From positions 55,706 through 119,705 of IMG/VR virus record IMGVR_UViG_3300008122_000001: a DNA stretch of 64,000 nt; one strand, written 5' to 3'. Made by a program: the position numbers and the translations under genes. This DNA comes from a virus. Taxonomy: Duplodnaviria > Heunggongvirae > Uroviricota > Caudoviricetes. The notes below the pieces were generated by a model that saw only the letters and a list, made by a program, of their open reading frames with translations, had not been told where the DNA came from and did no database searches. Numbering within the stretch: the stretch's first letter is position 1; the number at the start of each line of letters is the position of its first letter. Positions 1 to 64,000 of this stretch are shown here, piece by piece.

Positions 1-65
1 TCTTCTTCTGTTGCTTGAGGTGGAATATACACATCTTTTTCTGCATGTTTATCTCTTATTTTCAT
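1..65 (-). CDS. 5' end of a CDS running off the window (MKIRDKHAEKDVYIPPQATEE...), probable tail/baseplate gene
   Basis: ATG at 65-63 just after the stop of the previous gene; frame open to the window edge. Confidence 0.6.
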   Translation of the reverse strand, partial: MKIRDKHAEKDVYIPPQATEE

Positions 66-66
66 A

Positions 67-642
67 TTAGAGTTCTCTTAAATTTTTAGCCATAAATGTT
101 AATCTATCAACTAGGACGCTTTCTTCAGTAGAGTATACATTAGTGCTTGAACTGTTAAATTTTAACCCTTCTAAAACAACTGATTCAGTTACACCTGTTT
201 TATTAGAATTAGTATTATTAAATTCTATAATAAGTTCAAATTCATGAAATATTTCACTAATAGATATTGAAGTCATATCCGTTATTATTTCATTTTGTAA
301 TTGACCATATCTCAGCACTTCTTCTTTAGAAGCTGTGTTATCTCTTACTTTAATATACAAGTCTGCTTTTTCATCATTTAAATCTGCTTTACTTAATAAA
401 TAACTAATACCTGTCTTTAAATATTTTATAGATTTATGAGCTAAATCTAAGTTACCTTGAACTAAAGAATTACCTCTTGTAAAAAAAGCTGGATCACCAT
501 TTCCTAATATATATACTGGAGCAGTAGATATAGAATGGTTATAACCTATTCCCATAGCTTTATCAATATGTACTCTTTTATCTGTTAATGGATAGTAAAG
601 ATATACGTTTACATCTGAACCAGTATAATAATTATCATACAT
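67..642 (-). CDS. tail tube-like / tail initiator protein (third paralogue)
   Basis: YYTGSDV...IGYNHSISTAPVYILGNGDPAFFTRGNSLVQGNL matches the tube motif of 1408-2121; start moved from 714 to ATG 642 (AGGAG RBS). Confidence 0.65.
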   Translation of the reverse strand: MYDNYYTGSDVNVYLYYPLTDKRVHIDKAMGIGYNHSISTAPVYILGNGDPAFFTRGNSLVQGNLDLAHKSIKYLKTGISYLLSKADLNDEKADLYIKVRDNTASKEEVLRYGQLQNEIITDMTSISISEIFHEFELIIEFNNTNSNKTGVTESVVLEGLKFNSSSTNVYSTEESVLVDRLTFMAKNLREL

Positions 643-652
643 TATAAAACTC

Positions 653-1345
653 CTAAAGTAAAGATGATATAGATTTAAATGCAGTATTACTAGAGAACCC
701 TCTAGAGTAATCACTAGGGTCAGACGCTGTTCTTACAGCTTTAGCTTGAAAACTAAAAGTACTTTCTGTTATTAAATCTTCTATCGAATATGTTTGTCCA
801 TTATTAATAATCATAGCACCTATGATCATTTCTTGTTTCATAAAAGGAGCATTACTAGTATAATTTTTTAATTCTTCTGATACAGAAACCATGTAAATAT
901 TAAAATAAGATAAATCGTCTTTCATGAATGCTAATTGATCTTTTAAAGGAACACCAGTAGACATCTTACCATCTAGGTTATCTAGTCTATCTTGGATTTG
1001 TTCTTGATTTAATAAATAACAATTAGTTTGAAATTCAGATAATCTATCAGTCATAAATACTGATCTTATCATTGTACCAGCAACAGTTTTAACACCTAAC
1101 CCATAACCATCTACACTGTTTTGACCTAAAGTTACAACTGGAACTTTAACTCTAAATACAGAATAAGATAAAGTCATAACATCGTCTAACTCAATTACCG
1201 CAGATCTCCCATCTTCACTGTAGTTAGGAAATTCTATTAATACTTTAACAATAGTCCCAGGTATAGTTTTATATGTTTGTTCCAATTCATATGTTGTATC
1301 AGGTCTTGCAGTTGATTTTAAAGTTTCTAAAGTTGTTGTTGCCAT
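653..1345 (-). CDS. tail tube-like protein (second paralogue)
   Basis: TLSYSVFRVKVPVVTLGQNSVDGYGLGVKTVAGTMI and NGQTYSIEDLITESTFSFQA parallel the tube motifs; directly after the tube gene. Confidence 0.7.
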   Translation of the reverse strand: MATTTLETLKSTARPDTTYELEQTYKTIPGTIVKVLIEFPNYSEDGRSAVIELDDVMTLSYSVFRVKVPVVTLGQNSVDGYGLGVKTVAGTMIRSVFMTDRLSEFQTNCYLLNQEQIQDRLDNLDGKMSTGVPLKDQLAFMKDDLSYFNIYMVSVSEELKNYTSNAPFMKQEMIIGAMIINNGQTYSIEDLITESTFSFQAKAVRTASDPSDYSRGFSSNTAFKSISSLL

Positions 1346-1365
1346 AATAATCCTTTTTATAAAAC

Positions 1366-1397
1366 AAAAAAAGGAGAAGCCTAAAAAGACTCCTCCT
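1366..1397 (-). terminator. intrinsic terminator after the tail tube gene
   Basis: minus strand AGGAGGAGTC-loop-GGCTTCTCCT followed by a T run. Confidence 0.7.
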
Positions 1398-1407
1398 AGA
1401 TTTTCAA

Positions 1408-2121
1408 TTAAATTGAAATACCAGTTGTGTTGGTATTAGATGTTGTAACACTCGTACCACCCTCAAGATCAGTTAACTGAGTCCAAGGAGAAATACGTCT
1501 AGCTAAGAATGTAACTTGACGTTCTAAGATAAGATCATCAACACTTGAACCACCTTGATCACTATTGAATTGAACACCGTGAACGACCATACGAGATGCG
1601 TCACCAGTAGATTCAGAAACACCAACCAATGTAATATCAAATGGAGGTATTTGGTCAATTAACATTGGAGCAACTTCTTGTCCAAAGTTAGATTTAGCAA
1701 ATACAGAATAACCCATGTTATCAACACTACTTGCAGAGATCGTACCATCAACACGAACTGTACCACCTGCTCTATTCGCATTGCTACGAGTAGAAGAGTT
1801 AGATAACTTATCACGTTGATTTAAAGTACCATAGTTAGCTAATTCATGATTAGTTAAGAATACTTTATGATCTTTAGCCATAGCTTCTAATAGACGATCT
1901 TTTTCAAATATTGCAAATACACATGCACCAGTAGTAGCACGTTTCCCTTTAGCTACTGATACAGGATCTACATGACCCATAACGTGAACGTTAGCCGTAT
2001 CACGTTGAGTCGCATATTTAATCATATGAAGATCACCAAATTTTTCGTTACCAAATACTGCTTGTATTTCTACACCAGATTTAGAGGTATAGAAACCTGA
2101 TTCACTTGTAGTAACTGCCAT
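1408..2121 (-). CDS. major tail tube protein
   Basis: follows the sheath gene; IKYATQRDTANVHVMGHVDPVSVAKGKRATTG and QGGSSVDDLILERQVTFLAR are typical tube motifs. Confidence 0.8.
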   Translation of the reverse strand: MAVTTSESGFYTSKSGVEIQAVFGNEKFGDLHMIKYATQRDTANVHVMGHVDPVSVAKGKRATTGACVFAIFEKDRLLEAMAKDHKVFLTNHELANYGTLNQRDKLSNSSTRSNANRAGGTVRVDGTISASSVDNMGYSVFAKSNFGQEVAPMLIDQIPPFDITLVGVSESTGDASRMVVHGVQFNSDQGGSSVDDLILERQVTFLARRISPWTQLTDLEGGTSVTTSNTNTTGISI

Positions 2122-2135
2122 TTATAAACTCCTTA

Positions 2136-4151
2136 TTATAGACTAATCAAAGCATTTTCAGATAAAGCAAGAGTCATTGAAATAGATCTTAATTCATCTT
2201 TAGCTTGTAATGTTAATGGTAATGACAACTCATTCGCTGTTCTACCTATTAAGTTGAAGTTATAACCATTGATATAACCTAATGCAACCGCAGCTTTTAA
2301 TTCTACGTCAATAGCGTTATATAAAGCAGCCATTAGAGTTGAACTAATACCACGACCAATATACGGATCAGTGATTACTTTCAATCTACCAACTACATAA
2401 GTAACAGCAATAGCAGTAGAGATATAATCATAATCTGAAGTAGATTGAGTCGCAAGATCACCTGAATAAACAGTTAATCCTTTAGTTTTTTCTTCTAATG
2501 CTACATAGCCAAGTTCACTTAACTCTTGTATTTTAGATTGTTTTAATCTAAACAATGCAGTAACGTTTGGTAATACTTGGTTAGTAGTACTATCACCTAC
2601 AGTAATAGTATTAACAAGACCTGCATATACACCAGCAGCTGAACGAACATTTACCTGATTACCAGTTAAACTTTCAGCACTAATATATACTGGCATTACG
2701 TTGATACTTAAGAACTTACCAAGATCAATTAAAACATCCCCTGTATCATACTTAGGAGCACCATCTGGATAACCTGTATCAGTTGCATAGAAACCAGCAG
2801 AACGAGTAGTTGTACCAGCCATGAATCTGTTACCTAACAATCCAGTACCATTTTCTATAATATTACCATATATATCTTTAGTAGGGGCTTTACCTAACCA
2901 ACGATTAATAGCAATAGTATAGTTAGCCGCAGGAGGTCTAACACCAATGTTTGCATTAATGAATGTAGAAGCACTAGATTGACTATATGCCCACATACCT
3001 AAACGGTGTGCAAAATCTACTTCATTATACTGTTCTTTTACAAGAGGTTGACCTAAATCATCTAAAGCAGCCAAATCAGGGTCAGTAGTTGTTAAAGTTT
3101 CATCAGTAGCTAATTGATATATGTATTTATGATCAGACCATTTGTAAGTAAAACCAGTTTCAGTTTCAGTTCTTTGAACATAAGTTAAACGATCAGAAGA
3201 GTCATCAGAACCATCTGCTATGTTTCTTACATTAAATAAGTCTGGAAGTAATACACTAAATATATCTACGTTTTCAAGATTAACAAATGCAGTATCAAAC
3301 AACTCATAAAGTTTATTCAATGTTACATTCATACTATCTTTAGCAGCAGTATAAGTAATTTCTTCTGCTGTTAACTCAATTGGAGTTAATTTAGTTAAAG
3401 TTGCTACTTCGATAATGTCATCTTCATCTGCACCAACAGTCAAAGTAAGACCAGTATATGCACCAGCAGTACCAACAAGAGTATAAGCTGAAGAAGGTAT
3501 AACTGTAGTAACAGAACCAACAGTCTTAGTAACTGTACCTACACTTGTAACAGTAGCATTAAATGTAAATTCAGTCTGAGAAGCTGTAGCAGTAAATGTT
3601 TCACTTCCTTTCTTATTTACATTATTAATTACTTCTGCAAAAGCAACAGGTTCAGAAAGTGTTCCGATTTGATATTGGAAAGTATCAGCATCAAAGCCTT
3701 CAACGTTCACTATACCTAAGTCAACAGTCTTACCAGGAGCGTTAGAATAAACAACTTTAGTACCTTGAGTGATTACTAATGTTGATTTTTCTGTATTAGT
3801 TTGTCTTGGACCTGCATATACTTTTAGATCAACACCAGCTCCAACTTTACTTGAAACGGTTTCTAATAGAGTATAAGCACCAAAGATATTGTTTATAATA
3901 GCACCACTACCACCGATACGGTACAACATTACATCTGTAGCACCACCAGCATATGCGTGTCTCATCCCTTGGATGATAGGTGAATTAGCACCGTAAATTA
4001 CTTTAGCTTTTTGAGTATCTGTAACTAAAAATAATTCATCACTTGGTCCATCATAAGCTCTATCAATTACTAATACAACACCGTCAGGAATATTTGTTTT
4101 AGGATTTAGTTTTCCATCTAAAATTTCAGTAGATAAACCTACATTCGCCAT
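2136..4151 (-). CDS. tail sheath protein
   Basis: 671 aa; N-terminal VLVIDRAYDGP and YRIGG; C-terminal sheath-like region (GLTVYSGDLAT, YIGRG, LQAKDELRSI); upstream of the tube gene. Confidence 0.85.
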   Translation of the reverse strand: MANVGLSTEILDGKLNPKTNIPDGVVLVIDRAYDGPSDELFLVTDTQKAKVIYGANSPIIQGMRHAYAGGATDVMLYRIGGSGAIINNIFGAYTLLETVSSKVGAGVDLKVYAGPRQTNTEKSTLVITQGTKVVYSNAPGKTVDLGIVNVEGFDADTFQYQIGTLSEPVAFAEVINNVNKKGSETFTATASQTEFTFNATVTSVGTVTKTVGSVTTVIPSSAYTLVGTAGAYTGLTLTVGADEDDIIEVATLTKLTPIELTAEEITYTAAKDSMNVTLNKLYELFDTAFVNLENVDIFSVLLPDLFNVRNIADGSDDSSDRLTYVQRTETETGFTYKWSDHKYIYQLATDETLTTTDPDLAALDDLGQPLVKEQYNEVDFAHRLGMWAYSQSSASTFINANIGVRPPAANYTIAINRWLGKAPTKDIYGNIIENGTGLLGNRFMAGTTTRSAGFYATDTGYPDGAPKYDTGDVLIDLGKFLSINVMPVYISAESLTGNQVNVRSAAGVYAGLVNTITVGDSTTNQVLPNVTALFRLKQSKIQELSELGYVALEEKTKGLTVYSGDLATQSTSDYDYISTAIAVTYVVGRLKVITDPYIGRGISSTLMAALYNAIDVELKAAVALGYINGYNFNLIGRTANELSLPLTLQAKDELRSISMTLALSENALISL

Positions 4152-4174
4152 TTTATTTCCTTAGTTAATAAATT

Positions 4175-4849
4175 TTATTTTTTGTGTGTTTCTGTAAATC
4201 TTATAGATTTTAATTGTTCTAGTTCTTTGACAAAATATTCTAAAGTAACTACAGAGAACTGCATTTCCCTAGAAAATATCCTATCTTTCTCATCATATCT
4301 ATCTGTAAACTGAATACTGTTCATACCAATAAATATAACTTCAAATACGTGTTTCTTTAAATAACTAGAATACTTAAAGAACAAAGACTCCAATATTCTA
4401 GTCATATTGTTTAATGTTCTAGTCTTATTAGAAAACACCGTTAATGATATTGTATTAGTAAATGCACAAGAATACATTTCTTCAGAATTACCAGTAATTA
4501 AGTTATATTTTTCTTTTTCAAACTTAGGTTTAACTAAAGTAGTACTACCTGCTATCACTTTACTATTAGCAATTAAAGGTACTCTTCTAACAATATCATA
4601 AGTAATTATATTAGATTCATCATATGTTTCATCAGGGTAAGCTGCTATAAATCTAAATTTAGATTTATCATTATTTAAAGCATTAGTTAGTAAATCTAAC
4701 GAGTCGAATAAGTCATAAAGTACTTCGAAAAATTTATAAATACTTACACCAAAATTAGCATCCATTTCTTCAATGTTCTTATAAGGATTACTAAGTATTT
4801 CTTCTATTTCACTTCTTTCTTCTTTTATCTTATTAAATACACTTGTCAT
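4175..4849 (-). CDS. putative tail completion/terminator protein
   Basis: position between neck genes and sheath; beta-rich C-terminal half. Confidence 0.45.
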   Translation of the reverse strand: MTSVFNKIKEERSEIEEILSNPYKNIEEMDANFGVSIYKFFEVLYDLFDSLDLLTNALNNDKSKFRFIAAYPDETYDESNIITYDIVRRVPLIANSKVIAGSTTLVKPKFEKEKYNLITGNSEEMYSCAFTNTISLTVFSNKTRTLNNMTRILESLFFKYSSYLKKHVFEVIFIGMNSIQFTDRYDEKDRIFSREMQFSVVTLEYFVKELEQLKSIRFTETHKK

Positions 4850-4851
4850 AC

Positions 4852-5361
4852 TTAACCACCTAGTAAAGCAACATTAAAATCTGCTTTATTTTGACTAGCT
4901 TTAAAATATCTAGAGTATGTACATTTACATACTTCATTAATATTTAATGGTATCGCTATCTTACCGTCAATGTTTAAATCTGGTATTAGTATTCTATCTT
5001 CTAATCCTATAGATACCTTATTATCAGTAAATAATAAATATCTAGAAACATCAGTAGTACCAGCCGTAGTTTTCATCCATAAGTTACCAAAATCTCTAGT
5101 AACACCTTGTTTATATAAATAACCTGAAAATAATAATTCATCAAAAATATATCCTAAACCTTTACAGTAAGGACATTCTTGTTGCCCTTCTACATAAGGG
5201 CTATCTTCTCTATTACAAGAAGTGCATCTAACTTTTCTGTTATCAGATGTTCTCCTAAATTTTCTCCACACATAAGGGGAGTTAATAGGAGAACAATCTG
5301 TATCTGTAAACAGTAAGTCATATACTTCTTCAGCAATATTTAACTCTGGCGTTTGAAACAT
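4852..5361 (-). CDS. putative neck/head-closure protein with Zn-ribbon
   Basis: CTSC...CPYCKGLGY cysteine pairs; context between capsid and sheath genes. Confidence 0.5.
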   Translation of the reverse strand: MFQTPELNIAEEVYDLLFTDTDCSPINSPYVWRKFRRTSDNRKVRCTSCNREDSPYVEGQQECPYCKGLGYIFDELLFSGYLYKQGVTRDFGNLWMKTTAGTTDVSRYLLFTDNKVSIGLEDRILIPDLNIDGKIAIPLNINEVCKCTYSRYFKASQNKADFNVALLGG

Positions 5362-6080
5362 TAATCATTTTTCCTTTCAGGGTCATCACTAATTCTATAA
5401 TAGTCATTTAAAGGCATCCCCGAATATCTACTATAGTGATCTAAATTAAATGAACCAGCTTTATATGCATTACCATCTCTATAATATTTCTTACTTCCAT
5501 ATCCATCTACTATCTTTTCAGGTAACTCACTGTGCCACCATAATCTATTAGAGTTTATAGTTTTAGGATTATATCTACCCTTAACAAAAGAACGAGGTAA
5601 TATAGAACTACTTATAAGATCTTCTATGATATCTTTCATTTCTGAAATACAATCACCAGAATCTCTAATTAATTGTAGTAATACAGTACTATCGCCTTTC
5701 TTAGATGTAGATACTGAGAAATCACCTAAAGATTTAGATCTTGAAATAGAAGATGCTAAGTCTTTATTTATTTGTTTAGCCATTTCGTTAGTAACTATAC
5801 AAATAACAAAATCTCTACGTAATAAGAATAAATCTTCTGAAGATATAACCGATAAACCTTCTAGAGGTTTAGTTAATCTATATACAGTAAGAGATGCATT
5901 AAAAAGTAATTTTCTAATCCAAGGAAAATCCTTATCTTCTAAATTAGAGAAAGGTGTAATAACATCTGATTCTAGTGCGTAAAGAGGGGTTAACATTAAA
6001 TGAGAAGAAATATTTAAAAAAGTTTCTTCATTTGTTTCTTGGTTAATTAAAGGTAACTTTAATTTAAAATCAATATTCAT
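5361..6080 (-). CDS. putative head-tail adaptor (neck) protein
   Basis: SRSKSLGDFSVS motif typical of adaptor proteins; synteny. Confidence 0.5.
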   Translation of the reverse strand: MNIDFKLKLPLINQETNEETFLNISSHLMLTPLYALESDVITPFSNLEDKDFPWIRKLLFNASLTVYRLTKPLEGLSVISSEDLFLLRRDFVICIVTNEMAKQINKDLASSISRSKSLGDFSVSTSKKGDSTVLLQLIRDSGDCISEMKDIIEDLISSSILPRSFVKGRYNPKTINSNRLWWHSELPEKIVDGYGSKKYYRDGNAYKAGSFNLDHYSRYSGMPLNDYYRISDDPERKND

Positions 6081-6474
6081 CTAAATACTCCAAGATTATA
6101 TTAACACTCTTACTTGCTTTATGTTTGTTATCAGATGTATCTACTTTTAACCATACAGTTATAAAAGATAAACTAGGTAATATAAAATTACTTAATTCTA
6201 ACATACTTAAATAAGTAACAGTTTGATTTGAGTCATACTCAACCAAAGTGTTTAATAATATACCTTGTTCATTTGATACTATACCTAACAGTACATCATC
6301 AACACCTAAAGTACTAATATTCTGTAATATTTTATTTTCTGTTGTTTCATTTTTAATATATAAACAACAATATCTTAAATCTTCATTCATATCAAAAATA
6401 GTAGAATTAGACGTAGTATCTATACTACCACCTTTACCATTATTAATAGATTTATATATACTAATTTCAGACAT
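6070..6474 (-). CDS. hypothetical virion protein
   Basis: ORF in a tightly packed structural operon. Confidence 0.55.
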   Translation of the reverse strand: MSEISIYKSINNGKGGSIDTTSNSTIFDMNEDLRYCCLYIKNETTENKILQNISTLGVDDVLLGIVSNEQGILLNTLVEYDSNQTVTYLSMLELSNFILPSLSFITVWLKVDTSDNKHKASKSVNIILEYLDEY

Positions 6475-6479
6475 AATAT

Positions 6480-7514
6480 TTACTCCAAATTATCTAAGTT
6501 AAATATTACTGTATCTGTTTGAGTACTATCTTTAGAGTAAGTAAGCTCAAATATAACTTCATTCTCAAATTCATCTATATATATAGTACATACATATTTT
6601 AAAGATGAATCATAAAGTTTCAAAGATTCTAATATATAGTTATTAAAGGCTAATGTAAGACTATACTTAAAGGTTGCTGTTTTATTAATAGAATAACCTT
6701 CAGGTAGTTTAATTGAAAATACATTGTAATTAAGATACTTAGGGTATGCTTTTTCTATTACAGTAGGTTTATTAGTATTTATTGTATTATAAAAATTTAA
6801 TATATCTAAGTTTGAAATAGTAGTAGAGGTTTCTTCTTTAGGGATAGGTTTGATAGAACTAGAGTTAACAGTATAAATATAAGTCTGTAATTCTTCATCT
6901 ATAGTTGCAGAAGGATCTATATCTATTAAAAATTCTTCACCTTTTACATATATAGTATCTTCTAAACTTATTTCTAAATTATTTAATATGACTTTATTTT
7001 GAGATCTAACATCTAAAGTAACAAGCCTTCCGTCTAAGGATACACGAACAATATTTTTATTATTACTAATGTATGACGTATCTTCTATTTTTAAAATATA
7101 TTGTGATTTTACAGTAAAATTATCTTTTAAATTTACAGTAATATCTGATTGAGATTTAGAATTACTTTTAGTTATATTTAAAAACTTAGAACCTAGTCTG
7201 TTACTTATATACAAACAATAGGTAGAATCTAGATTTAAAAGTTTCTTAGGAGTACATGATATAGTAAAACCAACATCACTTGTCTCTACTTTAAAATTCA
7301 TTTCTGTTCTATCAAAAGTTTCTTTTAAGTAGCCTAAATTATAACTATATGGTTCAGATAAACTTATTAATTGATTTTCTGATTGTAGTCTAAATAAAAT
7401 AATATTATCTGCAAAGACTGCTTCCTCTAATAATTCAGTAGAGGAGAGCTTAATACTTTGAGAAATAGGGAAAGAATTTAATTCAGTGGTCGTATTTAAT
7501 ATTGTAATCGCCAT
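6480..7514 (-). CDS. hypothetical virion protein (beta-rich, possibly Ig-like)
   Basis: 344-aa ORF in the structural operon with AGGAA RBS. Confidence 0.55.
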   Translation of the reverse strand: MAITILNTTTELNSFPISQSIKLSSTELLEEAVFADNIILFRLQSENQLISLSEPYSYNLGYLKETFDRTEMNFKVETSDVGFTISCTPKKLLNLDSTYCLYISNRLGSKFLNITKSNSKSQSDITVNLKDNFTVKSQYILKIEDTSYISNNKNIVRVSLDGRLVTLDVRSQNKVILNNLEISLEDTIYVKGEEFLIDIDPSATIDEELQTYIYTVNSSSIKPIPKEETSTTISNLDILNFYNTINTNKPTVIEKAYPKYLNYNVFSIKLPEGYSINKTATFKYSLTLAFNNYILESLKLYDSSLKYVCTIYIDEFENEVIFELTYSKDSTQTDTVIFNLDNLE

Positions 7515-7532
7515 ACTTCTTTCCTTTCTCTC

Positions 7533-7967
7533 TTATTTTTTAACTGTTGTAGTACGTTTACGAGCAGTAGTTTTAGGAACTTCTTTTACTTCTTCCTCAA
7601 CTTTAACTTCGTCTTTTACTTCAACAACTTCCTGAACTTCAGGCTCAGGTTGAATTTCAACAACTGGTTGTTTTATTTCTTCAATAACTTCTTCGATTTT
7701 TTCTTTTATTTCAGCAATTGAAGCTTCTTTAGGTTCTTCTTTTTTCTTAGTAGTAAAAGTTTCAGCTTTAGCGTATAACTCTGCTTCACCTTCTATAGCT
7801 TTAATAACACCTGTTTTAGCCGCTCTAGTAAGACCAATAACTTCTTGTTTACTTAGTTTATCTAAGTCTACAGTTAAAGGATTGTCAGAACTATTTAGTA
7901 TACTTAAAGCAACTGAACCACAGAAATAATAACTTAATCGACTTGTTATAATTAATTTAATATTCAT
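7533..7967 (-). CDS. hypothetical protein with Glu/Val-rich low-complexity tail
   Basis: ORF directly after the capsid gene; AGGA RBS. Confidence 0.6.
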   Translation of the reverse strand: MNIKLIITSRLSYYFCGSVALSILNSSDNPLTVDLDKLSKQEVIGLTRAAKTGVIKAIEGEAELYAKAETFTTKKKEEPKEASIAEIKEKIEEVIEEIKQPVVEIQPEPEVQEVVEVKDEVKVEEEVKEVPKTTARKRTTTVKK

Positions 7968-7998
7968 TTTATATCCTATATGAGTTTTTAATTATTAG

Positions 7999-8024
7999 AG
8001 AAGAGGGCTGTTACACCCTCTCCT
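7999..8024 (-). terminator. stem-loop after the major capsid gene (terminator or mRNA stabiliser)
   Basis: minus strand AGGAGAGGG-TGTAACAG-CCCTCTTCT; T-tract weak. Confidence 0.5.
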
Positions 8025-8044
8025 TTACATCTTAAATCCTTATA

Positions 8045-9253
8045 TTAAGGAGCTAAGTCGTTAATAACAATCTGAGGATCGTTAAAGATTTCGTTAGGAA
8101 CAAGTGGAATATTCTTAGCTACAGCAATACCACGACCTTCATCGATTACGTCTACAGAATACGCTTCTTTAATACGTACTACAGAGATTTCACGAGAATA
8201 CTCTTCCCATGCATCAACAGTAAGAGGTACTTGCTCATTCAATATAGCCGATGCTGAAGTATCAATAAGGATCAAACTAGTTGTCTTAGTGATGTTATTA
8301 AACGGGACCATATGAGAAGCTATAATAGTAATACCATTCAATGGATGGAATGAAGGTAAAGTAGGAGTAGCATTACTCAATAAATTAACGTCGGTGTCAT
8401 CTAAAGTTTGTGAATTACCATTCGCTTTACGTTGTTGTTTTCTCCAAGTATCAACAGTACCGTTCTTATAAGCATTGTGACCTGGTAAACTAGAGTTCAA
8501 GAATGCTTCAGGATTACCATTAATGAAACCAACATGACGTAAAATTGGATCTTTTTGGAAGATAGGTAAAGCTAATGGGTGAATAAGCAATACATTAGGT
8601 GAGTAACCATTAGTCTGCATTAAAGACACCATATCTACATAATCTTCATAAGTTAAAGAACCATTCTTATTACCATAACGGTCACGACCTGTACCACGAC
8701 CTTTAACCGAAGTTACAGGATCTGTACCAGTACCACCATTCATAGGATCGTCATTATCAAAAATAACTGCACCTGCATCTTCGAAAGTTTGGAAGATGTG
8801 TTTTTCTTTAGCACGTTGCAATGCTAAACCAGCTTGCATGATATGCGCTCGGATAATATCCCAACGAGAATATTTAATATCTTCACTTGTAATTTTAACT
8901 ACAAGACCACGTTGTAAGAATTGCGCTCTTACAGTAGCTGATTTACCAGCAGCGATTGTGAATTCTGGATATTCACCAGATTCCGCACGTTCTACGTTAG
9001 GTATATTACCAGCTCCAATCCATTTGAAAGAAGTAGATTCACCAAGAATCTCATCATGACGAATGGTTTGAATTAAACGTTGTCCAACTAATTGTAATTG
9101 GATTAAATCCTGTAATACTTCAGTATAAATCTGACCAAGCATTTGTGGAGTATCAGGTGTAGCTAACGCATCTTGAATAGAGAAGCGTACACCATTTTCA
9201 TCGTAACCATTATTAGTTACAATTGTATATAGATCTGGTTTTGTTAATGCCAT
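8045..9253 (-). CDS. major capsid protein (HK97 fold)
   Basis: 402 aa; follows protease and cement genes; E-loop-like AESGEYPE and KITSEDIKYSRWDII; PNVLLIHP. Confidence 0.85.
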   Translation of the reverse strand: MALTKPDLYTIVTNNGYDENGVRFSIQDALATPDTPQMLGQIYTEVLQDLIQLQLVGQRLIQTIRHDEILGESTSFKWIGAGNIPNVERAESGEYPEFTIAAGKSATVRAQFLQRGLVVKITSEDIKYSRWDIIRAHIMQAGLALQRAKEKHIFQTFEDAGAVIFDNDDPMNGGTGTDPVTSVKGRGTGRDRYGNKNGSLTYEDYVDMVSLMQTNGYSPNVLLIHPLALPIFQKDPILRHVGFINGNPEAFLNSSLPGHNAYKNGTVDTWRKQQRKANGNSQTLDDTDVNLLSNATPTLPSFHPLNGITIIASHMVPFNNITKTTSLILIDTSASAILNEQVPLTVDAWEEYSREISVVRIKEAYSVDVIDEGRGIAVAKNIPLVPNEIFNDPQIVINDLAP

Positions 9254-9290
9254 TAGTATTTTTTCCTTTTTTATTTTAATTTATTATGTA

Positions 9291-10247
9291 TTAACGTGTT
9301 TGAACACCAAACTCTACAACAGCGTAACCATTAGAGTAAGTGATGTATGTACCCATACCTTCATTTTGTGAACTAGGTAATTGATTTAAAAGATCAGCAG
9401 TAGCAGCGTTAGGCGCAACAACTTTATCTAACCAGTTATGATTACCAACTACAGTTTGAGTATCAGGGTCTTTGTATACACGTAAACCAGTTACTTGACC
9501 GATAATTGCTTCTGGGTTAGAAGTACCATAACCATACAAATCAGAACAAGGAACAAAGTTAGATTCACGGTCATAAGTAATAAATGTACCAAAAGTAATT
9601 TGAGATAACGTCGCAACAACAGCAGCGATACCAGCTAAAGGAGCACTACGAATAGTAGCTACATCTTTAACAACAGGGTATTGCATATGATAGTCAGATA
9701 AGAATGCAATTACTGGTTGAACATTATGGTTAATATTACTAATAGTTGCAGGATTAAGATTATCACCACCAGCATGACGGAAGATATCATATTGACCTAC
9801 ACCAACATAGTAAGAAACAAAATGTTTTTGAACTGCACCATCAAACCAAGATTTAACAACTGGTTCGTTAGCAACTACAAGTTCACCTTTAACATTACGT
9901 ACACCTTTAGAGACATCATAAGCACTGTAACGTACTAATGCTTGAGCATCTGCTGTAGCAACATCAGTAGCCAATGCAGTAGCATAAGCTTCTGCTTCAA
10001 AACGAAGACCAGCTGGAACTATTTGACCTTTAGAGTCAAGAGCTAATACTTTACCACTTGAAATAACTACGTCAACTAAACGTAATACGTTTTCACGTAA
10101 AAGAGGTAAATAAGGTGCTACAATAAAACGACCAGCAGGTGATACACCGTCAGATAACGTATTCGTAGGGACAATTGTTTGTTGTGGGATTGAAAAACCA
10201 GAAGCTTGTGGACGGTTTAGACCATAATCATTATAAGCTTTAGCCAT
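9291..10247 (-). CDS. putative capsid decoration/cement protein
   Basis: located between the protease and capsid genes; AT-rich leader and capsid-like codon style. Confidence 0.5.
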   Translation of the reverse strand: MAKAYNDYGLNRPQASGFSIPQQTIVPTNTLSDGVSPAGRFIVAPYLPLLRENVLRLVDVVISSGKVLALDSKGQIVPAGLRFEAEAYATALATDVATADAQALVRYSAYDVSKGVRNVKGELVVANEPVVKSWFDGAVQKHFVSYYVGVGQYDIFRHAGGDNLNPATISNINHNVQPVIAFLSDYHMQYPVVKDVATIRSAPLAGIAAVVATLSQITFGTFITYDRESNFVPCSDLYGYGTSNPEAIIGQVTGLRVYKDPDTQTVVGNHNWLDKVVAPNAATADLLNQLPSSQNEGMGTYITYSNGYAVVEFGVQTR

Positions 10248-10263
10248 TATTTATTACTCCAAT

Positions 10264-12000
10264 TTAAATTTTATTTTGTGCTTTAAGAGCACTATGTAAT
10301 TTCTTCGCTACTTTTGAACCTTGGTCAAAAACAGTCTTTTTATACAATGCAGAAAATTCAGTTCTACTAAGTTTTCCTTTTACTCCATCAATTACTGTTT
10401 CTATATATTTATCAGCATCAGTTACTTCTAATACTGGTTCTACAGGATCATTCATTTCTGAAGCTGCTTGTGTAGGATCTACTTTAGCTGTAGGTTCTTT
10501 TAAGCTATCTTCTACTTTAAGTGGAGCTTCTTCTTTAGTTACAACAGGAGTAGCACTAAAAGTTAGATTTGCATGATCTTCTAAAGTCATTTTTAATTCT
10601 TGAACAGTTCTATCTTTAAGTTTTAAGAAATACTCAGATTTAGTATCTACTTTTGTAATTAATGCAATTTGATTCAATAAAGATTGTTTAAGTTCATCTG
10701 TAACTAGTTTATTTAAAGTGCCAGCACTTGTCAAATCTTCTTTAAAAGCTGCTATACGATCTTCATAAATCTTATTAGTTTTTACTTTTTCTTGCTGACT
10801 AACATAGTCTTTAAGTTGCATTAAGATATTTTGGAAAGAGCTGTCAAATACCGCTGTTAAACTATCAACAACTTCTAATACGAGTTTATTAGAGTCAGTA
10901 ATAGTTAAAGGAGCTTCAGTAGTAGGCTGTTCTGCCGTTTGTTCTACTGGTTCAGTTGTAGGTTCTAAAGTTACAGAGCTAACTTCTACATTTGCTAGTA
11001 TATTTTTAATTTCTTCTTCTGTTTTATCAGCAAAGATGTCAGCATAAGTAGTACCAAAAATTTCAATAAGAGAATTTTTATCTTCTGAATCTTCTAATTG
11101 AGATAGTAACGCATTTGTTACGTAAGTAGTTAATGGTGTATTATAAGGTAAATACTTATCTGCCGATAGCAAAAATTGACTATTTAAAGCATTTTCAATA
11201 TCAGTTTTATACTGATTTAAAAATTCAGAAAGATTCAATTCAGCAAGTACAGATTCAATGTTACCTAATTTCTCTTTTAAAGCGTCAAGAGATAGTTTCA
11301 TTAATTGTCCTTCTTCTATTAGTTCTATATTCCCCAACACTTGAGAATCAGTTATTATTAAACTGTTTGTTTCCCAATTAGCTGGAATTGTTTCAAAACT
11401 GATATGATCTACTTCAAAATTATCAGTAATAACACCGAAACATAATTCATTGTTTCCGTATCGTTGACCTAATTTATGACCACATTCTGCAATATGTTTA
11501 ACACATATACTACAGTATGCATCTAAAGCATCACCAGCTACTGATACTGTTCCTACACCGTTATCTTGTAACTCATGTATTTTATTAATATCATGTAACT
11601 TAGCTTTAGAGACTAGCACACCAAAACCAGTTTTATTTTGCTCATATTCTTTAGTTTTAATATATTTTTTTACATTAGAAACTAAATCTTTTTTATTTTT
11701 AGAATTAATAATATCATTGTAATAGCTAGAGGAAGTATTTGTTTCTATATACTTAGAATCATAAATATAACCTAGCGTTTTACTATAATGTTTTTTCTGT
11801 AATGGTTTATAAAATTTATTTAAAGATTCAGCACCATATGCCAATGCTTTAGGTAAATAAAATAAATAATTTCCATTCATAACACCAGCATGAGCTGCTT
11901 CTATTTTAATAGAAACGTTAGTGTTATTTTTTAAAGCATCTTCTACACTAAATGTAGAATTACTTATTTTTATATTTTCTTCAGATATTAGTTGCATCAT
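10264..12000 (-). CDS. prohead protease / scaffold fusion
   Basis: EAAHAGVMNGN, TVSVAG, CSIC...CGH, HISFETIPA protease region, then an acidic coiled-coil scaffold-like C-terminus. Confidence 0.75.
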   Translation of the reverse strand: MMQLISEENIKISNSTFSVEDALKNNTNVSIKIEAAHAGVMNGNYLFYLPKALAYGAESLNKFYKPLQKKHYSKTLGYIYDSKYIETNTSSSYYNDIINSKNKKDLVSNVKKYIKTKEYEQNKTGFGVLVSKAKLHDINKIHELQDNGVGTVSVAGDALDAYCSICVKHIAECGHKLGQRYGNNELCFGVITDNFEVDHISFETIPANWETNSLIITDSQVLGNIELIEEGQLMKLSLDALKEKLGNIESVLAELNLSEFLNQYKTDIENALNSQFLLSADKYLPYNTPLTTYVTNALLSQLEDSEDKNSLIEIFGTTYADIFADKTEEEIKNILANVEVSSVTLEPTTEPVEQTAEQPTTEAPLTITDSNKLVLEVVDSLTAVFDSSFQNILMQLKDYVSQQEKVKTNKIYEDRIAAFKEDLTSAGTLNKLVTDELKQSLLNQIALITKVDTKSEYFLKLKDRTVQELKMTLEDHANLTFSATPVVTKEEAPLKVEDSLKEPTAKVDPTQAASEMNDPVEPVLEVTDADKYIETVIDGVKGKLSRTEFSALYKKTVFDQGSKVAKKLHSALKAQNKI

Positions 12001-12020
12001 CCTTCCTTAATATTTTTTGG

Positions 12021-12049
12021 ATTCTAAAACATATAAAAAACCTTGTCAA
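12021..12049 (-). promoter_or_regulatory. sigma70-type promoter upstream of the protease-capsid operon
   Basis: minus strand TTGACA (12049-12044), 17-nt spacer, TAGAAT (12026-12021), 21 nt upstream of the ATG. Confidence 0.75.
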
Positions 12050-13662
12050 GTATTTTTTGTAATTAATTCAAATAATGTTTCTTCTACATAATTATTAACT
12101 AATTCCATACCTGATGTCAATAGTATGTTTTCTAAATTATTAAATACTTTTTCTAAATAATTGAGATTATTATCTACAATATCTTCAGGATAATATTGTT
12201 TTAAATTCTCTATAAAGTCATTAAAATCTTGTCTATAATAAGAGGTTATAGATTTATAATGAGTTATATTTAAACTATCAGCTACACTATGTTGGTTTTT
12301 AGGAGCAATAATATTATTACTAATACTAGATTGCACACTATTATTATTTTCTTTCCCTAGTAGTACACCTGGTCCTTTGTCTTCTAATTCAAATTCCATT
12401 TTCTGTAAAGCAGCTTCCTGACTTATTAACCCTGATTGATATAATAAAAGATAATGAGATTCAATTTTGATTCTTTTATCTAAATCAGGTTCTAAGAAAT
12501 TAATAGTTACTCTTTCTTCTGTAGGTATCCATTGTTCTCCTTTATAAAAAGGAGCTTCTAATAATAATTCATTAAAGATATAATTAGTTATGAAATTCTC
12601 AATAGTTTTTTGATAAGATCTAATATCCTCTCTCATAGAGTTAGATACTAGTTCTCCAGAAGTTCCTGAAATACCATGACCATTACCAAGGTCAGTTTCT
12701 GATATTGCTAACCCAGTAAGAACTCTTTGTTTAAAATAAGTAAGATAACTTTCTAATCTTAACGCTTGAGATTCTGCACCTAGATACTTAACATCAACAC
12801 GGTGGGGGACAGATGCACCTCCTTGTGTATCTATTTTATCAATTAGATCAGCATATACATCAATTTCACTAGATCCATCTCCTAATACTCTAGCTGGAGA
12901 TTTATCTGTACCAACTTGTACTAACATAAATGGATTAGCATGTCTATGTATAAGAGCTTCTGTATCTTGTTCGATACTTCTTAATAAGAAGATATCATCT
13001 TTAACTGCTTCTAAAGGAGGAGTACCAATAGTAATACCTACTCTTTTATTTTCAAACATGTGAAAAATATCGTCAGGTCTAAATTGTCTACTATATTTTT
13101 CAGTAATTCTATGTCTGTATTTTACTATTTGACCTGTCTTGACATTAGACGCAGTATCAATAGTAGGAGCAGCTAATACAAATAAACCTGCTATAGGCTT
13201 AATTTCCGCACCAGTATCTTTTTCTCTAATTAAGCCAGAAGAATATTCATCTTTTCTATATTTAAGTATAAAACAGTTATTAAAATTAACCATGTTTTCA
13301 ACTACTTCTACTAAGAAATCTCTAAAAGATTGAGAAGTAACACACTCAAATTCATCTAAACGTCTTTTAATATATGCTAAGTTTCTTTCATTTTTAGAAA
13401 GTAGTTGATACCCATTCTTTAATATTAGTTGGCGCTTCTTTCTAAAAGATGCTTGAACTAAAGCTTCAGTATCAATTATTCTAGCAGACTCAGATAAGTC
13501 ATACTCCATATCGTTGTATTCTTCTGGAGCGAAACCAGCTAACCTGTGCATTATGTATCTGTAGTTAGGTGTTTTATATTTCTTAAAATTAAGAGCCGAA
13601 CCAGCATCCTCAATACTAAAACGAGTAGAATTATTTATATTTGTTTCCAGTAAAACTGTCAT
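12046..13662 (-). CDS. portal protein
   Basis: 538 aa between terminase and protease; GTPPLEAVKDDIFLLRSIE portal-type helix motif. Confidence 0.8.
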   Translation of the reverse strand: MTVLLETNINNSTRFSIEDAGSALNFKKYKTPNYRYIMHRLAGFAPEEYNDMEYDLSESARIIDTEALVQASFRKKRQLILKNGYQLLSKNERNLAYIKRRLDEFECVTSQSFRDFLVEVVENMVNFNNCFILKYRKDEYSSGLIREKDTGAEIKPIAGLFVLAAPTIDTASNVKTGQIVKYRHRITEKYSRQFRPDDIFHMFENKRVGITIGTPPLEAVKDDIFLLRSIEQDTEALIHRHANPFMLVQVGTDKSPARVLGDGSSEIDVYADLIDKIDTQGGASVPHRVDVKYLGAESQALRLESYLTYFKQRVLTGLAISETDLGNGHGISGTSGELVSNSMREDIRSYQKTIENFITNYIFNELLLEAPFYKGEQWIPTEERVTINFLEPDLDKRIKIESHYLLLYQSGLISQEAALQKMEFELEDKGPGVLLGKENNNSVQSSISNNIIAPKNQHSVADSLNITHYKSITSYYRQDFNDFIENLKQYYPEDIVDNNLNYLEKVFNNLENILLTSGMELVNNYVEETLFELITKNT

Positions 13663-13673
13663 CTATTCACCTT

Positions 13674-15311
13674 TTATTTCTTAATGTCATTTAATATACT
13701 TAGTACATCATCTATTGACTTACAAGCTAATTTTGACTGTGTTTTATTATTCCTAATTGTTTCTTCTAATAAAGGAGAAAGACCTTTTAATCCTATAGGA
13801 TTAACTACATTGTTAATAACTTCTTCTGTAGTCTCTTCTTCAGGAGGTGTAGGTTTAGTATAAATCAAGTCAACTATATTATTAATTGTGTCAGTTTGTT
13901 CTACACTAGGTTTTTTAAAGGTATATGTAGTACTAGGAGCATCAATACTTGTTCTATCTTGTTCTTCTTGTAATTGTTTTTTAGCTACTTCTATGATTCT
14001 TGGTAGTGTATGAGATGATACAAAATCATCTATAGAACAGTCAAGTAAATCTAATTTAGGTAAAGTTGTAGCTAAAGGCTTATCATATATTATAACTTCT
14101 AAAGCAGAGTCTGAGCTGTCTATAATTTCAACTATTGATTGATTATTATCTGAAATAATATCTTTAATTAATAAGTCTGAAATATCTTCTTCAGATAGAT
14201 TATTAATAGCTGAAGGTGTTTTACAAGCTTGTTCTCTTAAATCTTTTTTAACTAAAGATAATACAAGAGAACTTAACATATTAATAACTTGAATTAAATT
14301 ATTAATCATTTTAATAGAGTCTTCTACATCCATACCACTACGTTTACTTTCACACTCAAAGTAAGTTTGAAAACCTAACAAAGATTGTATGTAATTATTT
14401 AACTCATCTAATGAAAGATCTATTACATTATTGATTAAAGTAAATCCTTCATTAATTTGAGACTCAGCATTATTTAATTCATTATCAATAGTATTAATAT
14501 TTACTGTATTAGTATTTATAGTATCATTTAATTTGTTTAACATATCTGATCTTAAAAGATTAGTATTAAGATCATTACCGTCTTGATCCGAAAAACCTAA
14601 AGCAATTCTTTCTTGTTCTGAAAGTTTTTTAGCAATATTTTGTTGAGTAGGAATAGCTAAAGCTATCTCTTGTAAAGTATTTACTAAACAAGAAATATTA
14701 GTACTTCCTATGTTAACTGTTATCTTTAAAGATTGTGTTATTTTACTTAATAATGTTGATAGTACACCTTTTATAAAAGCACTTACAGAAATATTAGATA
14801 ATTTCTTTAATGTCATAATAGAGACAAAAGCTGTTAACAATAATGTTATTAATCTGATTATATCAGGTACACAAGAACTTTGTAAAGCAAATGCAGGCTG
14901 ACACAGATCTATCTTATCTACTCTAAATATTGATTTAAATAAATCTGTTTGAGCTTTTAGTGTAGCCATTACAGCATTAAGATCCATATCAAAATCAAGA
15001 TCTGGTATTTTTAAATCACATTGAAAACACTTGTCTTTTAAATCTGAGATAATATCGTTAATAGTATCTAGTATATCTTCGCCACTATCAGTATTTTCTT
15101 CTTTATCTAGTAAATCATTAGTATCACTTACATTATTTACAAGGTCTTCTAAATCTTTAATAGTATTATCTATCTCTTGATGAAGACCAATACTTAACAT
15201 TAATAAACAATTATTATCTTCCATAGTTTTAGAAAATGCATTAGATATTAATTGTGCATTATATAGAACATCATTAACATCAACACTATTAGAGGTATAT
15301 TTAAATTCCAT
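13674..15311 (-). CDS. hypothetical helical virion-associated protein
   Basis: 545-aa ORF; scattered Cys, Asn/Asp-rich. Confidence 0.55.
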   Translation of the reverse strand: MEFKYTSNSVDVNDVLYNAQLISNAFSKTMEDNNCLLMLSIGLHQEIDNTIKDLEDLVNNVSDTNDLLDKEENTDSGEDILDTINDIISDLKDKCFQCDLKIPDLDFDMDLNAVMATLKAQTDLFKSIFRVDKIDLCQPAFALQSSCVPDIIRLITLLLTAFVSIMTLKKLSNISVSAFIKGVLSTLLSKITQSLKITVNIGSTNISCLVNTLQEIALAIPTQQNIAKKLSEQERIALGFSDQDGNDLNTNLLRSDMLNKLNDTINTNTVNINTIDNELNNAESQINEGFTLINNVIDLSLDELNNYIQSLLGFQTYFECESKRSGMDVEDSIKMINNLIQVINMLSSLVLSLVKKDLREQACKTPSAINNLSEEDISDLLIKDIISDNNQSIVEIIDSSDSALEVIIYDKPLATTLPKLDLLDCSIDDFVSSHTLPRIIEVAKKQLQEEQDRTSIDAPSTTYTFKKPSVEQTDTINNIVDLIYTKPTPPEEETTEEVINNVVNPIGLKGLSPLLEETIRNNKTQSKLACKSIDDVLSILNDIKK

Positions 15312-15312
15312 A

Positions 15313-15831
15313 TTAACTACCTACTCCAGCCTTTAAAGAATCTTGTAAAACAGGAGCTAATCTAGGTATAAGAGTTAAAGGTATTTCTTTCATTCTTCTA
15401 ATAGTAGGAACTATAGAACCTTCAGAAGCTTTACTTACTGTTATTCTATTCCCTGAGTAGTTAGGTTCAGTTAAAGTAGTATTAACATATATTGGATAAT
15501 TAATAGCAGACCACTTTATAGCTTTACTTTGAACAGGTGTTAAAGTAGTAAGAGGAATAGGTACTGCAAGACTATGACCAGTTACTGAATGTCCGTGAGC
15601 AGGTATCTTATGAGTATGTGTAGAAATTAACTGCATTTGTTTAGTTAATCTTTGATCTACAGATCTCATCCAATTTGTTAAATCAGTTATATAATTTCTA
15701 ATATCAGGATGAGAAGTAAAATCTTCTGCTGCATATTGATAAATCTGCATATAACTTTCAGCGACTTGCTTCTTAGCATAATCATTTTGAGTTTGATTTG
15801 TAAAAGCATTAGCGTTTAAATTTACAGCCAT
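15313..15831 (-). CDS. hypothetical structural protein with HxH-repeat motif
   Basis: THTHKIPAHGHSVTGHS, resembling the metal-binding HxH of spike tips. Confidence 0.5.
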   Translation of the reverse strand: MAVNLNANAFTNQTQNDYAKKQVAESYMQIYQYAAEDFTSHPDIRNYITDLTNWMRSVDQRLTKQMQLISTHTHKIPAHGHSVTGHSLAVPIPLTTLTPVQSKAIKWSAINYPIYVNTTLTEPNYSGNRITVSKASEGSIVPTIRRMKEIPLTLIPRLAPVLQDSLKAGVGS

Positions 15832-16124
15832 TATAATACCTCTTTAGCTTTTTCTTTCCCTAATGTTCTTATTAGATTTAAGGTAGCACAATACATATCA
15901 TACGTAATAGAAGAATTACCAGTTTTTGATATATATGTTGGACCAAATATTAATAATATAGCATTAATTAATTCAGGATTGTTATTTTTATCTATATGTA
16001 TTCTTATTTTTGATAACTTAGATCTAAGTTCATCACTTACTTCATATGCATCATTTAATGTCTCTAAAACTTCTTTTTGAGTTACACCATTACTTTCTTT
16101 TAAATTAAGGTTGGTTTGTATCAT
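15831..16124 (-). CDS. hypothetical protein
   Basis: ORF overlapping both neighbours by 1-4 nt. Confidence 0.6.
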   Translation of the reverse strand: MIQTNLNLKESNGVTQKEVLETLNDAYEVSDELRSKLSKIRIHIDKNNNPELINAILLIFGPTYISKTGNSSITYDMYCATLNLIRTLGKEKAKEVL

Positions 16125-16531
16125 ACTTCTATAACCTTGTCAAGTATTTCTATTTTAATGTTTAAATCAGCACTTAATCCATTATTGTTTTTAGATGTTA
16201 ATAGTATATCTAAAGGTATAGCATTATCAAATAGAGGAAGATTATTAACATTAATAAATACACTATCTTGATTCAATACAAAATCTTCTTTATCTTTATT
16301 AACTGATATTTTACAATCAAACCCTAAAGCATTTAAACCAGTAGTAGAAACATTAAAATAAAAGGTTTTATTATGAAAGTCATTAGAGTACAAATAAAAC
16401 CTTCTACTTTTAGATTCAAAAGGAGTTATTGCTAACTCCTGTGTAGTAACTTCACTTAATTTATTGTTAACATCCATATAACAAAAAACATACTGTTTAT
16501 ATTCACTATTAAAATTAGTATTAAGTAGCAT
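16121..16531 (-). CDS. hypothetical protein, paralogue of 16521-16943
   Basis: shared pattern (R/K)R(F/L)YL...IPLDIL(L/V)...L(N/E)I(K/R)I. Confidence 0.6.
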   Translation of the reverse strand: MLLNTNFNSEYKQYVFCYMDVNNKLSEVTTQELAITPFESKSRRFYLYSNDFHNKTFYFNVSTTGLNALGFDCKISVNKDKEDFVLNQDSVFINVNNLPLFDNAIPLDILLTSKNNNGLSADLNIKIEILDKVIEV

Positions 16532-16943
16532 CGGGTTCTCCTACAGTTATTCTTATCTCTAAGTTTACTGTTTCATAAGTAGTATTAGTAGATATTACTA
16601 AAATATCTAATGGTATACTATTTAAATGAGTATTAGTTAAAGTACAATATACTCTATTAGTACTGTCACTGAAGTCGCTTATATTATTAAAAGAATCTAG
16701 CAAATTAAGTTTTACTTCATAATCTGATACTTCTCCAAAAGAATTTACAAAAGCTTCTACTTTTATAATATCTCTATAGATTAAGTCACCTATTAAGTAT
16801 AACCTTTTATACTTTGTAGAATAAGGAGACAAAGAGAAGTATAAACTATCTTCATTAACTTCTTTAAGTACTTCATCTTCTTCATCATAATAAGCTAAAG
16901 CTATTGAATTTATATTCTCATTTGTATTTATTATTTCACTCAA
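16521..16943 (-). CDS. hypothetical protein, paralogue of 16121-16531
   Basis: same motif pattern as the adjacent gene. Confidence 0.6.
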   Translation of the reverse strand: MSEIINTNENINSIALAYYDEEDEVLKEVNEDSLYFSLSPYSTKYKRLYLIGDLIYRDIIKVEAFVNSFGEVSDYEVKLNLLDSFNNISDFSDSTNRVYCTLTNTHLNSIPLDILVISTNTTYETVNLEIRITVGEPDAT

Positions 16944-18793
16944 AATCTACCCCTATCTCTTCTATTGAAACCACCAGATCTACTACTACTTAAGTTTTCA
17001 GTCCTTTTATTATTTTGACTTTTTCTACCAAAACTAATACCAAATAACATATTTGTGACTTCGTCAAAATCTGATTCTTCTTTGTTTTCATCATTTTTAT
17101 CTACAAACTTTATAAGAGCTTGAGTAGATTCACTTATAAAAATACTTGAGTAGGTTTTTTTCATTCCAAATAATGCAATCATTATAGCATCAAGATCATG
17201 ATCACCCACTTTAGCTGATAAGTATCCATAAGTTATTTTACCTTTATTTCTACTTTTTTCTACATAGTTTTTAAACTGTTTAATAATATCATGATCTTCT
17301 TTAGGATGTAAAGCTATTAAATCTTTTTCTAATACTTCAACAGCATTCATTACAGCCATTTGTTTAGTAGGGTGTTTAACAATCTCTCCAGTTACGGGAT
17401 CTTGTACTTCTGTACTACTACCATAATCAATAGCTAACATATCTAATAATTTAAGATCTGGATGACCTTTAGGTATAGTTCCTACTTGAGCTAATGCAAA
17501 CTGTTTAATATTTGCTATTTGAGTAGTACCGAATCCTTTATCCACAAAGATGTGTTCACAATTATACTTTCTATTTAATCTGATAATCTTATCTTGAGCA
17601 GCATGTTGAGTTTTACCTTCAATAGCTACTATCTCTTTATCAATTATATAGAATTGAGGTTCTATTTTATCATAAGCTAATACAATAATTCTAGTACCTA
17701 CTTTATCATGGTTCCAGTCAACACCAATAGTAACTATATATCTAGATCTGTCCGCTATTACATCTAAAGCAGTTACAAATTTTATTTTATTTTGTGCTCT
17801 ATTTAAGAACATAGATTGGAATACTTGGTCGTTAGCTACACCAATAATAGCCATAACTTCTTGTACATAACCAATACCGTCACCCATTTCATGTCTTAAA
17901 GATGCATCCATCTTATCATCGTAGTGAGGAATAACATAAGAAGGGTAATGAAAGCATTTGTTCATAGGATCTTGTTCTGCCCTATTTAAGTTTCTTTCCC
18001 CTTTAGGTGTACCTGATCTCCAAACTTTAACATCAGGTACAGACATTTTAATAGCCATGACAGATACAATAGCAGCTTCAGGAATATCGTCTACTTCGTC
18101 TAATACAATTCTGTTTGCTGTTTGACCACGAACAGAGTCAGCGTTAGTCGCAGCAGTAAATCCCATTAAAACTGAACCGTTATGGAAATTAATTTCCCAA
18201 ACTGGAGTTTGTTTAGAAGATTTAACAGGATTATCTGGTAATCTAGAACAAAGATCTAAGAAAGTTTTTATTACTTCACCAGTTTGTACTGCATAAGGTG
18301 AAACAACTAGTACTCTATATTTATCATTAACAAGCATTTCATGAACCATCATAAGAGCCATCATATATGTTTTACCGCTACGACGACCTACACGAATTAC
18401 CTTAGATTGAGCAGAACAAGCAGATATAATTTTTTGATACCAACGATCTTCAAGTTGTTTCTTTTTACCAATATCTAAAAAAGTATCCATATATACATAA
18501 GGATCATATAAAGCATCTAATTCTGCTTTTTCTTCTTCAGTTAATGTTTCCACAATTTGATCAAATAGCTGTTTACCTAACTTATTCTCTGCTCTGTTTA
18601 TTCCAGTACAAGGTATTACTTGTTGTCCATGTTTTTTAATTTGTTCATTTATACAGAGTTCACACATCTTATTCGGATCTTTATTGTATTCGTTATCTCT
18701 TAAATAATCTTTCCAATATGTTTCCGAAAGTTTCATTACCTGACTTTCTTCTTCAGATTCTTCTATTTGAACTATCTCTAATTTTTCTGTCAT
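16940..18793 (-). CDS. terL: terminase large subunit
   Basis: Walker A GRRSGKT, Walker B IVLDEVD, coupling SGTP, nuclease IGVDWN and DHDLDA. Confidence 0.92.
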   Translation of the reverse strand: MTEKLEIVQIEESEEESQVMKLSETYWKDYLRDNEYNKDPNKMCELCINEQIKKHGQQVIPCTGINRAENKLGKQLFDQIVETLTEEEKAELDALYDPYVYMDTFLDIGKKKQLEDRWYQKIISACSAQSKVIRVGRRSGKTYMMALMMVHEMLVNDKYRVLVVSPYAVQTGEVIKTFLDLCSRLPDNPVKSSKQTPVWEINFHNGSVLMGFTAATNADSVRGQTANRIVLDEVDDIPEAAIVSVMAIKMSVPDVKVWRSGTPKGERNLNRAEQDPMNKCFHYPSYVIPHYDDKMDASLRHEMGDGIGYVQEVMAIIGVANDQVFQSMFLNRAQNKIKFVTALDVIADRSRYIVTIGVDWNHDKVGTRIIVLAYDKIEPQFYIIDKEIVAIEGKTQHAAQDKIIRLNRKYNCEHIFVDKGFGTTQIANIKQFALAQVGTIPKGHPDLKLLDMLAIDYGSSTEVQDPVTGEIVKHPTKQMAVMNAVEVLEKDLIALHPKEDHDIIKQFKNYVEKSRNKGKITYGYLSAKVGDHDLDAIMIALFGMKKTYSSIFISESTQALIKFVDKNDENKEESDFDEVTNMLFGISFGRKSQNNKRTENLSSSRSGGFNRRDRGRF

Positions 18794-18806
18794 TTATATT
18801 TATCCT

Positions 18807-20726
18807 TTATATTGCTCCTGTAAGAACAGAAGCTTCATTTCCTAAAAGTAATCCTCTATCATTTAACCCAGATTTAGCTAATTTTTGTAAAGAAGCTTGT
18901 CTTGCAGTTAAGGATTGTCTTGTATCAACTTGAGTTACACTAGCTTCTTTAGTTGCAGCCTTCTTAGCAAACCCTCTAATCTTGGATTCATTAGAAGTGA
19001 TATCTCTAATACCTCCAATTAAAGCAACGCCTGCTCCATAACCTAAAGCCATACCAGTTACACCACCAATACCTAATCCAGCTATTCTGGCTAAACTATT
19101 AGCTTTGGTAATACCACCACCAAGAGCAGCACCTACTCTCCAACCTGCTAAAGATGTACCCATAGAAAAAATATCTTCAAATATTTGACCAGCATCGTCT
19201 TTATTGTAGATACCTAAACCTAATTGTAAAGCACCTAATCCAGGAACCATAGCACCAGAGAGTTTACCAAAACCTCTAGCTTGTGCTGCTTGCATTCTTT
19301 GAGCTTTATTCATAATACCGAAAGATTCTCCTATAGCTTGCATAGCACTAGCTCCACCAACTCCTAAAGGATTCATAAAACTAGCTGTTCTAGATAAGTG
19401 TTCAATTCTAGAAGCTTTAACAGAGTTCATAAAACCAAGTCCATAACCACTTGTACCAAAAGAGGGAGTAAAATCTTTAGTTTGATAAGGAGATCCAAAA
19501 TTAACAGATCTGTTAGTTACATGATAACTATCAAACATACCTGTATTTTCAGCTATAGCACTGTTTACATCTGATAGTTCCCTTTTAGGGAAAGCAATAC
19601 CTGATCTTTCAACACTTCCTCTAGGGTTACTATTAGAGTTACCAGTTTTTGAAAAGACTTGATCATATAATTGTACTCTTCTTTCATGTAAATCACCAAA
19701 AGATTCTGCAACAGATTTTGGCATTGGTAAAGCGTCTAAATTAATTCTAGATGCACCAAAATTACCATCTATTCTTCTTATTCTTTCTGTTAATTCTTCT
19801 TGCATAGAAGTTAAAGCACTTACTTCTTCTTTATCTAGTGGATTAAAAAATCTCTTTACATTATTCTGAGCATCACTTAGTCTTTTTTCTACTTCTTTTA
19901 ATTGTAAAGAATCTCTCTCTTTAATACTACCTAGTAAATCATTACCATACAGAGCGTTTCTTTCTGGTGGTCCTTGAATTAATGCTTTACCATCCTTACC
20001 TTTTAAATTATGCTTAACATAATTTAAATTATCTCCCATGTCAAATGGATTAACATTAGCACCATATTCTCTAACAGATTTTGCTGTTTCGTCAATGTGC
20101 ATCTGCTTCCAATCTCTTAGATTTTTAGCACCGACTCTTTCTCTATGTCCTCTAGTACTCTCATTATATAAATTTTTAAAGCTTCTTTTAAAATAACCAT
20201 CAGACCCTTTTATTTTAAGATCTCTATCATTAGTGTCTATCTTATTAGAAAGATAATCTATATTAATATTGTCTTTAGAAATAGGGTTATATCCAGTTAC
20301 TTCTGAATTACCTATAATATTACCCATTCTACCTAACATTGTTTGTTTAGTTTGTACACCCATTGCAGAAGCAGTTAATGTATCTCTAAAAGTATTAGGT
20401 AAATCAGAACTTAATTTTCTTAAAAAACCATCATAGGCGTTTTTTAAAGGATTATATACTTTATTATTAAGTTTGTCTTTAATGGTTTCATCTTTTGGAT
20501 TAAATGTAGTTTTAAATGGTGCTTTCTTAGACTTATAAGGAGAATATTTATAACCTTTTAATGATCTATTATTTAAATCTGAAGAAGCTATCTTATCTTT
20601 TACAACTGATTTTTTATATTCTTTCCTATCAGTATATCCACTGTTTTTAAAATCTTCTTCAAAGTTTATTCTTTTTAAAGATGGTGCATATTCTGTTAAA
20701 AAACTACTATCTATATTTTCAAACAT
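18807..20726 (-). CDS. putative internal/ejected virion protein with Gly-rich hydrophobic C-terminus
   Basis: 639 aa; C-terminal GLGIGGVTGMALGYGAGVALIGG glycine-zipper-like segments. Confidence 0.5.
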   Translation of the reverse strand: MFENIDSSFLTEYAPSLKRINFEEDFKNSGYTDRKEYKKSVVKDKIASSDLNNRSLKGYKYSPYKSKKAPFKTTFNPKDETIKDKLNNKVYNPLKNAYDGFLRKLSSDLPNTFRDTLTASAMGVQTKQTMLGRMGNIIGNSEVTGYNPISKDNINIDYLSNKIDTNDRDLKIKGSDGYFKRSFKNLYNESTRGHRERVGAKNLRDWKQMHIDETAKSVREYGANVNPFDMGDNLNYVKHNLKGKDGKALIQGPPERNALYGNDLLGSIKERDSLQLKEVEKRLSDAQNNVKRFFNPLDKEEVSALTSMQEELTERIRRIDGNFGASRINLDALPMPKSVAESFGDLHERRVQLYDQVFSKTGNSNSNPRGSVERSGIAFPKRELSDVNSAIAENTGMFDSYHVTNRSVNFGSPYQTKDFTPSFGTSGYGLGFMNSVKASRIEHLSRTASFMNPLGVGGASAMQAIGESFGIMNKAQRMQAAQARGFGKLSGAMVPGLGALQLGLGIYNKDDAGQIFEDIFSMGTSLAGWRVGAALGGGITKANSLARIAGLGIGGVTGMALGYGAGVALIGGIRDITSNESKIRGFAKKAATKEASVTQVDTRQSLTARQASLQKLAKSGLNDRGLLLGNEASVLTGAI

Positions 20727-20733
20727 ATTTTCC

Positions 20734-23025
20734 TCACATCATATAGTGTTTATTTCGTTCTTTAAAGTCTACAAAAGCTGTACCAAGATATTGTTCATCA
20801 TAAAACTGTTCAGATACATTATTATATCGTTCATCTTGTGGGTGTGGTCTCTGAGTAAAAGCCATAGTAGCTAATCCTGCACCTATACCACCAAGTATTG
20901 TAGCTTTTGTTTTCATTTTCATTTCTTTACCAAATAGTTCTGTTTTCTTACTCCAAAAATTATCAGAGTTATTCATTGAACTACTTATTTCTTTATTAAT
21001 AATACTTTCAGTAGATGTGGTAGGTTCAGTTTTAAGATTAAAATAATCATTATCTACTTTAGTATGAATACCTTGAAAAGAAGCTCCATTATTAAAATCA
21101 TTAACAATATTATTAACATAGTTTTTTCTATCAAATCCACCTATATTGTCTGTATACCTATTATACCTATTTATAACATTATCTAAAGCTTTAGGTAGAT
21201 TATATTCTTTTTCTTTTTGACTGACAGAGATTTTATCTAATTTTTCTACTACACTTCCATTATTTACTTGTTGTCTTAAAGAGACTTCAGGGTTATACCA
21301 AGTTAAATTATCACCTATTTTAGTATAATTCTTTTCTTTAAAATCATTAATAACAGATCGTACAGTACTTACAAACCTTTTATTTATTTCTTCAGGTTGC
21401 TGCTCTTTAATGTTATTTAATACTTTTAATGTGTTCTCACTTAATTCAGCACCACTATTTAACTCAGAATTCATTTCCCACATCTTTTTAAATAGAGATA
21501 TAGTATCTTCCGAATCTTTCAATGCAGTATGCTTTTCACTTGTACCTAATATAGCTCTAGATAAAAAATCTACATTTAAACCAAGAGTTGCTGTTTGTTT
21601 TTCTATCAATCCTCTATTAGCAGCATTAGCTAAAAAAGCTTTAGATAAATCCTGTAGTTCTACAGCAACAGCTCCTACTCTATTTTTGTTATTAATAGAA
21701 GAAGTATATTCAGCAATAGCATTATTTACAGTGGATCTGTATTGTTGAAAACTATCTTCAGATAGATTATTTAAGTATTCTGTATGATACATCATATCCG
21801 CTTGTCTCATAAGTTTTTGTACTTTATGAGGTCTTTGAAATAATGTTTGTGTATTACCTTCTAAGTCTACAGATACTGTTTCCATTCTTTTTGCAATATC
21901 TTCATAAAAATCTTTAGAAATTAACCCTTGATCTAAAGATGATTTTAACATTTGATTTTCAAAATTCATATTCTGTAAGACTACTACATCACTTAAATTA
22001 ATCTTACCTAATGTATTATTTAAACTAGTTTTTAATGAAGATAATTCTCCTTTTTCATACATAGACATAAACTGATTAAAATTTCCATCTTCAAATGCTT
22101 TTTTAGAAAATCTCCCATTACTATGTTTTAAAGAAGATTCTAAATAAGGTCTAGACATATTAACAGATTGTTGTAATTTTCCTTCACTATTAGATGTAAA
22201 AAAGGGATTGGTATGTTCTTCAACACCACCAATCCCTTCTATTGCTAAACCAACTTGCCAAATTCTATCCCTTTTAGATAGTTGGTGGTTAGTTGTATTT
22301 AATCCTGTTGTTTCTGTATCAAAAGATTTTAATCTATTAGCTCCAAAAAAATTCTTAACTGAGTTTTCTTCTATTTCCTTATGTACTTCTTTGTGATTAC
22401 TTATAGCAGATGTTTTAGTATTAACACCAGACACTTTAGTTGTATCAACTGCTTGATGTGTTGTATTAGAAAGCGCATTAAGAATTTCAGTAGGGTATTG
22501 CTTCTTTAATGTTGAAATACTTGGATTAAATGGAGAAGATTTACCTACCATATCTAAAGGTGTATCTATCTCCATTGTTGTAGTTTTAGGAATCACAGAA
22601 GAAGGTTTTGGAGATACACTTTCAAAAGATTTAAAATTATCTTTAGGTATATAAGAATAACGATTAGCTACGTCATTCTTACCTGCTCTACCTTCTCTTT
22701 TTAGTTGTTTCCATAAGTTATAACCATCATCATATAACTCTTCTGATGGGTGAAATACTACACCATTTTTAGCTAACTCTTCTCCAAGAATTTTGTAAGC
22801 AGATATACCAGCACCTTTATGCACACTTCCACTAGCTTTTTCTACATCTTGAACCCATGCAGATTTTCCATCACTAGACCATTCTAATAAAAATTTATTA
22901 AAAGATACTTCTGAATTTAAGGTTTCATTTTTAACTTGAACTGTATAAGTTGAAGAAGGATTTCTTTCACTTAATAATTCATTAAGATTAGGTATACTAT
23001 ACTTATATTCTTCATTGGATCTCAT
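20734..23025 (-). CDS. multidomain protein: GNAT-like N-domain, DEDDh 3'-5' exonuclease domain, C-terminal hydrophobic helix
   Basis: SFDTETTG (ExoI), QNMNFENQML (ExoII), HTALKDS (ExoIII); N-terminal HKGAGISAYKIL...LYDDGYNLWKQL; ILGGIGAGLATMAF. Confidence 0.65.
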   Translation of the reverse strand: MRSNEEYKYSIPNLNELLSERNPSSTYTVQVKNETLNSEVSFNKFLLEWSSDGKSAWVQDVEKASGSVHKGAGISAYKILGEELAKNGVVFHPSEELYDDGYNLWKQLKREGRAGKNDVANRYSYIPKDNFKSFESVSPKPSSVIPKTTTMEIDTPLDMVGKSSPFNPSISTLKKQYPTEILNALSNTTHQAVDTTKVSGVNTKTSAISNHKEVHKEIEENSVKNFFGANRLKSFDTETTGLNTTNHQLSKRDRIWQVGLAIEGIGGVEEHTNPFFTSNSEGKLQQSVNMSRPYLESSLKHSNGRFSKKAFEDGNFNQFMSMYEKGELSSLKTSLNNTLGKINLSDVVVLQNMNFENQMLKSSLDQGLISKDFYEDIAKRMETVSVDLEGNTQTLFQRPHKVQKLMRQADMMYHTEYLNNLSEDSFQQYRSTVNNAIAEYTSSINNKNRVGAVAVELQDLSKAFLANAANRGLIEKQTATLGLNVDFLSRAILGTSEKHTALKDSEDTISLFKKMWEMNSELNSGAELSENTLKVLNNIKEQQPEEINKRFVSTVRSVINDFKEKNYTKIGDNLTWYNPEVSLRQQVNNGSVVEKLDKISVSQKEKEYNLPKALDNVINRYNRYTDNIGGFDRKNYVNNIVNDFNNGASFQGIHTKVDNDYFNLKTEPTTSTESIINKEISSSMNNSDNFWSKKTELFGKEMKMKTKATILGGIGAGLATMAFTQRPHPQDERYNNVSEQFYDEQYLGTAFVDFKERNKHYMM

Positions 23026-23034
23026 CTTAATTCC

Positions 23035-23551
23035 TTATGCTTTAATACTCTTTAAAAAATCTTGATATTCTTTGTCACTAGAGAATAAATCTTTTTCTGT
23101 AACAAACTTATATTGTATCTTAATATCTTTGTAATTTTCTTCTATATATAGTCTACAAGATCTTGCTTTAGATTGAACATCAAAATCTTTTAACATTGCT
23201 TTAGGTTTTATTTCCGTTATTTCTATACTACCATCCGCATAAAGTAACATAAAATCTGGTCTATATATTCTTCTCTTACCTGTAATATCATTATAATATA
23301 ATTCAAAAGGTTCATATATATAGTTTAATATTTTGTTATCTATCTCTATTAAGTTTAAGAAAGCTAGTTCATAAGAAGATTTATAAGGATAATTAGCTTT
23401 ATTTTTATTACTATAAAAATTGCCTTGAACATATTTAGATTTTCCGTGTTTTTACGTTTTTCTTATTAAAGTAAACATTAACTTTTTTAGATTTCTTTTT
23501 AAGATAACCTACAAGTTTCTTATCCTCTTGAGATCTTATATGTATAACCAT
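23035..23551 (-). CDS. T4 gp4-like head-completion / TnsA-like PD-(D/E)xK nuclease, reading frame broken near 23450
   Basis: frame upstream of the tracked ORF reads KYVQGNF...YKSSYE...YEPF...YRPDF...EIKP; its only upstream ATG (23551) is in another frame. Confidence 0.65.
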
Positions 23552-24843
23552 TATCCAACATCCTTAACTTCGCCTTCGATTGTAGTACCTTGACTTAGTT
23601 TTATTAATTCTTCTAGTTTATTCTTTAATGCACTTATACTATTAGTTTTATTACTTTCTTCTATTGTTTTAATAAGTTTAGATTTAGCTTCTCTTGTAAC
23701 CATGAGTTCTTTTAATTCTTTAGAACGCATTCTATTAATCTTATCTATAGTATCCCAAGCAGCTGAAGTAGCTTTATTTGAAATAGCATTACCTTGTTCA
23801 TCATAAGAAGATATGAAATCAACAAGTAATGTTTGATCATGTTCAGATAAATAACGAGTAAGTCTCATTTCATATATATCAAAAGTACATAATCTACCTA
23901 TAGAATGTAAATCTGTTAAAGAGTTGTCATCTATGTTAAATTCAGCTTTATATTTTTCTAGCCAATAATCAAGTAAATGAGACTCAGTAGGACAAGGTTT
24001 TCCTACAATGTCTTTTACCCCTTCTTGAAAGAAGGAACAGTTATGTACTACAACATTATTAGCAAAGAAGTTAGAATTCTTTTTAACTGTTATATCATAT
24101 ACATCTTCTTGGTTTATTTCTTTAATAGATAGTATTTTATCTACAAATACATCACCAACAGATTCTAAATCATCGTCAATATCATCTAAATCAGATATTA
24201 ATATTCTATCATTTTTAGTTAGACCTTCATCTATACTTTTCCATGTAAATTTATTTAATTTACTATTAACAGTTAAAACTTCATGGTTACTAGTTAATTT
24301 AATTTTATTACCATACCAAGTAGTTAATAAGTACACTTTAGAATTACTTATTACTCTTTTATTAGTTACAGTATCTTTTTCTATTAATTTAGTTTCGAGA
24401 TTAAAAGAATAGATAATATCACCAATTTCTATATCTTTTATTTTTTTATCTTTTTTACCTAATACTATTGTATCACCTGTTACACAGGTTTTTGAAAATG
24501 CACATTGAGATCCTTTACAATTTAATGGTACTACAGATGCAACACCAGTTGTTAATCTAAGAAGTTCTCTTTTTACTTTCTTAGCTTGATCTTCAGTCAT
24601 TTGTATTTGTTCGTATTGATCATTTATATTACGCATTTTATCTAAATAAGATGTAGTTTTTGCCAACTCTTTAGTTGATACTTTAACTTCATTTAAAGAT
24701 AAAAATTTAGAAGGTAGATTAGTTTCTTGTTTTGTTTCTACTTCTACAACAGGAATAGCTTCTCTTTCTTTATTCTGAGCTTCCTGTATTTTTCTTTGCA
24801 TTTCCATCATGCGGTTAATAGATTCATTTTTATTAGTCATCAA
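23551..24843 (-). CDS. Cys-cluster protein (candidate terminase small subunit) containing a mini-intein
   Basis: spliced extein would read CKGSQCAFSKT/CSFF...GKPCP, followed by a helical C-terminus; lies upstream of the packaging genes. Confidence 0.6.
   Translation of the reverse strand: MMTNKNESINRMMEMQRKIQEAQNKEREAIPVVEVETKQETNLPSKFLSLNEVKVSTKELAKTTSYLDKMRNINDQYEQIQMTEDQAKKVKRELLRLTTGVASVVPLNCKGSQCAFSKTCVTGDTIVLGKKDKKIKDIEIGDIIYSFNLETKLIEKDTVTNKRVISNSKVYLLTTWYGNKIKLTSNHEVLTVNSKLNKFTWKSIDEGLTKNDRILISDLDDIDDDLESVGDVFVDKILSIKEINQEDVYDITVKKNSNFFANNVVVHNCSFFQEGVKDIVGKPCPTESHLLDYWLEKYKAEFNIDDNSLTDLHSIGRLCTFDIYEMRLTRYLSEHDQTLLVDFISSYDEQGNAISNKATSAAWDTIDKINRMRSKELKELMVTREAKSKLIKTIEESNKTNSISALKNKLEELIKLSQGTTIEGEVKDVG
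24040..24486 (-). mobile_element. 149-aa mini-intein (Hint domain, no endonuclease)
   Basis: block A CVTGDT, block B LTSNHEV, block F VYDITV, C-terminal HN followed by Cys+1. Confidence 0.9.
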
Positions 24844-25393
24844 TTTTCTCTTCTTTTATAGGTTTTATCCATAAGTTTTTCTCTTCCTTTCTTGTTTTAA
24901 TAAGTCTGTAGATTGGTTTTTTCATATACTTATTAAACTTACTAAAACAAAGAGAAGCTTCCACTACTTTGTTTTTATTAATTAATACAAACATTTCATC
25001 TGTAATAAAACGTTTGATGCCTATATCATAAATTAAAGAGACTAAAGAATCAAATTGATGTTGATTTAAGGTTGTAGTTAAATGTTTATTTAGTTGTTTA
25101 CTTATGTTATTTAAGTCTTTTTTTAAAAGTGCATTAGCTTCTTTTTTAGTTATAACGTCTAAATTAGATGTACCAATACCACACAAACGACTATATCCGA
25201 TATAGTAGTGATCATTCCAAAGTTTAGTTTTATCTAAATATAATACTCTTGTACTTTTAATTAATCTTAGACATCTATCGGAATAGTTCATTCTTTCTTT
25301 ACCCTTCAAACTTATATTTATATTTTCCACATTTCTTACATACCATTTGAGAATGTAAGGAATTTTTACAAACACCTTTTGTAACATAGTCAT
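24833..25393 (-). CDS. GH24 lysozyme-fold protein apparently lacking the catalytic residues
   Basis: IGY, ITKKEANALLKKDL, LNQHQFDSLVSLIYDIG; the usual FEG/Asp/Thr positions read TRV/LWN/Y; alternative start at 25291. Confidence 0.65.
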   Translation of the reverse strand: MTMLQKVFVKIPYILKWYVRNVENINISLKGKERMNYSDRCLRLIKSTRVLYLDKTKLWNDHYYIGYSRLCGIGTSNLDVITKKEANALLKKDLNNISKQLNKHLTTTLNQHQFDSLVSLIYDIGIKRFITDEMFVLINKNKVVEASLCFSKFNKYMKKPIYRLIKTRKEEKNLWIKPIKEEKIDD

Positions 25394-25444
25394 GATTACA
25401 AAGTAAAATAGAAAGGATAGTTAATATGTCTTTAAATAGTAATT

Positions 25445-26176
25445 TCATTTTAACTCCTTTGCTATTTTAATGTGATATTGATTAGTTTCATAACTCGAAC
25501 CATTATATGCTTTACAGAAAGCTCTATTGGTTTCAGGGTTACTAGATAACTTTAAAAAGCTATTTTTTATTTTAGCTACATTTAATATAAAACCAACTAA
25601 TAGTTTATAGTGTACAGATTCATCTCTAGTAACTTCATACAACATATCTATAGGATTATTATACCCTAATTCTTTGTAGTATATTCCCATAACTTGAAAA
25701 GAAGAAATAGAAACAGAGCTAAAAGCACCGATAGGGTCAATACAAGCAGCGTGTGCTAGTTTTTCCCAAGAATCATTTATACTGTTTTTATTAAAATCTG
25801 TTGTGTAACCACCCCATTTTTGAGTAGCTAAAAAGTGATCTTTATAACCTGGTAGGTATATAGTTTTTCTTACAAACTTATAGAAGTAATGTCTTTCATA
25901 GAGTATCTTAGATGTTCCATCAGAAAACCAAGAATTACCACTAGTTTCAACTTTACCTATAGCTTTTATTCTTCTAGTATTAGTGTCCCCTAATTGAAAT
26001 GCATATTTATTTAGCTCTGTTTCTGTTACAGCCTTTGCTGTTTTACATTTAAAAACTTCATAAATAGCATTTCTAGTAGCAGGACCACCAAGCCCATCTT
26101 CAATTAATGGTTTCATACTTAAATTGTTTTCTTTAATTTTTGTATTTAACCATTTTTGTAATTCTTTTACATTCAT
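25445..26176 (-). CDS. endolysin, N-acetylmuramidase (DUF3380-type) with N-terminal peptidoglycan-binding segment
   Basis: LQKWLN...EDGLGGPAT; KAIGKVETSG, KILYERHYF, SSFQVMG, YNGSSY. Confidence 0.85.
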   Translation of the reverse strand: MNVKELQKWLNTKIKENNLSMKPLIEDGLGGPATRNAIYEVFKCKTAKAVTETELNKYAFQLGDTNTRRIKAIGKVETSGNSWFSDGTSKILYERHYFYKFVRKTIYLPGYKDHFLATQKWGGYTTDFNKNSINDSWEKLAHAACIDPIGAFSSVSISSFQVMGIYYKELGYNNPIDMLYEVTRDESVHYKLLVGFILNVAKIKNSFLKLSSNPETNRAFCKAYNGSSYETNQYHIKIAKELK

Positions 26177-26188
26177 ATTTGTCTCCTA

Positions 26189-27136
26189 TTAAGACGCTTC
26201 ACCTGAACCTGTATTCATAACAATAGTACCAGTTTCTACTGATAGACCATCTATATTTATAGTAACAGTGAATTCTGTTAAATCAGGCATTGACGAATTA
26301 ATACTTATATAATAAATATTATTTAAATTGTTTTTTCCATCAGAGTTAGAAACAGATACTGTTACACCTTCTACGTCACATTCAAATGTAATATCTTTTC
26401 CTGAATACGGTACATCAAATTGATAGTTAAATCCAGTATCATAAGAAGGGTTATTTAAGTGCATAGTAGACTCAAAAGTTGTCATTGATGTAGGTACTTT
26501 AGGAATATTAAATAACGTGTTATCGTCCATAGTCATCCCAACAGCATCTCCTTTATATGTTTCACCTTTAGGTAATACATAAATTTTAATTGGAGTATCT
26601 ACAGTTGTATTTAATTCTACAGGTATTTTCACGATATTGTTTTTATTAGTTAAAACAATATCGTCTGATTCTATTTTAGTAAATGTATTAGTAGCAACAT
26701 ACTCTATATAGGCATCTAAATGTAACTCACCTTTAGTATTTTCACCCGATATATATACATAACCAGTATCTCCATTATTAAAATAGTTAGATACGATTCC
26801 ATAACCTTCTTTATTTACTTTAGATAGTTGTACGTTTACTTGTAGAGGTGTATTTAAAACTAAACTAATATTAGTTAATTTCTCATCTATTTCATCTTTA
26901 GTGTAAGCATCACCTACAAAACTTCCACCATTTCTTTTGTTATATTCTGATTGTAGTTTCTCATTGTCAGTATTATTTAACACTATATATTTTTCTTTTA
27001 CTAAGGCATATATCGAATTAATTTCTTGAGTAGCTTCAGTTGTTTCATTAATATCTATAAAATTTCTTGGTTTTATAGAATTATTATAAGTAAAAATATA
27101 TGTATATGTAGTGTTATTTAATCTAATCATTACCAA
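26189..27136 (-). CDS. putative fibre/decoration protein
   Basis: DAYTKDEIDEKL repeat and an N-terminus resembling 29783-30802. Confidence 0.5.
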   Translation of the reverse strand: MVMIRLNNTTYTYIFTYNNSIKPRNFIDINETTEATQEINSIYALVKEKYIVLNNTDNEKLQSEYNKRNGGSFVGDAYTKDEIDEKLTNISLVLNTPLQVNVQLSKVNKEGYGIVSNYFNNGDTGYVYISGENTKGELHLDAYIEYVATNTFTKIESDDIVLTNKNNIVKIPVELNTTVDTPIKIYVLPKGETYKGDAVGMTMDDNTLFNIPKVPTSMTTFESTMHLNNPSYDTGFNYQFDVPYSGKDITFECDVEGVTVSVSNSDGKNNLNNIYYISINSSMPDLTEFTVTINIDGLSVETGTIVMNTGSGEAS

Positions 27137-27555
27137 CCCTTTTTAAATGCGCTAGTTTGAAAAGCGCCCATTTGATCTCCTTCAGTACTTTTAAAAGCAC
27201 TTCCAGTACTGTTCCATTCATTTTTAAATGAACCTTTAGCACCACTAGCAAAACCACTACTAACAGCACCTTTCGCATAAGTATCAGCAGCAAACTTTAA
27301 ACCTGCACCACCAACACCACCCAACATTGCTCCATGAAAAGCTCCACCTAGCATACTACCATCATAACTGAAAGCACCATTTACGCCACCATATAACGCC
27401 CCTGCACCAGCACCTGTCATCATAGAGCTTGAAAAACCACTAGAATTACCTAACTGTAATAAAGAGTTATGCACCCCTAATGAAATCTTTTGCCCAGAAC
27501 CAAGTCCTTCTACAAGACCCTTATCTATACCTTTAAATGCATTAAATCCTAACAT
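27130..27555 (-). CDS. Gly/Ala-rich small protein (glycine-zipper-like)
   Basis: GAGAGALYGGVNGA...GGAFHGAMLGGVGGAG. Confidence 0.6.
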   Translation of the reverse strand: MLGFNAFKGIDKGLVEGLGSGQKISLGVHNSLLQLGNSSGFSSSMMTGAGAGALYGGVNGAFSYDGSMLGGAFHGAMLGGVGGAGLKFAADTYAKGAVSSGFASGAKGSFKNEWNSTGSAFKSTEGDQMGAFQTSAFKKGW

Positions 27556-27835
27556 AGTTTGTTACTCCATTAATATTTAAATAATTATTTTTAATCCATA
27601 CCAAAATCACATGCATAAATAATATTTTCCATATTATTTCTATAGTACTTATTTGGTATACTTGTAAAAGTGATGAATATAATAGACCAAACCAGATAAA
27701 ACCAGCTAGGCATGTTGGTATTACACATCTAGCTGTTTGTTTATTTAAAGTATTGTCTATCAAAATGTAAAAACAAGATAAAAATCCAAGAACGCTCACT
27801 AGTATATTAATACTATAAATAAACTCATATATCAT
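27542..27835 (-). CDS. membrane protein (possible holin/antiholin)
   Basis: three hydrophobic segments; near the endolysin. Confidence 0.5.
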   Translation of the reverse strand: MIYEFIYSINILVSVLGFLSCFYILIDNTLNKQTARCVIPTCLAGFIWFGLLYSSLLQVYQISTIEIIWKILFMHVILVWIKNNYLNINGVTNYVRI

Positions 27836-28257
27836 TTGTCTAACTCATCTTCTAATCCTAATTTGTCATCTATCTTGTTACCTACTTTTTTCCAAGTTTC
27901 CTTAGAAGAAGCCCAAGTAAGAAGGAACACTAAAATTGGTGCGCCTAAACATCCAAGAACAAAAGAAGGTAAAGCAAGCTTCATTGTAACTGTCTCTGGG
28001 AAATAAGCCATATACGTTAAACAAGAAAAGAAACCTAATCCTGTACCTATAACTATTTTCGCCAATATAGTATAAGATAATCTATCATCTACTTCAGTCT
28101 TAATAAATGTAGCAGCAAGACCTCCTAAAATACTACCTATAAATATAGACCAAAATCCCCAATTTATTATGCTATCTACTTTTTCTGTTAGAAATTCCCC
28201 AGCCAAGGCACTAACAGGTAATGTTATAAACATCATTATGCATAATCTTAAAAACAT
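27832..28257 (-). CDS. putative holin
   Basis: 3-4 transmembrane segments and a charged C-terminus; near the endolysin. Confidence 0.55.
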   Translation of the reverse strand: MFLRLCIMMFITLPVSALAGEFLTEKVDSIINWGFWSIFIGSILGGLAATFIKTEVDDRLSYTILAKIVIGTGLGFFSCLTYMAYFPETVTMKLALPSFVLGCLGAPILVFLLTWASSKETWKKVGNKIDDKLGLEDELDK

Positions 28258-28281
28258 AATATATCTCTTATATTTGTTTAA

Positions 28282-28608
28282 TTATCCCCTTCCAGACATT
28301 GCTAATAGTTTTTTCTCCATAGCAGTAAGTTCTACTCCGTTTAATCCCTCATTAACAAAACTAGAAGTCCTTTGTAATTTCATTTGTTGTGCTTGGTATT
28401 TTATACCTGCTGAAGCTAAGGCAACCCCACCGCCTATAGACGCTCCAGTTAATACAAAATCCCAATTCAATCCCATAAAGGGATCATTAGATGAATTACC
28501 ATATATATTATTAGAATAATTTTGATTTAATGTTCCATAACCCAAACCACCTAATGCACCAACTATAGGGAATCCTATAAATTGTTGCTTCATATTTGCA
28601 TTTATCAC
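28282..28608 (-). CDS. small Gly-rich membrane-associated protein
   Basis: IVGALGGLGYG and ASIGGGVALASAG segments. Confidence 0.55.
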   Translation of the reverse strand: MINANMKQQFIGFPIVGALGGLGYGTLNQNYSNNIYGNSSNDPFMGLNWDFVLTGASIGGGVALASAGIKYQAQQMKLQRTSSFVNEGLNGVELTAMEKKLLAMSGRG

Positions 28609-28967
28609 CCTACCTCCTCATACAGAACTAATCCATATTTGGTTAAAGTTTTATTCCAATTATCTTCTAATGGAGAAAAGTTCTCATACATTTCAGAATC
28701 TACTACACCTTCTATTAACTTATTTAAACTATCTTCAAAAATATTTAAATCAATACCCATAGAACTCAGTAAATCATGATCTTTAAATTGTATATAAGCT
28801 TCTTTTGTCCACCAACTATGACAACCCCAATATATTTTATTAGAACTATCTTTTAATTTAATACTTAAGTTATCTGATCCTTTACCTAGTATCTCTGCTA
28901 AAGTATTTATATTACTTACATTACTATCTTCTATAATATGTACTACACTTAAATTCTGCATCACCAA
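28605..28967 (-). CDS. hypothetical protein next to fibre genes
   Basis: overlaps both neighbours; YWGCHSW motif. Confidence 0.6.
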   Translation of the reverse strand: MVMQNLSVVHIIEDSNVSNINTLAEILGKGSDNLSIKLKDSSNKIYWGCHSWWTKEAYIQFKDHDLLSSMGIDLNIFEDSLNKLIEGVVDSEMYENFSPLEDNWNKTLTKYGLVLYEEVG

Positions 28968-29779
28968 GCCCCTAAATCACTATTAAGTAAAGTTTGTATA
29001 CTATTTATTTCAGGAGTAGTTAATACTTTACCTATGAAAAAAGACTTATAAATAATAGCATTAGATAAGTAACCTATAGCAAATTTAGTAGGAGGAGTAT
29101 TATACGTAGAACCTATATAAGTAGGATTAGTAGCAATATTATTAGTAGTATTAATCCATGTATTTAATCTTATACTAGGTTTATTCTCAGTAATAAAAAC
29201 ATATTTTGTATTATCTAAATTACCAACAACCATACTGTTAGCTATACTTTTATAAACACTTCTACCTTTACTAAAAAAAGTATCATATTCACAAGTCAAC
29301 CTCATACCATTTACATTAGCACTGTCAGTTATATTTAACTCATTACTTAATAATAAATGCGCCCTAAAACTAGAAAGATTTTTTAAATCTACACTCTCAC
29401 CCATCACTACATTACTAGTAGTCAACGCAAAATTTTCAACCATTAAATAATCGTCAACACCATCAAAAGATAATCCATAAGAATTCTTTGATGAATTATA
29501 CAATAATTTAGGTTGCCTACTAACAGTACTCTGAACTAAATGATTACCATTACCAGACTTATCTAACACCATAGCTATAGTTTGATTAGGGGCAGAAACT
29601 GGTTTAGTCCCTTCTACATCCTGAAACAAAGTAGATAAATCATTAGGATCATAATACCCACCTTGTACTCCACCACTATATAACGCTGTTAACGCATCCG
29701 TACTAGGTGCTGGCTCAACCCTTAAAGCATTAAAAAATAAATTAGATACTAATTGATTCTGATAGTATACAGTATACAT
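28961..29779 (-). CDS. putative lectin/concanavalin-like receptor-binding protein
   Basis: GGYYDPNDLSTLFQD...DKSGNGNHLVQ...FDGVDDYL. Confidence 0.65.
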   Translation of the reverse strand: MYTVYYQNQLVSNLFFNALRVEPAPSTDALTALYSGGVQGGYYDPNDLSTLFQDVEGTKPVSAPNQTIAMVLDKSGNGNHLVQSTVSRQPKLLYNSSKNSYGLSFDGVDDYLMVENFALTTSNVVMGESVDLKNLSSFRAHLLLSNELNITDSANVNGMRLTCEYDTFFSKGRSVYKSIANSMVVGNLDNTKYVFITENKPSIRLNTWINTTNNIATNPTYIGSTYNTPPTKFAIGYLSNAIIYKSFFIGKVLTTPEINSIQTLLNSDLGAW

Positions 29780-29782
29780 GCC

Positions 29783-30802
29783 TTACCCCACAATAACATA
29801 CAAAGTATTAATTAATAACTTCTCTGAAGAAGATAATGCATCATACTCCGCTTGTGTCATCTTCCTTATTGTTATATTAGTTAATCCATCTAATTTTAAT
29901 TTATCCGTAGCAGACATTAACCCCGTAGTAGTTGTAGTCGCATCTATTAACCCTAAATTAATCTTAGCCTGAGTCGGATTATTAGCCCCAGTACCTCCAC
30001 TACCAAGTGGTAACGCATTACTTAAAGTCAGTGAACTGACAGTACCACCAGTCAAAGGTAACTTACTATTATCAACTACAGTTATATTCGCACTACCATC
30101 AAAATTAACCCCATTAATAGTTCTAACAGTAGCTAACTTAGTAGCACTAGCAGCCAAAGTAGCAGTAGCTGCATTCCCAGTAGTATTCTGATTACCTACA
30201 GTATTAACACCAGGTAAATTAATATTACTACTACCATCAAAACTCACACCACCTATAGTTCTAGCAGTAGTTAATTTATCCGCACTACCTGAAGTAAGAG
30301 AACTAGAAGAACTACCCGTAGTATTCTGATTCAATACTGGTATCCTAGCAACAGGAATAACACCACTATTTATATTAGAACCATTTATACCATTAACATT
30401 TAAAACAACATTATCCGATCCAGTAAATAATACACTATCACTTACTATAGAACCACCTAACTCAATAGTCCTACCAGGAGTTAATACACTAGAACTACTA
30501 GCAACACCATTAACACCCAACTTACTTAACAATAAATTATCAATCTCTTGCTTAGTATAAGAATCACCACCTCCACTACCTCCTCCAGTAGAAGGAGATA
30601 ACTCCTCAATCTTACTTACAACAAAATCATAATCACTACCACTTATACTCACCTTATAAGTATCAACCAAATTCTTTAAACTCTTATACTCAGACAATAC
30701 AAAATCATCTGTACTTAATACTCCAGTCTCTTTAGGTTTTAACACAAAATTCTTAAAGATAACATAAGAAAAAGTAGTAGACGTTACAGTTATATTAGTC
30801 AT
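29783..30802 (-). CDS. tail/head fibre protein
   Basis: repeats TARTIGGVSFDGSSNI and TVRTINGVNFDGSANI; KLPLTGGT; TGLMSATDKLKLDG. Confidence 0.8.
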   Translation of the reverse strand: MTNITVTSTTFSYVIFKNFVLKPKETGVLSTDDFVLSEYKSLKNLVDTYKVSISGSDYDFVVSKIEELSPSTGGGSGGGDSYTKQEIDNLLLSKLGVNGVASSSSVLTPGRTIELGGSIVSDSVLFTGSDNVVLNVNGINGSNINSGVIPVARIPVLNQNTTGSSSSSLTSGSADKLTTARTIGGVSFDGSSNINLPGVNTVGNQNTTGNAATATLAASATKLATVRTINGVNFDGSANITVVDNSKLPLTGGTVSSLTLSNALPLGSGGTGANNPTQAKINLGLIDATTTTTGLMSATDKLKLDGLTNITIRKMTQAEYDALSSSEKLLINTLYVIVG

Positions 30803-30820
30803 TTTCCATCCCTATCTAAC

Positions 30821-30854
30821 AAAAAAGGACCCCTAATATTCACTAGAGATCCTT
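30821..30854 (-). terminator. intrinsic terminator after the first leftward gene
   Basis: minus strand AAGGATCTCTAG-loop-TTAGGGGTCCTT followed by TTTT. Confidence 0.7.
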
Positions 30855-30867
30855 CACCTAATTAATC

Positions 30868-31116
30868 CTACTCAATATCTTTCTTTTCCGTACTATCCTC
30901 TACTGGGAAAAACAAACCTATCTGAGGAATTATCCTCCCTAAATAAGTCAACACAGTTAATGCATAACCCCACCAAATATCATTATTAACATCTATTACA
31001 CCATTAGTATTTAAACTAGTAATCATAGAAATTAATAACGCAACAGTAGTAGCTAAAAAAGGAAGTAATACAGCGAAAGATTTATGAGCCTTTTGCCAAT
31101 TGTCTATTAACTTCAT
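30868..31116 (-). CDS. small two-TM holin-like protein
   Basis: MKLIDNWQKAHKS...two hydrophobic helices...GRIIPQ; GGAG RBS. Confidence 0.6.
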   Translation of the reverse strand: MKLIDNWQKAHKSFAVLLPFLATTVALLISMITSLNTNGVIDVNNDIWWGYALTVLTYLGRIIPQIGLFFPVEDSTEKKDIE

Positions 31117-31194
31117 TAATAAAATACTCCAAAAAAATTATACTCAAATTATTCACCTAATAACACCTCAAAAATAATGCTATTAGACAAAAAT

Positions 31195-31223
31195 CTTTTA
31201 ACATATTACCCCAATGTTGTCAA
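31195..31223 (-). promoter_or_regulatory. possible sigma70-type promoter for the leftward block
   Basis: minus strand TTGACA (31223-31218), 17 nt, TAAAAG (imperfect -10). Confidence 0.4.
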
Positions 31224-31269
31224 GAATTTTATTGTTATATTTTTTACGAAGTACAAATATAACAACATG

Positions 31270-31302
31270 CCACCCCCCTTCTTTTTAGCCCCCCACCCCC
31301 AC
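31270..31302. other. C-tract cluster (G-tracts on the minus strand)
   Basis: CCACCCCCCTTCTTTTTAGCCCCCCACCCCCAC in a strongly AT-rich background. Confidence 0.8.
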
Positions 31303-31334
31303 TTACTCATTTGAGAAATTGGTAAAAAAGATTA

Positions 31335-31446
31335 AATTTCCTCTCGAAAACTAGAATTTTTTTGAATTTCCTCTCGAAAACTAGAATTTTTTTGAATTTC
31401 CTCTCGAAAACTAGGATTTTTTTGAATTTTATTCGAGAGGACTAGG
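31335..31446. repeat. three tandem 30-bp direct repeats plus an inverted core
   Basis: AATTTCCTCTCGAAAACTAG(A/G)ATTTTTTTG at 31335, 31365 and 31395; then TCGAGAGG (reverse complement of CCTCTCGA) at 31433. Confidence 0.95.
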
Positions 31447-31571
31447 TTTTGTATGAGCGTGGTGTGACAATATGACCCTGGGGTATGGAAGAACTAGCCC
31501 CTACACCCTCTCGTCTTAAAAATATTCTAGTTTATTACTTAATGGTGTACTAGACACTAGGAATTACTATC

Positions 31572-31823
31572 ATGTTAAATTTAATTAAATCTTTCGTTAT
31601 GACTTTTGTTTCTGTTATTTTCGCTATTATCTCTGCTATTCGTGGTCCTATTCTTGTAGGTCTTGTTATCGGTGCTACTATCATGACATTCGCACGTACA
31701 GCTAGTGCTGCTACTGCACAACCTACATTTGTATCATTATCATTCAGTGAGACATTTGCTGTTGTTACAATAGCTCTTGCTCTTATGGGTGCAATCATAC
31801 TATTCGTTAAAGAATCTAACTAA
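31572..31823 (+). CDS. small membrane protein, first gene of the early block
   Basis: hydrophobic 83 aa; AGGAA RBS. Confidence 0.65.
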   Translation: MLNLIKSFVMTFVSVIFAIISAIRGPILVGLVIGATIMTFARTASAATAQPTFVSLSFSETFAVVTIALALMGAIILFVKESN

Positions 31824-31838
31824 TAAGGTAACATTACA

Positions 31839-32207
31839 ATGACATCATTCAATAAAGGAATCTTCAATATGATTACTATCTTCAACACAACTGGTCGTTC
31901 TCTTCTTTCTCATACTAACTTAGTTATTCATAACTTCCCTTTCTTTAAGGAAGAATTAATTACTCTTAGTAATGACCAAGTTAAACATGTGTTCAAAGAA
32001 ACAACTGCTACTGTTATTGTAGTAAAAGACGTAGTTGTTGGTGCTCGTGCTCATGCTGATAACCCTAACGCTGACATCTATGTGTTAACTAAAGACACAC
32101 ATTGCGTAACACTATTAGTTAAAGGTGTTAATGGCATTAAAGAAACAACAACAGTAACAACAGAAGACTATGTAATGTGTTCTTCTGAAATGATCACTTG
32201 GAAATAA
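31839..32207 (+). CDS. hypothetical protein
   Basis: TAAGG RBS; ends next to the RNAP start. Confidence 0.7.
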   Translation: MTSFNKGIFNMITIFNTTGRSLLSHTNLVIHNFPFFKEELITLSNDQVKHVFKETTATVIVVKDVVVGARAHADNPNADIYVLTKDTHCVTLLVKGVNGIKETTTVTTEDYVMCSSEMITWK

Positions 32208-32218
32208 GGAATACTACC

Positions 32219-35200
32219 ATGACTACTCAATCAAACAACGCAACAACTACCGCTACTACTAACAAAGGAAATACTACCATGACTATTAACACTCAATTAA
32301 ACGCTATCGGTTCTTCTCTAGCCACTATGAACAAACAAGAGAAAGACCTTGTAGCTGACTTCTTATCTGGTTCTACTGGCTTATCTACTGCATTACAAGC
32401 AGGTCTTAGTGCTTCTTTTGAGGTAGCTAAAGATAAAGGTCGTAAAGAACAAGCTAAACGTGCTAGTAAAGCATTAAGCCTAATAGTTGCACACCACATG
32501 ATTAATACTGTAGGTGGTAAAGATACATGGTTAGGTGACATCATATTCATAGCTGCTGTCCGTTCTTCTTTCTGGTGGAAAAATAAACCTAAAGAAGCTA
32601 AAGAAGGTGTTACTTATGGATCTCTTATTCGTACATCTTTAGAGAAAGTAGTAGGGGATAATGAAGAAGTTAATGAACGTTTTAACTCAGCATTACGTTT
32701 CTTCAAGAACTATGAAATATCTAAAGAAGAAGATGGTACAGAATCTTTGGTATATGTAACTATTAACAAAGAAACTAAACGTCGTGAAGTAGAAGAAATC
32801 AAAGAAGTACCTAAATCTAAGATTCAAGTATCTCTAACTCCTACTGGTATTCGTTTATATGTTAAATATAAATCCGTTATTACACCAATTAAAGGTCAAG
32901 AGTTCTTATTTGGTCGTAGTGCTCAACAAACTTATGGCACAAACGTTATCAACGAACACTTAGAAGATGTCCTGAAATCGATTCGTATTCACAATGAATA
33001 TGAAGAATATGTAGATGAATTAACATCTGATCGTACTATTACTAAGTTCCGTGATTATGCTTACAAGTTTAATCGTGAAGATGCTCTTATTATGTTGTTA
33101 TTATTGAAAGAAAATAATATTGATATTAAAGAACTATTCAAAATTAAACGTGAAGGTTCTAATAAGATCTTAGTATTATCTCGTAAAGAGAAAAACAAAG
33201 GTGTTAAATCACTTAATCGTGTTACTGTACCTGCTTATACCTTCAGTGCTAAATATGGTAAATCAGGTGTTGTATCTACTAACGATGCTAAAATGGGTTT
33301 TGTAACACCATTAGTAACTATTCCTCGTATGATTGAGTTCACATCTCATGAAGGAAAGGATATTGTACTATTACGTGAAAATGCTAACAAAATGGCATCT
33401 CGTTTCGATAAGCTAAATAATGCTAAACCAATATGGACTCGTATGCAAAAAGTGTTCATACCATTTGATGCAACTCCTTACCCTCTATTAAACCAAGCTT
33501 TGTTTGCTGGTAACATGTTAACACCTGATTCTATATTATTATCTGATGGTGCTTGCCGTGTTGTATCTGATATGGATCAAGGTGGTATTAAAACTTCTTA
33601 CACTCCATTCAAAGGTATTGATGAAGACCTACGGAAAGGTGATGTATGTGTTATCGGTGTAAATGGATTTAAAGGTGGTTTATTAGCTGCTATTGGATTA
33701 AATAAGGGTGATACTAATTATGTACCTAACTTATCTCGTTTAGTTGATGCTAATACATTAGTTGGTGTTGAACAGATTCCTGAATCTATTGTAGAACAAA
33801 TTCAATATGAATCTACAACTATTATTAACTACCTTTACAATGAATTGAAAAACAATCTAACTTCTATGAAAATTGGTAACGATATAGTAGAAGGTGTTAT
33901 GGTAACTGTAGAGTTAAAAGTTACAAACCCGTACACATTAGATACTTTACAATTCAATGAAGAAGAAGATGATACAGTTCTAGAAGGTACTAAAGCTATC
34001 GAAGAAACTAAAGATCAAATTGAAAATGTAATGGAAGAGATGGAATCAGGTATTCGTCCTTCTAATGGTATTCGTGCATATGTAGCTGAACAAAAAGCTG
34101 CTTCTGCTGATCTATTCTCTGTATATGAGTGGATGAAAGAAGGTCTTACTAATAATACGCTTAAAAAGAAAGCATTAACTACTAAGATCATTTCTCAAGA
34201 GATTCAGTCTATTGCTCATTGGGAAGGTAAAGATGTAGCTAAAGCATTCTTAAATGAATTACTAGATGAACAAAAAGAGCATGGTTTTTCTGTTAATAAG
34301 GTATATGCATACCAATTACTAGGATTCTATGATCGTATTTCTTTAAATACGATTCATTATCAAGATATTATCAGTATTCTTTTAGATTCTAATAAAGGTA
34401 TTGTAGAAGGTTCTCCAGTATACTTTAAAGAAACTATTAAAGAGATTTTAGAACTTATCTCTGTACATTCTGATTATGGTTGGTTAACTGTAGAGTTTTC
34501 TAATGGTTCTGTAGAGATTCCTATGGGAGCAATCTTTGTTGGTGATACTTTAGAACAAATGGAAGATGAAAAGTCTTATGTTATTGCTAAAGGATTACTA
34601 GCTGATCTATTAGAAGTTATTAAAACTACAGTTAGTGAAGAAGGTGTACCATACTTAGATAGTAAACATCATTTAATTATGGAAACTTTTGTTCAAAAAC
34701 CTTTACTAGGTAAAAACTTTGGTTATCAATTCACTAAAGGATACTATGGTGTTGCATTACCATTGATAGGTAACTATGGTATAACAACGATAGCAATAAC
34801 GAATCGTGATCGTATGGAAAAGAGTGATGATACTTGGATTCCTATGACATTCTCTAAGTCTCCTCAGTACTTTAAAGGTATGACAGCTACTTATAATGTT
34901 ATGGACTATAATCTAGGTCATGCTTTAAACTTAGTTATGGAATGTGCTGTATTCATTAATCCTGAGATGTTTGTATCTGTAGGTAATGACTTTGATGGTG
35001 ATTTAGGTCGTCTATCTAAAGGTAAAACACTTCCTTATGTATCTCTTAACTATAATGAGTTTAATGGTAACTTCTTCAAAGGTATGTATGAAGGTGAGTT
35101 AAACAGTAATAAGTTTAAAGTTAAAAAAGCTCAACAATGTTCTTTAGAAGAATACCACAATGCAATCTATGCAGCGGTGACAGCAAAGAATAACGTTGGT

Positions 35201-35800
35201 TCTTATACAGCTAACTCTTACTTTTATGAAGCAATGACTCCTAACTTAATAGGTAAATCATTCTTTGGAACTAAAGGTACTGAGGTTGTTGTTACTGAAC
35301 AATTATCTTATCGTTTAAATGCAATTCTTAAAATGTTAATTCAATTGGAAGCAATGGATAACATGAAACAAGAAGGTGCTAGTACTTTCATTACTGAGAT
35401 GTTGTTTAACTACAAGCTTCGTAATTTAAAAGAGAACTTCATTGAATCTCATTTAGAGGCTATTGTTAAAAACTTAATGTCATTAGTAATTAAAGTAGAC
35501 ATTGATCTAGATAAAGAAGAAGTAGAAGAGATTGTTCAATTAGCATACTATACTGCTATTACTTTCTCTAAAGAATCTACTGTTGCTTTCAATATCTATG
35601 GTGCTAGTAACATTAATACTAAAGCTTTAGCTAATGTTATGACTCACATTAATACAGATGAAGAACTTAATACCATGTATAACTTTAAAGACTCTTATGA
35701 AGCGATACTTAATGGTGTTGATACTGAATCTATGTATTATGAGATGATATTAGAAACTGGTACAGCATTAGAAGCTTGTAACTTCAATGTTCGTGCTTAA
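32219..35800 (+). CDS. single-subunit two-barrel DNA-dependent RNA polymerase (YonO-like class)
   Basis: catalytic GNDFDGDLG motif, preceding SKSPQYF at the RxP position, lysine motifs DQGGIKT and GFKGG; start moved from TTG 32198 to ATG 32219 (or 32279). Confidence 0.8.
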   Translation: MTTQSNNATTTATTNKGNTTMTINTQLNAIGSSLATMNKQEKDLVADFLSGSTGLSTALQAGLSASFEVAKDKGRKEQAKRASKALSLIVAHHMINTVGGKDTWLGDIIFIAAVRSSFWWKNKPKEAKEGVTYGSLIRTSLEKVVGDNEEVNERFNSALRFFKNYEISKEEDGTESLVYVTINKETKRREVEEIKEVPKSKIQVSLTPTGIRLYVKYKSVITPIKGQEFLFGRSAQQTYGTNVINEHLEDVLKSIRIHNEYEEYVDELTSDRTITKFRDYAYKFNREDALIMLLLLKENNIDIKELFKIKREGSNKILVLSRKEKNKGVKSLNRVTVPAYTFSAKYGKSGVVSTNDAKMGFVTPLVTIPRMIEFTSHEGKDIVLLRENANKMASRFDKLNNAKPIWTRMQKVFIPFDATPYPLLNQALFAGNMLTPDSILLSDGACRVVSDMDQGGIKTSYTPFKGIDEDLRKGDVCVIGVNGFKGGLLAAIGLNKGDTNYVPNLSRLVDANTLVGVEQIPESIVEQIQYESTTIINYLYNELKNNLTSMKIGNDIVEGVMVTVELKVTNPYTLDTLQFNEEEDDTVLEGTKAIEETKDQIENVMEEMESGIRPSNGIRAYVAEQKAASADLFSVYEWMKEGLTNNTLKKKALTTKIISQEIQSIAHWEGKDVAKAFLNELLDEQKEHGFSVNKVYAYQLLGFYDRISLNTIHYQDIISILLDSNKGIVEGSPVYFKETIKEILELISVHSDYGWLTVEFSNGSVEIPMGAIFVGDTLEQMEDEKSYVIAKGLLADLLEVIKTTVSEEGVPYLDSKHHLIMETFVQKPLLGKNFGYQFTKGYYGVALPLIGNYGITTIAITNRDRMEKSDDTWIPMTFSKSPQYFKGMTATYNVMDYNLGHALNLVMECAVFINPEMFVSVGNDFDGDLGRLSKGKTLPYVSLNYNEFNGNFFKGMYEGELNSNKFKVKKAQQCSLEEYHNAIYAAVTAKNNVGSYTANSYFYEAMTPNLIGKSFFGTKGTEVVVTEQLSYRLNAILKMLIQLEAMDNMKQEGASTFITEMLFNYKLRNLKENFIESHLEAIVKNLMSLVIKVDIDLDKEEVEEIVQLAYYTAITFSKESTVAFNIYGASNINTKALANVMTHINTDEELNTMYNFKDSYEAILNGVDTESMYYEMILETGTALEACNFNVRA

Positions 35801-35813
35801 TGTTATCTCAATC

Positions 35814-35847
35814 AGACTATATTAATTCGTTAGTATAGTCTTTTTTT
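35814..35847 (+). terminator. intrinsic terminator after the RNAP gene
   Basis: AGACTATATTAA-TTCG-TTAGTATAGTCT followed by TTTTTT. Confidence 0.8.
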
Positions 35848-35873
35848 ACATCTATTAAAAAAGGAATACCATC

Positions 35874-36596
35874 ATGAATAAATATCAACTTGTTATATCT
35901 TTAATTGAAGATATTAATAACTTCTCTGCTACTTACTTAACAGATCATGAAGAAGCAAAAGAAGAATACTCTCGCTTTACTAATGCTATTGAAGAAGCTC
36001 ATCTACATGGATTATATAATGAAGCTATTAGTTATTATAATTTTAAATATCTAATAGATTTACATGGAGAAAATGCAAGCTTCTTTATAAGAAGTATTAA
36101 GGAGTATAAAGGAACTCCAGAGTTAGCTAAACGGTTAATACAAATGGCTAATGGCTCTGAATTATTAGATTCTATTTTAGCTAAACCATCATGGGGTAGA
36201 AAAGAGTTATTATCTCTTCCTTATGGTAAAGAGTTAGCTGAAGAAATGGTAAAAATAAATAAAACAAACCTTGGTACTAAAGATATCGTTTACTTGTTAT
36301 TCGGTATTAAGTCTAAGGAATATGGTTTCACATACTATAATGAGTTTGTAGATATGATGAAACAACAAAAAACAATGATCAACAAAGAAGTTGCTCAACA
36401 ATTACTTAAATCTTTTTGGGAGAATACAAGAGATGACTACAAAACAAGTTCAATACTTTTTAACACTATTAAGTCTATTATTATTAGTCTTAATACTTCT
36501 TTAACAAATAACAACAGTACACAACAATTACGGATTAAGTTTATGGAAGAGTTCTTACGGATAACATTAAATGACTCCGTAAGAAGCACTCCGTAA
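35874..36596 (+). CDS. hypothetical protein
   Basis: 240 aa, AAGGA RBS. Confidence 0.75.
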   Translation: MNKYQLVISLIEDINNFSATYLTDHEEAKEEYSRFTNAIEEAHLHGLYNEAISYYNFKYLIDLHGENASFFIRSIKEYKGTPELAKRLIQMANGSELLDSILAKPSWGRKELLSLPYGKELAEEMVKINKTNLGTKDIVYLLFGIKSKEYGFTYYNEFVDMMKQQKTMINKEVAQQLLKSFWENTRDDYKTSSILFNTIKSIIISLNTSLTNNNSTQQLRIKFMEEFLRITLNDSVRSTP

Positions 36597-36969
36597 AAAG
36601 CTTATTATGTGTGGAAGTCAATTCCCCGCTAAAGAGTATTTAGTCACGTAATTGATTTAAGTCAACTCCCGACCTCGACCTACTAATTACTTTCGTTGTT
36701 GATTGTATGTTGGTTGTGTCGTAGGTCTCTGAGTTGTCAACGTTTGTTCTAATGGAGAGTACAATGAAAGCTTCGACTCCGTTTCCAGGTCAAGTGATCT
36801 GATGTATCACGTACTATGAAAGTTGTTAATGAAATAGTTGTAGGTGTTCGTTCCTCACAAAATGCTTTGTGGATTTACCTTAAGCAACTTAAGGGTATAA
36901 CACGACAAGCATCAATATTGGTTACTGTTTAGAGTCCTGGTATTGAATGTAAACCGATGGAGAGTTGTT

Positions 36970-37149
36970 ATGACTATTAATAAAGAATGGTATGATAAGG
37001 GTTATAAAGCTGGTTGTGAGTTTCTAGCTAAACAGTCTGATTCTGATATTATGTATTGGTTGACATTGTATGGTTGGGAAGGTGATGAGCCTGAATGCAT
37101 AGCTTTTGAAGAAGGCTTTGGTGCTGCATATGGTTGTGATGAGGATTGA
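36970..37149 (+). CDS. small hypothetical protein
   Basis: WYDKGYKAG...AFEEGF pattern; ATG 36970 preferred over TTG 36943. Confidence 0.6.
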   Translation: MTINKEWYDKGYKAGCEFLAKQSDSDIMYWLTLYGWEGDEPECIAFEEGFGAAYGCDED

Positions 37150-37484
37150 ATATGTATTATTTACAATATCTAAAAGATAAAGAGTTGTTTAAAGCAACTT
37201 TAAAAGGAGCTTATCTAAAAGTACATGATAATCCTTTAGATATCCAACTTTATAAAGCTGAAGCTAAACGTGTTTATGAAATAGGTGATCATTTATTTAC
37301 GGAATATAATAAATTAAAGCGTAAGTTTTGGTTGTTAGGAACTAAGCGTAAGGAAAATAAAGATAGAGTAGCAGAGTTAAAATCTTTGTTACAAGTCTTA
37401 GATTTCCATGCACGATGTCTTATGCTATTTCGTTATAATAATGAATGGAGAAATAATTATGACACTGATACAGATGAAGAATGA
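37146..37484 (+). CDS. hypothetical protein
   Basis: ORF coupled to both neighbours. Confidence 0.65.
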   Translation: MNMYYLQYLKDKELFKATLKGAYLKVHDNPLDIQLYKAEAKRVYEIGDHLFTEYNKLKRKFWLLGTKRKENKDRVAELKSLLQVLDFHARCLMLFRYNNEWRNNYDTDTDEE

Positions 37485-37686
37485 ATTAGATCTTATCTCA
37501 TTTGAGCGATCTATAGGTTATGGGTTTTCTGATTTATCAGTTGAAGGAGATCAGTATGAAGAAGGTTATTTACCAGATGAAGAAGACATTTGGTTATCAA
37601 AATACTATCATACTATTTCTTTATGGGAGTCATTAGATAGTAGTGATTTCTATTCTGATATTTGGGAAGATGGTTTACCATTCTAG
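37459..37686 (+). CDS. small acidic hypothetical protein
   Basis: GGAG RBS before ATG 37459. Confidence 0.6.
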   Translation: MTLIQMKNELDLISFERSIGYGFSDLSVEGDQYEEGYLPDEEDIWLSKYYHTISLWESLDSSDFYSDIWEDGLPF

Positions 37687-37695
37687 GGGTGAATT

Positions 37696-37803
37696 ATGTA
37701 TTATGTCCTGGATAATGGTATAGTAATAGGATCATATAAATATCTTAAAGATGCTGAAGAAGTATCTAAAGGTATATATGAAATATTTTATAGTTTAAGA
37801 TAA
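37696..37803 (+). CDS. 35-aa ORF missing from the track (MYYVLDNGIVIGSYKYLKDAEEV...)
   Basis: AGGGG RBS; fills the gap between genes. Confidence 0.5.
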   Translation: MYYVLDNGIVIGSYKYLKDAEEVSKGIYEIFYSLR

Positions 37804-37814
37804 GGGGGGTAATA

Positions 37815-38021
37815 ATGAAACCATCTATTATCAAAAAAGAGGATAAAGTCTTTCTAGCTGTTCCTCCTAGTATCATTATATTCTTATTTCGTCATAAGAA
37901 AATAGATAAAAAAGATATAGTAATACTTGAACATATCGAGTATCTAAATATGGAAAAGTTATCTGATCCTGATTTACAAGCACATTTACTTAGAAATCCT
38001 CTTATAACTAAAGTTGATTAA
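37815..38021 (+). CDS. hypothetical protein
   Basis: AAGGGGG RBS. Confidence 0.7.
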   Translation: MKPSIIKKEDKVFLAVPPSIIIFLFRHKKIDKKDIVILEHIEYLNMEKLSDPDLQAHLLRNPLITKVD

Positions 38022-38063
38022 TAATTTATACCATTATTTATATGATGGTATATGTAATTAATT
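38016..38063 (+). promoter_or_regulatory. early hairpin element 1
   Basis: GATTAAT/ATTAATT lower stem, AATT/TGTA loop, TATACCATTA/TGATGGTATA upper stem. Confidence 0.85.
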
Positions 38064-38076
38064 ACAGGAGACACTA

Positions 38077-38472
38077 ATGTCTACATTAACAATTGAATTT
38101 CGAGATAATACAATAATTGCTTCTGAAGTTGTGTTTCTTGATGAGGAAATAGAACGTACAGTTGCTAATGCATTTCGTTTTGCATTAAAGGCTTATCTTT
38201 ATTATAAAGATTATCGTCTATTAGATTTCTCTGGGCATAGTGGTATTAATCATCAGACGGTATCTCGTCAACTTGGTGCTACTAAAAGTGTTACACAAGC
38301 TATAAACCATCAAATGGCATTAGATGTGTGTGCATACTATAGTGTTCAGTTTGAATATCTGTATGTAATAGCTGAACAGTTTGTAAAAAACCCTGAGTAT
38401 AACTCTATATCTTTTAAAGAAGATGGTACTGTTATATTTCTTAAGGCATTTAAATTACGCTTTGGAGATTAA
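38077..38472 (+). CDS. putative XRE-like HTH protein
   Basis: YRLLDFSGHSGINHQTVSRQL helix-turn-helix pattern. Confidence 0.45.
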   Translation: MSTLTIEFRDNTIIASEVVFLDEEIERTVANAFRFALKAYLYYKDYRLLDFSGHSGINHQTVSRQLGATKSVTQAINHQMALDVCAYYSVQFEYLYVIAEQFVKNPEYNSISFKEDGTVIFLKAFKLRFGD

Positions 38473-38473
38473 T

Positions 38474-38761
38474 ATGGATAAGCAAGCTGCAATAGATTAT
38501 CTAAATACAGTATTACCTTTTGGTGATAATGGTGAAGATCATCAATGTGAGTTAGATGGTAACAATATTCCAAATATGAATAAGTTACTTGAAATACTCA
38601 AAGATGGTTTTGGTTATTTAGCAATTAGTGCTTATGATCCTAACCTAGGTGAAGGACTAATCTTTGTAAATATGTCTAGAACAGGTGACGAATATATTAC
38701 AGTAACTCCTTGTACGCTTAATTTTAAGCTTATGGAAGCTATATATTCAATTCTATCTTAG
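38474..38761 (+). CDS. hypothetical protein
   Basis: GGAG RBS before ATG 38474. Confidence 0.7.
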   Translation: MDKQAAIDYLNTVLPFGDNGEDHQCELDGNNIPNMNKLLEILKDGFGYLAISAYDPNLGEGLIFVNMSRTGDEYITVTPCTLNFKLMEAIYSILS

Positions 38762-38808
38762 ATTAACAATTTATACCTATTCAAGTTAGTAGGTATATGT
38801 GGTTAATT
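38761..38808 (+). promoter_or_regulatory. early hairpin element 2
   Basis: GATTAAC/GTTAATT, AATT/TGTG, TATACCTATT/AGTAGGTATA. Confidence 0.85.
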
Positions 38809-38831
38809 AGTTCAATAAAAGGAAAAGAAGT

Positions 38832-39833
38832 ATGTCTACTTCAATAACACTTCCACAAATAGCATTCACTGCTAATTATGAAGATGATATAAAAAATACT
38901 ATCTTCAATGCAATGGATTGTAAACTTCAGTCTAACCGTCGCTTTAACCATGAAACACGTTGGTTTAAAGATTTTCCTGAGTTTACTCTTAGTGCTAGTC
39001 CTTCTTGGTCTGATAAATCTAGAGTAGAAATCAGTCGTGATTTTGGTAAATATTTTGATATGAGTATTGAACGTATTAATGCGCTTTATAATCATATCAA
39101 AGGATTATTCCCTAATGGTACTTTCATGTGTCGTTATAATACAACATATGATATTACTATACATCAGATCTTTAGCTTAGGGTCTCATGTCTGGGCTAAT
39201 GCTGATCTTCAGTCTGTATTTTATTGTGAACCTCCTGTAATGCCTACAGAGTACAATGAATGGAAAGATTCTGTTACTAATCATGATTATACTTATATGA
39301 TGAGTGACTGTGCAGGAAGTCATCGTGCTGGACAAGCATCTGAAGAACGTATAAAAGAGCTTAAATCAAAGCTTGATCTTCGGATATGTACTCTTTGGTA
39401 TAATTATATTTTAGGTCGTATGCGTGTTCGTCCTCAAGATATGTCTTTTGGTGATCATTCTAAAGAGACTTGGAATACTCTTGAAGAAGCTTATAAAGAG
39501 TTTCGTATTATTCCTTCACATGCTCCGTATGTAGAACTTGGTACTACTCCAGTTAATACTCCTTGTCTTGGGTTCACTGCTCATGATAAGCGAAGTGGTT
39601 GGATGGAAGGTGATATGAAGTATGAAGGATATGTAAGTAATAATTACTTTGTATCTAAAGAAGAGTATGATAACTCTCAGATTCCAGTGATAGTGTTCCA
39701 TAATTATCCTGAAAAAGGTATATTGGTTTCAGAGAAATGTGAGACTAATAAGCATGATCTTTCTAAACTATTAGAACGTCATTCATGGCAGGATCACTAT
39801 TATACCTTAGAACCTGAAGGTAAATTAAAATAA
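38832..39833 (+). CDS. hypothetical protein
   Basis: 333 aa, AAGGA RBS. Confidence 0.8.
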   Translation: MSTSITLPQIAFTANYEDDIKNTIFNAMDCKLQSNRRFNHETRWFKDFPEFTLSASPSWSDKSRVEISRDFGKYFDMSIERINALYNHIKGLFPNGTFMCRYNTTYDITIHQIFSLGSHVWANADLQSVFYCEPPVMPTEYNEWKDSVTNHDYTYMMSDCAGSHRAGQASEERIKELKSKLDLRICTLWYNYILGRMRVRPQDMSFGDHSKETWNTLEEAYKEFRIIPSHAPYVELGTTPVNTPCLGFTAHDKRSGWMEGDMKYEGYVSNNYFVSKEEYDNSQIPVIVFHNYPEKGILVSEKCETNKHDLSKLLERHSWQDHYYTLEPEGKLK

Positions 39834-39882
39834 TCAATTACATGCATTTGCTTTAATAGTAGATGTATGTGCTAGATTATTT
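39828..39882 (+). promoter_or_regulatory. early hairpin element 3
   Basis: AAATAATC/GATTATTT, AAT/CTA, 14-bp upper stem with four G-T pairs. Confidence 0.85.
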
Positions 39883-39903
39883 ACTTATATAAGGATAACT
39901 ACT

Positions 39904-40284
39904 ATGTTAGTTCATCAATCTAATCGTTCTTGTAATTGTTGTGGTAATATGGTTGATCCCTCTATTATTGATATACCTATACAAGAAATCAAACTTGCTC
40001 CATTTGCAGTAAAATGTAAATGTGGTTACTTCTTTGAAGCTTATCACTATACAGTGTCATTTCGTAAATGGCGAGTAGCAAAAGGTGAATTAGGTTTTCG
40101 TTTAGATAATGCACAATCAGATTATCAACGAGAAAAAGAGTTTATTGAAACTCATTCTCCTATATCTGATTACATGCATATAGATCTAAAACGTAAAGAA
40201 GATTTAGTTCTTAAATTACATGCTGAATGGGATGAAATTTCTCTTAATCCTATTCCTGATCACTTATGGATAGATAAAGATTAA
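39904..40284 (+). CDS. hypothetical Zn-finger-like protein
   Basis: CNCCG...CKCG. Confidence 0.7.
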   Translation: MLVHQSNRSCNCCGNMVDPSIIDIPIQEIKLAPFAVKCKCGYFFEAYHYTVSFRKWRVAKGELGFRLDNAQSDYQREKEFIETHSPISDYMHIDLKRKEDLVLKLHAEWDEISLNPIPDHLWIDKD

Positions 40285-40331
40285 CAATTTATAATACTTA
40301 TCTATATGGTAGGTATTATATGTGGTTAATT
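40279..40331 (+). promoter_or_regulatory. early hairpin element 4
   Basis: GATTAAC/GTTAATT, AATT/TGTG, 13-bp upper stem. Confidence 0.85.
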
Positions 40332-40345
40332 TAGAGTATAAACTT

Positions 40346-40600
40346 ATGAAAAAAGGTTTTAAACTTACAGATGGTAGTATATGGACTATCATTTCTTATG
40401 AGACTGTTGAAGGTTATGAAGATAAACTTGAATCTGAAATTCCATTAAGTGCTATTACTGTAGTTACTGGTGTTAAATGGGTTCAAAACCATACTCATAC
40501 CCATCCTTGTAATGCTTGTTTCTCTGATTGTAACTTTGAAGATTTCAATGTTAATGATCCTCGCATTATAGAATTAACTGACGATGTATTCTCATTATAA
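40346..40600 (+). CDS. hypothetical protein
   Basis: ATG 40346 preferred because GTG 40322 lies inside the hairpin. Confidence 0.65.
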   Translation: MKKGFKLTDGSIWTIISYETVEGYEDKLESEIPLSAITVVTGVKWVQNHTHTHPCNACFSDCNFEDFNVNDPRIIELTDDVFSL

Positions 40601-40610
40601 GGAATAAATA

Positions 40611-40808
40611 ATGAAATTAGATGGTTGGTCTGTTAATACACATAACCACTTCACAAAGAAAGGTTATACTGTAAGACCATATATAGATTCACCTACATTC
40701 TTTATTGAATTACCTAATGGTAAATATCATAAAAGAGATTGTAAAAGTCTACATGGTGCTCTTAAAGTTGTTGAACGTTTAATATTAAAAGAAGGAAAAG
40801 TTAAATAA
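40611..40808 (+). CDS. hypothetical protein
   Basis: AAGGA RBS. Confidence 0.7.
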   Translation: MKLDGWSVNTHNHFTKKGYTVRPYIDSPTFFIELPNGKYHKRDCKSLHGALKVVERLILKEGKVK

Positions 40809-41029
40809 TGGCTACTATTTATTTAATACAATGTTATCTTAAAAGTGATAATAGTTGGGTTGAAACATCCTCTGCTTGTACTTCTCGTAAAGATGCAGAA
40901 GAACGTTCTGATAACCTAAACAAAAACTTTGACCGACATTACCATCAAATAGAAACAATTACTCTTAATGGTGTAGTAAAGAGTCAAATGGAAAATAACT
41001 GTTATGTATTTGGAATAAACGAAAGTTAA
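40808..41029 (+). CDS. hypothetical protein
   Basis: TAATG coupling to the previous gene. Confidence 0.7.
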   Translation: MATIYLIQCYLKSDNSWVETSSACTSRKDAEERSDNLNKNFDRHYHQIETITLNGVVKSQMENNCYVFGINES

Positions 41030-41075
41030 TAAATTTATAAGACTTATACTAATAGGTCTTATATGTGTATTAACT
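41024..41075 (+). promoter_or_regulatory. early hairpin element 5
   Basis: AGTTAATA/TATTAACT, AATT/TGTG, TATAAGACTTAT/ATAGGTCTTATA. Confidence 0.85.
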
Positions 41076-41108
41076 GTAACACTCACTTTAAAACAAGGAA
41101 ATATCCTC

Positions 41109-41960
41109 ATGTTAAAATTATCAATTCCTGCTTCAATTCTTACTGCTGTATCTACATCTATAGGTTCTTTATTAACTGGTGTTATAACAACAGAAAAGAA
41201 TAACTTAAAACTTAATGCCATTCTTAAAACACGTAATAAGAGCATGGCTAAAGCTTTTGGTGTTCCTGTAGAAGAATATGTAAAGAATAAAGAAGAAAAA
41301 CGAGCTAAATCTTTAGCTAATATTCTTTCTAAACTTACATTATCTGAAATTAAACCTATTACTACAAAAATAGGATCTGTTAGTGTAGTAGGTGAAACAG
41401 TAGAAATAGCAATTAATGATCAATATATTGTTGATTGTATTGAAGCTTCTACTCGTGTAGGTCTTCGTATGCTTAAACCTTTATCTGATATAGCTGTTAT
41501 TGTAGAAGAAGAAGGTACTAAAACTGAAGCCATGCTTAAAACATGGGAAGAAGATAAAGTAGATGTTCCTCCTACTGAGCCAAAAGATCCTGAACCAGAA
41601 ACAGAAGTTAAAATTGTAGATGCTCTTGACCTGCCTTCTGAAACAACAACTGAGCTACTAAAAGAAGAACAACCTAAAGATAATAATATTTTTAATGGTT
41701 GGTCTATTATCTCAAGTACATTTAGTTCTAAACCTTTCTTTACTGATGAAAAAAAAGAACAGTGGATTGATTTGTATTATCTTACTTGTACAAATAAAGA
41801 AGGTAATTCTCTTCAAGTAGGTCAGACAGTAAGTAAAGCAATTCTTTCATCTAAACTTAGTATTAAAGATACTGCTGTAGAACAAGAACTACCTGAATCT
41901 TTAGTAGTAGCTGTATATGAATATTATGGATTTAAATCTTTAGCTACTAAACCTGAATAA
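41109..41960 (+). CDS. hypothetical protein
   Basis: 283 aa, AAGGA RBS, Pro/Glu-rich linker. Confidence 0.8.
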   Translation: MLKLSIPASILTAVSTSIGSLLTGVITTEKNNLKLNAILKTRNKSMAKAFGVPVEEYVKNKEEKRAKSLANILSKLTLSEIKPITTKIGSVSVVGETVEIAINDQYIVDCIEASTRVGLRMLKPLSDIAVIVEEEGTKTEAMLKTWEEDKVDVPPTEPKDPEPETEVKIVDALDLPSETTTELLKEEQPKDNNIFNGWSIISSTFSSKPFFTDEKKEQWIDLYYLTCTNKEGNSLQVGQTVSKAILSSKLSIKDTAVEQELPESLVVAVYEYYGFKSLATKPE

Positions 41961-42009
41961 TTAACAATTACATATACTTCTTTAATAGAGGTATATGTGC
42001 TGGTTAATT
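41959..42009 (+). promoter_or_regulatory. early hairpin element 6
   Basis: AATTAAC/GTTAATT, AAT/CTG, TACATATACTTCT/AGAGGTATATGTG. Confidence 0.85.
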
Positions 42010-42025
42010 AAGTAGAGTAAATAAT

Positions 42026-42256
42026 ATGTTATTTGGATCTAACAAATCTTATAACTTAACAGGTTGGACATTTGAACAACTTAATCCTTATTCTTCTTTA
42101 TATAAAAAAGATGGATATACTATCAATGTAAAACTTGTTGATTCACCTGATGTAGGTATCTGTAATGTTGTAGATATTTACAAAGATGATCAATTTCTTA
42201 CTTCTAAAAATAATTTAGAAGAAGCATTAATAGCAATAGGAGAAAATCCACTATGA
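42026..42256 (+). CDS. hypothetical protein
   Basis: ORF directly after a hairpin element. Confidence 0.7.
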   Translation: MLFGSNKSYNLTGWTFEQLNPYSSLYKKDGYTINVKLVDSPDVGICNVVDIYKDDQFLTSKNNLEEALIAIGENPL

Positions 42257-42678
42257 AATATGTTATTGCTTTAGCTTTACCTGGTGGTCTACTTGTAGAG
42301 CTTCGTGGTCATCATAATTCTTATGAAGAAACCCTTCAATACTTACATAAACATTATAAATCATTTAAAGATTCAGATGTTTATATTATTCACTATGATG
42401 GTGATCATGCTGATTATGGTTCTCCTTATAAGTTTAATATGAGTACTTATTACTCATGTGAAGATGGTGTTTACTATGAAGAACATTATGATGAAATCGA
42501 TGCTGGTTTAGGTGTAAAAGAAATTGGTTCATCACTTCTAGTTAATAATGATCTACTTCCTCAAGCTTTAAAAGATAATGGTGAATTAGTAGAGAAAGCT
42601 ATTGAAGATTGGATTAATTCCCATCTTACTAATCCTAAAGTAAACCCTGCAACTATTAAGCCTAACTGGTTAATATAG
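42253..42678 (+). CDS. hypothetical protein
   Basis: AGGAG RBS, ATGA-type overlap. Confidence 0.75.
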   Translation: MKYVIALALPGGLLVELRGHHNSYEETLQYLHKHYKSFKDSDVYIIHYDGDHADYGSPYKFNMSTYYSCEDGVYYEEHYDEIDAGLGVKEIGSSLLVNNDLLPQALKDNGELVEKAIEDWINSHLTNPKVNPATIKPNWLI

Positions 42679-42727
42679 TTAAACAATTACATACATTTCT
42701 AATTGAGATGTATGTGTTGGTTTAATT
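42677..42727 (+). promoter_or_regulatory. early hairpin element 7
   Basis: AGTTAAAC/GTTTAATT, AAT/TTG, TACATACATTTC/GAGATGTATGTG. Confidence 0.85.
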
Positions 42728-42743
42728 GTAAAAGGTATGTATT

Positions 42744-43073
42744 ATGTCTTTAGAATATCATATATTAATAGGTAATAATCATAGTGTAGATCTTTGTCTT
42801 CATGGTCAATCTGTACTCTTTAATACAGATACTAATGAATATAAATTTCAAATAAATAATGAAGAACCTTTCTATACTGAATCTGTAGAAGAAATGCGTA
42901 AAAACAATTATATTGAAGTTATTCATACTCTAGATGAACACTACTATTATGAAAAATGTGAACAAATTTATAACTTTGAAGAATCATACAACTTCTGTTA
43001 TCTAAATCCTCAATATAGTTATTTTGTACGCAACATTTGTAATATTAGAGCACATAAAGATTTAAATTTTTAA
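42744..43073 (+). CDS. hypothetical protein
   Basis: AAGGT RBS. Confidence 0.7.
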   Translation: MSLEYHILIGNNHSVDLCLHGQSVLFNTDTNEYKFQINNEEPFYTESVEEMRKNNYIEVIHTLDEHYYYEKCEQIYNFEESYNFCYLNPQYSYFVRNICNIRAHKDLNF

Positions 43074-43083
43074 GGAGACTGTA

Positions 43084-43470
43084 ATGTCTAAAGAACAGTA
43101 TAAATATGAATGGCAATTAATATCTCTCATGACAGATAATTATGGTATCTCTTTAGATGAGTTTACTAAATTAGTACATGAACAATTTGAAGCTGTACCT
43201 TATCATGATATTACTAGTACACATGAACGTATTAGTGCTAAGAAATTATATCATATCATAGAAACTGATAACTTTAATGGAGATTATCCAAATGAACATT
43301 TTGTTAGTTTCATTGATCATGAAGGTAAGTCTCGTCCTTTAGTCTTTGATAAAAAAGAAGATGCTCAAGTAATTGCTAAAGCATTTAATCAAATCAAATA
43401 CGGTGGAGCTAATCGTTACTTCATGGAAGTAGATAAAGCTCGTAAATTATTTGGTCCATTTGAACCTTAA
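43084..43470 (+). CDS. hypothetical protein
   Basis: AAGGAG RBS. Confidence 0.75.
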   Translation: MSKEQYKYEWQLISLMTDNYGISLDEFTKLVHEQFEAVPYHDITSTHERISAKKLYHIIETDNFNGDYPNEHFVSFIDHEGKSRPLVFDKKEDAQVIAKAFNQIKYGGANRYFMEVDKARKLFGPFEP

Positions 43471-43484
43471 TTAGGAATATAACT

Positions 43485-43799
43485 ATGAAAAATCAAGATG
43501 TAGTAACACTAGATATAACTCGTGAACAACAAGCAGAAAGCTTTGCAAGAGGAGGAGTTAAAGCTATGGGTGTTTGTATAGCTCTTAGTTCAAATGAACA
43601 TCCTCTTGTACGTTTAGGTGGTCTTACATTATCTGTATTTCCTAAAAGTTCAAAAGCTTTAGTACCATTAGCTATATCTTTAGGTGGTTGGATACTTGCT
43701 AAAGATAAGAAAAAAGCATTCATTCAACGTGCTTTCTGCTTTGGTAGTACTATAACAGTAGCAGGTCTTATTAGTTATGAACCATCAAAAAAAATATAA
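43485..43799 (+). CDS. hypothetical protein with hydrophobic segments
   Basis: AGGA RBS. Confidence 0.7.
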   Translation: MKNQDVVTLDITREQQAESFARGGVKAMGVCIALSSNEHPLVRLGGLTLSVFPKSSKALVPLAISLGGWILAKDKKKAFIQRAFCFGSTITVAGLISYEPSKKI

Positions 43800-44022
43800 A
43801 TTAGAAGTAACTGTACATCAGTTTACTGAAAATGGTCGTAGTATACAGACTAAATATATTTCAAATTTAAATCAAAAAAGTATTCCTGAAATTCATAAAG
43901 AAGGTAATTATCTTCACATTGGTTTTCCTAATCATGATACTGAAGATTACTTTAAAGATTTTATTAAATTTGAAATAAAACAAACTAACTACAAACTTCA
44001 TATGACTCACTGGGAAATGTAA
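43777..44022 (+). CDS. hypothetical protein
   Basis: ORF filling the operon gap. Confidence 0.6.
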   Translation: MNHQKKYKLEVTVHQFTENGRSIQTKYISNLNQKSIPEIHKEGNYLHIGFPNHDTEDYFKDFIKFEIKQTNYKLHMTHWEM

Positions 44023-44023
44023 A

Positions 44024-44230
44024 ATGGCAAATAAATCTGCTACTCCGTTAATACGTCTTGAATCTCAGCATACAATCAATGGTATTGCAGTTGGTACTAG
44101 TATTGAAAGTGCTGAACGTATTAAAAATGCTTCTTTTGCTTTACATGCATTAATTGAAACTCATGATCTTAGTGAACATGAAGCTGGATTAATGTTAAAA
44201 GTTGTATTTCCTCAATTAAAAGGTATTTAA
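44024..44230 (+). CDS. hypothetical protein
   Basis: coupled ORF. Confidence 0.65.
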   Translation: MANKSATPLIRLESQHTINGIAVGTSIESAERIKNASFALHALIETHDLSEHEAGLMLKVVFPQLKGI

Positions 44231-44479
44231 ATGAAAGAGTACTTATTACTAGGTATATTATCATTACCTAATACTGGAACTGTTATTCAAAAGGTTAGTC
44301 ATAAATTAGATAACCGTGAAGAATATAATACTCAAGATTTCAATTTGAAAGAATGGGAACAATATGTTCTTGATTTCATGGAAATCACAAGTATTGATAA
44401 TGAAGATTTAGTATTAACTATTATTATTGTTAATCTTAAAAATACTTCAGACTTCAAAACTTATACAAAAAGTAAATAG
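44231..44479 (+). CDS. hypothetical protein
   Basis: AAGGT RBS. Confidence 0.65.
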   Translation: MKEYLLLGILSLPNTGTVIQKVSHKLDNREEYNTQDFNLKEWEQYVLDFMEITSIDNEDLVLTIIIVNLKNTSDFKTYTKSK

Positions 44480-44532
44480 ATAATAAATTACATATACTTA
44501 TTTTAATTATAGGTATATGTTGTGTATTATTT
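44478..44532 (+). promoter_or_regulatory. early hairpin element 8
   Basis: AGATAATA/TATTATTT, AATT/TGTG, ACATATACTTAT/ATAGGTATATGT. Confidence 0.85.
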
Positions 44533-44553
44533 AAAGCCACAAGGAATACTATT

Positions 44554-45288
44554 ATGTCTTATATTTATAATGATTCAATACTTATACCTCAAAAAACATA
44601 TAAGGTACAAGAAGTATTAAAAGCTGGTAAAGAAGCTAAACGATTTAAAAATTGTAGTGCATTTCTTACTCAAATCATTAATGATCAAGCAAGTGTACGT
44701 ATTACTAATAACATGCATTCAGTTCCTGTTCGTTGTTTAATCAATGTAAAAGGATATACTGCTAAACCTGTACGTGCTGAAAATGCTCATGGTTTTGCTG
44801 TAGTTATGCAAAATAGTATTGGTATTCCAGTAGGTCGTGCTTATATTGGTCCTACTCGTGTAACATCAGATAGAGCTTACTTTGATATCAATGGTTCAGA
44901 AATTTCTATTCCTTTAAACCTTACTTGTTGCTTAGTTAAAATTGAAGAAAAAGTAACAAAAGAAGCTAAGAAAGTAGAAAAAGAAACTGGTATTCCTCAT
45001 AAACTTGTTGATTTATTAGATGATAAATCAGCTCGTAAAGAACCAGAAGAACCTTTACCAATATTTGTTAAGAAATTATTTCCTAATCTTATTGTAGAAG
45101 AAGTAAGAGAAAGAATTCGAAATGAACATCGTCCTGTATATGATATGGATGGTAATGATCACAACACAATTGCAGAAGCTGAAAGAGCCAATGTATTAAT
45201 TAAACAACGTATTCTAACACAACATGTAAAAATCATGGTAGATATGGAATATGATCGTCAAGAAGCTGAAGCCCTTAAAAAGGGCTAA
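44554..45288 (+). CDS. hypothetical protein
   Basis: 244 aa, AAGGA RBS. Confidence 0.8.
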   Translation: MSYIYNDSILIPQKTYKVQEVLKAGKEAKRFKNCSAFLTQIINDQASVRITNNMHSVPVRCLINVKGYTAKPVRAENAHGFAVVMQNSIGIPVGRAYIGPTRVTSDRAYFDINGSEISIPLNLTCCLVKIEEKVTKEAKKVEKETGIPHKLVDLLDDKSARKEPEEPLPIFVKKLFPNLIVEEVRERIRNEHRPVYDMDGNDHNTIAEAERANVLIKQRILTQHVKIMVDMEYDRQEAEALKKG

Positions 45289-45309
45289 GCCTTCGGCTTC
45301 AAATGGTTT

Positions 45310-45450
45310 ATGAATATGAATTCTTATCAAGTAACATTCTATGATCTAACAACCTGGATCACGGAGGGTAGTAGTTCTCTCCATGCTAGGAGATTAGCAA
45401 GAGAATATTACCCAACAAGATTCGTAACACATGTAATTCAAATTAAATAG
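45310..45450 (+). CDS. 46-aa ORF missing from the track
   Basis: open frame MNMNSYQVTFYDL...IQIK fills the gap before ssb. Confidence 0.4.
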   Translation: MNMNSYQVTFYDLTTWITEGSSSLHARRLAREYYPTRFVTHVIQIK

Positions 45451-45461
45451 GAGTATACCTC

Positions 45462-45860
45462 ATGCAAGGTATTAATCAAGTTGTTCTAATGGGCACATTA
45501 GGTAATAAACCAGAACTTAAAACTTTCCCTAACGGTGGTAAATCAACACGTATTTCTTTAGCCACTTCTATGTCTTGGATTGATTCAGACTCTGGTGAAC
45601 GTAAAGAAAAAACACAATGGCACTCTGTAGTACTGCGTAATCGTCAAGCTGAAATTGCAGTACAATACTTAGATAAAGGTGATCGTGTTGGTGTTGTTGG
45701 TCGTTTAGAAACACGGAGTTATGTAAAAGATAATATTACTTTTTATGTAACTGAAGTTATTAGTACTAATTTACAAATGATCAGTACTAAAAATAAATCA
45801 CCTAACATTCCTGCTGAAGTATCTATTCCACCTGATATGGATGATGACTTACCATTCTGA
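45462..45860 (+). CDS. ssb: single-stranded DNA-binding protein, bacterial type
   Basis: GINQVVLMGTLGNKPELKTFPNGG...WHSVVL...GRLETRSY; C-terminal DDDLPF tail. Confidence 0.95.
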   Translation: MQGINQVVLMGTLGNKPELKTFPNGGKSTRISLATSMSWIDSDSGERKEKTQWHSVVLRNRQAEIAVQYLDKGDRVGVVGRLETRSYVKDNITFYVTEVISTNLQMISTKNKSPNIPAEVSIPPDMDDDLPF

Positions 45861-45863
45861 TCT

Positions 45864-45923
45864 AGATAATAGATTTATAATACTTATTATAGAAATATAG
45901 TAGGTATTATATGTATATTATTT
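45864..45923 (+). promoter_or_regulatory. early hairpin element 9
   Basis: AGATAATA/TATTATTT, GATT/TGTA, 16-bp upper stem with a GAAA tetraloop. Confidence 0.85.
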
Positions 45924-45940
45924 AACATAGGAGTAATAAA

Positions 45941-46213
45941 ATGAATAATATAGAATTTAATACTCGTTTGATTAATATCTTAAAAATGAGAAATAAACTA
46001 AAACGTAGTGAATTGGTAGATTTATTAAGACAGTTTTGGAAACATAACAAACAACAGTTACAAACAATTTATCATTATCATTGTTATCAATTAGTTGTTA
46101 AAGTTCTTAATCATTTTGATAATATTATCTTACAAAGCAACAATCGTTACTACTATGTTTATAAAAATGTATTAGTAGATTTTGTAGAAAAAAGTACTCA
46201 AAACCCTATATAG
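45941..46213 (+). CDS. hypothetical protein (possible winged-helix)
   Basis: AGGAG RBS; N-terminal similarity to 50782-50982 (IL...(L/I)(K/T)...EL...L). Confidence 0.65.
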   Translation: MNNIEFNTRLINILKMRNKLKRSELVDLLRQFWKHNKQQLQTIYHYHCYQLVVKVLNHFDNIILQSNNRYYYVYKNVLVDFVEKSTQNPI

Positions 46214-46561
46214 GTATTGATTAATTTCAAAATGTAATGTTAATTATGTAGAGATATATATAAATATAAGTATACATTTATAAACTTAAATGTACATTAC
46301 ATATTAACTATCTATTTGTTATATAATGGTGACTCCGTGCCACAAGAACTGAAACTAGTTACGTTACTATTCCTCACTATTGTCTCTATAGTGTCTCTTT
46401 CGACTTACTGTAATACTTTATACCAATAAGCCTAATAATGGCTACAAGGAGCTTACAATGCATTCTACAACCAATCTAGTACCAGCTGTAGTACACAATT
46501 TAAATGAAGTTTATTTATTTATGTACGGTCAATTACAAACTTCAGATTTCCTTTCTTAATC

Positions 46562-46611
46562 TGTTATTCAATTTATATCACTTCTTATGAGGTGATATAT
46601 GTAGACTAACA
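46562..46611 (+). promoter_or_regulatory. early hairpin element 10
   Basis: TGTTATTC/GACTAACA (one mismatch), AATT/TGTA, TATATCACTTC/GAGGTGATATA. Confidence 0.85.
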
Positions 46612-46626
46612 CTTAGGTATACTATC

Positions 46627-47028
46627 ATGTATCGCTTATATAAAACTTACATCAATTCAGATGGCTCTTATTTCGATATGGAAGCCGTTTACTTTAATTG
46701 CATACAAGAGCACAGTAAACTTCTTAATCGCTCTCTAAAGACCTGTGAAGCTCATGATGGTGTACTTTGTAAAGTAGCTTACACCCTTGAACCTTTATAT
46801 CTTTCTGAAGCTTATCAACGATCAGCAGTGTATCATATTAGTAATGCTAATAATATTAATACTCTTACTGAGTTTAAAACATGCCTTAAAGAATATTTTC
46901 CTGAATATATCAAATATATTTCTAACGAAAATATTATTAAAGAATTAAAACATATGGCTTCTTTTGTACTAAGTGGTGAAAGAATCTATCCTGATATTAA
47001 ACGTATCATTGAAGTAAAAGGTAAATAA
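46627..47028 (+). CDS. hypothetical protein
   Basis: AGGT RBS. Confidence 0.7.
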   Translation: MYRLYKTYINSDGSYFDMEAVYFNCIQEHSKLLNRSLKTCEAHDGVLCKVAYTLEPLYLSEAYQRSAVYHISNANNINTLTEFKTCLKEYFPEYIKYISNENIIKELKHMASFVLSGERIYPDIKRIIEVKGK

Positions 47029-47119
47029 TTATGTATGAGATCTATTTATACTTAGTTGGATTACACCCTTCTATGTTTCTTCCTAAAAACTTAATTAAAT
47101 TAATAAAGGTAGAACCACA

Positions 47120-47491
47120 ATGACTCAAGAAAAGAATAAGTTTAATCAACTTATGAATACTCATCTTGATGCTCTTTATGCATTAAATCAATATCAAGAA
47201 CAATGTGTAAATGTAAGTTTAAATGGTTCTGTAGATTGTATGGAACTCCGTGCATTACACAATGTAATTGCTCAACATTTTCCTGAATTAATTTCCTCTC
47301 GTCGCATCAGCGATGGGGGAAGTAATAAAATGACATTAATTGCTAAAGTAGAAGAAATTAAACCTGCTTTAGAATTAATCCTTTCTGAATATCCTCGTAT
47401 CTCTTCTAGTATTGTTGGTATCTCACTACAAAAAATGATTAATGAATTAGAACCACAATTAAACTTTAAATTATTCCCTAACTATCGTTAA
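47120..47491 (+). CDS. hypothetical protein
   Basis: AAGGT RBS. Confidence 0.75.
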   Translation: MTQEKNKFNQLMNTHLDALYALNQYQEQCVNVSLNGSVDCMELRALHNVIAQHFPELISSRRISDGGSNKMTLIAKVEEIKPALELILSEYPRISSSIVGISLQKMINELEPQLNFKLFPNYR

Positions 47492-47503
47492 AAGGATTGT
47501 ACT

Positions 47504-48073
47504 ATGACTACTCAACAACCTACTGCATATTCTTTATTTCTTACAGCTTGGGAAAATGCTCCTAAGATTCCTTTCAAAATGGAATGGAAAAATGGTACTG
47601 GTTATCTAGATCATGCAACTAATGATGATGAATTAGATATTCCTTATAATGAATTCCGTGCAACTATTGATGATTATGGACGTTATGTATTACTTAAAGG
47701 TTTAGGTCTTAAATGTAATATTGTAGTCTTTGAACGTCATGTTCATGGTATGAGTGAAATCTTAGTAAATAATCAACCATCTCGTCGTCATACTAAAAAA
47801 GTTGATTTAACTAACTGGGTAGACATTAAAGATGGTTCTCTTGATTTACGTAATATGGAAATCTTCCTGAATTTACGTGATAATTTATTAATCATTAATG
47901 ATGCTGGTATTGAATACATTAATAAAAATGTAGACTCTGCTTTAGTATCTACTGGTGATTTTGAAATCTTAATCAATGATTGCTATACAGGTGTTAAACA
48001 ACAAGACCTTCAAGCTTTTGGTATTGATATCAACACACTATATGTCTATGGTTATATTCAGGATTTAGTATAA
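47504..48073 (+). CDS. hypothetical protein
   Basis: AAGGA RBS; WKNGTGYLD...DDYGR...IVVFERH pattern. Confidence 0.8.
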   Translation: MTTQQPTAYSLFLTAWENAPKIPFKMEWKNGTGYLDHATNDDELDIPYNEFRATIDDYGRYVLLKGLGLKCNIVVFERHVHGMSEILVNNQPSRRHTKKVDLTNWVDIKDGSLDLRNMEIFLNLRDNLLIINDAGIEYINKNVDSALVSTGDFEILINDCYTGVKQQDLQAFGIDINTLYVYGYIQDLV

Positions 48074-48330
48074 TGGAAAACCCTATTACTGTACTATTAT
48101 TCTTTCTTGGATTAGAACAAGGTGATCAAAACTTTGATTCTAAACTAGTATATAAATTAGGTATGCCTATTCCTAATGCTAAATTATACTTAGATATTGC
48201 TAATTGGGATAAGAATTGGTGTCAAACTTTAAGTGAGCGTTTATGCTTTCCTAAAGACTATTGGTATAATTTATTATGTCAATATAATGCATCTAAAGTA
48301 GATAACATTATCGAAACAGAATTTAAATAA
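48073..48330 (+). CDS. hypothetical protein
   Basis: TAATG coupling. Confidence 0.7.
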   Translation: MENPITVLLFFLGLEQGDQNFDSKLVYKLGMPIPNAKLYLDIANWDKNWCQTLSERLCFPKDYWYNLLCQYNASKVDNIIETEFK

Positions 48331-48375
48331 TAAATTTATAGGACTTACTTAGGTAGGTTCTATATGTGTATTATT
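48326..48375 (+). promoter_or_regulatory. early hairpin element 11
   Basis: AATAATA/TATTATT, AATT/TGTG, TATAGGACTTAC/GTAGGTTCTATA. Confidence 0.85.
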
Positions 48376-48391
48376 ACAAAGAGATATTAAT

Positions 48392-48565
48392 ATGTGGGAA
48401 AAGATTAAACCTAACTTTTCAAATGTAAAAGAAGGTAAAGAATACAAAACTTGTATTAATGATGAACAAGGGTTACGTAATATTGCAACACTAAGAAAAC
48501 AAGGTAACTTGTGGTTTTCTGGTAACAGTTACGTTTACTATACTCCTACTCACATTTGGGTATAA
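48392..48565 (+). CDS. 57-aa ORF missing from the track
   Basis: MWEKIKPNF...GLRNIATLRKQGNLWF...YYTPTHIWV; AGAG RBS. Confidence 0.65.
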   Translation: MWEKIKPNFSNVKEGKEYKTCINDEQGLRNIATLRKQGNLWFSGNSYVYYTPTHIWV

Positions 48566-48566
48566 T

Positions 48567-48740
48567 ATGAAAATAGTTATTGTACATCCTTCACTTATTT
48601 CTATATTTAAACAATGCTCTGTTGCTTCATCATTAGATAATTGTAGTAATAAAGAATATCAAAAGTTTACTAATCATGGTCGTAAATTACCTAATCATAG
48701 TAAACATAAAGCTAATATTAAAAAAGGAAACTTTCCTTAA
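48567..48740 (+). CDS. 57-aa ORF missing from the track
   Basis: starts 2 nt after the previous stop; its TAA is at the base of hairpin 12. Confidence 0.55.
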   Translation: MKIVIVHPSLISIFKQCSVASSLDNCSNKEYQKFTNHGRKLPNHSKHKANIKKGNFP

Positions 48741-48788
48741 TTAATAAATTTATAGGAATTATTATTAGTTCCTATATGTGTATTAATT
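48739..48788 (+). promoter_or_regulatory. early hairpin element 12
   Basis: AATTAATA/TATTAATT, AATT/TGTG, TATAGGAATTA/TAGTTCCTATA. Confidence 0.85.
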
Positions 48789-48803
48789 AATATCGAGGTT
48801 ATT

Positions 48804-49550
48804 ATGTTTCTTGTACCTATTCCTAGAGCTATAGCTAAAGAACGTGGATTAAAACATTACGATTCAACATCATTTTGTAAATTTGGAAATATCAGTAAAC
48901 GCCTTGTAAGTAATTTTAACTGTCTTTGTAATTCTTGCAAAAAAGAAAAGTATAATAAAGTAAAGGATTATAAAAAAACTCCCAAAGCTAAAGAACTTAG
49001 AAAAATAACTAATCAAAATTATTACAAAGAGAATAAAGAAATTATTCTTAGTAATAATAAAATATGGAGAGATGGAGTTGGATCTGAGATTAAAAAGTTA
49101 GCTGATAAAAGATGGGCTACAGAAAATAGAGACAAAGTTAATTTATCTCAAAGAAAACATTACCGTAATAATCTTCAAAAACAACGAGCTAGAAGAAGAC
49201 TTTGGAACATGAAGAATCGCCCTAAAAAAGCTATGTATACTTTTGAAAGACGACTTCTTACTTCATATGCATATCTTAAAAGTGAGTTAACTGACTTTGT
49301 ATTTGAACAATCACAAGAATTAGCCCAACAACGTGAAACACTTTTAGGTATTAAAATTCATGTTGATCATATGATACCTCTTAAAGCTAAAAATACTTGT
49401 GGATTACATGTTTGGAATAATTTTCAATGCTTACCTAGTGTGATGAATAGTAGTAAAGGTAATAAACTTATCTATACCAATCCTCATGAATGGTTATATG
49501 ATATTCCTAAATTCTTTAAAGTAGTATATCAACAGGAGATTGCTGCATGA
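48804..49550 (+). CDS. HNH (homing-type) endonuclease
   Basis: IHVDHMIPL...CGLHVWNNFQCLPSVMNSSKGNK; basic helical repeats upstream. Confidence 0.85.
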   Translation: MFLVPIPRAIAKERGLKHYDSTSFCKFGNISKRLVSNFNCLCNSCKKEKYNKVKDYKKTPKAKELRKITNQNYYKENKEIILSNNKIWRDGVGSEIKKLADKRWATENRDKVNLSQRKHYRNNLQKQRARRRLWNMKNRPKKAMYTFERRLLTSYAYLKSELTDFVFEQSQELAQQRETLLGIKIHVDHMIPLKAKNTCGLHVWNNFQCLPSVMNSSKGNKLIYTNPHEWLYDIPKFFKVVYQQEIAA

Positions 49551-49762
49551 AAATGATTAAGTTATTAGTACTATTAGATGGTACTATGGTTAAAGTTTCA
49601 TCTAAAATGGAAGTTGGTACTCTTATGAATACTCATAAAGGTGTCGATCAAATTTGTGGTGCTATTTATTCTGTATCATATGATATTTATAAAAAACGTC
49701 ATAATAAAGTTCTTAAAAAACTTTTTGTTGATAGTATTTATAACCCACAAATTAAATTTTAA
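49547..49762 (+). CDS. hypothetical protein
   Basis: AGGAG RBS. Confidence 0.7.
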   Translation: MKMIKLLVLLDGTMVKVSSKMEVGTLMNTHKGVDQICGAIYSVSYDIYKKRHNKVLKKLFVDSIYNPQIKF

Positions 49763-49814
49763 TAAATCAATAGGATTAAGTACTCCACATATTTGATCCT
49801 ATTCATTTGTTAAA
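49758..49814 (+). promoter_or_regulatory. variant early hairpin (long stem with a C-C mismatch)
   Basis: TTTAATAAAT-C-AATAGGATTAAGTA / TATTTGATCCTATT-C-ATTTGTTAAA, starting at a stop codon. Confidence 0.7.
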
Positions 49815-49840
49815 CTTTGTTAAACTGAGAGACTGTTATT

Positions 49841-50317
49841 GTGTCTAAATTAATCTTAACCGTTGGGATCTCGAATTGTGGTAAATCAGCTTGGACTGAA
49901 CAATTTATCAAAGAACATCCTAATACTGTTGAATTAAATCGTGATTATGTACGCTTTAATATTATTAATCCTAAAGCAAACGATTGGTCTGATTATTCTA
50001 TTAGTGAAACTAAAGAGAATCGTGTCAGTTGTATTCTTATGGAAAAATATAAAGAAGCTATTGAACAAGGTAAAGATGTAATTATCTCTGATACTAATTT
50101 ATCTTACTTTGGTCGTATTAAATGGTTAGAGATTGCAAGACAAAATGGACAAAAAGTTGAATTTGTAGTATTTCATAATAAATTTATTGATACATTTTAT
50201 GGAAACAGTTCTAACTTTATGTCCTTACCTGATTTTGTACTTACTAGTCAATACAAACGTTTTACTCAATTCCTAGATGAAGTTCCTGTTCCTGGAGTTA
50301 AGTATACCTTTATCTAG
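49841..50317 (+). CDS. P-loop kinase, polynucleotide kinase (T4 PseT kinase-domain type)
   Basis: LILTVGISNCGKS, ELNRDYVR, VIISDTNL. Confidence 0.8.
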   Translation: MSKLILTVGISNCGKSAWTEQFIKEHPNTVELNRDYVRFNIINPKANDWSDYSISETKENRVSCILMEKYKEAIEQGKDVIISDTNLSYFGRIKWLEIARQNGQKVEFVVFHNKFIDTFYGNSSNFMSLPDFVLTSQYKRFTQFLDEVPVPGVKYTFI

Positions 50318-50329
50318 AGGATAATTAAT

Positions 50330-50539
50330 ATGAATGTATTAAATTTAATATGCTACATTAATATACAAATAACGAAATGTCATAATCATGATATCAATCT
50401 TGATCGGTTTAAACCTATTCTTAAAGATATTAAGATAAAAGATTTAATTAATTTATTAGAACATGAGGGATACTTTGGATCTTTTCGTGTAACTAATAAA
50501 TCTCTTTATTATATCCATAAAGGAACAGTAAATGTTTAA
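50330..50539 (+). CDS. hypothetical protein
   Basis: GAGG RBS. Confidence 0.65.
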   Translation: MNVLNLICYINIQITKCHNHDINLDRFKPILKDIKIKDLINLLEHEGYFGSFRVTNKSLYYIHKGTVNV

Positions 50540-50720
50540 ACAAATATTTGAAACAATCTTCCCATTACATATGCTTATAGCTTTAGTAACATGTTTCTAT
50601 ATTAATATGTATATATTTAAATCAGAGCATATAGTACAAAGTGTTGTAGGTTCTTTTATTATTTATTTAATATTAACTTTCATTATGTTATATATTTATT
50701 TTAAATATATAAAAAGTTAA
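50532..50720 (+). CDS. small two-TM membrane protein
   Basis: two hydrophobic helices; AAGGA RBS. Confidence 0.65.
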   Translation: MFKQIFETIFPLHMLIALVTCFYINMYIFKSEHIVQSVVGSFIIYLILTFIMLYIYFKYIKS

Positions 50721-50766
50721 TAAATTTATATCATTCTTAAATTAGGATGATATATGTATATTAACT
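50715..50766 (+). promoter_or_regulatory. early hairpin element 13
   Basis: AGTTAATA/TATTAACT, AATT/TGTA, TATATCATTCT/AGGATGATATA. Confidence 0.85.
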
Positions 50767-50781
50767 AAAAGGAATATTATT

Positions 50782-50982
50782 GTGACTAATGCAATAATCT
50801 TAAATAGTATTAAAGCAATGCAACATGAAAAAGCTAAGAAAGAAACTAAAGAGATTATTAGTAAAATCTTATGCAATCGTACAACCATCACTATTAAAGA
50901 ACTACGTAATGTATTAGGTGAACAATTCATTAATAGTTGTATTTTTGAATTAAGACTACAACTGGATATATTACATGGTTAG
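50782..50982 (+). CDS. hypothetical protein (possible winged-helix)
   Basis: AAGGA RBS, GTG start. Confidence 0.65.
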   Translation: MTNAIILNSIKAMQHEKAKKETKEIISKILCNRTTITIKELRNVLGEQFINSCIFELRLQLDILHG

Positions 50983-50991
50983 GAGGTTAAT

Positions 50992-51354
50992 ATGCTTTTC
51001 CCTCAATTCTCATTATATATGTCTAAATCTTCTTACAATTACATAGACATCAATAATATACTATTCATTACAGTCAATCTTAAAGAGACTTGGAATATGA
51101 GTAGTATTAAAATAGCTACTCGTAATACTTGGTTAACTTTTAGAGATAAACTAAGTGAAGATCAAAAGATTATTTTGAGAGAAGCTATTAAAGAACTCCG
51201 TACTAAATTTTACTTAGAGTTGATGTGCAAGGATACAACGTGGCTTTCTACTTCAATAGTCTCCAACCTCCTCTCCTCTATCTCCTCTTCTATTTTAACC
51301 TTCCATAAGCGTCAATCTACACTAAGACACTTTATGAATTCTCTTTCTTCCTAA
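50992..51354 (+). CDS. hypothetical protein
   Basis: AGGAGG RBS. Confidence 0.7.
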   Translation: MLFPQFSLYMSKSSYNYIDINNILFITVNLKETWNMSSIKIATRNTWLTFRDKLSEDQKIILREAIKELRTKFYLELMCKDTTWLSTSIVSNLLSSISSSILTFHKRQSTLRHFMNSLSS

Positions 51355-51435
51355 TTCCACTACCGAAGCTCGTTCCTCGCCAAATGCTTTTAGGAATTTC
51401 TTCTATCAATTTATCAGTCTACAAGGACTTTACAA

Positions 51436-51705
51436 ATGTCTACTAATAAATCAATACCAGTTAACTTTCAAGCTTTGGTTTCAATAGAACCAATAGATGA
51501 ACGATCTACTAAATGTTTATTTCAAAACATTTTTAATGGTAAACAATTTACTATGACATTAGCTATTACTAAATCTCAAATTGAATCTTGGTATCATGGT
51601 AAACCTATCCAATATGCTATGAGCAATTTGTCTAAAGACGTACAAGAGATTTTTAAAACTGGATGTACTGATAAAGAATTTGGTAAGTTATTAGATTCAC
51701 TTTAA
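51436..51705 (+). CDS. hypothetical protein
   Basis: AAGGA RBS; IQYAMSNLSKDVQEIFKTG conserved-looking tail. Confidence 0.75.
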   Translation: MSTNKSIPVNFQALVSIEPIDERSTKCLFQNIFNGKQFTMTLAITKSQIESWYHGKPIQYAMSNLSKDVQEIFKTGCTDKEFGKLLDSL

Positions 51706-51745
51706 AGGATAAGATATACATAGTAGTGTATCTTTATATATTATT

Positions 51746-52012
51746 ATGAACATCTTAATTATAGGTTTAAGAAAAAAAGATATAGAAAGAATAAAGAATA
51801 AATTTAAAAACTTTAATCTTTCTTTTATCTTAAGTGAAAATATTACTAGTAAATCATTTAATAATATTGAAAAATTTAAACATATTATTAGTATGACTAA
51901 GTTCTCTTCTCACTTAACTGAATACAAATGTAATCAACATCCTGGTTACATCAGACTATTACCTACTCAAGGTATTAGTACTATCAACTCCACATTGGAC
52001 TCTTTAATATGA
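51746..52012 (+). CDS. hypothetical protein, DUF2325-like
   Basis: NILIIGL...IISMTKFSSH. Confidence 0.5.
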   Translation: MNILIIGLRKKDIERIKNKFKNFNLSFILSENITSKSFNNIEKFKHIISMTKFSSHLTEYKCNQHPGYIRLLPTQGISTINSTLDSLI

Positions 52013-52194
52013 ATAAAGATTACAATACTTTTAATTCTATATTAGATAATGCAGATCGTATTACTAATTATGATAGACATGTAGAAGATAAATGTTGGAC
52101 ACCTGAATGGTACTATTCATTAAATAGTCAATGGTATTCAATGATCTTTATCTTTTTCTTCTCTATCTTCCTATATCAAATATTTAAAGGATAA
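52009..52194 (+). CDS. small protein with C-terminal TM helix
   Basis: coupled ORF. Confidence 0.6.
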   Translation: MNKDYNTFNSILDNADRITNYDRHVEDKCWTPEWYYSLNSQWYSMIFIFFFSIFLYQIFKG

Positions 52195-52199
52195 CTATT

Positions 52200-52937
52200 A
52201 TGTCTAAGCACAATACTCCACAAATCCCTAGTCAAAAAGAAGCTCCTAAACAAGTTCCATATTTAGTTGCTAACCAAGGTATTCTTCAAAACATTGATTC
52301 AATACTTAATCAAATGAAACAACCAATGTACCAAAACTCTGAAGCACAAGCTAAATTTCGTTCAGACTTAAAAGTACAGTTAAAACAAGCTTTAGAATTA
52401 ACACAAAAGATGTTATTACTAAATCGTCAAGGTATGCCTAATGGCGTAAAAGCTGATGTAATTGGTTGGACTACTGCTGAAACAGATTATGATAATCCTC
52501 AGACAGTAGAAATCTTTCCTCATGCTGTATTAGTAAATAAGCTTCTAAAAGAACTTCTTAAAGAACAAGAAGAAGTTGCTATTGCAGAGGGTGTAGCTGT
52601 ATCTGAATCTCAAATCATTAATGCTCAAAATGATGCATTAGATGATAATAAAAGTCATATTAATTTAGAGTGTATTAAAGATCCTGAAACGGGTATTGCT
52701 TCTAAAGTAGAAATCTGTAAACAAACTGGTGATACTCAATTGTATCGTCAAGATGAAGAAACAGGTATGTGGCATAAAGTAGGTAATGTATTAAAAGGCT
52801 ATTGGAAAAATGTAAAAGATTTCTGTAAAAACATTTGGGGTTGGATTATGAAACAATATAATCGAGCTAAGAATTGGATTTGCAATATCTTTAAATCTCC
52901 AGAAGAATCTCAAATTATCTACAAACAAGCTGCTTAA
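52200..52937 (+). CDS. hypothetical protein
   Basis: 245 aa, AAGGA RBS; amphipathic Trp-rich C-terminal helix. Confidence 0.8.
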   Translation: MSKHNTPQIPSQKEAPKQVPYLVANQGILQNIDSILNQMKQPMYQNSEAQAKFRSDLKVQLKQALELTQKMLLLNRQGMPNGVKADVIGWTTAETDYDNPQTVEIFPHAVLVNKLLKELLKEQEEVAIAEGVAVSESQIINAQNDALDDNKSHINLECIKDPETGIASKVEICKQTGDTQLYRQDEETGMWHKVGNVLKGYWKNVKDFCKNIWGWIMKQYNRAKNWICNIFKSPEESQIIYKQAA

Positions 52938-52940
52938 TCT

Positions 52941-53144
52941 ATGACTATTAAAAAGTTTAAACAAGTAATTGTAATTAATGGTGACAATTTAAATGTTCAT
53001 TATGAATTCAATAACGAAAAGACATTAGCTTATACTATTACTGGTATCTATCTAGATAATGGTAGACAAATTATGAATAACTATATTGGATCTAGTTATC
53101 ATACTTTAAAAGCAATGATCTTTGATGTACCAAACGGATACTAA
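52941..53144 (+). CDS. hypothetical protein
   Basis: coupled ORF. Confidence 0.65.
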   Translation: MTIKKFKQVIVINGDNLNVHYEFNNEKTLAYTITGIYLDNGRQIMNNYIGSSYHTLKAMIFDVPNGY

Positions 53145-53199
53145 TATAATAGTGTATTAGTATTCTTCTTTAGTGTAATAATATATAAGGAAACTTATC

Positions 53200-53616
53200 A
53201 TGTCTACAACTACTCAAAATGTACAACAACCTGTAGCTCCTGTATACAACCCACAACAAACTCCTTTAGCTCATGCTCAAGAAGCTGTAACAGGTCTACA
53301 ATCATATGTAACAGCCCCTGTAGCTAATACTATGAACTATCCTAAACTTGCTGGTACAGTACTAGCTTCTTATGTAGCATTAGAAGTAATTAATCATGTA
53401 GTATTAGGTAGCTATGTAATGCCTTGGGTAGTATCTACTCTTGGTTTAGGTGCTACTGCTGCTGGTGCAATCTTCTATGGTGTCCTTGGTCTATCTGCTT
53501 TAGGTTTATCTTGGTTAGCTTATAAATTCTTCTTTAAGAAAACAGAAGTTAAACAAGTAAATCCTAATGTTACTTATGTACCTGTAGATCAACCTTCAGT
53601 ACAAACATCATCTTAA
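53200..53616 (+). CDS. membrane protein
   Basis: AAGGA RBS; 2-3 hydrophobic helices flanked by Gln/Pro-rich tails. Confidence 0.75.
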   Translation: MSTTTQNVQQPVAPVYNPQQTPLAHAQEAVTGLQSYVTAPVANTMNYPKLAGTVLASYVALEVINHVVLGSYVMPWVVSTLGLGATAAGAIFYGVLGLSALGLSWLAYKFFFKKTEVKQVNPNVTYVPVDQPSVQTSS

Positions 53617-53690
53617 TAAAAAGACAGTTCAATAGAGTATATTGTAAATACATATAATATACTCTTCTGTCCTATATAGGAGTATATAGT

Positions 53691-53915
53691 ATGTTACTAC
53701 ATGCCCAAACAAAAGATAAATGTAATATCCATTTAGATTTAAATGACATTCGTAGTATCGAATCTAAACAAGGTAATTATATTCGTATTCACTATCGTGA
53801 TGGTAATACTGTATCTTTAGCTTACAATAACACTTCATTTGATTTTAAAGTAGATTATATTGTAGATATACAAGAAATCAACCGAATTATCACTGAATTA
53901 GATAACCCAAAATAA
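53691..53915 (+). CDS. hypothetical protein
   Basis: AGGAG RBS. Confidence 0.7.
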   Translation: MLLHAQTKDKCNIHLDLNDIRSIESKQGNYIRIHYRDGNTVSLAYNNTSFDFKVDYIVDIQEINRIITELDNPK

Positions 53916-53924
53916 GGTAATATT

Positions 53925-54146
53925 ATGTGGTCTTGGAAAAATAAACCTCAAAATACTTTACAATCTCTTTTAAATGATCGTGAAGAACTTTTATTAGAAC
54001 AAATGGAAATTAAACATCAACTAAATCTTGTAGATGAAAAAATTGAATACTTTAATTCCCAAAACAAAGGTGAAGCTTCTTCTACATCTAGTGGTACTAG
54101 TAGTGTTGTTTCTGAGCCAACGAACAACGTGGCAATTGCTCATTAA
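53925..54146 (+). CDS. small coiled-coil protein
   Basis: AAGGT RBS; heptad Leu pattern. Confidence 0.65.
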   Translation: MWSWKNKPQNTLQSLLNDREELLLEQMEIKHQLNLVDEKIEYFNSQNKGEASSTSSGTSSVVSEPTNNVAIAH

Positions 54147-54828
54147 GAATAGTTGTTACTGATAGATACTATGTCACTTCGTTCCATAGTATCTATCTAT
54201 TCATTTCTTCCTCTTATCCCACACCGAACAACCTTCGGTTGCAAATGCTTTATGGAGTTAAAGCTTTAAACTCTAGATTGCTACTTCCTTTACTTTTAGG
54301 TCTTAAAATGTCCCCTAAGTTTTATGAAATTATTCATAGTCTATTATATTATATTGGTTTACCAACTATAGTAATATTAATATACATTACTACCTATCAT
54401 TCCTTTATTAGATAATTAATATCTATTTAAGAATGGTAAAGACTAGTTAGTCTAGTCCCCCGAATTAGTTCTTTTTAAGATATATAAAGACTAGTTCAAC
54501 TAATTAGTTCAACGTAGTCATACTAATTCGAGATACCTCAGAAAAAAGACAACTTTTTCATGGGGTAGATATTACTTTTAGTCTACTAATTAACTTTTAT
54601 CTTATCCTTATTTATACCTATTAATTACTAAGTCTTTGATTTATAAAGATTAAGTAATAATTAGAGATAATTTAAAGGTAAGAGTAATGTTTTTTACGGG
54701 GTAGATATTACTCTGAGTGGTTCTTTACAAATTCTTTGTTAACTTCGTCCATAATATTTTTATATAGATATTATAGAGAAGCTAATAAAAGCTTCATGTT
54801 TCATTATTAACAAACAAGGTAATCTATT

Positions 54829-56157
54829 ATGAACACTGAACTTCAACAACATATTGAGAAAATGTTAGCTATTCCAGTAGCTAATGTAGCAGTAGTAAAT
54901 GAACAATCTATTAATAAAGGTGTAGTATCTTTATTTGTAGCTGCTAATGCTTCTCGTTCTATCCTTTATCGTTACGCTACTATTAGTAGTAATGGTAATA
55001 TTAACTTCCATGCAATGTCTCCTTTTACTTTTATTGACGATAATCAATCAGCTCAATATCGTAAAAAAACAATTTATGCTTCTGTTAATCTTGATTCTCA
55101 ACAAGATAAAACAGATAAAAAAGTCCATTATAATAATAACTTAGGTAACTTCTTATTATTATTAAAACCTAATATTGTAAGTGGTGGTAAGCCTTATGCT
55201 AACCCATACAATAAATTAGATCTTCATTCTCCTATCATTAAGCAAGGTTTAATCCCTGCTAATATTGATAATGCACAATTAGATATTATTAACCAACCTG
55301 CTACTGAATTACAAGCAGTAGTTAATAGTATTAAGTTCGATGAAGATATTGAACCTAAAGAAAAATCTAATCTTTATATTCAAGCTTATAACGAATATAA
55401 AGCTAAAGTAGAACAATTATTCGCTGATGGTTTACTAGATTATTCTTTTATTCTTGTAAATCCTAAGCCTAACTCTGTATCTATTTCTATGGGGTTAGAA
55501 GAATCAATGAAAGCTACTTCTAATCCTTGGTTAAACATTAATACTGTTTTAGGTTTAGATATTCCTCTTTCTAAACTTCCAGTTATTAATAATTACACAG
55601 CTACAGTTCAAATTGTAGATGCTGATGATTTAAGTTTAATGTTTAGTGATAATAATAATATGTACGGTAAACGTACTATTTGGACTAATCAAGAAACTGG
55701 TAAATCTCGTGAAGCTTTATCTAAAGTAGCGATCATTAAAGATTACAATTCTGATACTCCAATCTTAATTGAAATCACTGATTCTATTAATATGTCTAAT
55801 AATCCTGATGCTCGTGGGCGTGTTCAGGCATTTGAAGATTTATTAGATAAAGGTATTAATACTTTTACTGTTTCTGGTTCATTATCGCCTGTTGTTCGAC
55901 TTAAAGAAAGTAATGGTGGGCGTAATGGTGTTGTGTTTCTTGAATTGATTATTGATACTTATTCTGTATATCAATCTAATAACACTCGATCTACTCTTGA
56001 ATCTGATGCGTTTGCTTCATTATCTTTTGATGCTGATGGTTTAACTGTTGAATTAGAAGAGGGATCTGTAGAAGTTCTTCCTAGTGATAGTAATACTGAT
56101 ACTTTAGATGTTACTTCTACTTTTAGTCCTAAGAAGAAAGGTGGCGATTTAATCTAA
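54829..56157 (+). CDS. hypothetical 442-aa protein with acidic tail
   Basis: AAGGT RBS; preceded by about 680 bp of non-coding DNA. Confidence 0.8.
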   Translation: MNTELQQHIEKMLAIPVANVAVVNEQSINKGVVSLFVAANASRSILYRYATISSNGNINFHAMSPFTFIDDNQSAQYRKKTIYASVNLDSQQDKTDKKVHYNNNLGNFLLLLKPNIVSGGKPYANPYNKLDLHSPIIKQGLIPANIDNAQLDIINQPATELQAVVNSIKFDEDIEPKEKSNLYIQAYNEYKAKVEQLFADGLLDYSFILVNPKPNSVSISMGLEESMKATSNPWLNINTVLGLDIPLSKLPVINNYTATVQIVDADDLSLMFSDNNNMYGKRTIWTNQETGKSREALSKVAIIKDYNSDTPILIEITDSINMSNNPDARGRVQAFEDLLDKGINTFTVSGSLSPVVRLKESNGGRNGVVFLELIIDTYSVYQSNNTRSTLESDAFASLSFDADGLTVELEEGSVEVLPSDSNTDTLDVTSTFSPKKKGGDLI

Positions 56158-56370
56158 TGATTATATAGTAATTCTTGTAAAAGGGTTACTATAATATAAG
56201 TATGTAACTGATCATTATTTGTACAATATATAAAATTATAATGTATGAATTTTGATCAGTTTTTAGTTTCTATTTTTTAGGTAAATATATAAGTTAGAAC
56301 TTTCCTAAGAAATTTTATATAAGTATTTAATTAACAAATAGAAATTTTTATTCTGTAAGGAGGATAAAAA

Positions 56371-56751
56371 ATGAGTACATTCACTCTTGTAGTATGTAGT
56401 TTTTTAACTACTGCTGAGATCTTTTTTATATTGTATAGTTTAAATCCCCATTGGCTTAAAGTTGCTTTAGGTTATAGTTGGGTATTAGATCTTACATTAG
56501 GTGTTGGTATTAGTTTGATAATGTTAAGTACTGGATCTGTTAGTGGATTAATTATGTCTGCTATTAGTGGTGCTGTATTATCTTTCTCATTAATTGCTAT
56601 GAAGAAACTCATTGGTTATCGTAAGTTTGAGAATGGTACTTGGTATCAATATGCTCCTAGTTTAACTAAAGATAATATTATTAAATTTAAAGATAAAGTT
56701 GTATTAAAAACTAAATCTTTAATTAACAGTTCTAAATTAAAAGTAGCTTAA
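56371..56751 (+). CDS. membrane protein
   Basis: AAGGAGG RBS; three hydrophobic helices. Confidence 0.75.
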   Translation: MSTFTLVVCSFLTTAEIFFILYSLNPHWLKVALGYSWVLDLTLGVGISLIMLSTGSVSGLIMSAISGAVLSFSLIAMKKLIGYRKFENGTWYQYAPSLTKDNIIKFKDKVVLKTKSLINSSKLKVA

Positions 56752-56784
56752 TATAGTTGCTTTTAATTAATGTGAGTAAAGATT

Positions 56785-56979
56785 ATGCAAATTTGGTATA
56801 CAATTAAGCATATAACTTTATTTGGTATTAAATATATTAAGTATGTATATTACGGTATTAAACAACGTATTAGTGCATTATTTAATTTACAATTAAGTTT
56901 GTTTGGATTCTTTAAATCCTTATTTAAAGTACCATTTGAAAGTTATCGCTTTACTAAAATGGAAATGGAATATGGATAA
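56785..56979 (+). CDS. hypothetical protein
   Basis: ORF in operon. Confidence 0.55.
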   Translation: MQIWYTIKHITLFGIKYIKYVYYGIKQRISALFNLQLSLFGFFKSLFKVPFESYRFTKMEMEYG

Positions 56980-57220
56980 AGTAGATTTAAAAGGACATAT
57001 TATTTTAGTTAATAATGAACAAGAATTAACTAAAGTTTTATTAATAGCACAATCTTATTATCCAAGTTCTAAATTAAATCTACATTCTAAATCTGATCAT
57101 ACTGTAGTTGTTATTAGTTTTTATGGTAATGTTTACTCTTTATCTAGAAGTTCATTAGAATATGTTAGAACATATGGCTATAAAGAAATCTTATTTAAAG
57201 ATTTTATTTTAAATTATTGA
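56972..57220 (+). CDS. small protein, member of the five-gene paralogue family
   Basis: IILVNNEQELTKVLLI...EILFKDFILNY; start ATG 56972. Confidence 0.65.
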   Translation: MDKVDLKGHIILVNNEQELTKVLLIAQSYYPSSKLNLHSKSDHTVVVISFYGNVYSLSRSSLEYVRTYGYKEILFKDFILNY

Positions 57221-57223
57221 GGT

Positions 57224-57433
57224 ATGTATATGGATACATTAATAGATATTAAAAAAGAATTACCAAGTTTAGATACAATTGAATCTAATAAATATATTTA
57301 TGGATTCATATTTTTACTTGGAATGGCTACTCAAGCTATTATTGGTTTTAAAGGTATCGTATTATTAGTTGGTTGTTATTTTATTATGAAATATTTTAGC
57401 AACAAGAAAGAAGTAGGTAAGGAAAAAACTTGA
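57224..57433 (+). CDS. small membrane protein
   Basis: GAGG RBS; hydrophobic hairpin. Confidence 0.65.
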   Translation: MYMDTLIDIKKELPSLDTIESNKYIYGFIFLLGMATQAIIGFKGIVLLVGCYFIMKYFSNKKEVGKEKT

Positions 57434-57615
57434 TGTCTCAAATTCATGCAATTCCACGTGCATTAAATAACTTAGTAACACTTAATATTATTATGGTGTC
57501 TACTGTTGGTTTATGTGCTGCTGTAGGTTTATATCTTCTTGCTGGTCCTGTAGCAATTGTTGTTACATCAGTATTCGCTGCTATTATCTCTTGGTTTATG
57601 TTTAAGAAAAAGTAA
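57430..57615 (+). CDS. small membrane protein
   Basis: two hydrophobic helices and a KKK tail. Confidence 0.65.
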   Translation: MMSQIHAIPRALNNLVTLNIIMVSTVGLCAAVGLYLLAGPVAIVVTSVFAAIISWFMFKKK

Positions 57616-57616
57616 T

Positions 57617-57841
57617 ATGGATACCTTAGTAGAAGTAAGCGATTCATTATTCGCTGTTGTTAGTTCATTTTGGACTTTATTAGTTACCTCTTATGGTACT
57701 GTTGGTGCATTAATTATTTGTGGTGTATTAGTAGTAGGTATCTACTGCATTAGTAAATTCTGTTTAAAATGGATTGTTAATAAGTTTAAAAATCTATTTA
57801 AGAAAAAAAGTGAGGTTAGTCTATCATCAAGAACATACTAG
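57617..57841 (+). CDS. small membrane protein
   Basis: start moved to ATG 57617; hydrophobic core. Confidence 0.6.
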   Translation: MDTLVEVSDSLFAVVSSFWTLLVTSYGTVGALIICGVLVVGIYCISKFCLKWIVNKFKNLFKKKSEVSLSSRTY

Positions 57842-57927
57842 TATATTTTAATATATTTATTTTATAAAACTATAGGTGTTATTATTTATAGCATCTATAT
57901 TTTTATAAATTACAAACAGAGCATTGT

Positions 57928-58242
57928 ATGGAATTAATACCACCTTTTAAAATTTTATGTACATCCAAAGAATTGTTGGAAAAAGTATTATTAATATTAT
58001 TAAGTCATAATAATACTTGGAGATCAGGTCATACTACTCTCAAACCTGGAGATCAATCATTTAATTTTGATCCTAATATTTATGTATTTATATATCTTCA
58101 TAAAAATAATAAATTTTCTTATGATGAATTAACAGCACATATATATAATCAAAGATATTTTAATACAAATAATTCTCCATCTTATTCTGATTATCCTATA
58201 ATGACTTTATCTGAATTAGAATCGTTGGATAAAAAGTTTTAA
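57928..58242 (+). CDS. small protein, member of the five-gene paralogue family
   Basis: KILCTSKELLEKVLLIL...IMTLSEL. Confidence 0.7.
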   Translation: MELIPPFKILCTSKELLEKVLLILLSHNNTWRSGHTTLKPGDQSFNFDPNIYVFIYLHKNNKFSYDELTAHIYNQRYFNTNNSPSYSDYPIMTLSELESLDKKF

Positions 58243-58298
58243 AGCTAACTTTTGATTTTTTATTCACCCAAAGAATAGTTATTTTAAGGAATAATATA

Positions 58299-58616
58299 AT
58301 GGTATATCCAGTAAATCCTGATGGTAATTTACCTGAATTAATAGTATGTGCAGCTAATAAAGATCCAAATAATAACGTAGTATATCCTTGTGTTAGACAT
58401 GGATGTGAAATTTTTTGGGGATTGATTGATGATAAATACAATGATTCTAATTATTGTACTACTCACTTTATAGAAGGATTCATAACTAATAAATATAGAT
58501 TTGTTGAAAGAGAAGAAGCATATGTTATTGCTAAAGCTCAAAATCAAATTAAACGGTTATGTCCTACAGGTAGTACTAATCCAAATCCTGAATTGTTTTC
58601 AGAAATGTTGTATTAA
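58299..58616 (+). CDS. conserved-type phage hypothetical protein
   Basis: IVCAAN...CVRH...EGFITNKYRFVEREEAYVIA...LFSEMLY. Confidence 0.75.
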   Translation: MVYPVNPDGNLPELIVCAANKDPNNNVVYPCVRHGCEIFWGLIDDKYNDSNYCTTHFIEGFITNKYRFVEREEAYVIAKAQNQIKRLCPTGSTNPNPELFSEMLY

Positions 58617-58618
58617 TT

Positions 58619-58894
58619 ATGAAATTACCTCCTAATTTAGCTATTGAAGTACATAATAAGGAAGAACTATTTAAAGCTGTTTTAATATGTGGTTCTTATA
58701 AGTTATATTGGTATAAAATAGAGAAAATATTCCCATTAAAAGAAAGTATATTTACTGATAAAAGATATTTATGCTTTAGTACTTTATTTTTAGAAGAGTG
58801 TAATAAAGAAGTAGGATATAAACTAGTTCTTAAACGTTCTCCAAATAATCGACAAGTAATATCCCTTGAAGATTTTATTTCTCAATATGGATAA
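58619..58894 (+). CDS. small protein, member of the five-gene paralogue family
   Basis: AIEVHNKEELFKAVLI...VISLEDFI. Confidence 0.7.
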   Translation: MKLPPNLAIEVHNKEELFKAVLICGSYKLYWYKIEKIFPLKESIFTDKRYLCFSTLFLEECNKEVGYKLVLKRSPNNRQVISLEDFISQYG

Positions 58895-58897
58895 AAT

Positions 58898-59149
58898 ATG
58901 TCATTTAAACAAAATCGTAATAAATTAAAAATTATTCAATGGAAACATAAAAATATTATACCTAAACAAGGTTGTTTAACATTAATTTGGTGGAAAAAAG
59001 GTAATAGTGTTGATGGTTTTTATATTAAAGCAGAATTATATGGTTTAGATGGTTTTATTTTAAATAATGTATTTCTTGAAGATAATCTTCAAACTATTAT
59101 TAATCAAATTAAATTTCAATATAATTTGGATAAATTATATGTTAAATAA
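58898..59149 (+). CDS. hypothetical protein
   Basis: coupled ORF. Confidence 0.6.
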   Translation: MSFKQNRNKLKIIQWKHKNIIPKQGCLTLIWWKKGNSVDGFYIKAELYGLDGFILNNVFLEDNLQTIINQIKFQYNLDKLYVK

Positions 59150-59450
59150 AATGAGCAATATTCAATTGTCAATTTATAAGGCAACTGAATCATCAGGTAA
59201 TCAACAATTCTTTTGTCGTGCTAATCGGTTAGATGAAAAAAATTTGCAACCCAAAGACAAGTTGGCTACATTGTTAGAATTAGCTTGTTTTCAAACTAAA
59301 CATTTAGATATTAATACTTGTATGTCTAGAGCTTGGTTTACTATTTCATATTCAAGTCGTTTCTTCGGTATTCCAATGGATGAAGTTAAATTAATTAATT
59401 TTACTAAGGAAGAAGAAGAATATATTAAAAAACAATTAGCTCTGAGATAA
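59067..59450 (+). CDS. hypothetical protein (true start probably 59139 or 59151)
   Basis: ORF in operon; the 5' part overlaps the previous gene. Confidence 0.6.
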   Translation: MYFLKIIFKLLLIKLNFNIIWINYMLNKMSNIQLSIYKATESSGNQQFFCRANRLDEKNLQPKDKLATLLELACFQTKHLDINTCMSRAWFTISYSSRFFGIPMDEVKLINFTKEEEEYIKKQLALR

Positions 59451-59454
59451 CATT

Positions 59455-59712
59455 ATGAAAAAATTAAATTCAATATATGTTAAAATAACATCATATGATC
59501 AACTTTTAAAAGCTAAATTAATCCTTGATTTATATAAAGTAGGTAATCATCCATCTTTAGGTATAGAACTAAAAGAATCATTATATAAATTTGAAGATGA
59601 TTATTATATGTTTTTAAATATGAATGGTAATTTAGGAATTATTCCTAAATATCATGATCCTTTTAATTCTTTTACAGAAATTACTTTTAATCAATTAATT
59701 ACAGAGTATTAA
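59455..59712 (+). CDS. small protein, member of the five-gene paralogue family
   Basis: IYVKITSYDQLLKAKLIL...EITFNQLI. Confidence 0.7.
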   Translation: MKKLNSIYVKITSYDQLLKAKLILDLYKVGNHPSLGIELKESLYKFEDDYYMFLNMNGNLGIIPKYHDPFNSFTEITFNQLITEY

Positions 59713-59714
59713 TT

Positions 59715-60296
59715 ATGGCTATATCTAATATATCTTTACCTAATTTATTTAATTGTTTTACGCAATTAGGTCATATTATTTATGAAATAAATTTAGATAT
59801 ATATACTTTTGTAGATCTTAAATCAAATACTCTTGCAACATTTGATTTTCGACATAATTTATGTACAATCTATAATGAACCTGGTTTTTTATATCATTTT
59901 AAAAAAGATGATTTTAATCATGCTTTAGAAAAATATAAGAAACATATTTATAAAATTGAAGAATTAAGTGATACTAGTAATTCACTGGAACCTGGTACTC
60001 GTTTTGAAGAAAAAGGACATACTCATCCTAATAATTATCAAATTCCTGCATTAGAAAATTTGACTAATTGGGTATTATTAGAATGTGGTGATGCTGTTCG
60101 TTATTATATTCATTGTGATAATGATCTATATGGATCTCGTGCTGCTTATGTTTCTAAATCAGCTCGTGTACGTGTTAAAGACAATCAATGGAAAACTGTT
60201 GGTGGTCGTTCATCAGACTATGGATTATCTTTAGATAATTTATTAGCTTGTGATGAAGAATTAATTAAATTAGGATATTTTAAAAAAGAATCTTAA
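59715..60296 (+). CDS. hypothetical protein
   Basis: 193-aa coupled ORF. Confidence 0.75.
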   Translation: MAISNISLPNLFNCFTQLGHIIYEINLDIYTFVDLKSNTLATFDFRHNLCTIYNEPGFLYHFKKDDFNHALEKYKKHIYKIEELSDTSNSLEPGTRFEEKGHTHPNNYQIPALENLTNWVLLECGDAVRYYIHCDNDLYGSRAAYVSKSARVRVKDNQWKTVGGRSSDYGLSLDNLLACDEELIKLGYFKKES

Positions 60297-60436
60297 TTGT
60301 TATTTACTATTTATTTAATATAGATAGTAAATAAAGGTGTATATAAGTTATTGTTCTAATTTGATAACGGTGTTGCCAAACTTCCTTAATCACTTTTAAC
60401 TGTATACATCTTTATTTATTATTTAAGGTTAATTTT

Positions 60437-60943
60437 ATGAGAACTAAATTAAAAGAAATTGGCATAATAGAATTTAATTCTTCATATGAAATTGACAATG
60501 TTATTCAATATATTTTTTCATGTTTATTGAAAAATAAAAATATTGATTGTAATACTTTATCAATTCAATCCAATATTCATGAAAGAGTTATCAACAGATT
60601 AAAATATAATTCTTTTGATAGACAAACAAAAAGTAATATTGAATATATTTATAAAATATTAACAATATTAAACTACTCATTAAGCACTTTCTTCACTTTA
60701 GTTGAAGAATTTATATCTAAAAAAGCAATAGTTGTTATTTTTAAACAAAATGAAACTTTATGCTTATCTATTACAGAATGGGAAATATATTGTTCTCAAT
60801 TACCTTGTTGTAAAGAATTATTATTAGTTAGAGCTAAAATAGCTAAACACTTTTCAATACAACACAGATTATTTAAAGAACAAACTATTGAACTTAGTAT
60901 GTATCCATCTTCTCTTATTGTAGAATCAAAGAAATTATTATGA
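60437..60943 (+). CDS. putative XRE-like HTH protein
   Basis: IDCNTLSIQSNIHERVINRL...IYKILTILNYSLSTFF. Confidence 0.55.
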   Translation: MRTKLKEIGIIEFNSSYEIDNVIQYIFSCLLKNKNIDCNTLSIQSNIHERVINRLKYNSFDRQTKSNIEYIYKILTILNYSLSTFFTLVEEFISKKAIVVIFKQNETLCLSITEWEIYCSQLPCCKELLLVRAKIAKHFSIQHRLFKEQTIELSMYPSSLIVESKKLL

Positions 60944-61302
60944 TATATCCTATAAAATTGTTTATTAATGGTAATCAAAAATTATCTTTTAACATTAGTA
61001 GTGAAAATGTTCCATACAAAATCTTAGAAAATTTAAATACTAGATTAGCTTCTGCTTTTAAATCTAAAATTAATTATTTATCTAAATTTTCTAATAACAT
61101 GCCTTTCATTAAACAAGAAATTATTTATCTTAGTTTAATGAATAAAAATCAAAACAATTTAATTATATGTTATTTGTTATCTCATTATTTAAATAATGGT
61201 AAAAAAGCATTTGATGTTCATTTAACTTGTAATGATTTTAAAATTAAATTAGATATTGATATCACAGATTTTTTAAGTAAAAATTTATCTAAGGTTTGTT
61301 AA
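60940..61302 (+). CDS. hypothetical protein
   Basis: ATGA overlap. Confidence 0.6.
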   Translation: MIYPIKLFINGNQKLSFNISSENVPYKILENLNTRLASAFKSKINYLSKFSNNMPFIKQEIIYLSLMNKNQNNLIICYLLSHYLNNGKKAFDVHLTCNDFKIKLDIDITDFLSKNLSKVC

Positions 61303-61556
61303 TAATGGTATCAGAAAAAATTAAACAAAAATTGAATGAAACTATATTTGTTCCTGATACTGAAGAAGAGTATCAAAAAATTTGGTTAATTTTGAGTACC
61401 ATTTATACACGATATACTGTAAATATTAATCATTTTAAACAATACCGTGCGATTTATGTTGAAGACAATAAATTTCATGGTACTTCTAGACCTGATTATC
61501 ATTATGGTAATAAAAAAATATTAACTTTAAATGATTTATTGGAACTAAAATTATGA
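61296..61556 (+). CDS. small protein, member of the five-gene paralogue family
   Basis: IFVPDTEEEYQKIWLIL...ILTLNDLL. Confidence 0.7.
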   Translation: MLIMVSEKIKQKLNETIFVPDTEEEYQKIWLILSTIYTRYTVNINHFKQYRAIYVEDNKFHGTSRPDYHYGNKKILTLNDLLELKL

Positions 61557-61906
61557 TGTCTTATATTTATCCTCCTATCGATGAACATGGAAAACCAGTA
61601 AAAAGATCTAAACATAAATACCCTTATTCTTATGATGGTTTTATGTTATTTCGTTTACTTCCTAATACAGAAGCTACTAATACTTTATATTGTGATCGTT
61701 TACGTTCTCAATATAGCAATTGGAATGAATTATTAAAGAAACATTTCAATAATATTTCTGATTATTTTTATGATCGTTCTCCTAAAAAGATTCAAGATTT
61801 TTTAAGAGAACTTTTAAACAAACCAAATCTATTATTAGTATTTGGTATGGAATATTGTAATCTTAGTAATGGTTATCCTGTTCATAGATTTGAGGTTAAA
61901 ATTTAA
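61553..61906 (+). CDS. hypothetical protein
   Basis: YPYSYD...MEYCNLSNGYP pattern. Confidence 0.7.
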   Translation: MMSYIYPPIDEHGKPVKRSKHKYPYSYDGFMLFRLLPNTEATNTLYCDRLRSQYSNWNELLKKHFNNISDYFYDRSPKKIQDFLRELLNKPNLLLVFGMEYCNLSNGYPVHRFEVKI

Positions 61907-62454
61907 TGCACACTGTTTCTTCAAGAAAGATTAATACTTTAGTTAAAAATAATTTAAAAGTTGTTCATAATACTAAAAAGTATTATTTAAATTTTCAAGC
62001 AGCTGAAAAATTAATTAATCTTGTAAGTCAACATACTAGTTCAAGTAAATTAATTTTAACTTCAAAAACTCCTTTAAGAAATTATAAAATTAAACTCTCT
62101 CAAACTGTTAAAACTATTGTTAAAGATGATTTTACATGTGTTATTTGTAAGAAAAAAGCAATTAAAGCTATTCTTATTCCAAATACTAAATGTAAAAGTA
62201 TTACAATAAATTTTTATACTAAAGGTAATGTACTTTTAACTAAAGATCATATTGTTCCTAAAGCAAATGACGGAAGAAATATTCAGTTAAATTATCAATG
62301 TATGTGTGAATTATGTAATACAGAAAAAGGATCATTAGATAATTTTCAATTTTTAATTAAAAAAGGTGTTTTAAATTGGGATGAAACTTTTAAACTTAAT
62401 TGGTTTGAAAGATTTGTTTTTTCTTTTATTGGTAAAAGGATAAAAAATGCTTAA
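61906..62454 (+). CDS. HNH endonuclease
   Basis: CVIC...LTKDHIVPKANDGRNIQLNYQCMCELCNTEKG. Confidence 0.85.
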   Translation: MHTVSSRKINTLVKNNLKVVHNTKKYYLNFQAAEKLINLVSQHTSSSKLILTSKTPLRNYKIKLSQTVKTIVKDDFTCVICKKKAIKAILIPNTKCKSITINFYTKGNVLLTKDHIVPKANDGRNIQLNYQCMCELCNTEKGSLDNFQFLIKKGVLNWDETFKLNWFERFVFSFIGKRIKNA

Positions 62455-62788
62455 ATATGTTGGTTTAAGTCCAGGTGTATATAATTTATATGGATCTAAG
62501 AAAATATTTAAATGGGAATATTCTAAACCTTATATAGGAAGTATTAAAGTTAATGAAGATGGCTCTTATATGACAACTTCTGCAACTACTTACCATTATT
62601 CTTTATCTTCTTTTCCTTCTTTACATTTTTATTTACATGATAATGGTGAATTTAATCTTGATCGTTATTTTATGAAATATATATCATTTCGATTTTTCAT
62701 TTTATACGAAAAAGATAAAATTATTTCTGCTATAAATCTTTTAAAACAACATTTAAAAGATGTTAAATATATTGTTAAATATAGTTAG
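62447..62788 (+). CDS. hypothetical protein
   Basis: AAGGA RBS. Confidence 0.65.
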   Translation: MLKYVGLSPGVYNLYGSKKIFKWEYSKPYIGSIKVNEDGSYMTTSATTYHYSLSSFPSLHFYLHDNGEFNLDRYFMKYISFRFFILYEKDKIISAINLLKQHLKDVKYIVKYS

Positions 62789-62797
62789 AGTTAAAAT

Positions 62798-63334
62798 ATG
62801 AAAATATCTCTTGAAAAATTTTTTCCTGATAATCCTAAATGGAATGAACCTTATATTACATATTTAGGTTCTATTGTTAAAAATGGAAATGAATATGATT
62901 TAGGTATTTGGAAATCACCTAAATCTACAGATATGTCTTGGTTCTTTGTTCAAAGTAATGAATGTGGTGATTATCAATCAGGTACTATATTTATAAATAA
63001 TAAAGTAGATCTTCATATATTTAAAAGTAAATATAATAAAGATAGTACTCTACCTGTAATTGAAACTATTATTGAAGCTTCTCGTCAAAAACATTTCAAA
63101 GGTACAGTTCTACATAACTTTAATTTTAATGCTGAATATATTTTAGATTGTGATATTATTAATTTCTTATTAGATCCTTATAAAGTTAAAGGAATTAATT
63201 TTAGAATTAATAAAAATTTCTCTCTGATTAAAGGTGCAATTATTATTAAAAATCCAAAAACAAAATGGGGTAATATATTTTATCATAAAGGTAAAATTAT
63301 AGATCCATTTAATATTCAATTAATTGAAGTTTAA
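62798..63334 (+). CDS. hypothetical protein
   Basis: coupled ORF; YLGS...YDLG...DYQSG pattern. Confidence 0.7.
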   Translation: MKISLEKFFPDNPKWNEPYITYLGSIVKNGNEYDLGIWKSPKSTDMSWFFVQSNECGDYQSGTIFINNKVDLHIFKSKYNKDSTLPVIETIIEASRQKHFKGTVLHNFNFNAEYILDCDIINFLLDPYKVKGINFRINKNFSLIKGAIIIKNPKTKWGNIFYHKGKIIDPFNIQLIEV

Positions 63335-63336
63335 TT

Positions 63337-63585
63337 ATGATATGTACTAAAGTTCTTAGAAGAATCACTGATAAATGGCTTATAGATATTGACTATGTAA
63401 CTTCTGGCAGTGATTCTGAGTTTAAAAATTATTACGCTGTTTATATACGATACAATTATAAAAACTTTATTTGGACAGATATTGAATGTAGTCGTAATCA
63501 ATTATTACATGAAATTTATAAATTAAAACGTAAAATGATTATTGAAACAAAATTAAAACCTTATCGTATGGGACATAGTAGATGA
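63337..63585 (+). CDS. hypothetical protein
   Basis: coupled ORF. Confidence 0.6.
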   Translation: MICTKVLRRITDKWLIDIDYVTSGSDSEFKNYYAVYIRYNYKNFIWTDIECSRNQLLHEIYKLKRKMIIETKLKPYRMGHSR

Positions 63586-63962
63586 ATACTAAAAACAGTT
63601 CTGAATTAGTTATGAATTATAAATATAATTCTGATGAAAAAGAAATTAATCTTGAAGATATTCTTGATATTAAACTTAATATTATCAAGGGTGATTTTAA
63701 TAAACATATTTTAATGACAGAAAATGGTCAATCAGAAATACGTTCTTTTGGTGGACATCTCAAAGTAGAGTCTATTAAAAAACGTTGTATTAAAGCTCTA
63801 CTTAGAGTTGGTTCAACAGATATTAATATTTTATCGTCTACTCATTTTACTGATGATGGGCGTTTCTTTAATATCTTTTCACGTGAAATCTATGTAGACG
63901 GTAAGTGGCAATCTTACTGGTTAAAAGATATCAACACAGATTTAAAAACTTTTATTATTTAA
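63582..63962 (+). CDS. hypothetical protein
   Basis: ATGA overlap. Confidence 0.65.
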   Translation: MNTKNSSELVMNYKYNSDEKEINLEDILDIKLNIIKGDFNKHILMTENGQSEIRSFGGHLKVESIKKRCIKALLRVGSTDINILSSTHFTDDGRFFNIFSREIYVDGKWQSYWLKDINTDLKTFII

Positions 63963-63976
63963 CAAAGGAAACAAAT

Positions 63977-64000
63977 ATGAATATTTTATACACTATTATG
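63977..64000 (+). CDS. 5' end of a CDS running off the window
   Basis: AAGGA RBS followed by ATG AAT ATT TTA... Confidence 0.5.

Follow-up and report, generated by a model that had tools for sequence, protein, structure and literature searches.

Intercistronic hairpins downstream of an RNAP-like gene in an uncultured giant phage as candidate host RNase III sites

Downstream of the gene for an RNAP-like protein, many small genes of an uncultured giant phage are separated by intercistronic hairpins (Table 1). We analysed this arrangement in a window of 64,000 nt (positions 55,706 to 119,705 of the 183,705-bp record IMGVR_UViG_3300008122_000001). The RNAP-like protein has no Pfam or PHROG match, and the 240-aa protein that is always adjacent to it has no fold match. 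The 240-aa gene and the array of hairpins are separated by a non-coding gap containing a block of ~70 nt that is near-invariant in relatives, and this gap may serve the array as promoter or leader.

Table 1. Location and properties of the RNAP-like gene, the non-coding gap and the hairpins (window coordinates).
Feature	Position	Strand	Properties
RNAP-like protein	32198..35800	+	1200 aa; GNDFDGDLG motif
Non-coding gap	36597..36942	+	346 nt; between 240-aa gene and hairpin array
Copy 1	38015..38064	+	loop AAUU/UGUA; upper stem 11 bp; pair 9 U.G
Copy 2	38760..38809	+	loop AAUU/UGUG; upper stem 10 bp; pairs 9-10 U.G/U-A
Copy 3 (ACAU/AUGU sub-type)	39828..39882	+	loop AAUU/GCUA; upper stem 13 bp; pairs 9-10 U.G/U-A
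Copy 4	40278..40332	+	loop AAUU/UGUG; upper stem 13 bp
Copy 5	41024..41075	+	loop AAUU/UGUG; upper stem 12 bp; top model score, 69-72 bits
Copy 6 (ACAU sub-type)	41958..42010	+	loop AAUU/GCUG; upper stem 12 bp
Copy 7 (ACAU sub-type)	42677..42727	+	loop AAUU/GUUG; upper stem 11 bp
Copy 8	44478..44532	+	loop AAUU/UGUG; upper stem 12 bp
Copy 9	45864..45923	+	loop GAUU/UGUA; upper stem 16 bp; added pairs beyond pairs 9-10
Copy 10	46562..46611	+	loop AAUU/UGUA; upper stem 11 bp
Copy 11	48325..48376	+	loop AAUU/UGUG; upper stem 12-13 bp
Copy 12	48739..48788	+	loop AAUU/UGUG; upper stem 11 bp
Different hairpin, non-member	49753..49819	+	after stop codon, before gene; without AAUU/UGUG core
Copy 13	50715..50766	+	loop AAUU/UGUA; upper stem 11 bp; pair 9 U.G; pair 10 C-G

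An initial annotation of this DNA had listed 13 intergenic hairpins with a common fold, and refolding within the window recovered all 13 as described. A descriptor-based structure search of the phage record, requiring a lower stem of 8 bp, RATT and an upper stem of 10 bp or more, found 15 copies on the plus strand and none on the minus strand, as opposed to ~0.02 copies expected (mean of 0.02-0.14 per genome in order-2 Markov simulations), and covariance models recovered the same 15-copy set. Two of these copies lie past the window end (genome positions 127089 and 139698). The other 13 are clustered within one 13-kb sub-block at a spacing of 0.4-1.8 kb, which does not bear out the idea of a 'phage-wide' code. 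As had been claimed, on the other hand, the late (minus-strand) block is free of family members according to both the covariance models and the descriptor. A further hairpin at 49758, initially taken for a variant, does occupy an equivalent context, yet it matched neither covariance model and is not a member of the family. Rfam 15 contains no family that reached the gathering threshold within the window, and the sole Rfam match at E<=1 between positions 36000 and 51500 was to an unrelated snoRNA model, elsewhere than the hairpins.

Ten further phage contigs carry the same family downstream of a homologous RNAP-like gene, giving 62 aligned copies overall. The lower stem of the family measures 8 bp and usually includes the stop codon of the upstream gene. 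Above it sits a 4x4 internal loop in which 5'-AAUU faces UGUG, UGUA, GCUA and similar sequences, with R.R pairing in 61/61 and U.U in 57/61 copies. The three copies previously read as AAT opposite CTA, CTG or TTG share this register, their AAUU facing GCUA, GCUG or GUUG. In the 15-copy phage, the upper stem is 10-16 bp long, its ninth pair being U.G and its tenth U-A; across the alignment, 61 of the 62 copies reach 10 bp or more and 54 reach 11 bp or more. Pair 9 is U.G in 60/61 copies (47/50 in a scan without that requirement) and pair 10 is U-A in 46/61, while G-C or C-G occurs at pairs 1, 2, 3 and 4 above the loop in just 0, 7, 3 and 7 of the 62 copies, respectively. Apical loops comprise 3-9 nt of any sequence, extra pairs are added beyond pair 10, and the minimum-energy fold contains 19-25 pairs in 59/62 copies. 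The previous description as one fold with divergent sequence thus holds for the fold, but the copies also keep a common core consisting of AAUU, UAUA, U.G at pair 9 and UAUAUGUG; conservation is centred on the internal loop and the lower stems are variable.

Across the full set of 62 copies (11 genomes or contigs), 97.2% of cells pair (67.8% when shuffled) and double changes are seen at 19/21 pairs. An unfitted MAFFT alignment gave a similar picture, with 98.3% of cells pairing as compared to 74% in shuffled alignments and 31-49% with slid partners, and with compensatory changes at 12 pairs. Since both arms covary, both appear to have been selected to pair with each other. Covariation and rarity in random DNA were among the points on which the initial annotation had let its proposal depend, and the alignment and the simulations came out in favour of both. 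Moreover, the stems of the sense strand contain 158 G.U but only 4 A.C combinations, and the mean folding energy amounts to -18.2 kcal/mol for sense and -9.9 for antisense, sense being the more stable in 62/62 copies. As anticipated from the G-T pairs in the first reading, it is therefore the fold of the plus strand that is selected. Selection acts on a sense-strand structure, which is most simply RNA.

This bears on the alternative that the elements are promoters for the RNAP-like enzyme, recognised either as DNA hairpins or through a linear motif (T[AG]TATGTG) ~30 nt before the start codon, perhaps with PeSL-like termination in read-through RNA. The RNAP-like gene indeed lies just upstream, the motif-to-start distance is nearly fixed (31 nt in 6-7 copies), and the number and spacing of the elements are like those of T7 class II promoters. 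However, covariation of both arms and retention of G.U over A.C indicate that the folded plus strand was selected, including the 5' arm, and once the copies are placed in their shared register, the ACAU sub-type no longer has the linear motif in position on its 3' arm. Outside the hairpins, the motif is not enriched upstream of genes, and other conserved non-coding motifs are better candidates. Nor does the array carry a sigma-70 signal, with 104 promoter-like sites against 130 in shuffles. The virion RNAP of phage N4 uses hairpin promoters with stems of 5-7 bp and 3-nt loops on the template strand; these, too, are repeated sequences able to form hairpins in the vicinity of an unusual phage RNAP gene, yet the present helices comprise 22-28 pairs, their loops are variable and it is the non-template (RNA-sense) strand that is selected. 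The P23-45 enzymes, the one two-barrel phage RNAP system whose promoters have been mapped, use linear AT- or GC-rich motifs and no hairpin (PMC10770324). The crAss-like gp66 yielded no shared upstream motif. Given the covarying arms, the non-template asymmetry and the linear motifs of the P23-45 RNAPs, we disfavour the structure-defined promoters that had been offered as an alternative, and consider promoters of either kind very unlikely.

With respect to the neighbouring genes, the upstream stop codon had been placed at the base of the lower stem; it actually resides inside the 5' arm of that stem (49/61 copies). The next start codon follows 9-38 nt after the hairpin (mode 15) and the next Shine-Dalgarno sequence 3-6 nt after the hairpin end, and neither is ever inside the hairpin. 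Such an arrangement could be read as a translational device, i.e. a ribosome-melted hairpin just before the Shine-Dalgarno sequence that couples or insulates neighbouring genes, or a repressor operator. The position of the stop codon, the modal distance to the start codon and a conserved AUG on the 3' side of the loop (51/62 copies) would fit, but mini-ORFs from this internal AUG are scattered in length (1 to >100 codons), the actual Shine-Dalgarno sequence and start codon stay outside the hairpin, and the invariant U.G/U-A step would be left without a reason. Besides, the RNase III sites R0.5 and R1 of T7 likewise overlap the upstream stop codon in their lower stem, so compaction explains the overlap. 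We thus deem a translational role highly improbable. The A-U-rich stems and the missing U-tract do not fit intrinsic terminators: no T-run follows the hairpins, as had been noted before, and only two upper stems pass a lax scan. Elsewhere, the RNAP-like gene is followed by a genuine terminator.

The conserved features of the hairpins, which were defined before any comparison with published RNase III rules, appear to coincide with experimentally defined reactivity epitopes of this enzyme. According to work with E. coli RNase III on T7 R1.1 (Pertzev and Nicholson 2006; PMC1540722), a substrate needs a quasi-continuous double helix of about two turns, and the lower stem, the internal loop with its two pairs and the upper stem together provide one. 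An 11-bp helix between cut and loop is the reported minimum, loop identity is irrelevant and insertion of pairs beyond the distal box is tolerated (PMC1540722), in keeping with the upper-stem lengths and free loops seen here. The distal box is canonically UA/UG with a stringent U.G, such that changing UG to GU costs 50-fold and UG to AU >30-fold in reactivity (PMC1540722); the hairpins carry UA/UG in the same orientation as T7 R1.1. G-C in the proximal box acts as an antideterminant (PMC1540722), and its equivalent here, pairs 1-4, has few G-C pairs, with the register of the box relative to the cut being uncertain by ~1 pair. These box rules describe the E. coli enzyme and may differ between bacteria (PMC1540722). 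We favour, with moderate confidence, the interpretation that the hairpins are host RNase III substrates serving as cut-and-protect sites in a long message, like the R0.3-R1.3 signals of T7. The RNA processing originally envisaged is thereby retained as far as sense-strand selection and the likeness to RNase III epitopes go, but neither its 'phage-wide' extent nor a phage-encoded dsRNA factor: no RNase III, other nuclease or dsRBD that might act on the hairpins was recognisable among the phage genes.

Under the RNase III interpretation, the hairpins would be carried on a long sense-strand message that runs through the small genes behind the RNAP-like gene, and RNase III would bind each helix of about two turns. 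Among RNA runs with raw reads, none contained this phage. The enzyme would be positioned by the four A-U-only pairs above the internal loop (proximal-box equivalent) and also by the U.G/U-A step at pairs 9-10 (distal-box equivalent), and the 4x4 internal loop (R.R, A-U, U.G, U.U) would confine cutting to the 3' strand. Internal loops are known to yield single cuts and 3' hairpins, while some internal-loop motifs permit RNase III binding without cutting (PMC1540722). By R1.1 geometry, cutting is predicted within UAUAUG^UG, 10 nt to the 3' side of the wobble G; in copy 5 this would fall after window position 41065. The upstream message would thus keep an exonuclease-resistant 3' stem-loop, and the downstream message would begin ~25 nt before its start codon with the Shine-Dalgarno sequence free.

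Like the T7 signals (R0.3, R0.5, R1, R1.1 and R1.3), the hairpins lie between co-directional genes, form two-tier structures that span about two turns of helix and have at least 10-11 pairs above an internal loop, have a free loop sequence and are soon followed by a ribosome-binding site. With R1.1 they share 5'-UU/AG-3' (U.G, then U-A) at pairs 9-10 and A-U-rich pairs by the loop. On the other hand, they have no sequence homology to the T7 sites, their internal loop is symmetric (4x4 with two potential pairs) where that of T7 is asymmetric, and their stems covary freely whereas the T7 copies share much stem sequence.

By its terminase (54% identity), the nearest cultured relative is Acinetobacter phage ME3, so that a gammaproteobacterium whose RNase III resembles that of E. 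coli is the probable host. On the RNase III reading, a familiar kind of signal, the RNase III-type hairpin, would have turned up in a new phage group, namely jumbo phages related to ME3 with a single-chain RNAP-like gene. ME3 itself has neither the hairpin family nor a match to the RNAP-like protein. Among the genomes and contigs examined, the family was found solely where the RNAP-like gene is present, just downstream of it and on the same strand in 11/11 cases (protein identity 19-97%), although this co-occurrence is biased because relatives were sampled through RNAP homology. Since the sequence core is kept even between phages whose RNAP-like proteins are just 19-28% identical, is confined to carriers of that gene and is missing from ME3 along with it, a phage-encoded reader would also fit. 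Such a factor, tied to the RNAP-like enzyme, might use the hairpins as a pause, attenuator, terminator or antiterminator, or as the site of an endoribonuclease or RNA-binding protein, and the core is indeed more conserved than a generic dsRNA substrate requires. Yet the lack of a recognisable nuclease or dsRBD and of a fold match for the adjacent 240-aa protein speaks against it, and it leaves the coincidence with RNase III epitopes unexplained. Its terminator version would require a promoter after each hairpin, with only ~15 nt available that also hold the Shine-Dalgarno sequence. We regard a phage-encoded reader as unlikely.

Finally, the hairpins resemble the PeSL cassettes of T4-type phages in being repeated stem-loops between small, fast-evolving genes whose order is shuffled. 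A PeSL combines a terminator stem-loop with a sigma-70 early promoter (PMC2839356, PMC4122927). Unlike PeSLs, the present stems covary around a structured core and lack promoter-like sequence, for which the ~15 nt to the start codon leave no room. An attC-like site is opposed by the absence of the tyrosine recombinase PF00589 from three records, one of them a complete genome, and by conservation around the internal loop rather than in the lower stems. Overall, promoter, terminator, attC-like and PeSL readings fit worse than RNase III sites. That the hairpins act as DNA-level cassette boundaries driving gene shuffling appears the least probable of the alternatives: recombination depends on identical sequence and has no need of covarying stems or conserved wobble pairs, and shuffling more plausibly arises as a side effect of dispersed repeats. 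Shuffling as such is evident, as relatives differ in the order of the array genes and strain variants show insertions and deletions adjoining hairpins. In four genomes, the 333-aa gene has kept the hairpins on both its sides, the rare sub-type among them; copy 3 directly follows this gene, and counterpart hairpins are placed likewise in three relatives.

All 13 sites at which the initial annotation had described two-tier hairpins fold as it had stated. A descriptor whose sole demands are RATT, an 8-bp lower stem and an upper stem of ≥10 pairs matched the whole record exactly 15 times on the plus strand and 0 times on the minus strand; the chance expectation from composition-matched simulations is 0.02–0.14 matches per genome. 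The covariance models R1 and R2, a check that the annotation had proposed, recovered the same hairpins as the descriptor, and on the minus strand they matched nothing but true copies read in reverse as palindromes, with far lower scores. Window 38.0–50.8 kb contains thirteen copies, filling 13 of the 15 intergenic gaps of at least 25 nt found there, and two further copies lie 20 and 33 kb beyond this run. The ‘variant’ listed at 49758 shares the context of the family hairpins, yet it is no family member. A first MAFFT alignment of all 13 copies gave no consensus fold, with one sub-type out of register. Re-registering cured this, so that the proposed shared plan holds in 13/13 copies, while the separate ‘AAT/CTR’ register does not stand, the three copies assigned to it following the same plan. 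This plan comprises 8 lower pairs, a 4x4 internal loop, an upper stem of 10–16 pairs and an apical loop of mostly 4–7 nt. The 5′ side of the internal loop reads AAUU (GAUU once), opposite UGUG, UGUA, GCUA, GCUG or GUUG. Counting pairs upward from this loop, all 13 window copies carry U.G at pair 9, and 11 carry U-A at pair 10. The hairpins are thus a real and strongly supported new RNA family of a familiar functional kind. Its alignment contains 62 copies (inclusion at E ≤ 1e-4), drawn from 11 phage genomes or contigs, and no Rfam family matches it. It belongs to uncultured, AT-rich jumbo phages that form a clade related to Acinetobacter phage vB_AbaM_ME3 (ME3).

Across this larger set, the internal loop contains a purine-purine mismatch in 61/61 copies (A.G in 47), an A-U pair in 60, a U.G pair in 50 and a U.U mismatch in 57/61. 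Upper pairs 1–4 read UAUA in most copies, pair 9 is U.G in 60/61 and pair 10 is U-A in 46/61. The invariance at pair 9 is no search artefact, since scanning the relatives with a descriptor free of any wobble demand still gave U.G in 47/50, with 0 on the opposite strand. Besides, the 3′ side of the internal loop carries an AUG in 51/62 copies, which is probably a by-product of the conserved UAUAUGUG. We rejected it as the start of a mini-ORF, the ORF lengths being scattered; start-stop pairs at this AUG occur in three copies of the phage record (two in the window and one just beyond).

Pairing is kept despite sequence change, as had been claimed: in a structure-blind MAFFT alignment, 98.3% of cells pair, versus 74% when shuffled and 31–49% when slid, with compensatory changes at 12 pairs. 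The 62-copy alignment gave 97.2% versus 67.8% for shuffled cells, and double changes in 19/21 pairs. The strand-specific fold that the annotation had read from G-T pairs was likewise borne out, with G.U outnumbering A.C by 158 to 4, and by 48 to 4 once two conserved wobble columns were left out. Mean folding energies amount to −18.2 kcal/mol for the sense RNA, −9.9 for the antisense and −5.0 for shuffled sequences, and the sense strand is the more stable fold in 62/62 copies. Covariation, G.U excess and sense-strand stability together point to RNA, or formally single-stranded plus-strand DNA, as the selected structure, and the strand figures argue against a duplex-DNA site. An attC-like system is disfavoured because a tyrosine recombinase is absent, also from a complete 242.6-kb relative.

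The hairpins accompany a gene for a 1200-aa RNAP-like protein, which contains a GNDFDGDLG motif and had no match in Pfam or PHROG. Its homologues are 34–97% identical in public assemblies and 19–28% in two IMG/VR contigs, and hairpins lie downstream of the gene, on the same strand, in every public contig examined and in these two IMG/VR contigs. In relatives, 53 model matches were obtained at E ≤ 0.1. As the relatives were sampled via the RNAP-like gene, its co-occurrence with the hairpins is conditioned on that choice. A pattern scan of IMG/VR returned 106 single matches, about the chance rate, with only two contigs being real relatives; IMG/VR protein-pattern scans with the RNAP-like protein found no relatives beyond the same two contigs, and a metagenome-contig scan with this protein had no match. 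On sequence evidence, the family is old and moves with one gene neighbourhood. A 240-aa protein constantly follows the RNAP-like gene in relatives (37–54% identity); its confident, all-helical model (pLDDT 85.5) had no PDB match at E ≤ 0.001. A canonical intrinsic terminator directly 3′ of the RNAP-like gene (see table) suggests that ordinary terminators are probably read by at least one polymerase acting here.

Coordinates of the hairpin run and of the features discussed with it
Feature	Sequence	Position	Remarks
Repeats at the divergence point of the two gene blocks	window	31335-31446	three tandem 30-bp repeats, then an inverted copy of the repeat core
RNAP-like gene	window	32198-35800 (+)	
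Intrinsic terminator	window	35816-35850	12-bp stem, then TTTTTTT
Gene for 240-aa protein	window	35874-36596	
Non-coding gap	window	36597-36942	3′ of the 240-aa gene
~70-nt block	window	around 36625-36690	CCCGCTAAAGA..GTCACGTAATTG..GTCAACTCCCGACCTCG
CAAATGCTTTnTGGA motif	window	36846-36880, 45288-45314, 51356-51395, 54222-54260	
Run of 13 hairpins	window	38015-50766 (+)	
AUG in internal loop (example)	window	41063-41065	columns 59-61 of the 62-copy alignment A6
333-aa gene	window	38832-39833	
333-aa gene	L151	13846-14859	
333-aa gene	L144	18421-19260	
333-aa gene	L146	17587-18390	
Variant-contig joints	window	41971 to 48339, 42675 to 43071, 48565 to 48728	
DUF723-family genes	L144; L146	19520-20263; 7396-8217	one on the opposite strand
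Weak model match	ME3	227122-227178	between gp151 and gp150

The phage record spans 183,705 bp (estimated completeness ~78%), of which the window takes up bases 55706–119705, at a GC content of ~30%. Structural genes occupy a minus-strand block up to about window 31.1 kb; from 31.2 kb onward, ~200 genes in a plus-strand block reach the record's end, and repeats mark the divergence point of the two (see table). ME3, a 234.9-kb phage of wastewater origin, has a large terminase 54% identical to the one encoded here; it is the nearest cultured relative, and its gene content includes vWA, macro-domain (Appr-1-p) and NAD-synthetase genes. Based on the terminase identity and the gene families found in ME3, we place the phage among ME3-like jumbo phages, as an uncultured member that probably infects a gammaproteobacterium. 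ME3 had no match to the 1200-aa RNAP-like protein, and its genome (NC_041884.1) is without the hairpin family, its single weak model match being a perfect palindrome and therefore no family member.

At their lower stems, 49/61 copies carry the upstream stop codon within the 5′ arm, and TAA at columns 4–6 accounts for part of the lower-stem consensus. The Shine-Dalgarno sequence starts 3–6 nt past the stem, and the next start codon follows the hairpin at 9–38 nt in most copies (mode 15). As the annotation had noted, there is no U-tract in the array; no canonical terminator was found within it either. Sigma-70-like sites are not in excess there (104 vs 130 in shuffles), and k-mer enrichment for promoters in intergenic DNA returned only generic TATATA-type words. 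In the PeSLs of T4-type phages, a sigma-70 promoter accompanies the stem-loop, whereas the hairpins here come without one. If promoters are sought, two other elements appear to be better candidates than the hairpins. Ahead of the array, all relatives possess a non-coding gap of 350–900 nt with a near-invariant ~70-nt block, which hardly varies among five relatives whose RNAP-like proteins are 47–64% identical, and which may function as promoter, leader or small RNA. In the window, a strong hairpin lies 3′ of this block. The second element is the CAAATGCTTTnTGGA motif, whose four copies, each preceded by a short G+C-rich segment or a UUCG hairpin, flank the two hairpin runs and may serve the phage enzyme as promoter or terminator.

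Before comparing the family with published rules for RNase III on a minimal T7 R1.1 substrate (Pertzev and Nicholson 2006, PMC1540722), we had recorded its U.G/U-A step, its restriction to A-U pairs above the loop, its minimum of ~11 bp and its free loop. The published rules are those of the E. coli enzyme and may differ for that of the present host. According to that study, the shortest reactive helix between cut and loop is 11 bp, the R1.1 cut is set by neither the sequence nor the position of the loop, and the substrate tolerates four pairs added past the distal box. This box, canonically UA/UG, acts as a positive determinant in which U.G is stringent, as changing UG to GU caused a 50-fold and UG to AU a >30-fold loss. 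G-C or C-G in the four-pair proximal box blocked binding or catalysis, a rule whose transfer to the family's equivalent box is uncertain in register by about one pair. Internal loops confine cutting to one strand, and a protective 3′ hairpin remains (PMC1540722). T7 R1.1, as folded here, has 5′-UU/AG-3′ next to the loop-closing pair, similar to the U.G/U-A step of the family, and T7 R0.5 and R1 share with the hairpins an overlap with the upstream stop codon. When the 28-nt product of PMC1540722 is matched to the T7 sequence, R1.1 cleavage falls 10 nt 3′ of the wobble G. This would agree with position 5887 of the classical T7 annotation. Transferred to the family, this geometry predicts a cut within UAUAUG^UG, on the 3′ side of the internal loop; the predicted bond follows window position 41065 in the copy at 41024–41075 and 39872 in the ACAU-type copy at 39828–39882.

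In the model that we favour, the array yields one long transcript, presumably a product of the phage enzyme, and host RNase III would cut it once per hairpin, leaving upstream messages with a 3′ stem-loop and downstream messages that begin ~25 nt ahead of the start codon. We infer all steps of this model beyond RNA folding. Among the listed sequencing runs containing the stretch, none is recorded as RNA; wastewater runs flagged as possible RNA are kept as contigs and are probably DNA, and placing four runs on the sequence yielded neither starts nor ends. If the phage enzyme makes the transcript, this would account for the co-occurrence of hairpins and RNAP-like gene, just as RNAP and RNase III sites co-occur in T7. 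The model, a long transcript cut at RNase III-type signals, offers a concrete and testable account of how these phages express their small-gene array, and synthetic RNA would suffice to probe in vitro the bond predicted to be cut and the predicted consequence of wobble mutations, without culturing the phage.

It is improbable, in our view, that the hairpins instead serve as RNA signals for a phage system of their own that evolved together with the single-chain two-barrel RNAP-like enzyme. They could then be, for instance, a code for pausing, termination or antitermination specific to this RNAP, or the sites of a phage endoribonuclease that has escaped recognition. Such a system, if true, would account for the constancy of the AAUU/UGUG core and of U.G at pair 9 among phages with RNAP-like proteins of only 19–28% identity, and would explain why the family is seen only where the RNAP-like gene is present. 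This deep core conservation and the link to the gene are the reasons why we retain a phage-encoded reader at that low probability. Searches for phage-encoded RNase III, dsRBD, T7-like RNAP or RNAP beta-subunit (PF00562) domains found none. The two-barrel RNAPs of P23-45 use linear motifs as promoters (PMC10770324), and for crAss-like gp66 no common upstream motif was found. If a phage factor, and not RNase III, turns out to read the elements, they would give access to the transcription biology of single-chain two-barrel RNAPs.

The hairpins mark gene-cassette boundaries, which may aid annotation and studies of cassette shuffling. The order of small genes in the array is permuted among relatives, and a 333-aa gene keeps both flanking hairpins, including one of the rare ACAU sub-type, in four genomes in which its neighbours differ. 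The dispersed hairpin repeats probably double as recombination points, as has likewise been proposed for PeSLs, and we rank this role as a by-product. Joints in variant contigs were discounted as evidence, their sides being short or not element-to-element. DUF723-family genes, taken to be homing-endonuclease-like, are located near or inside the small-gene array of relatives.
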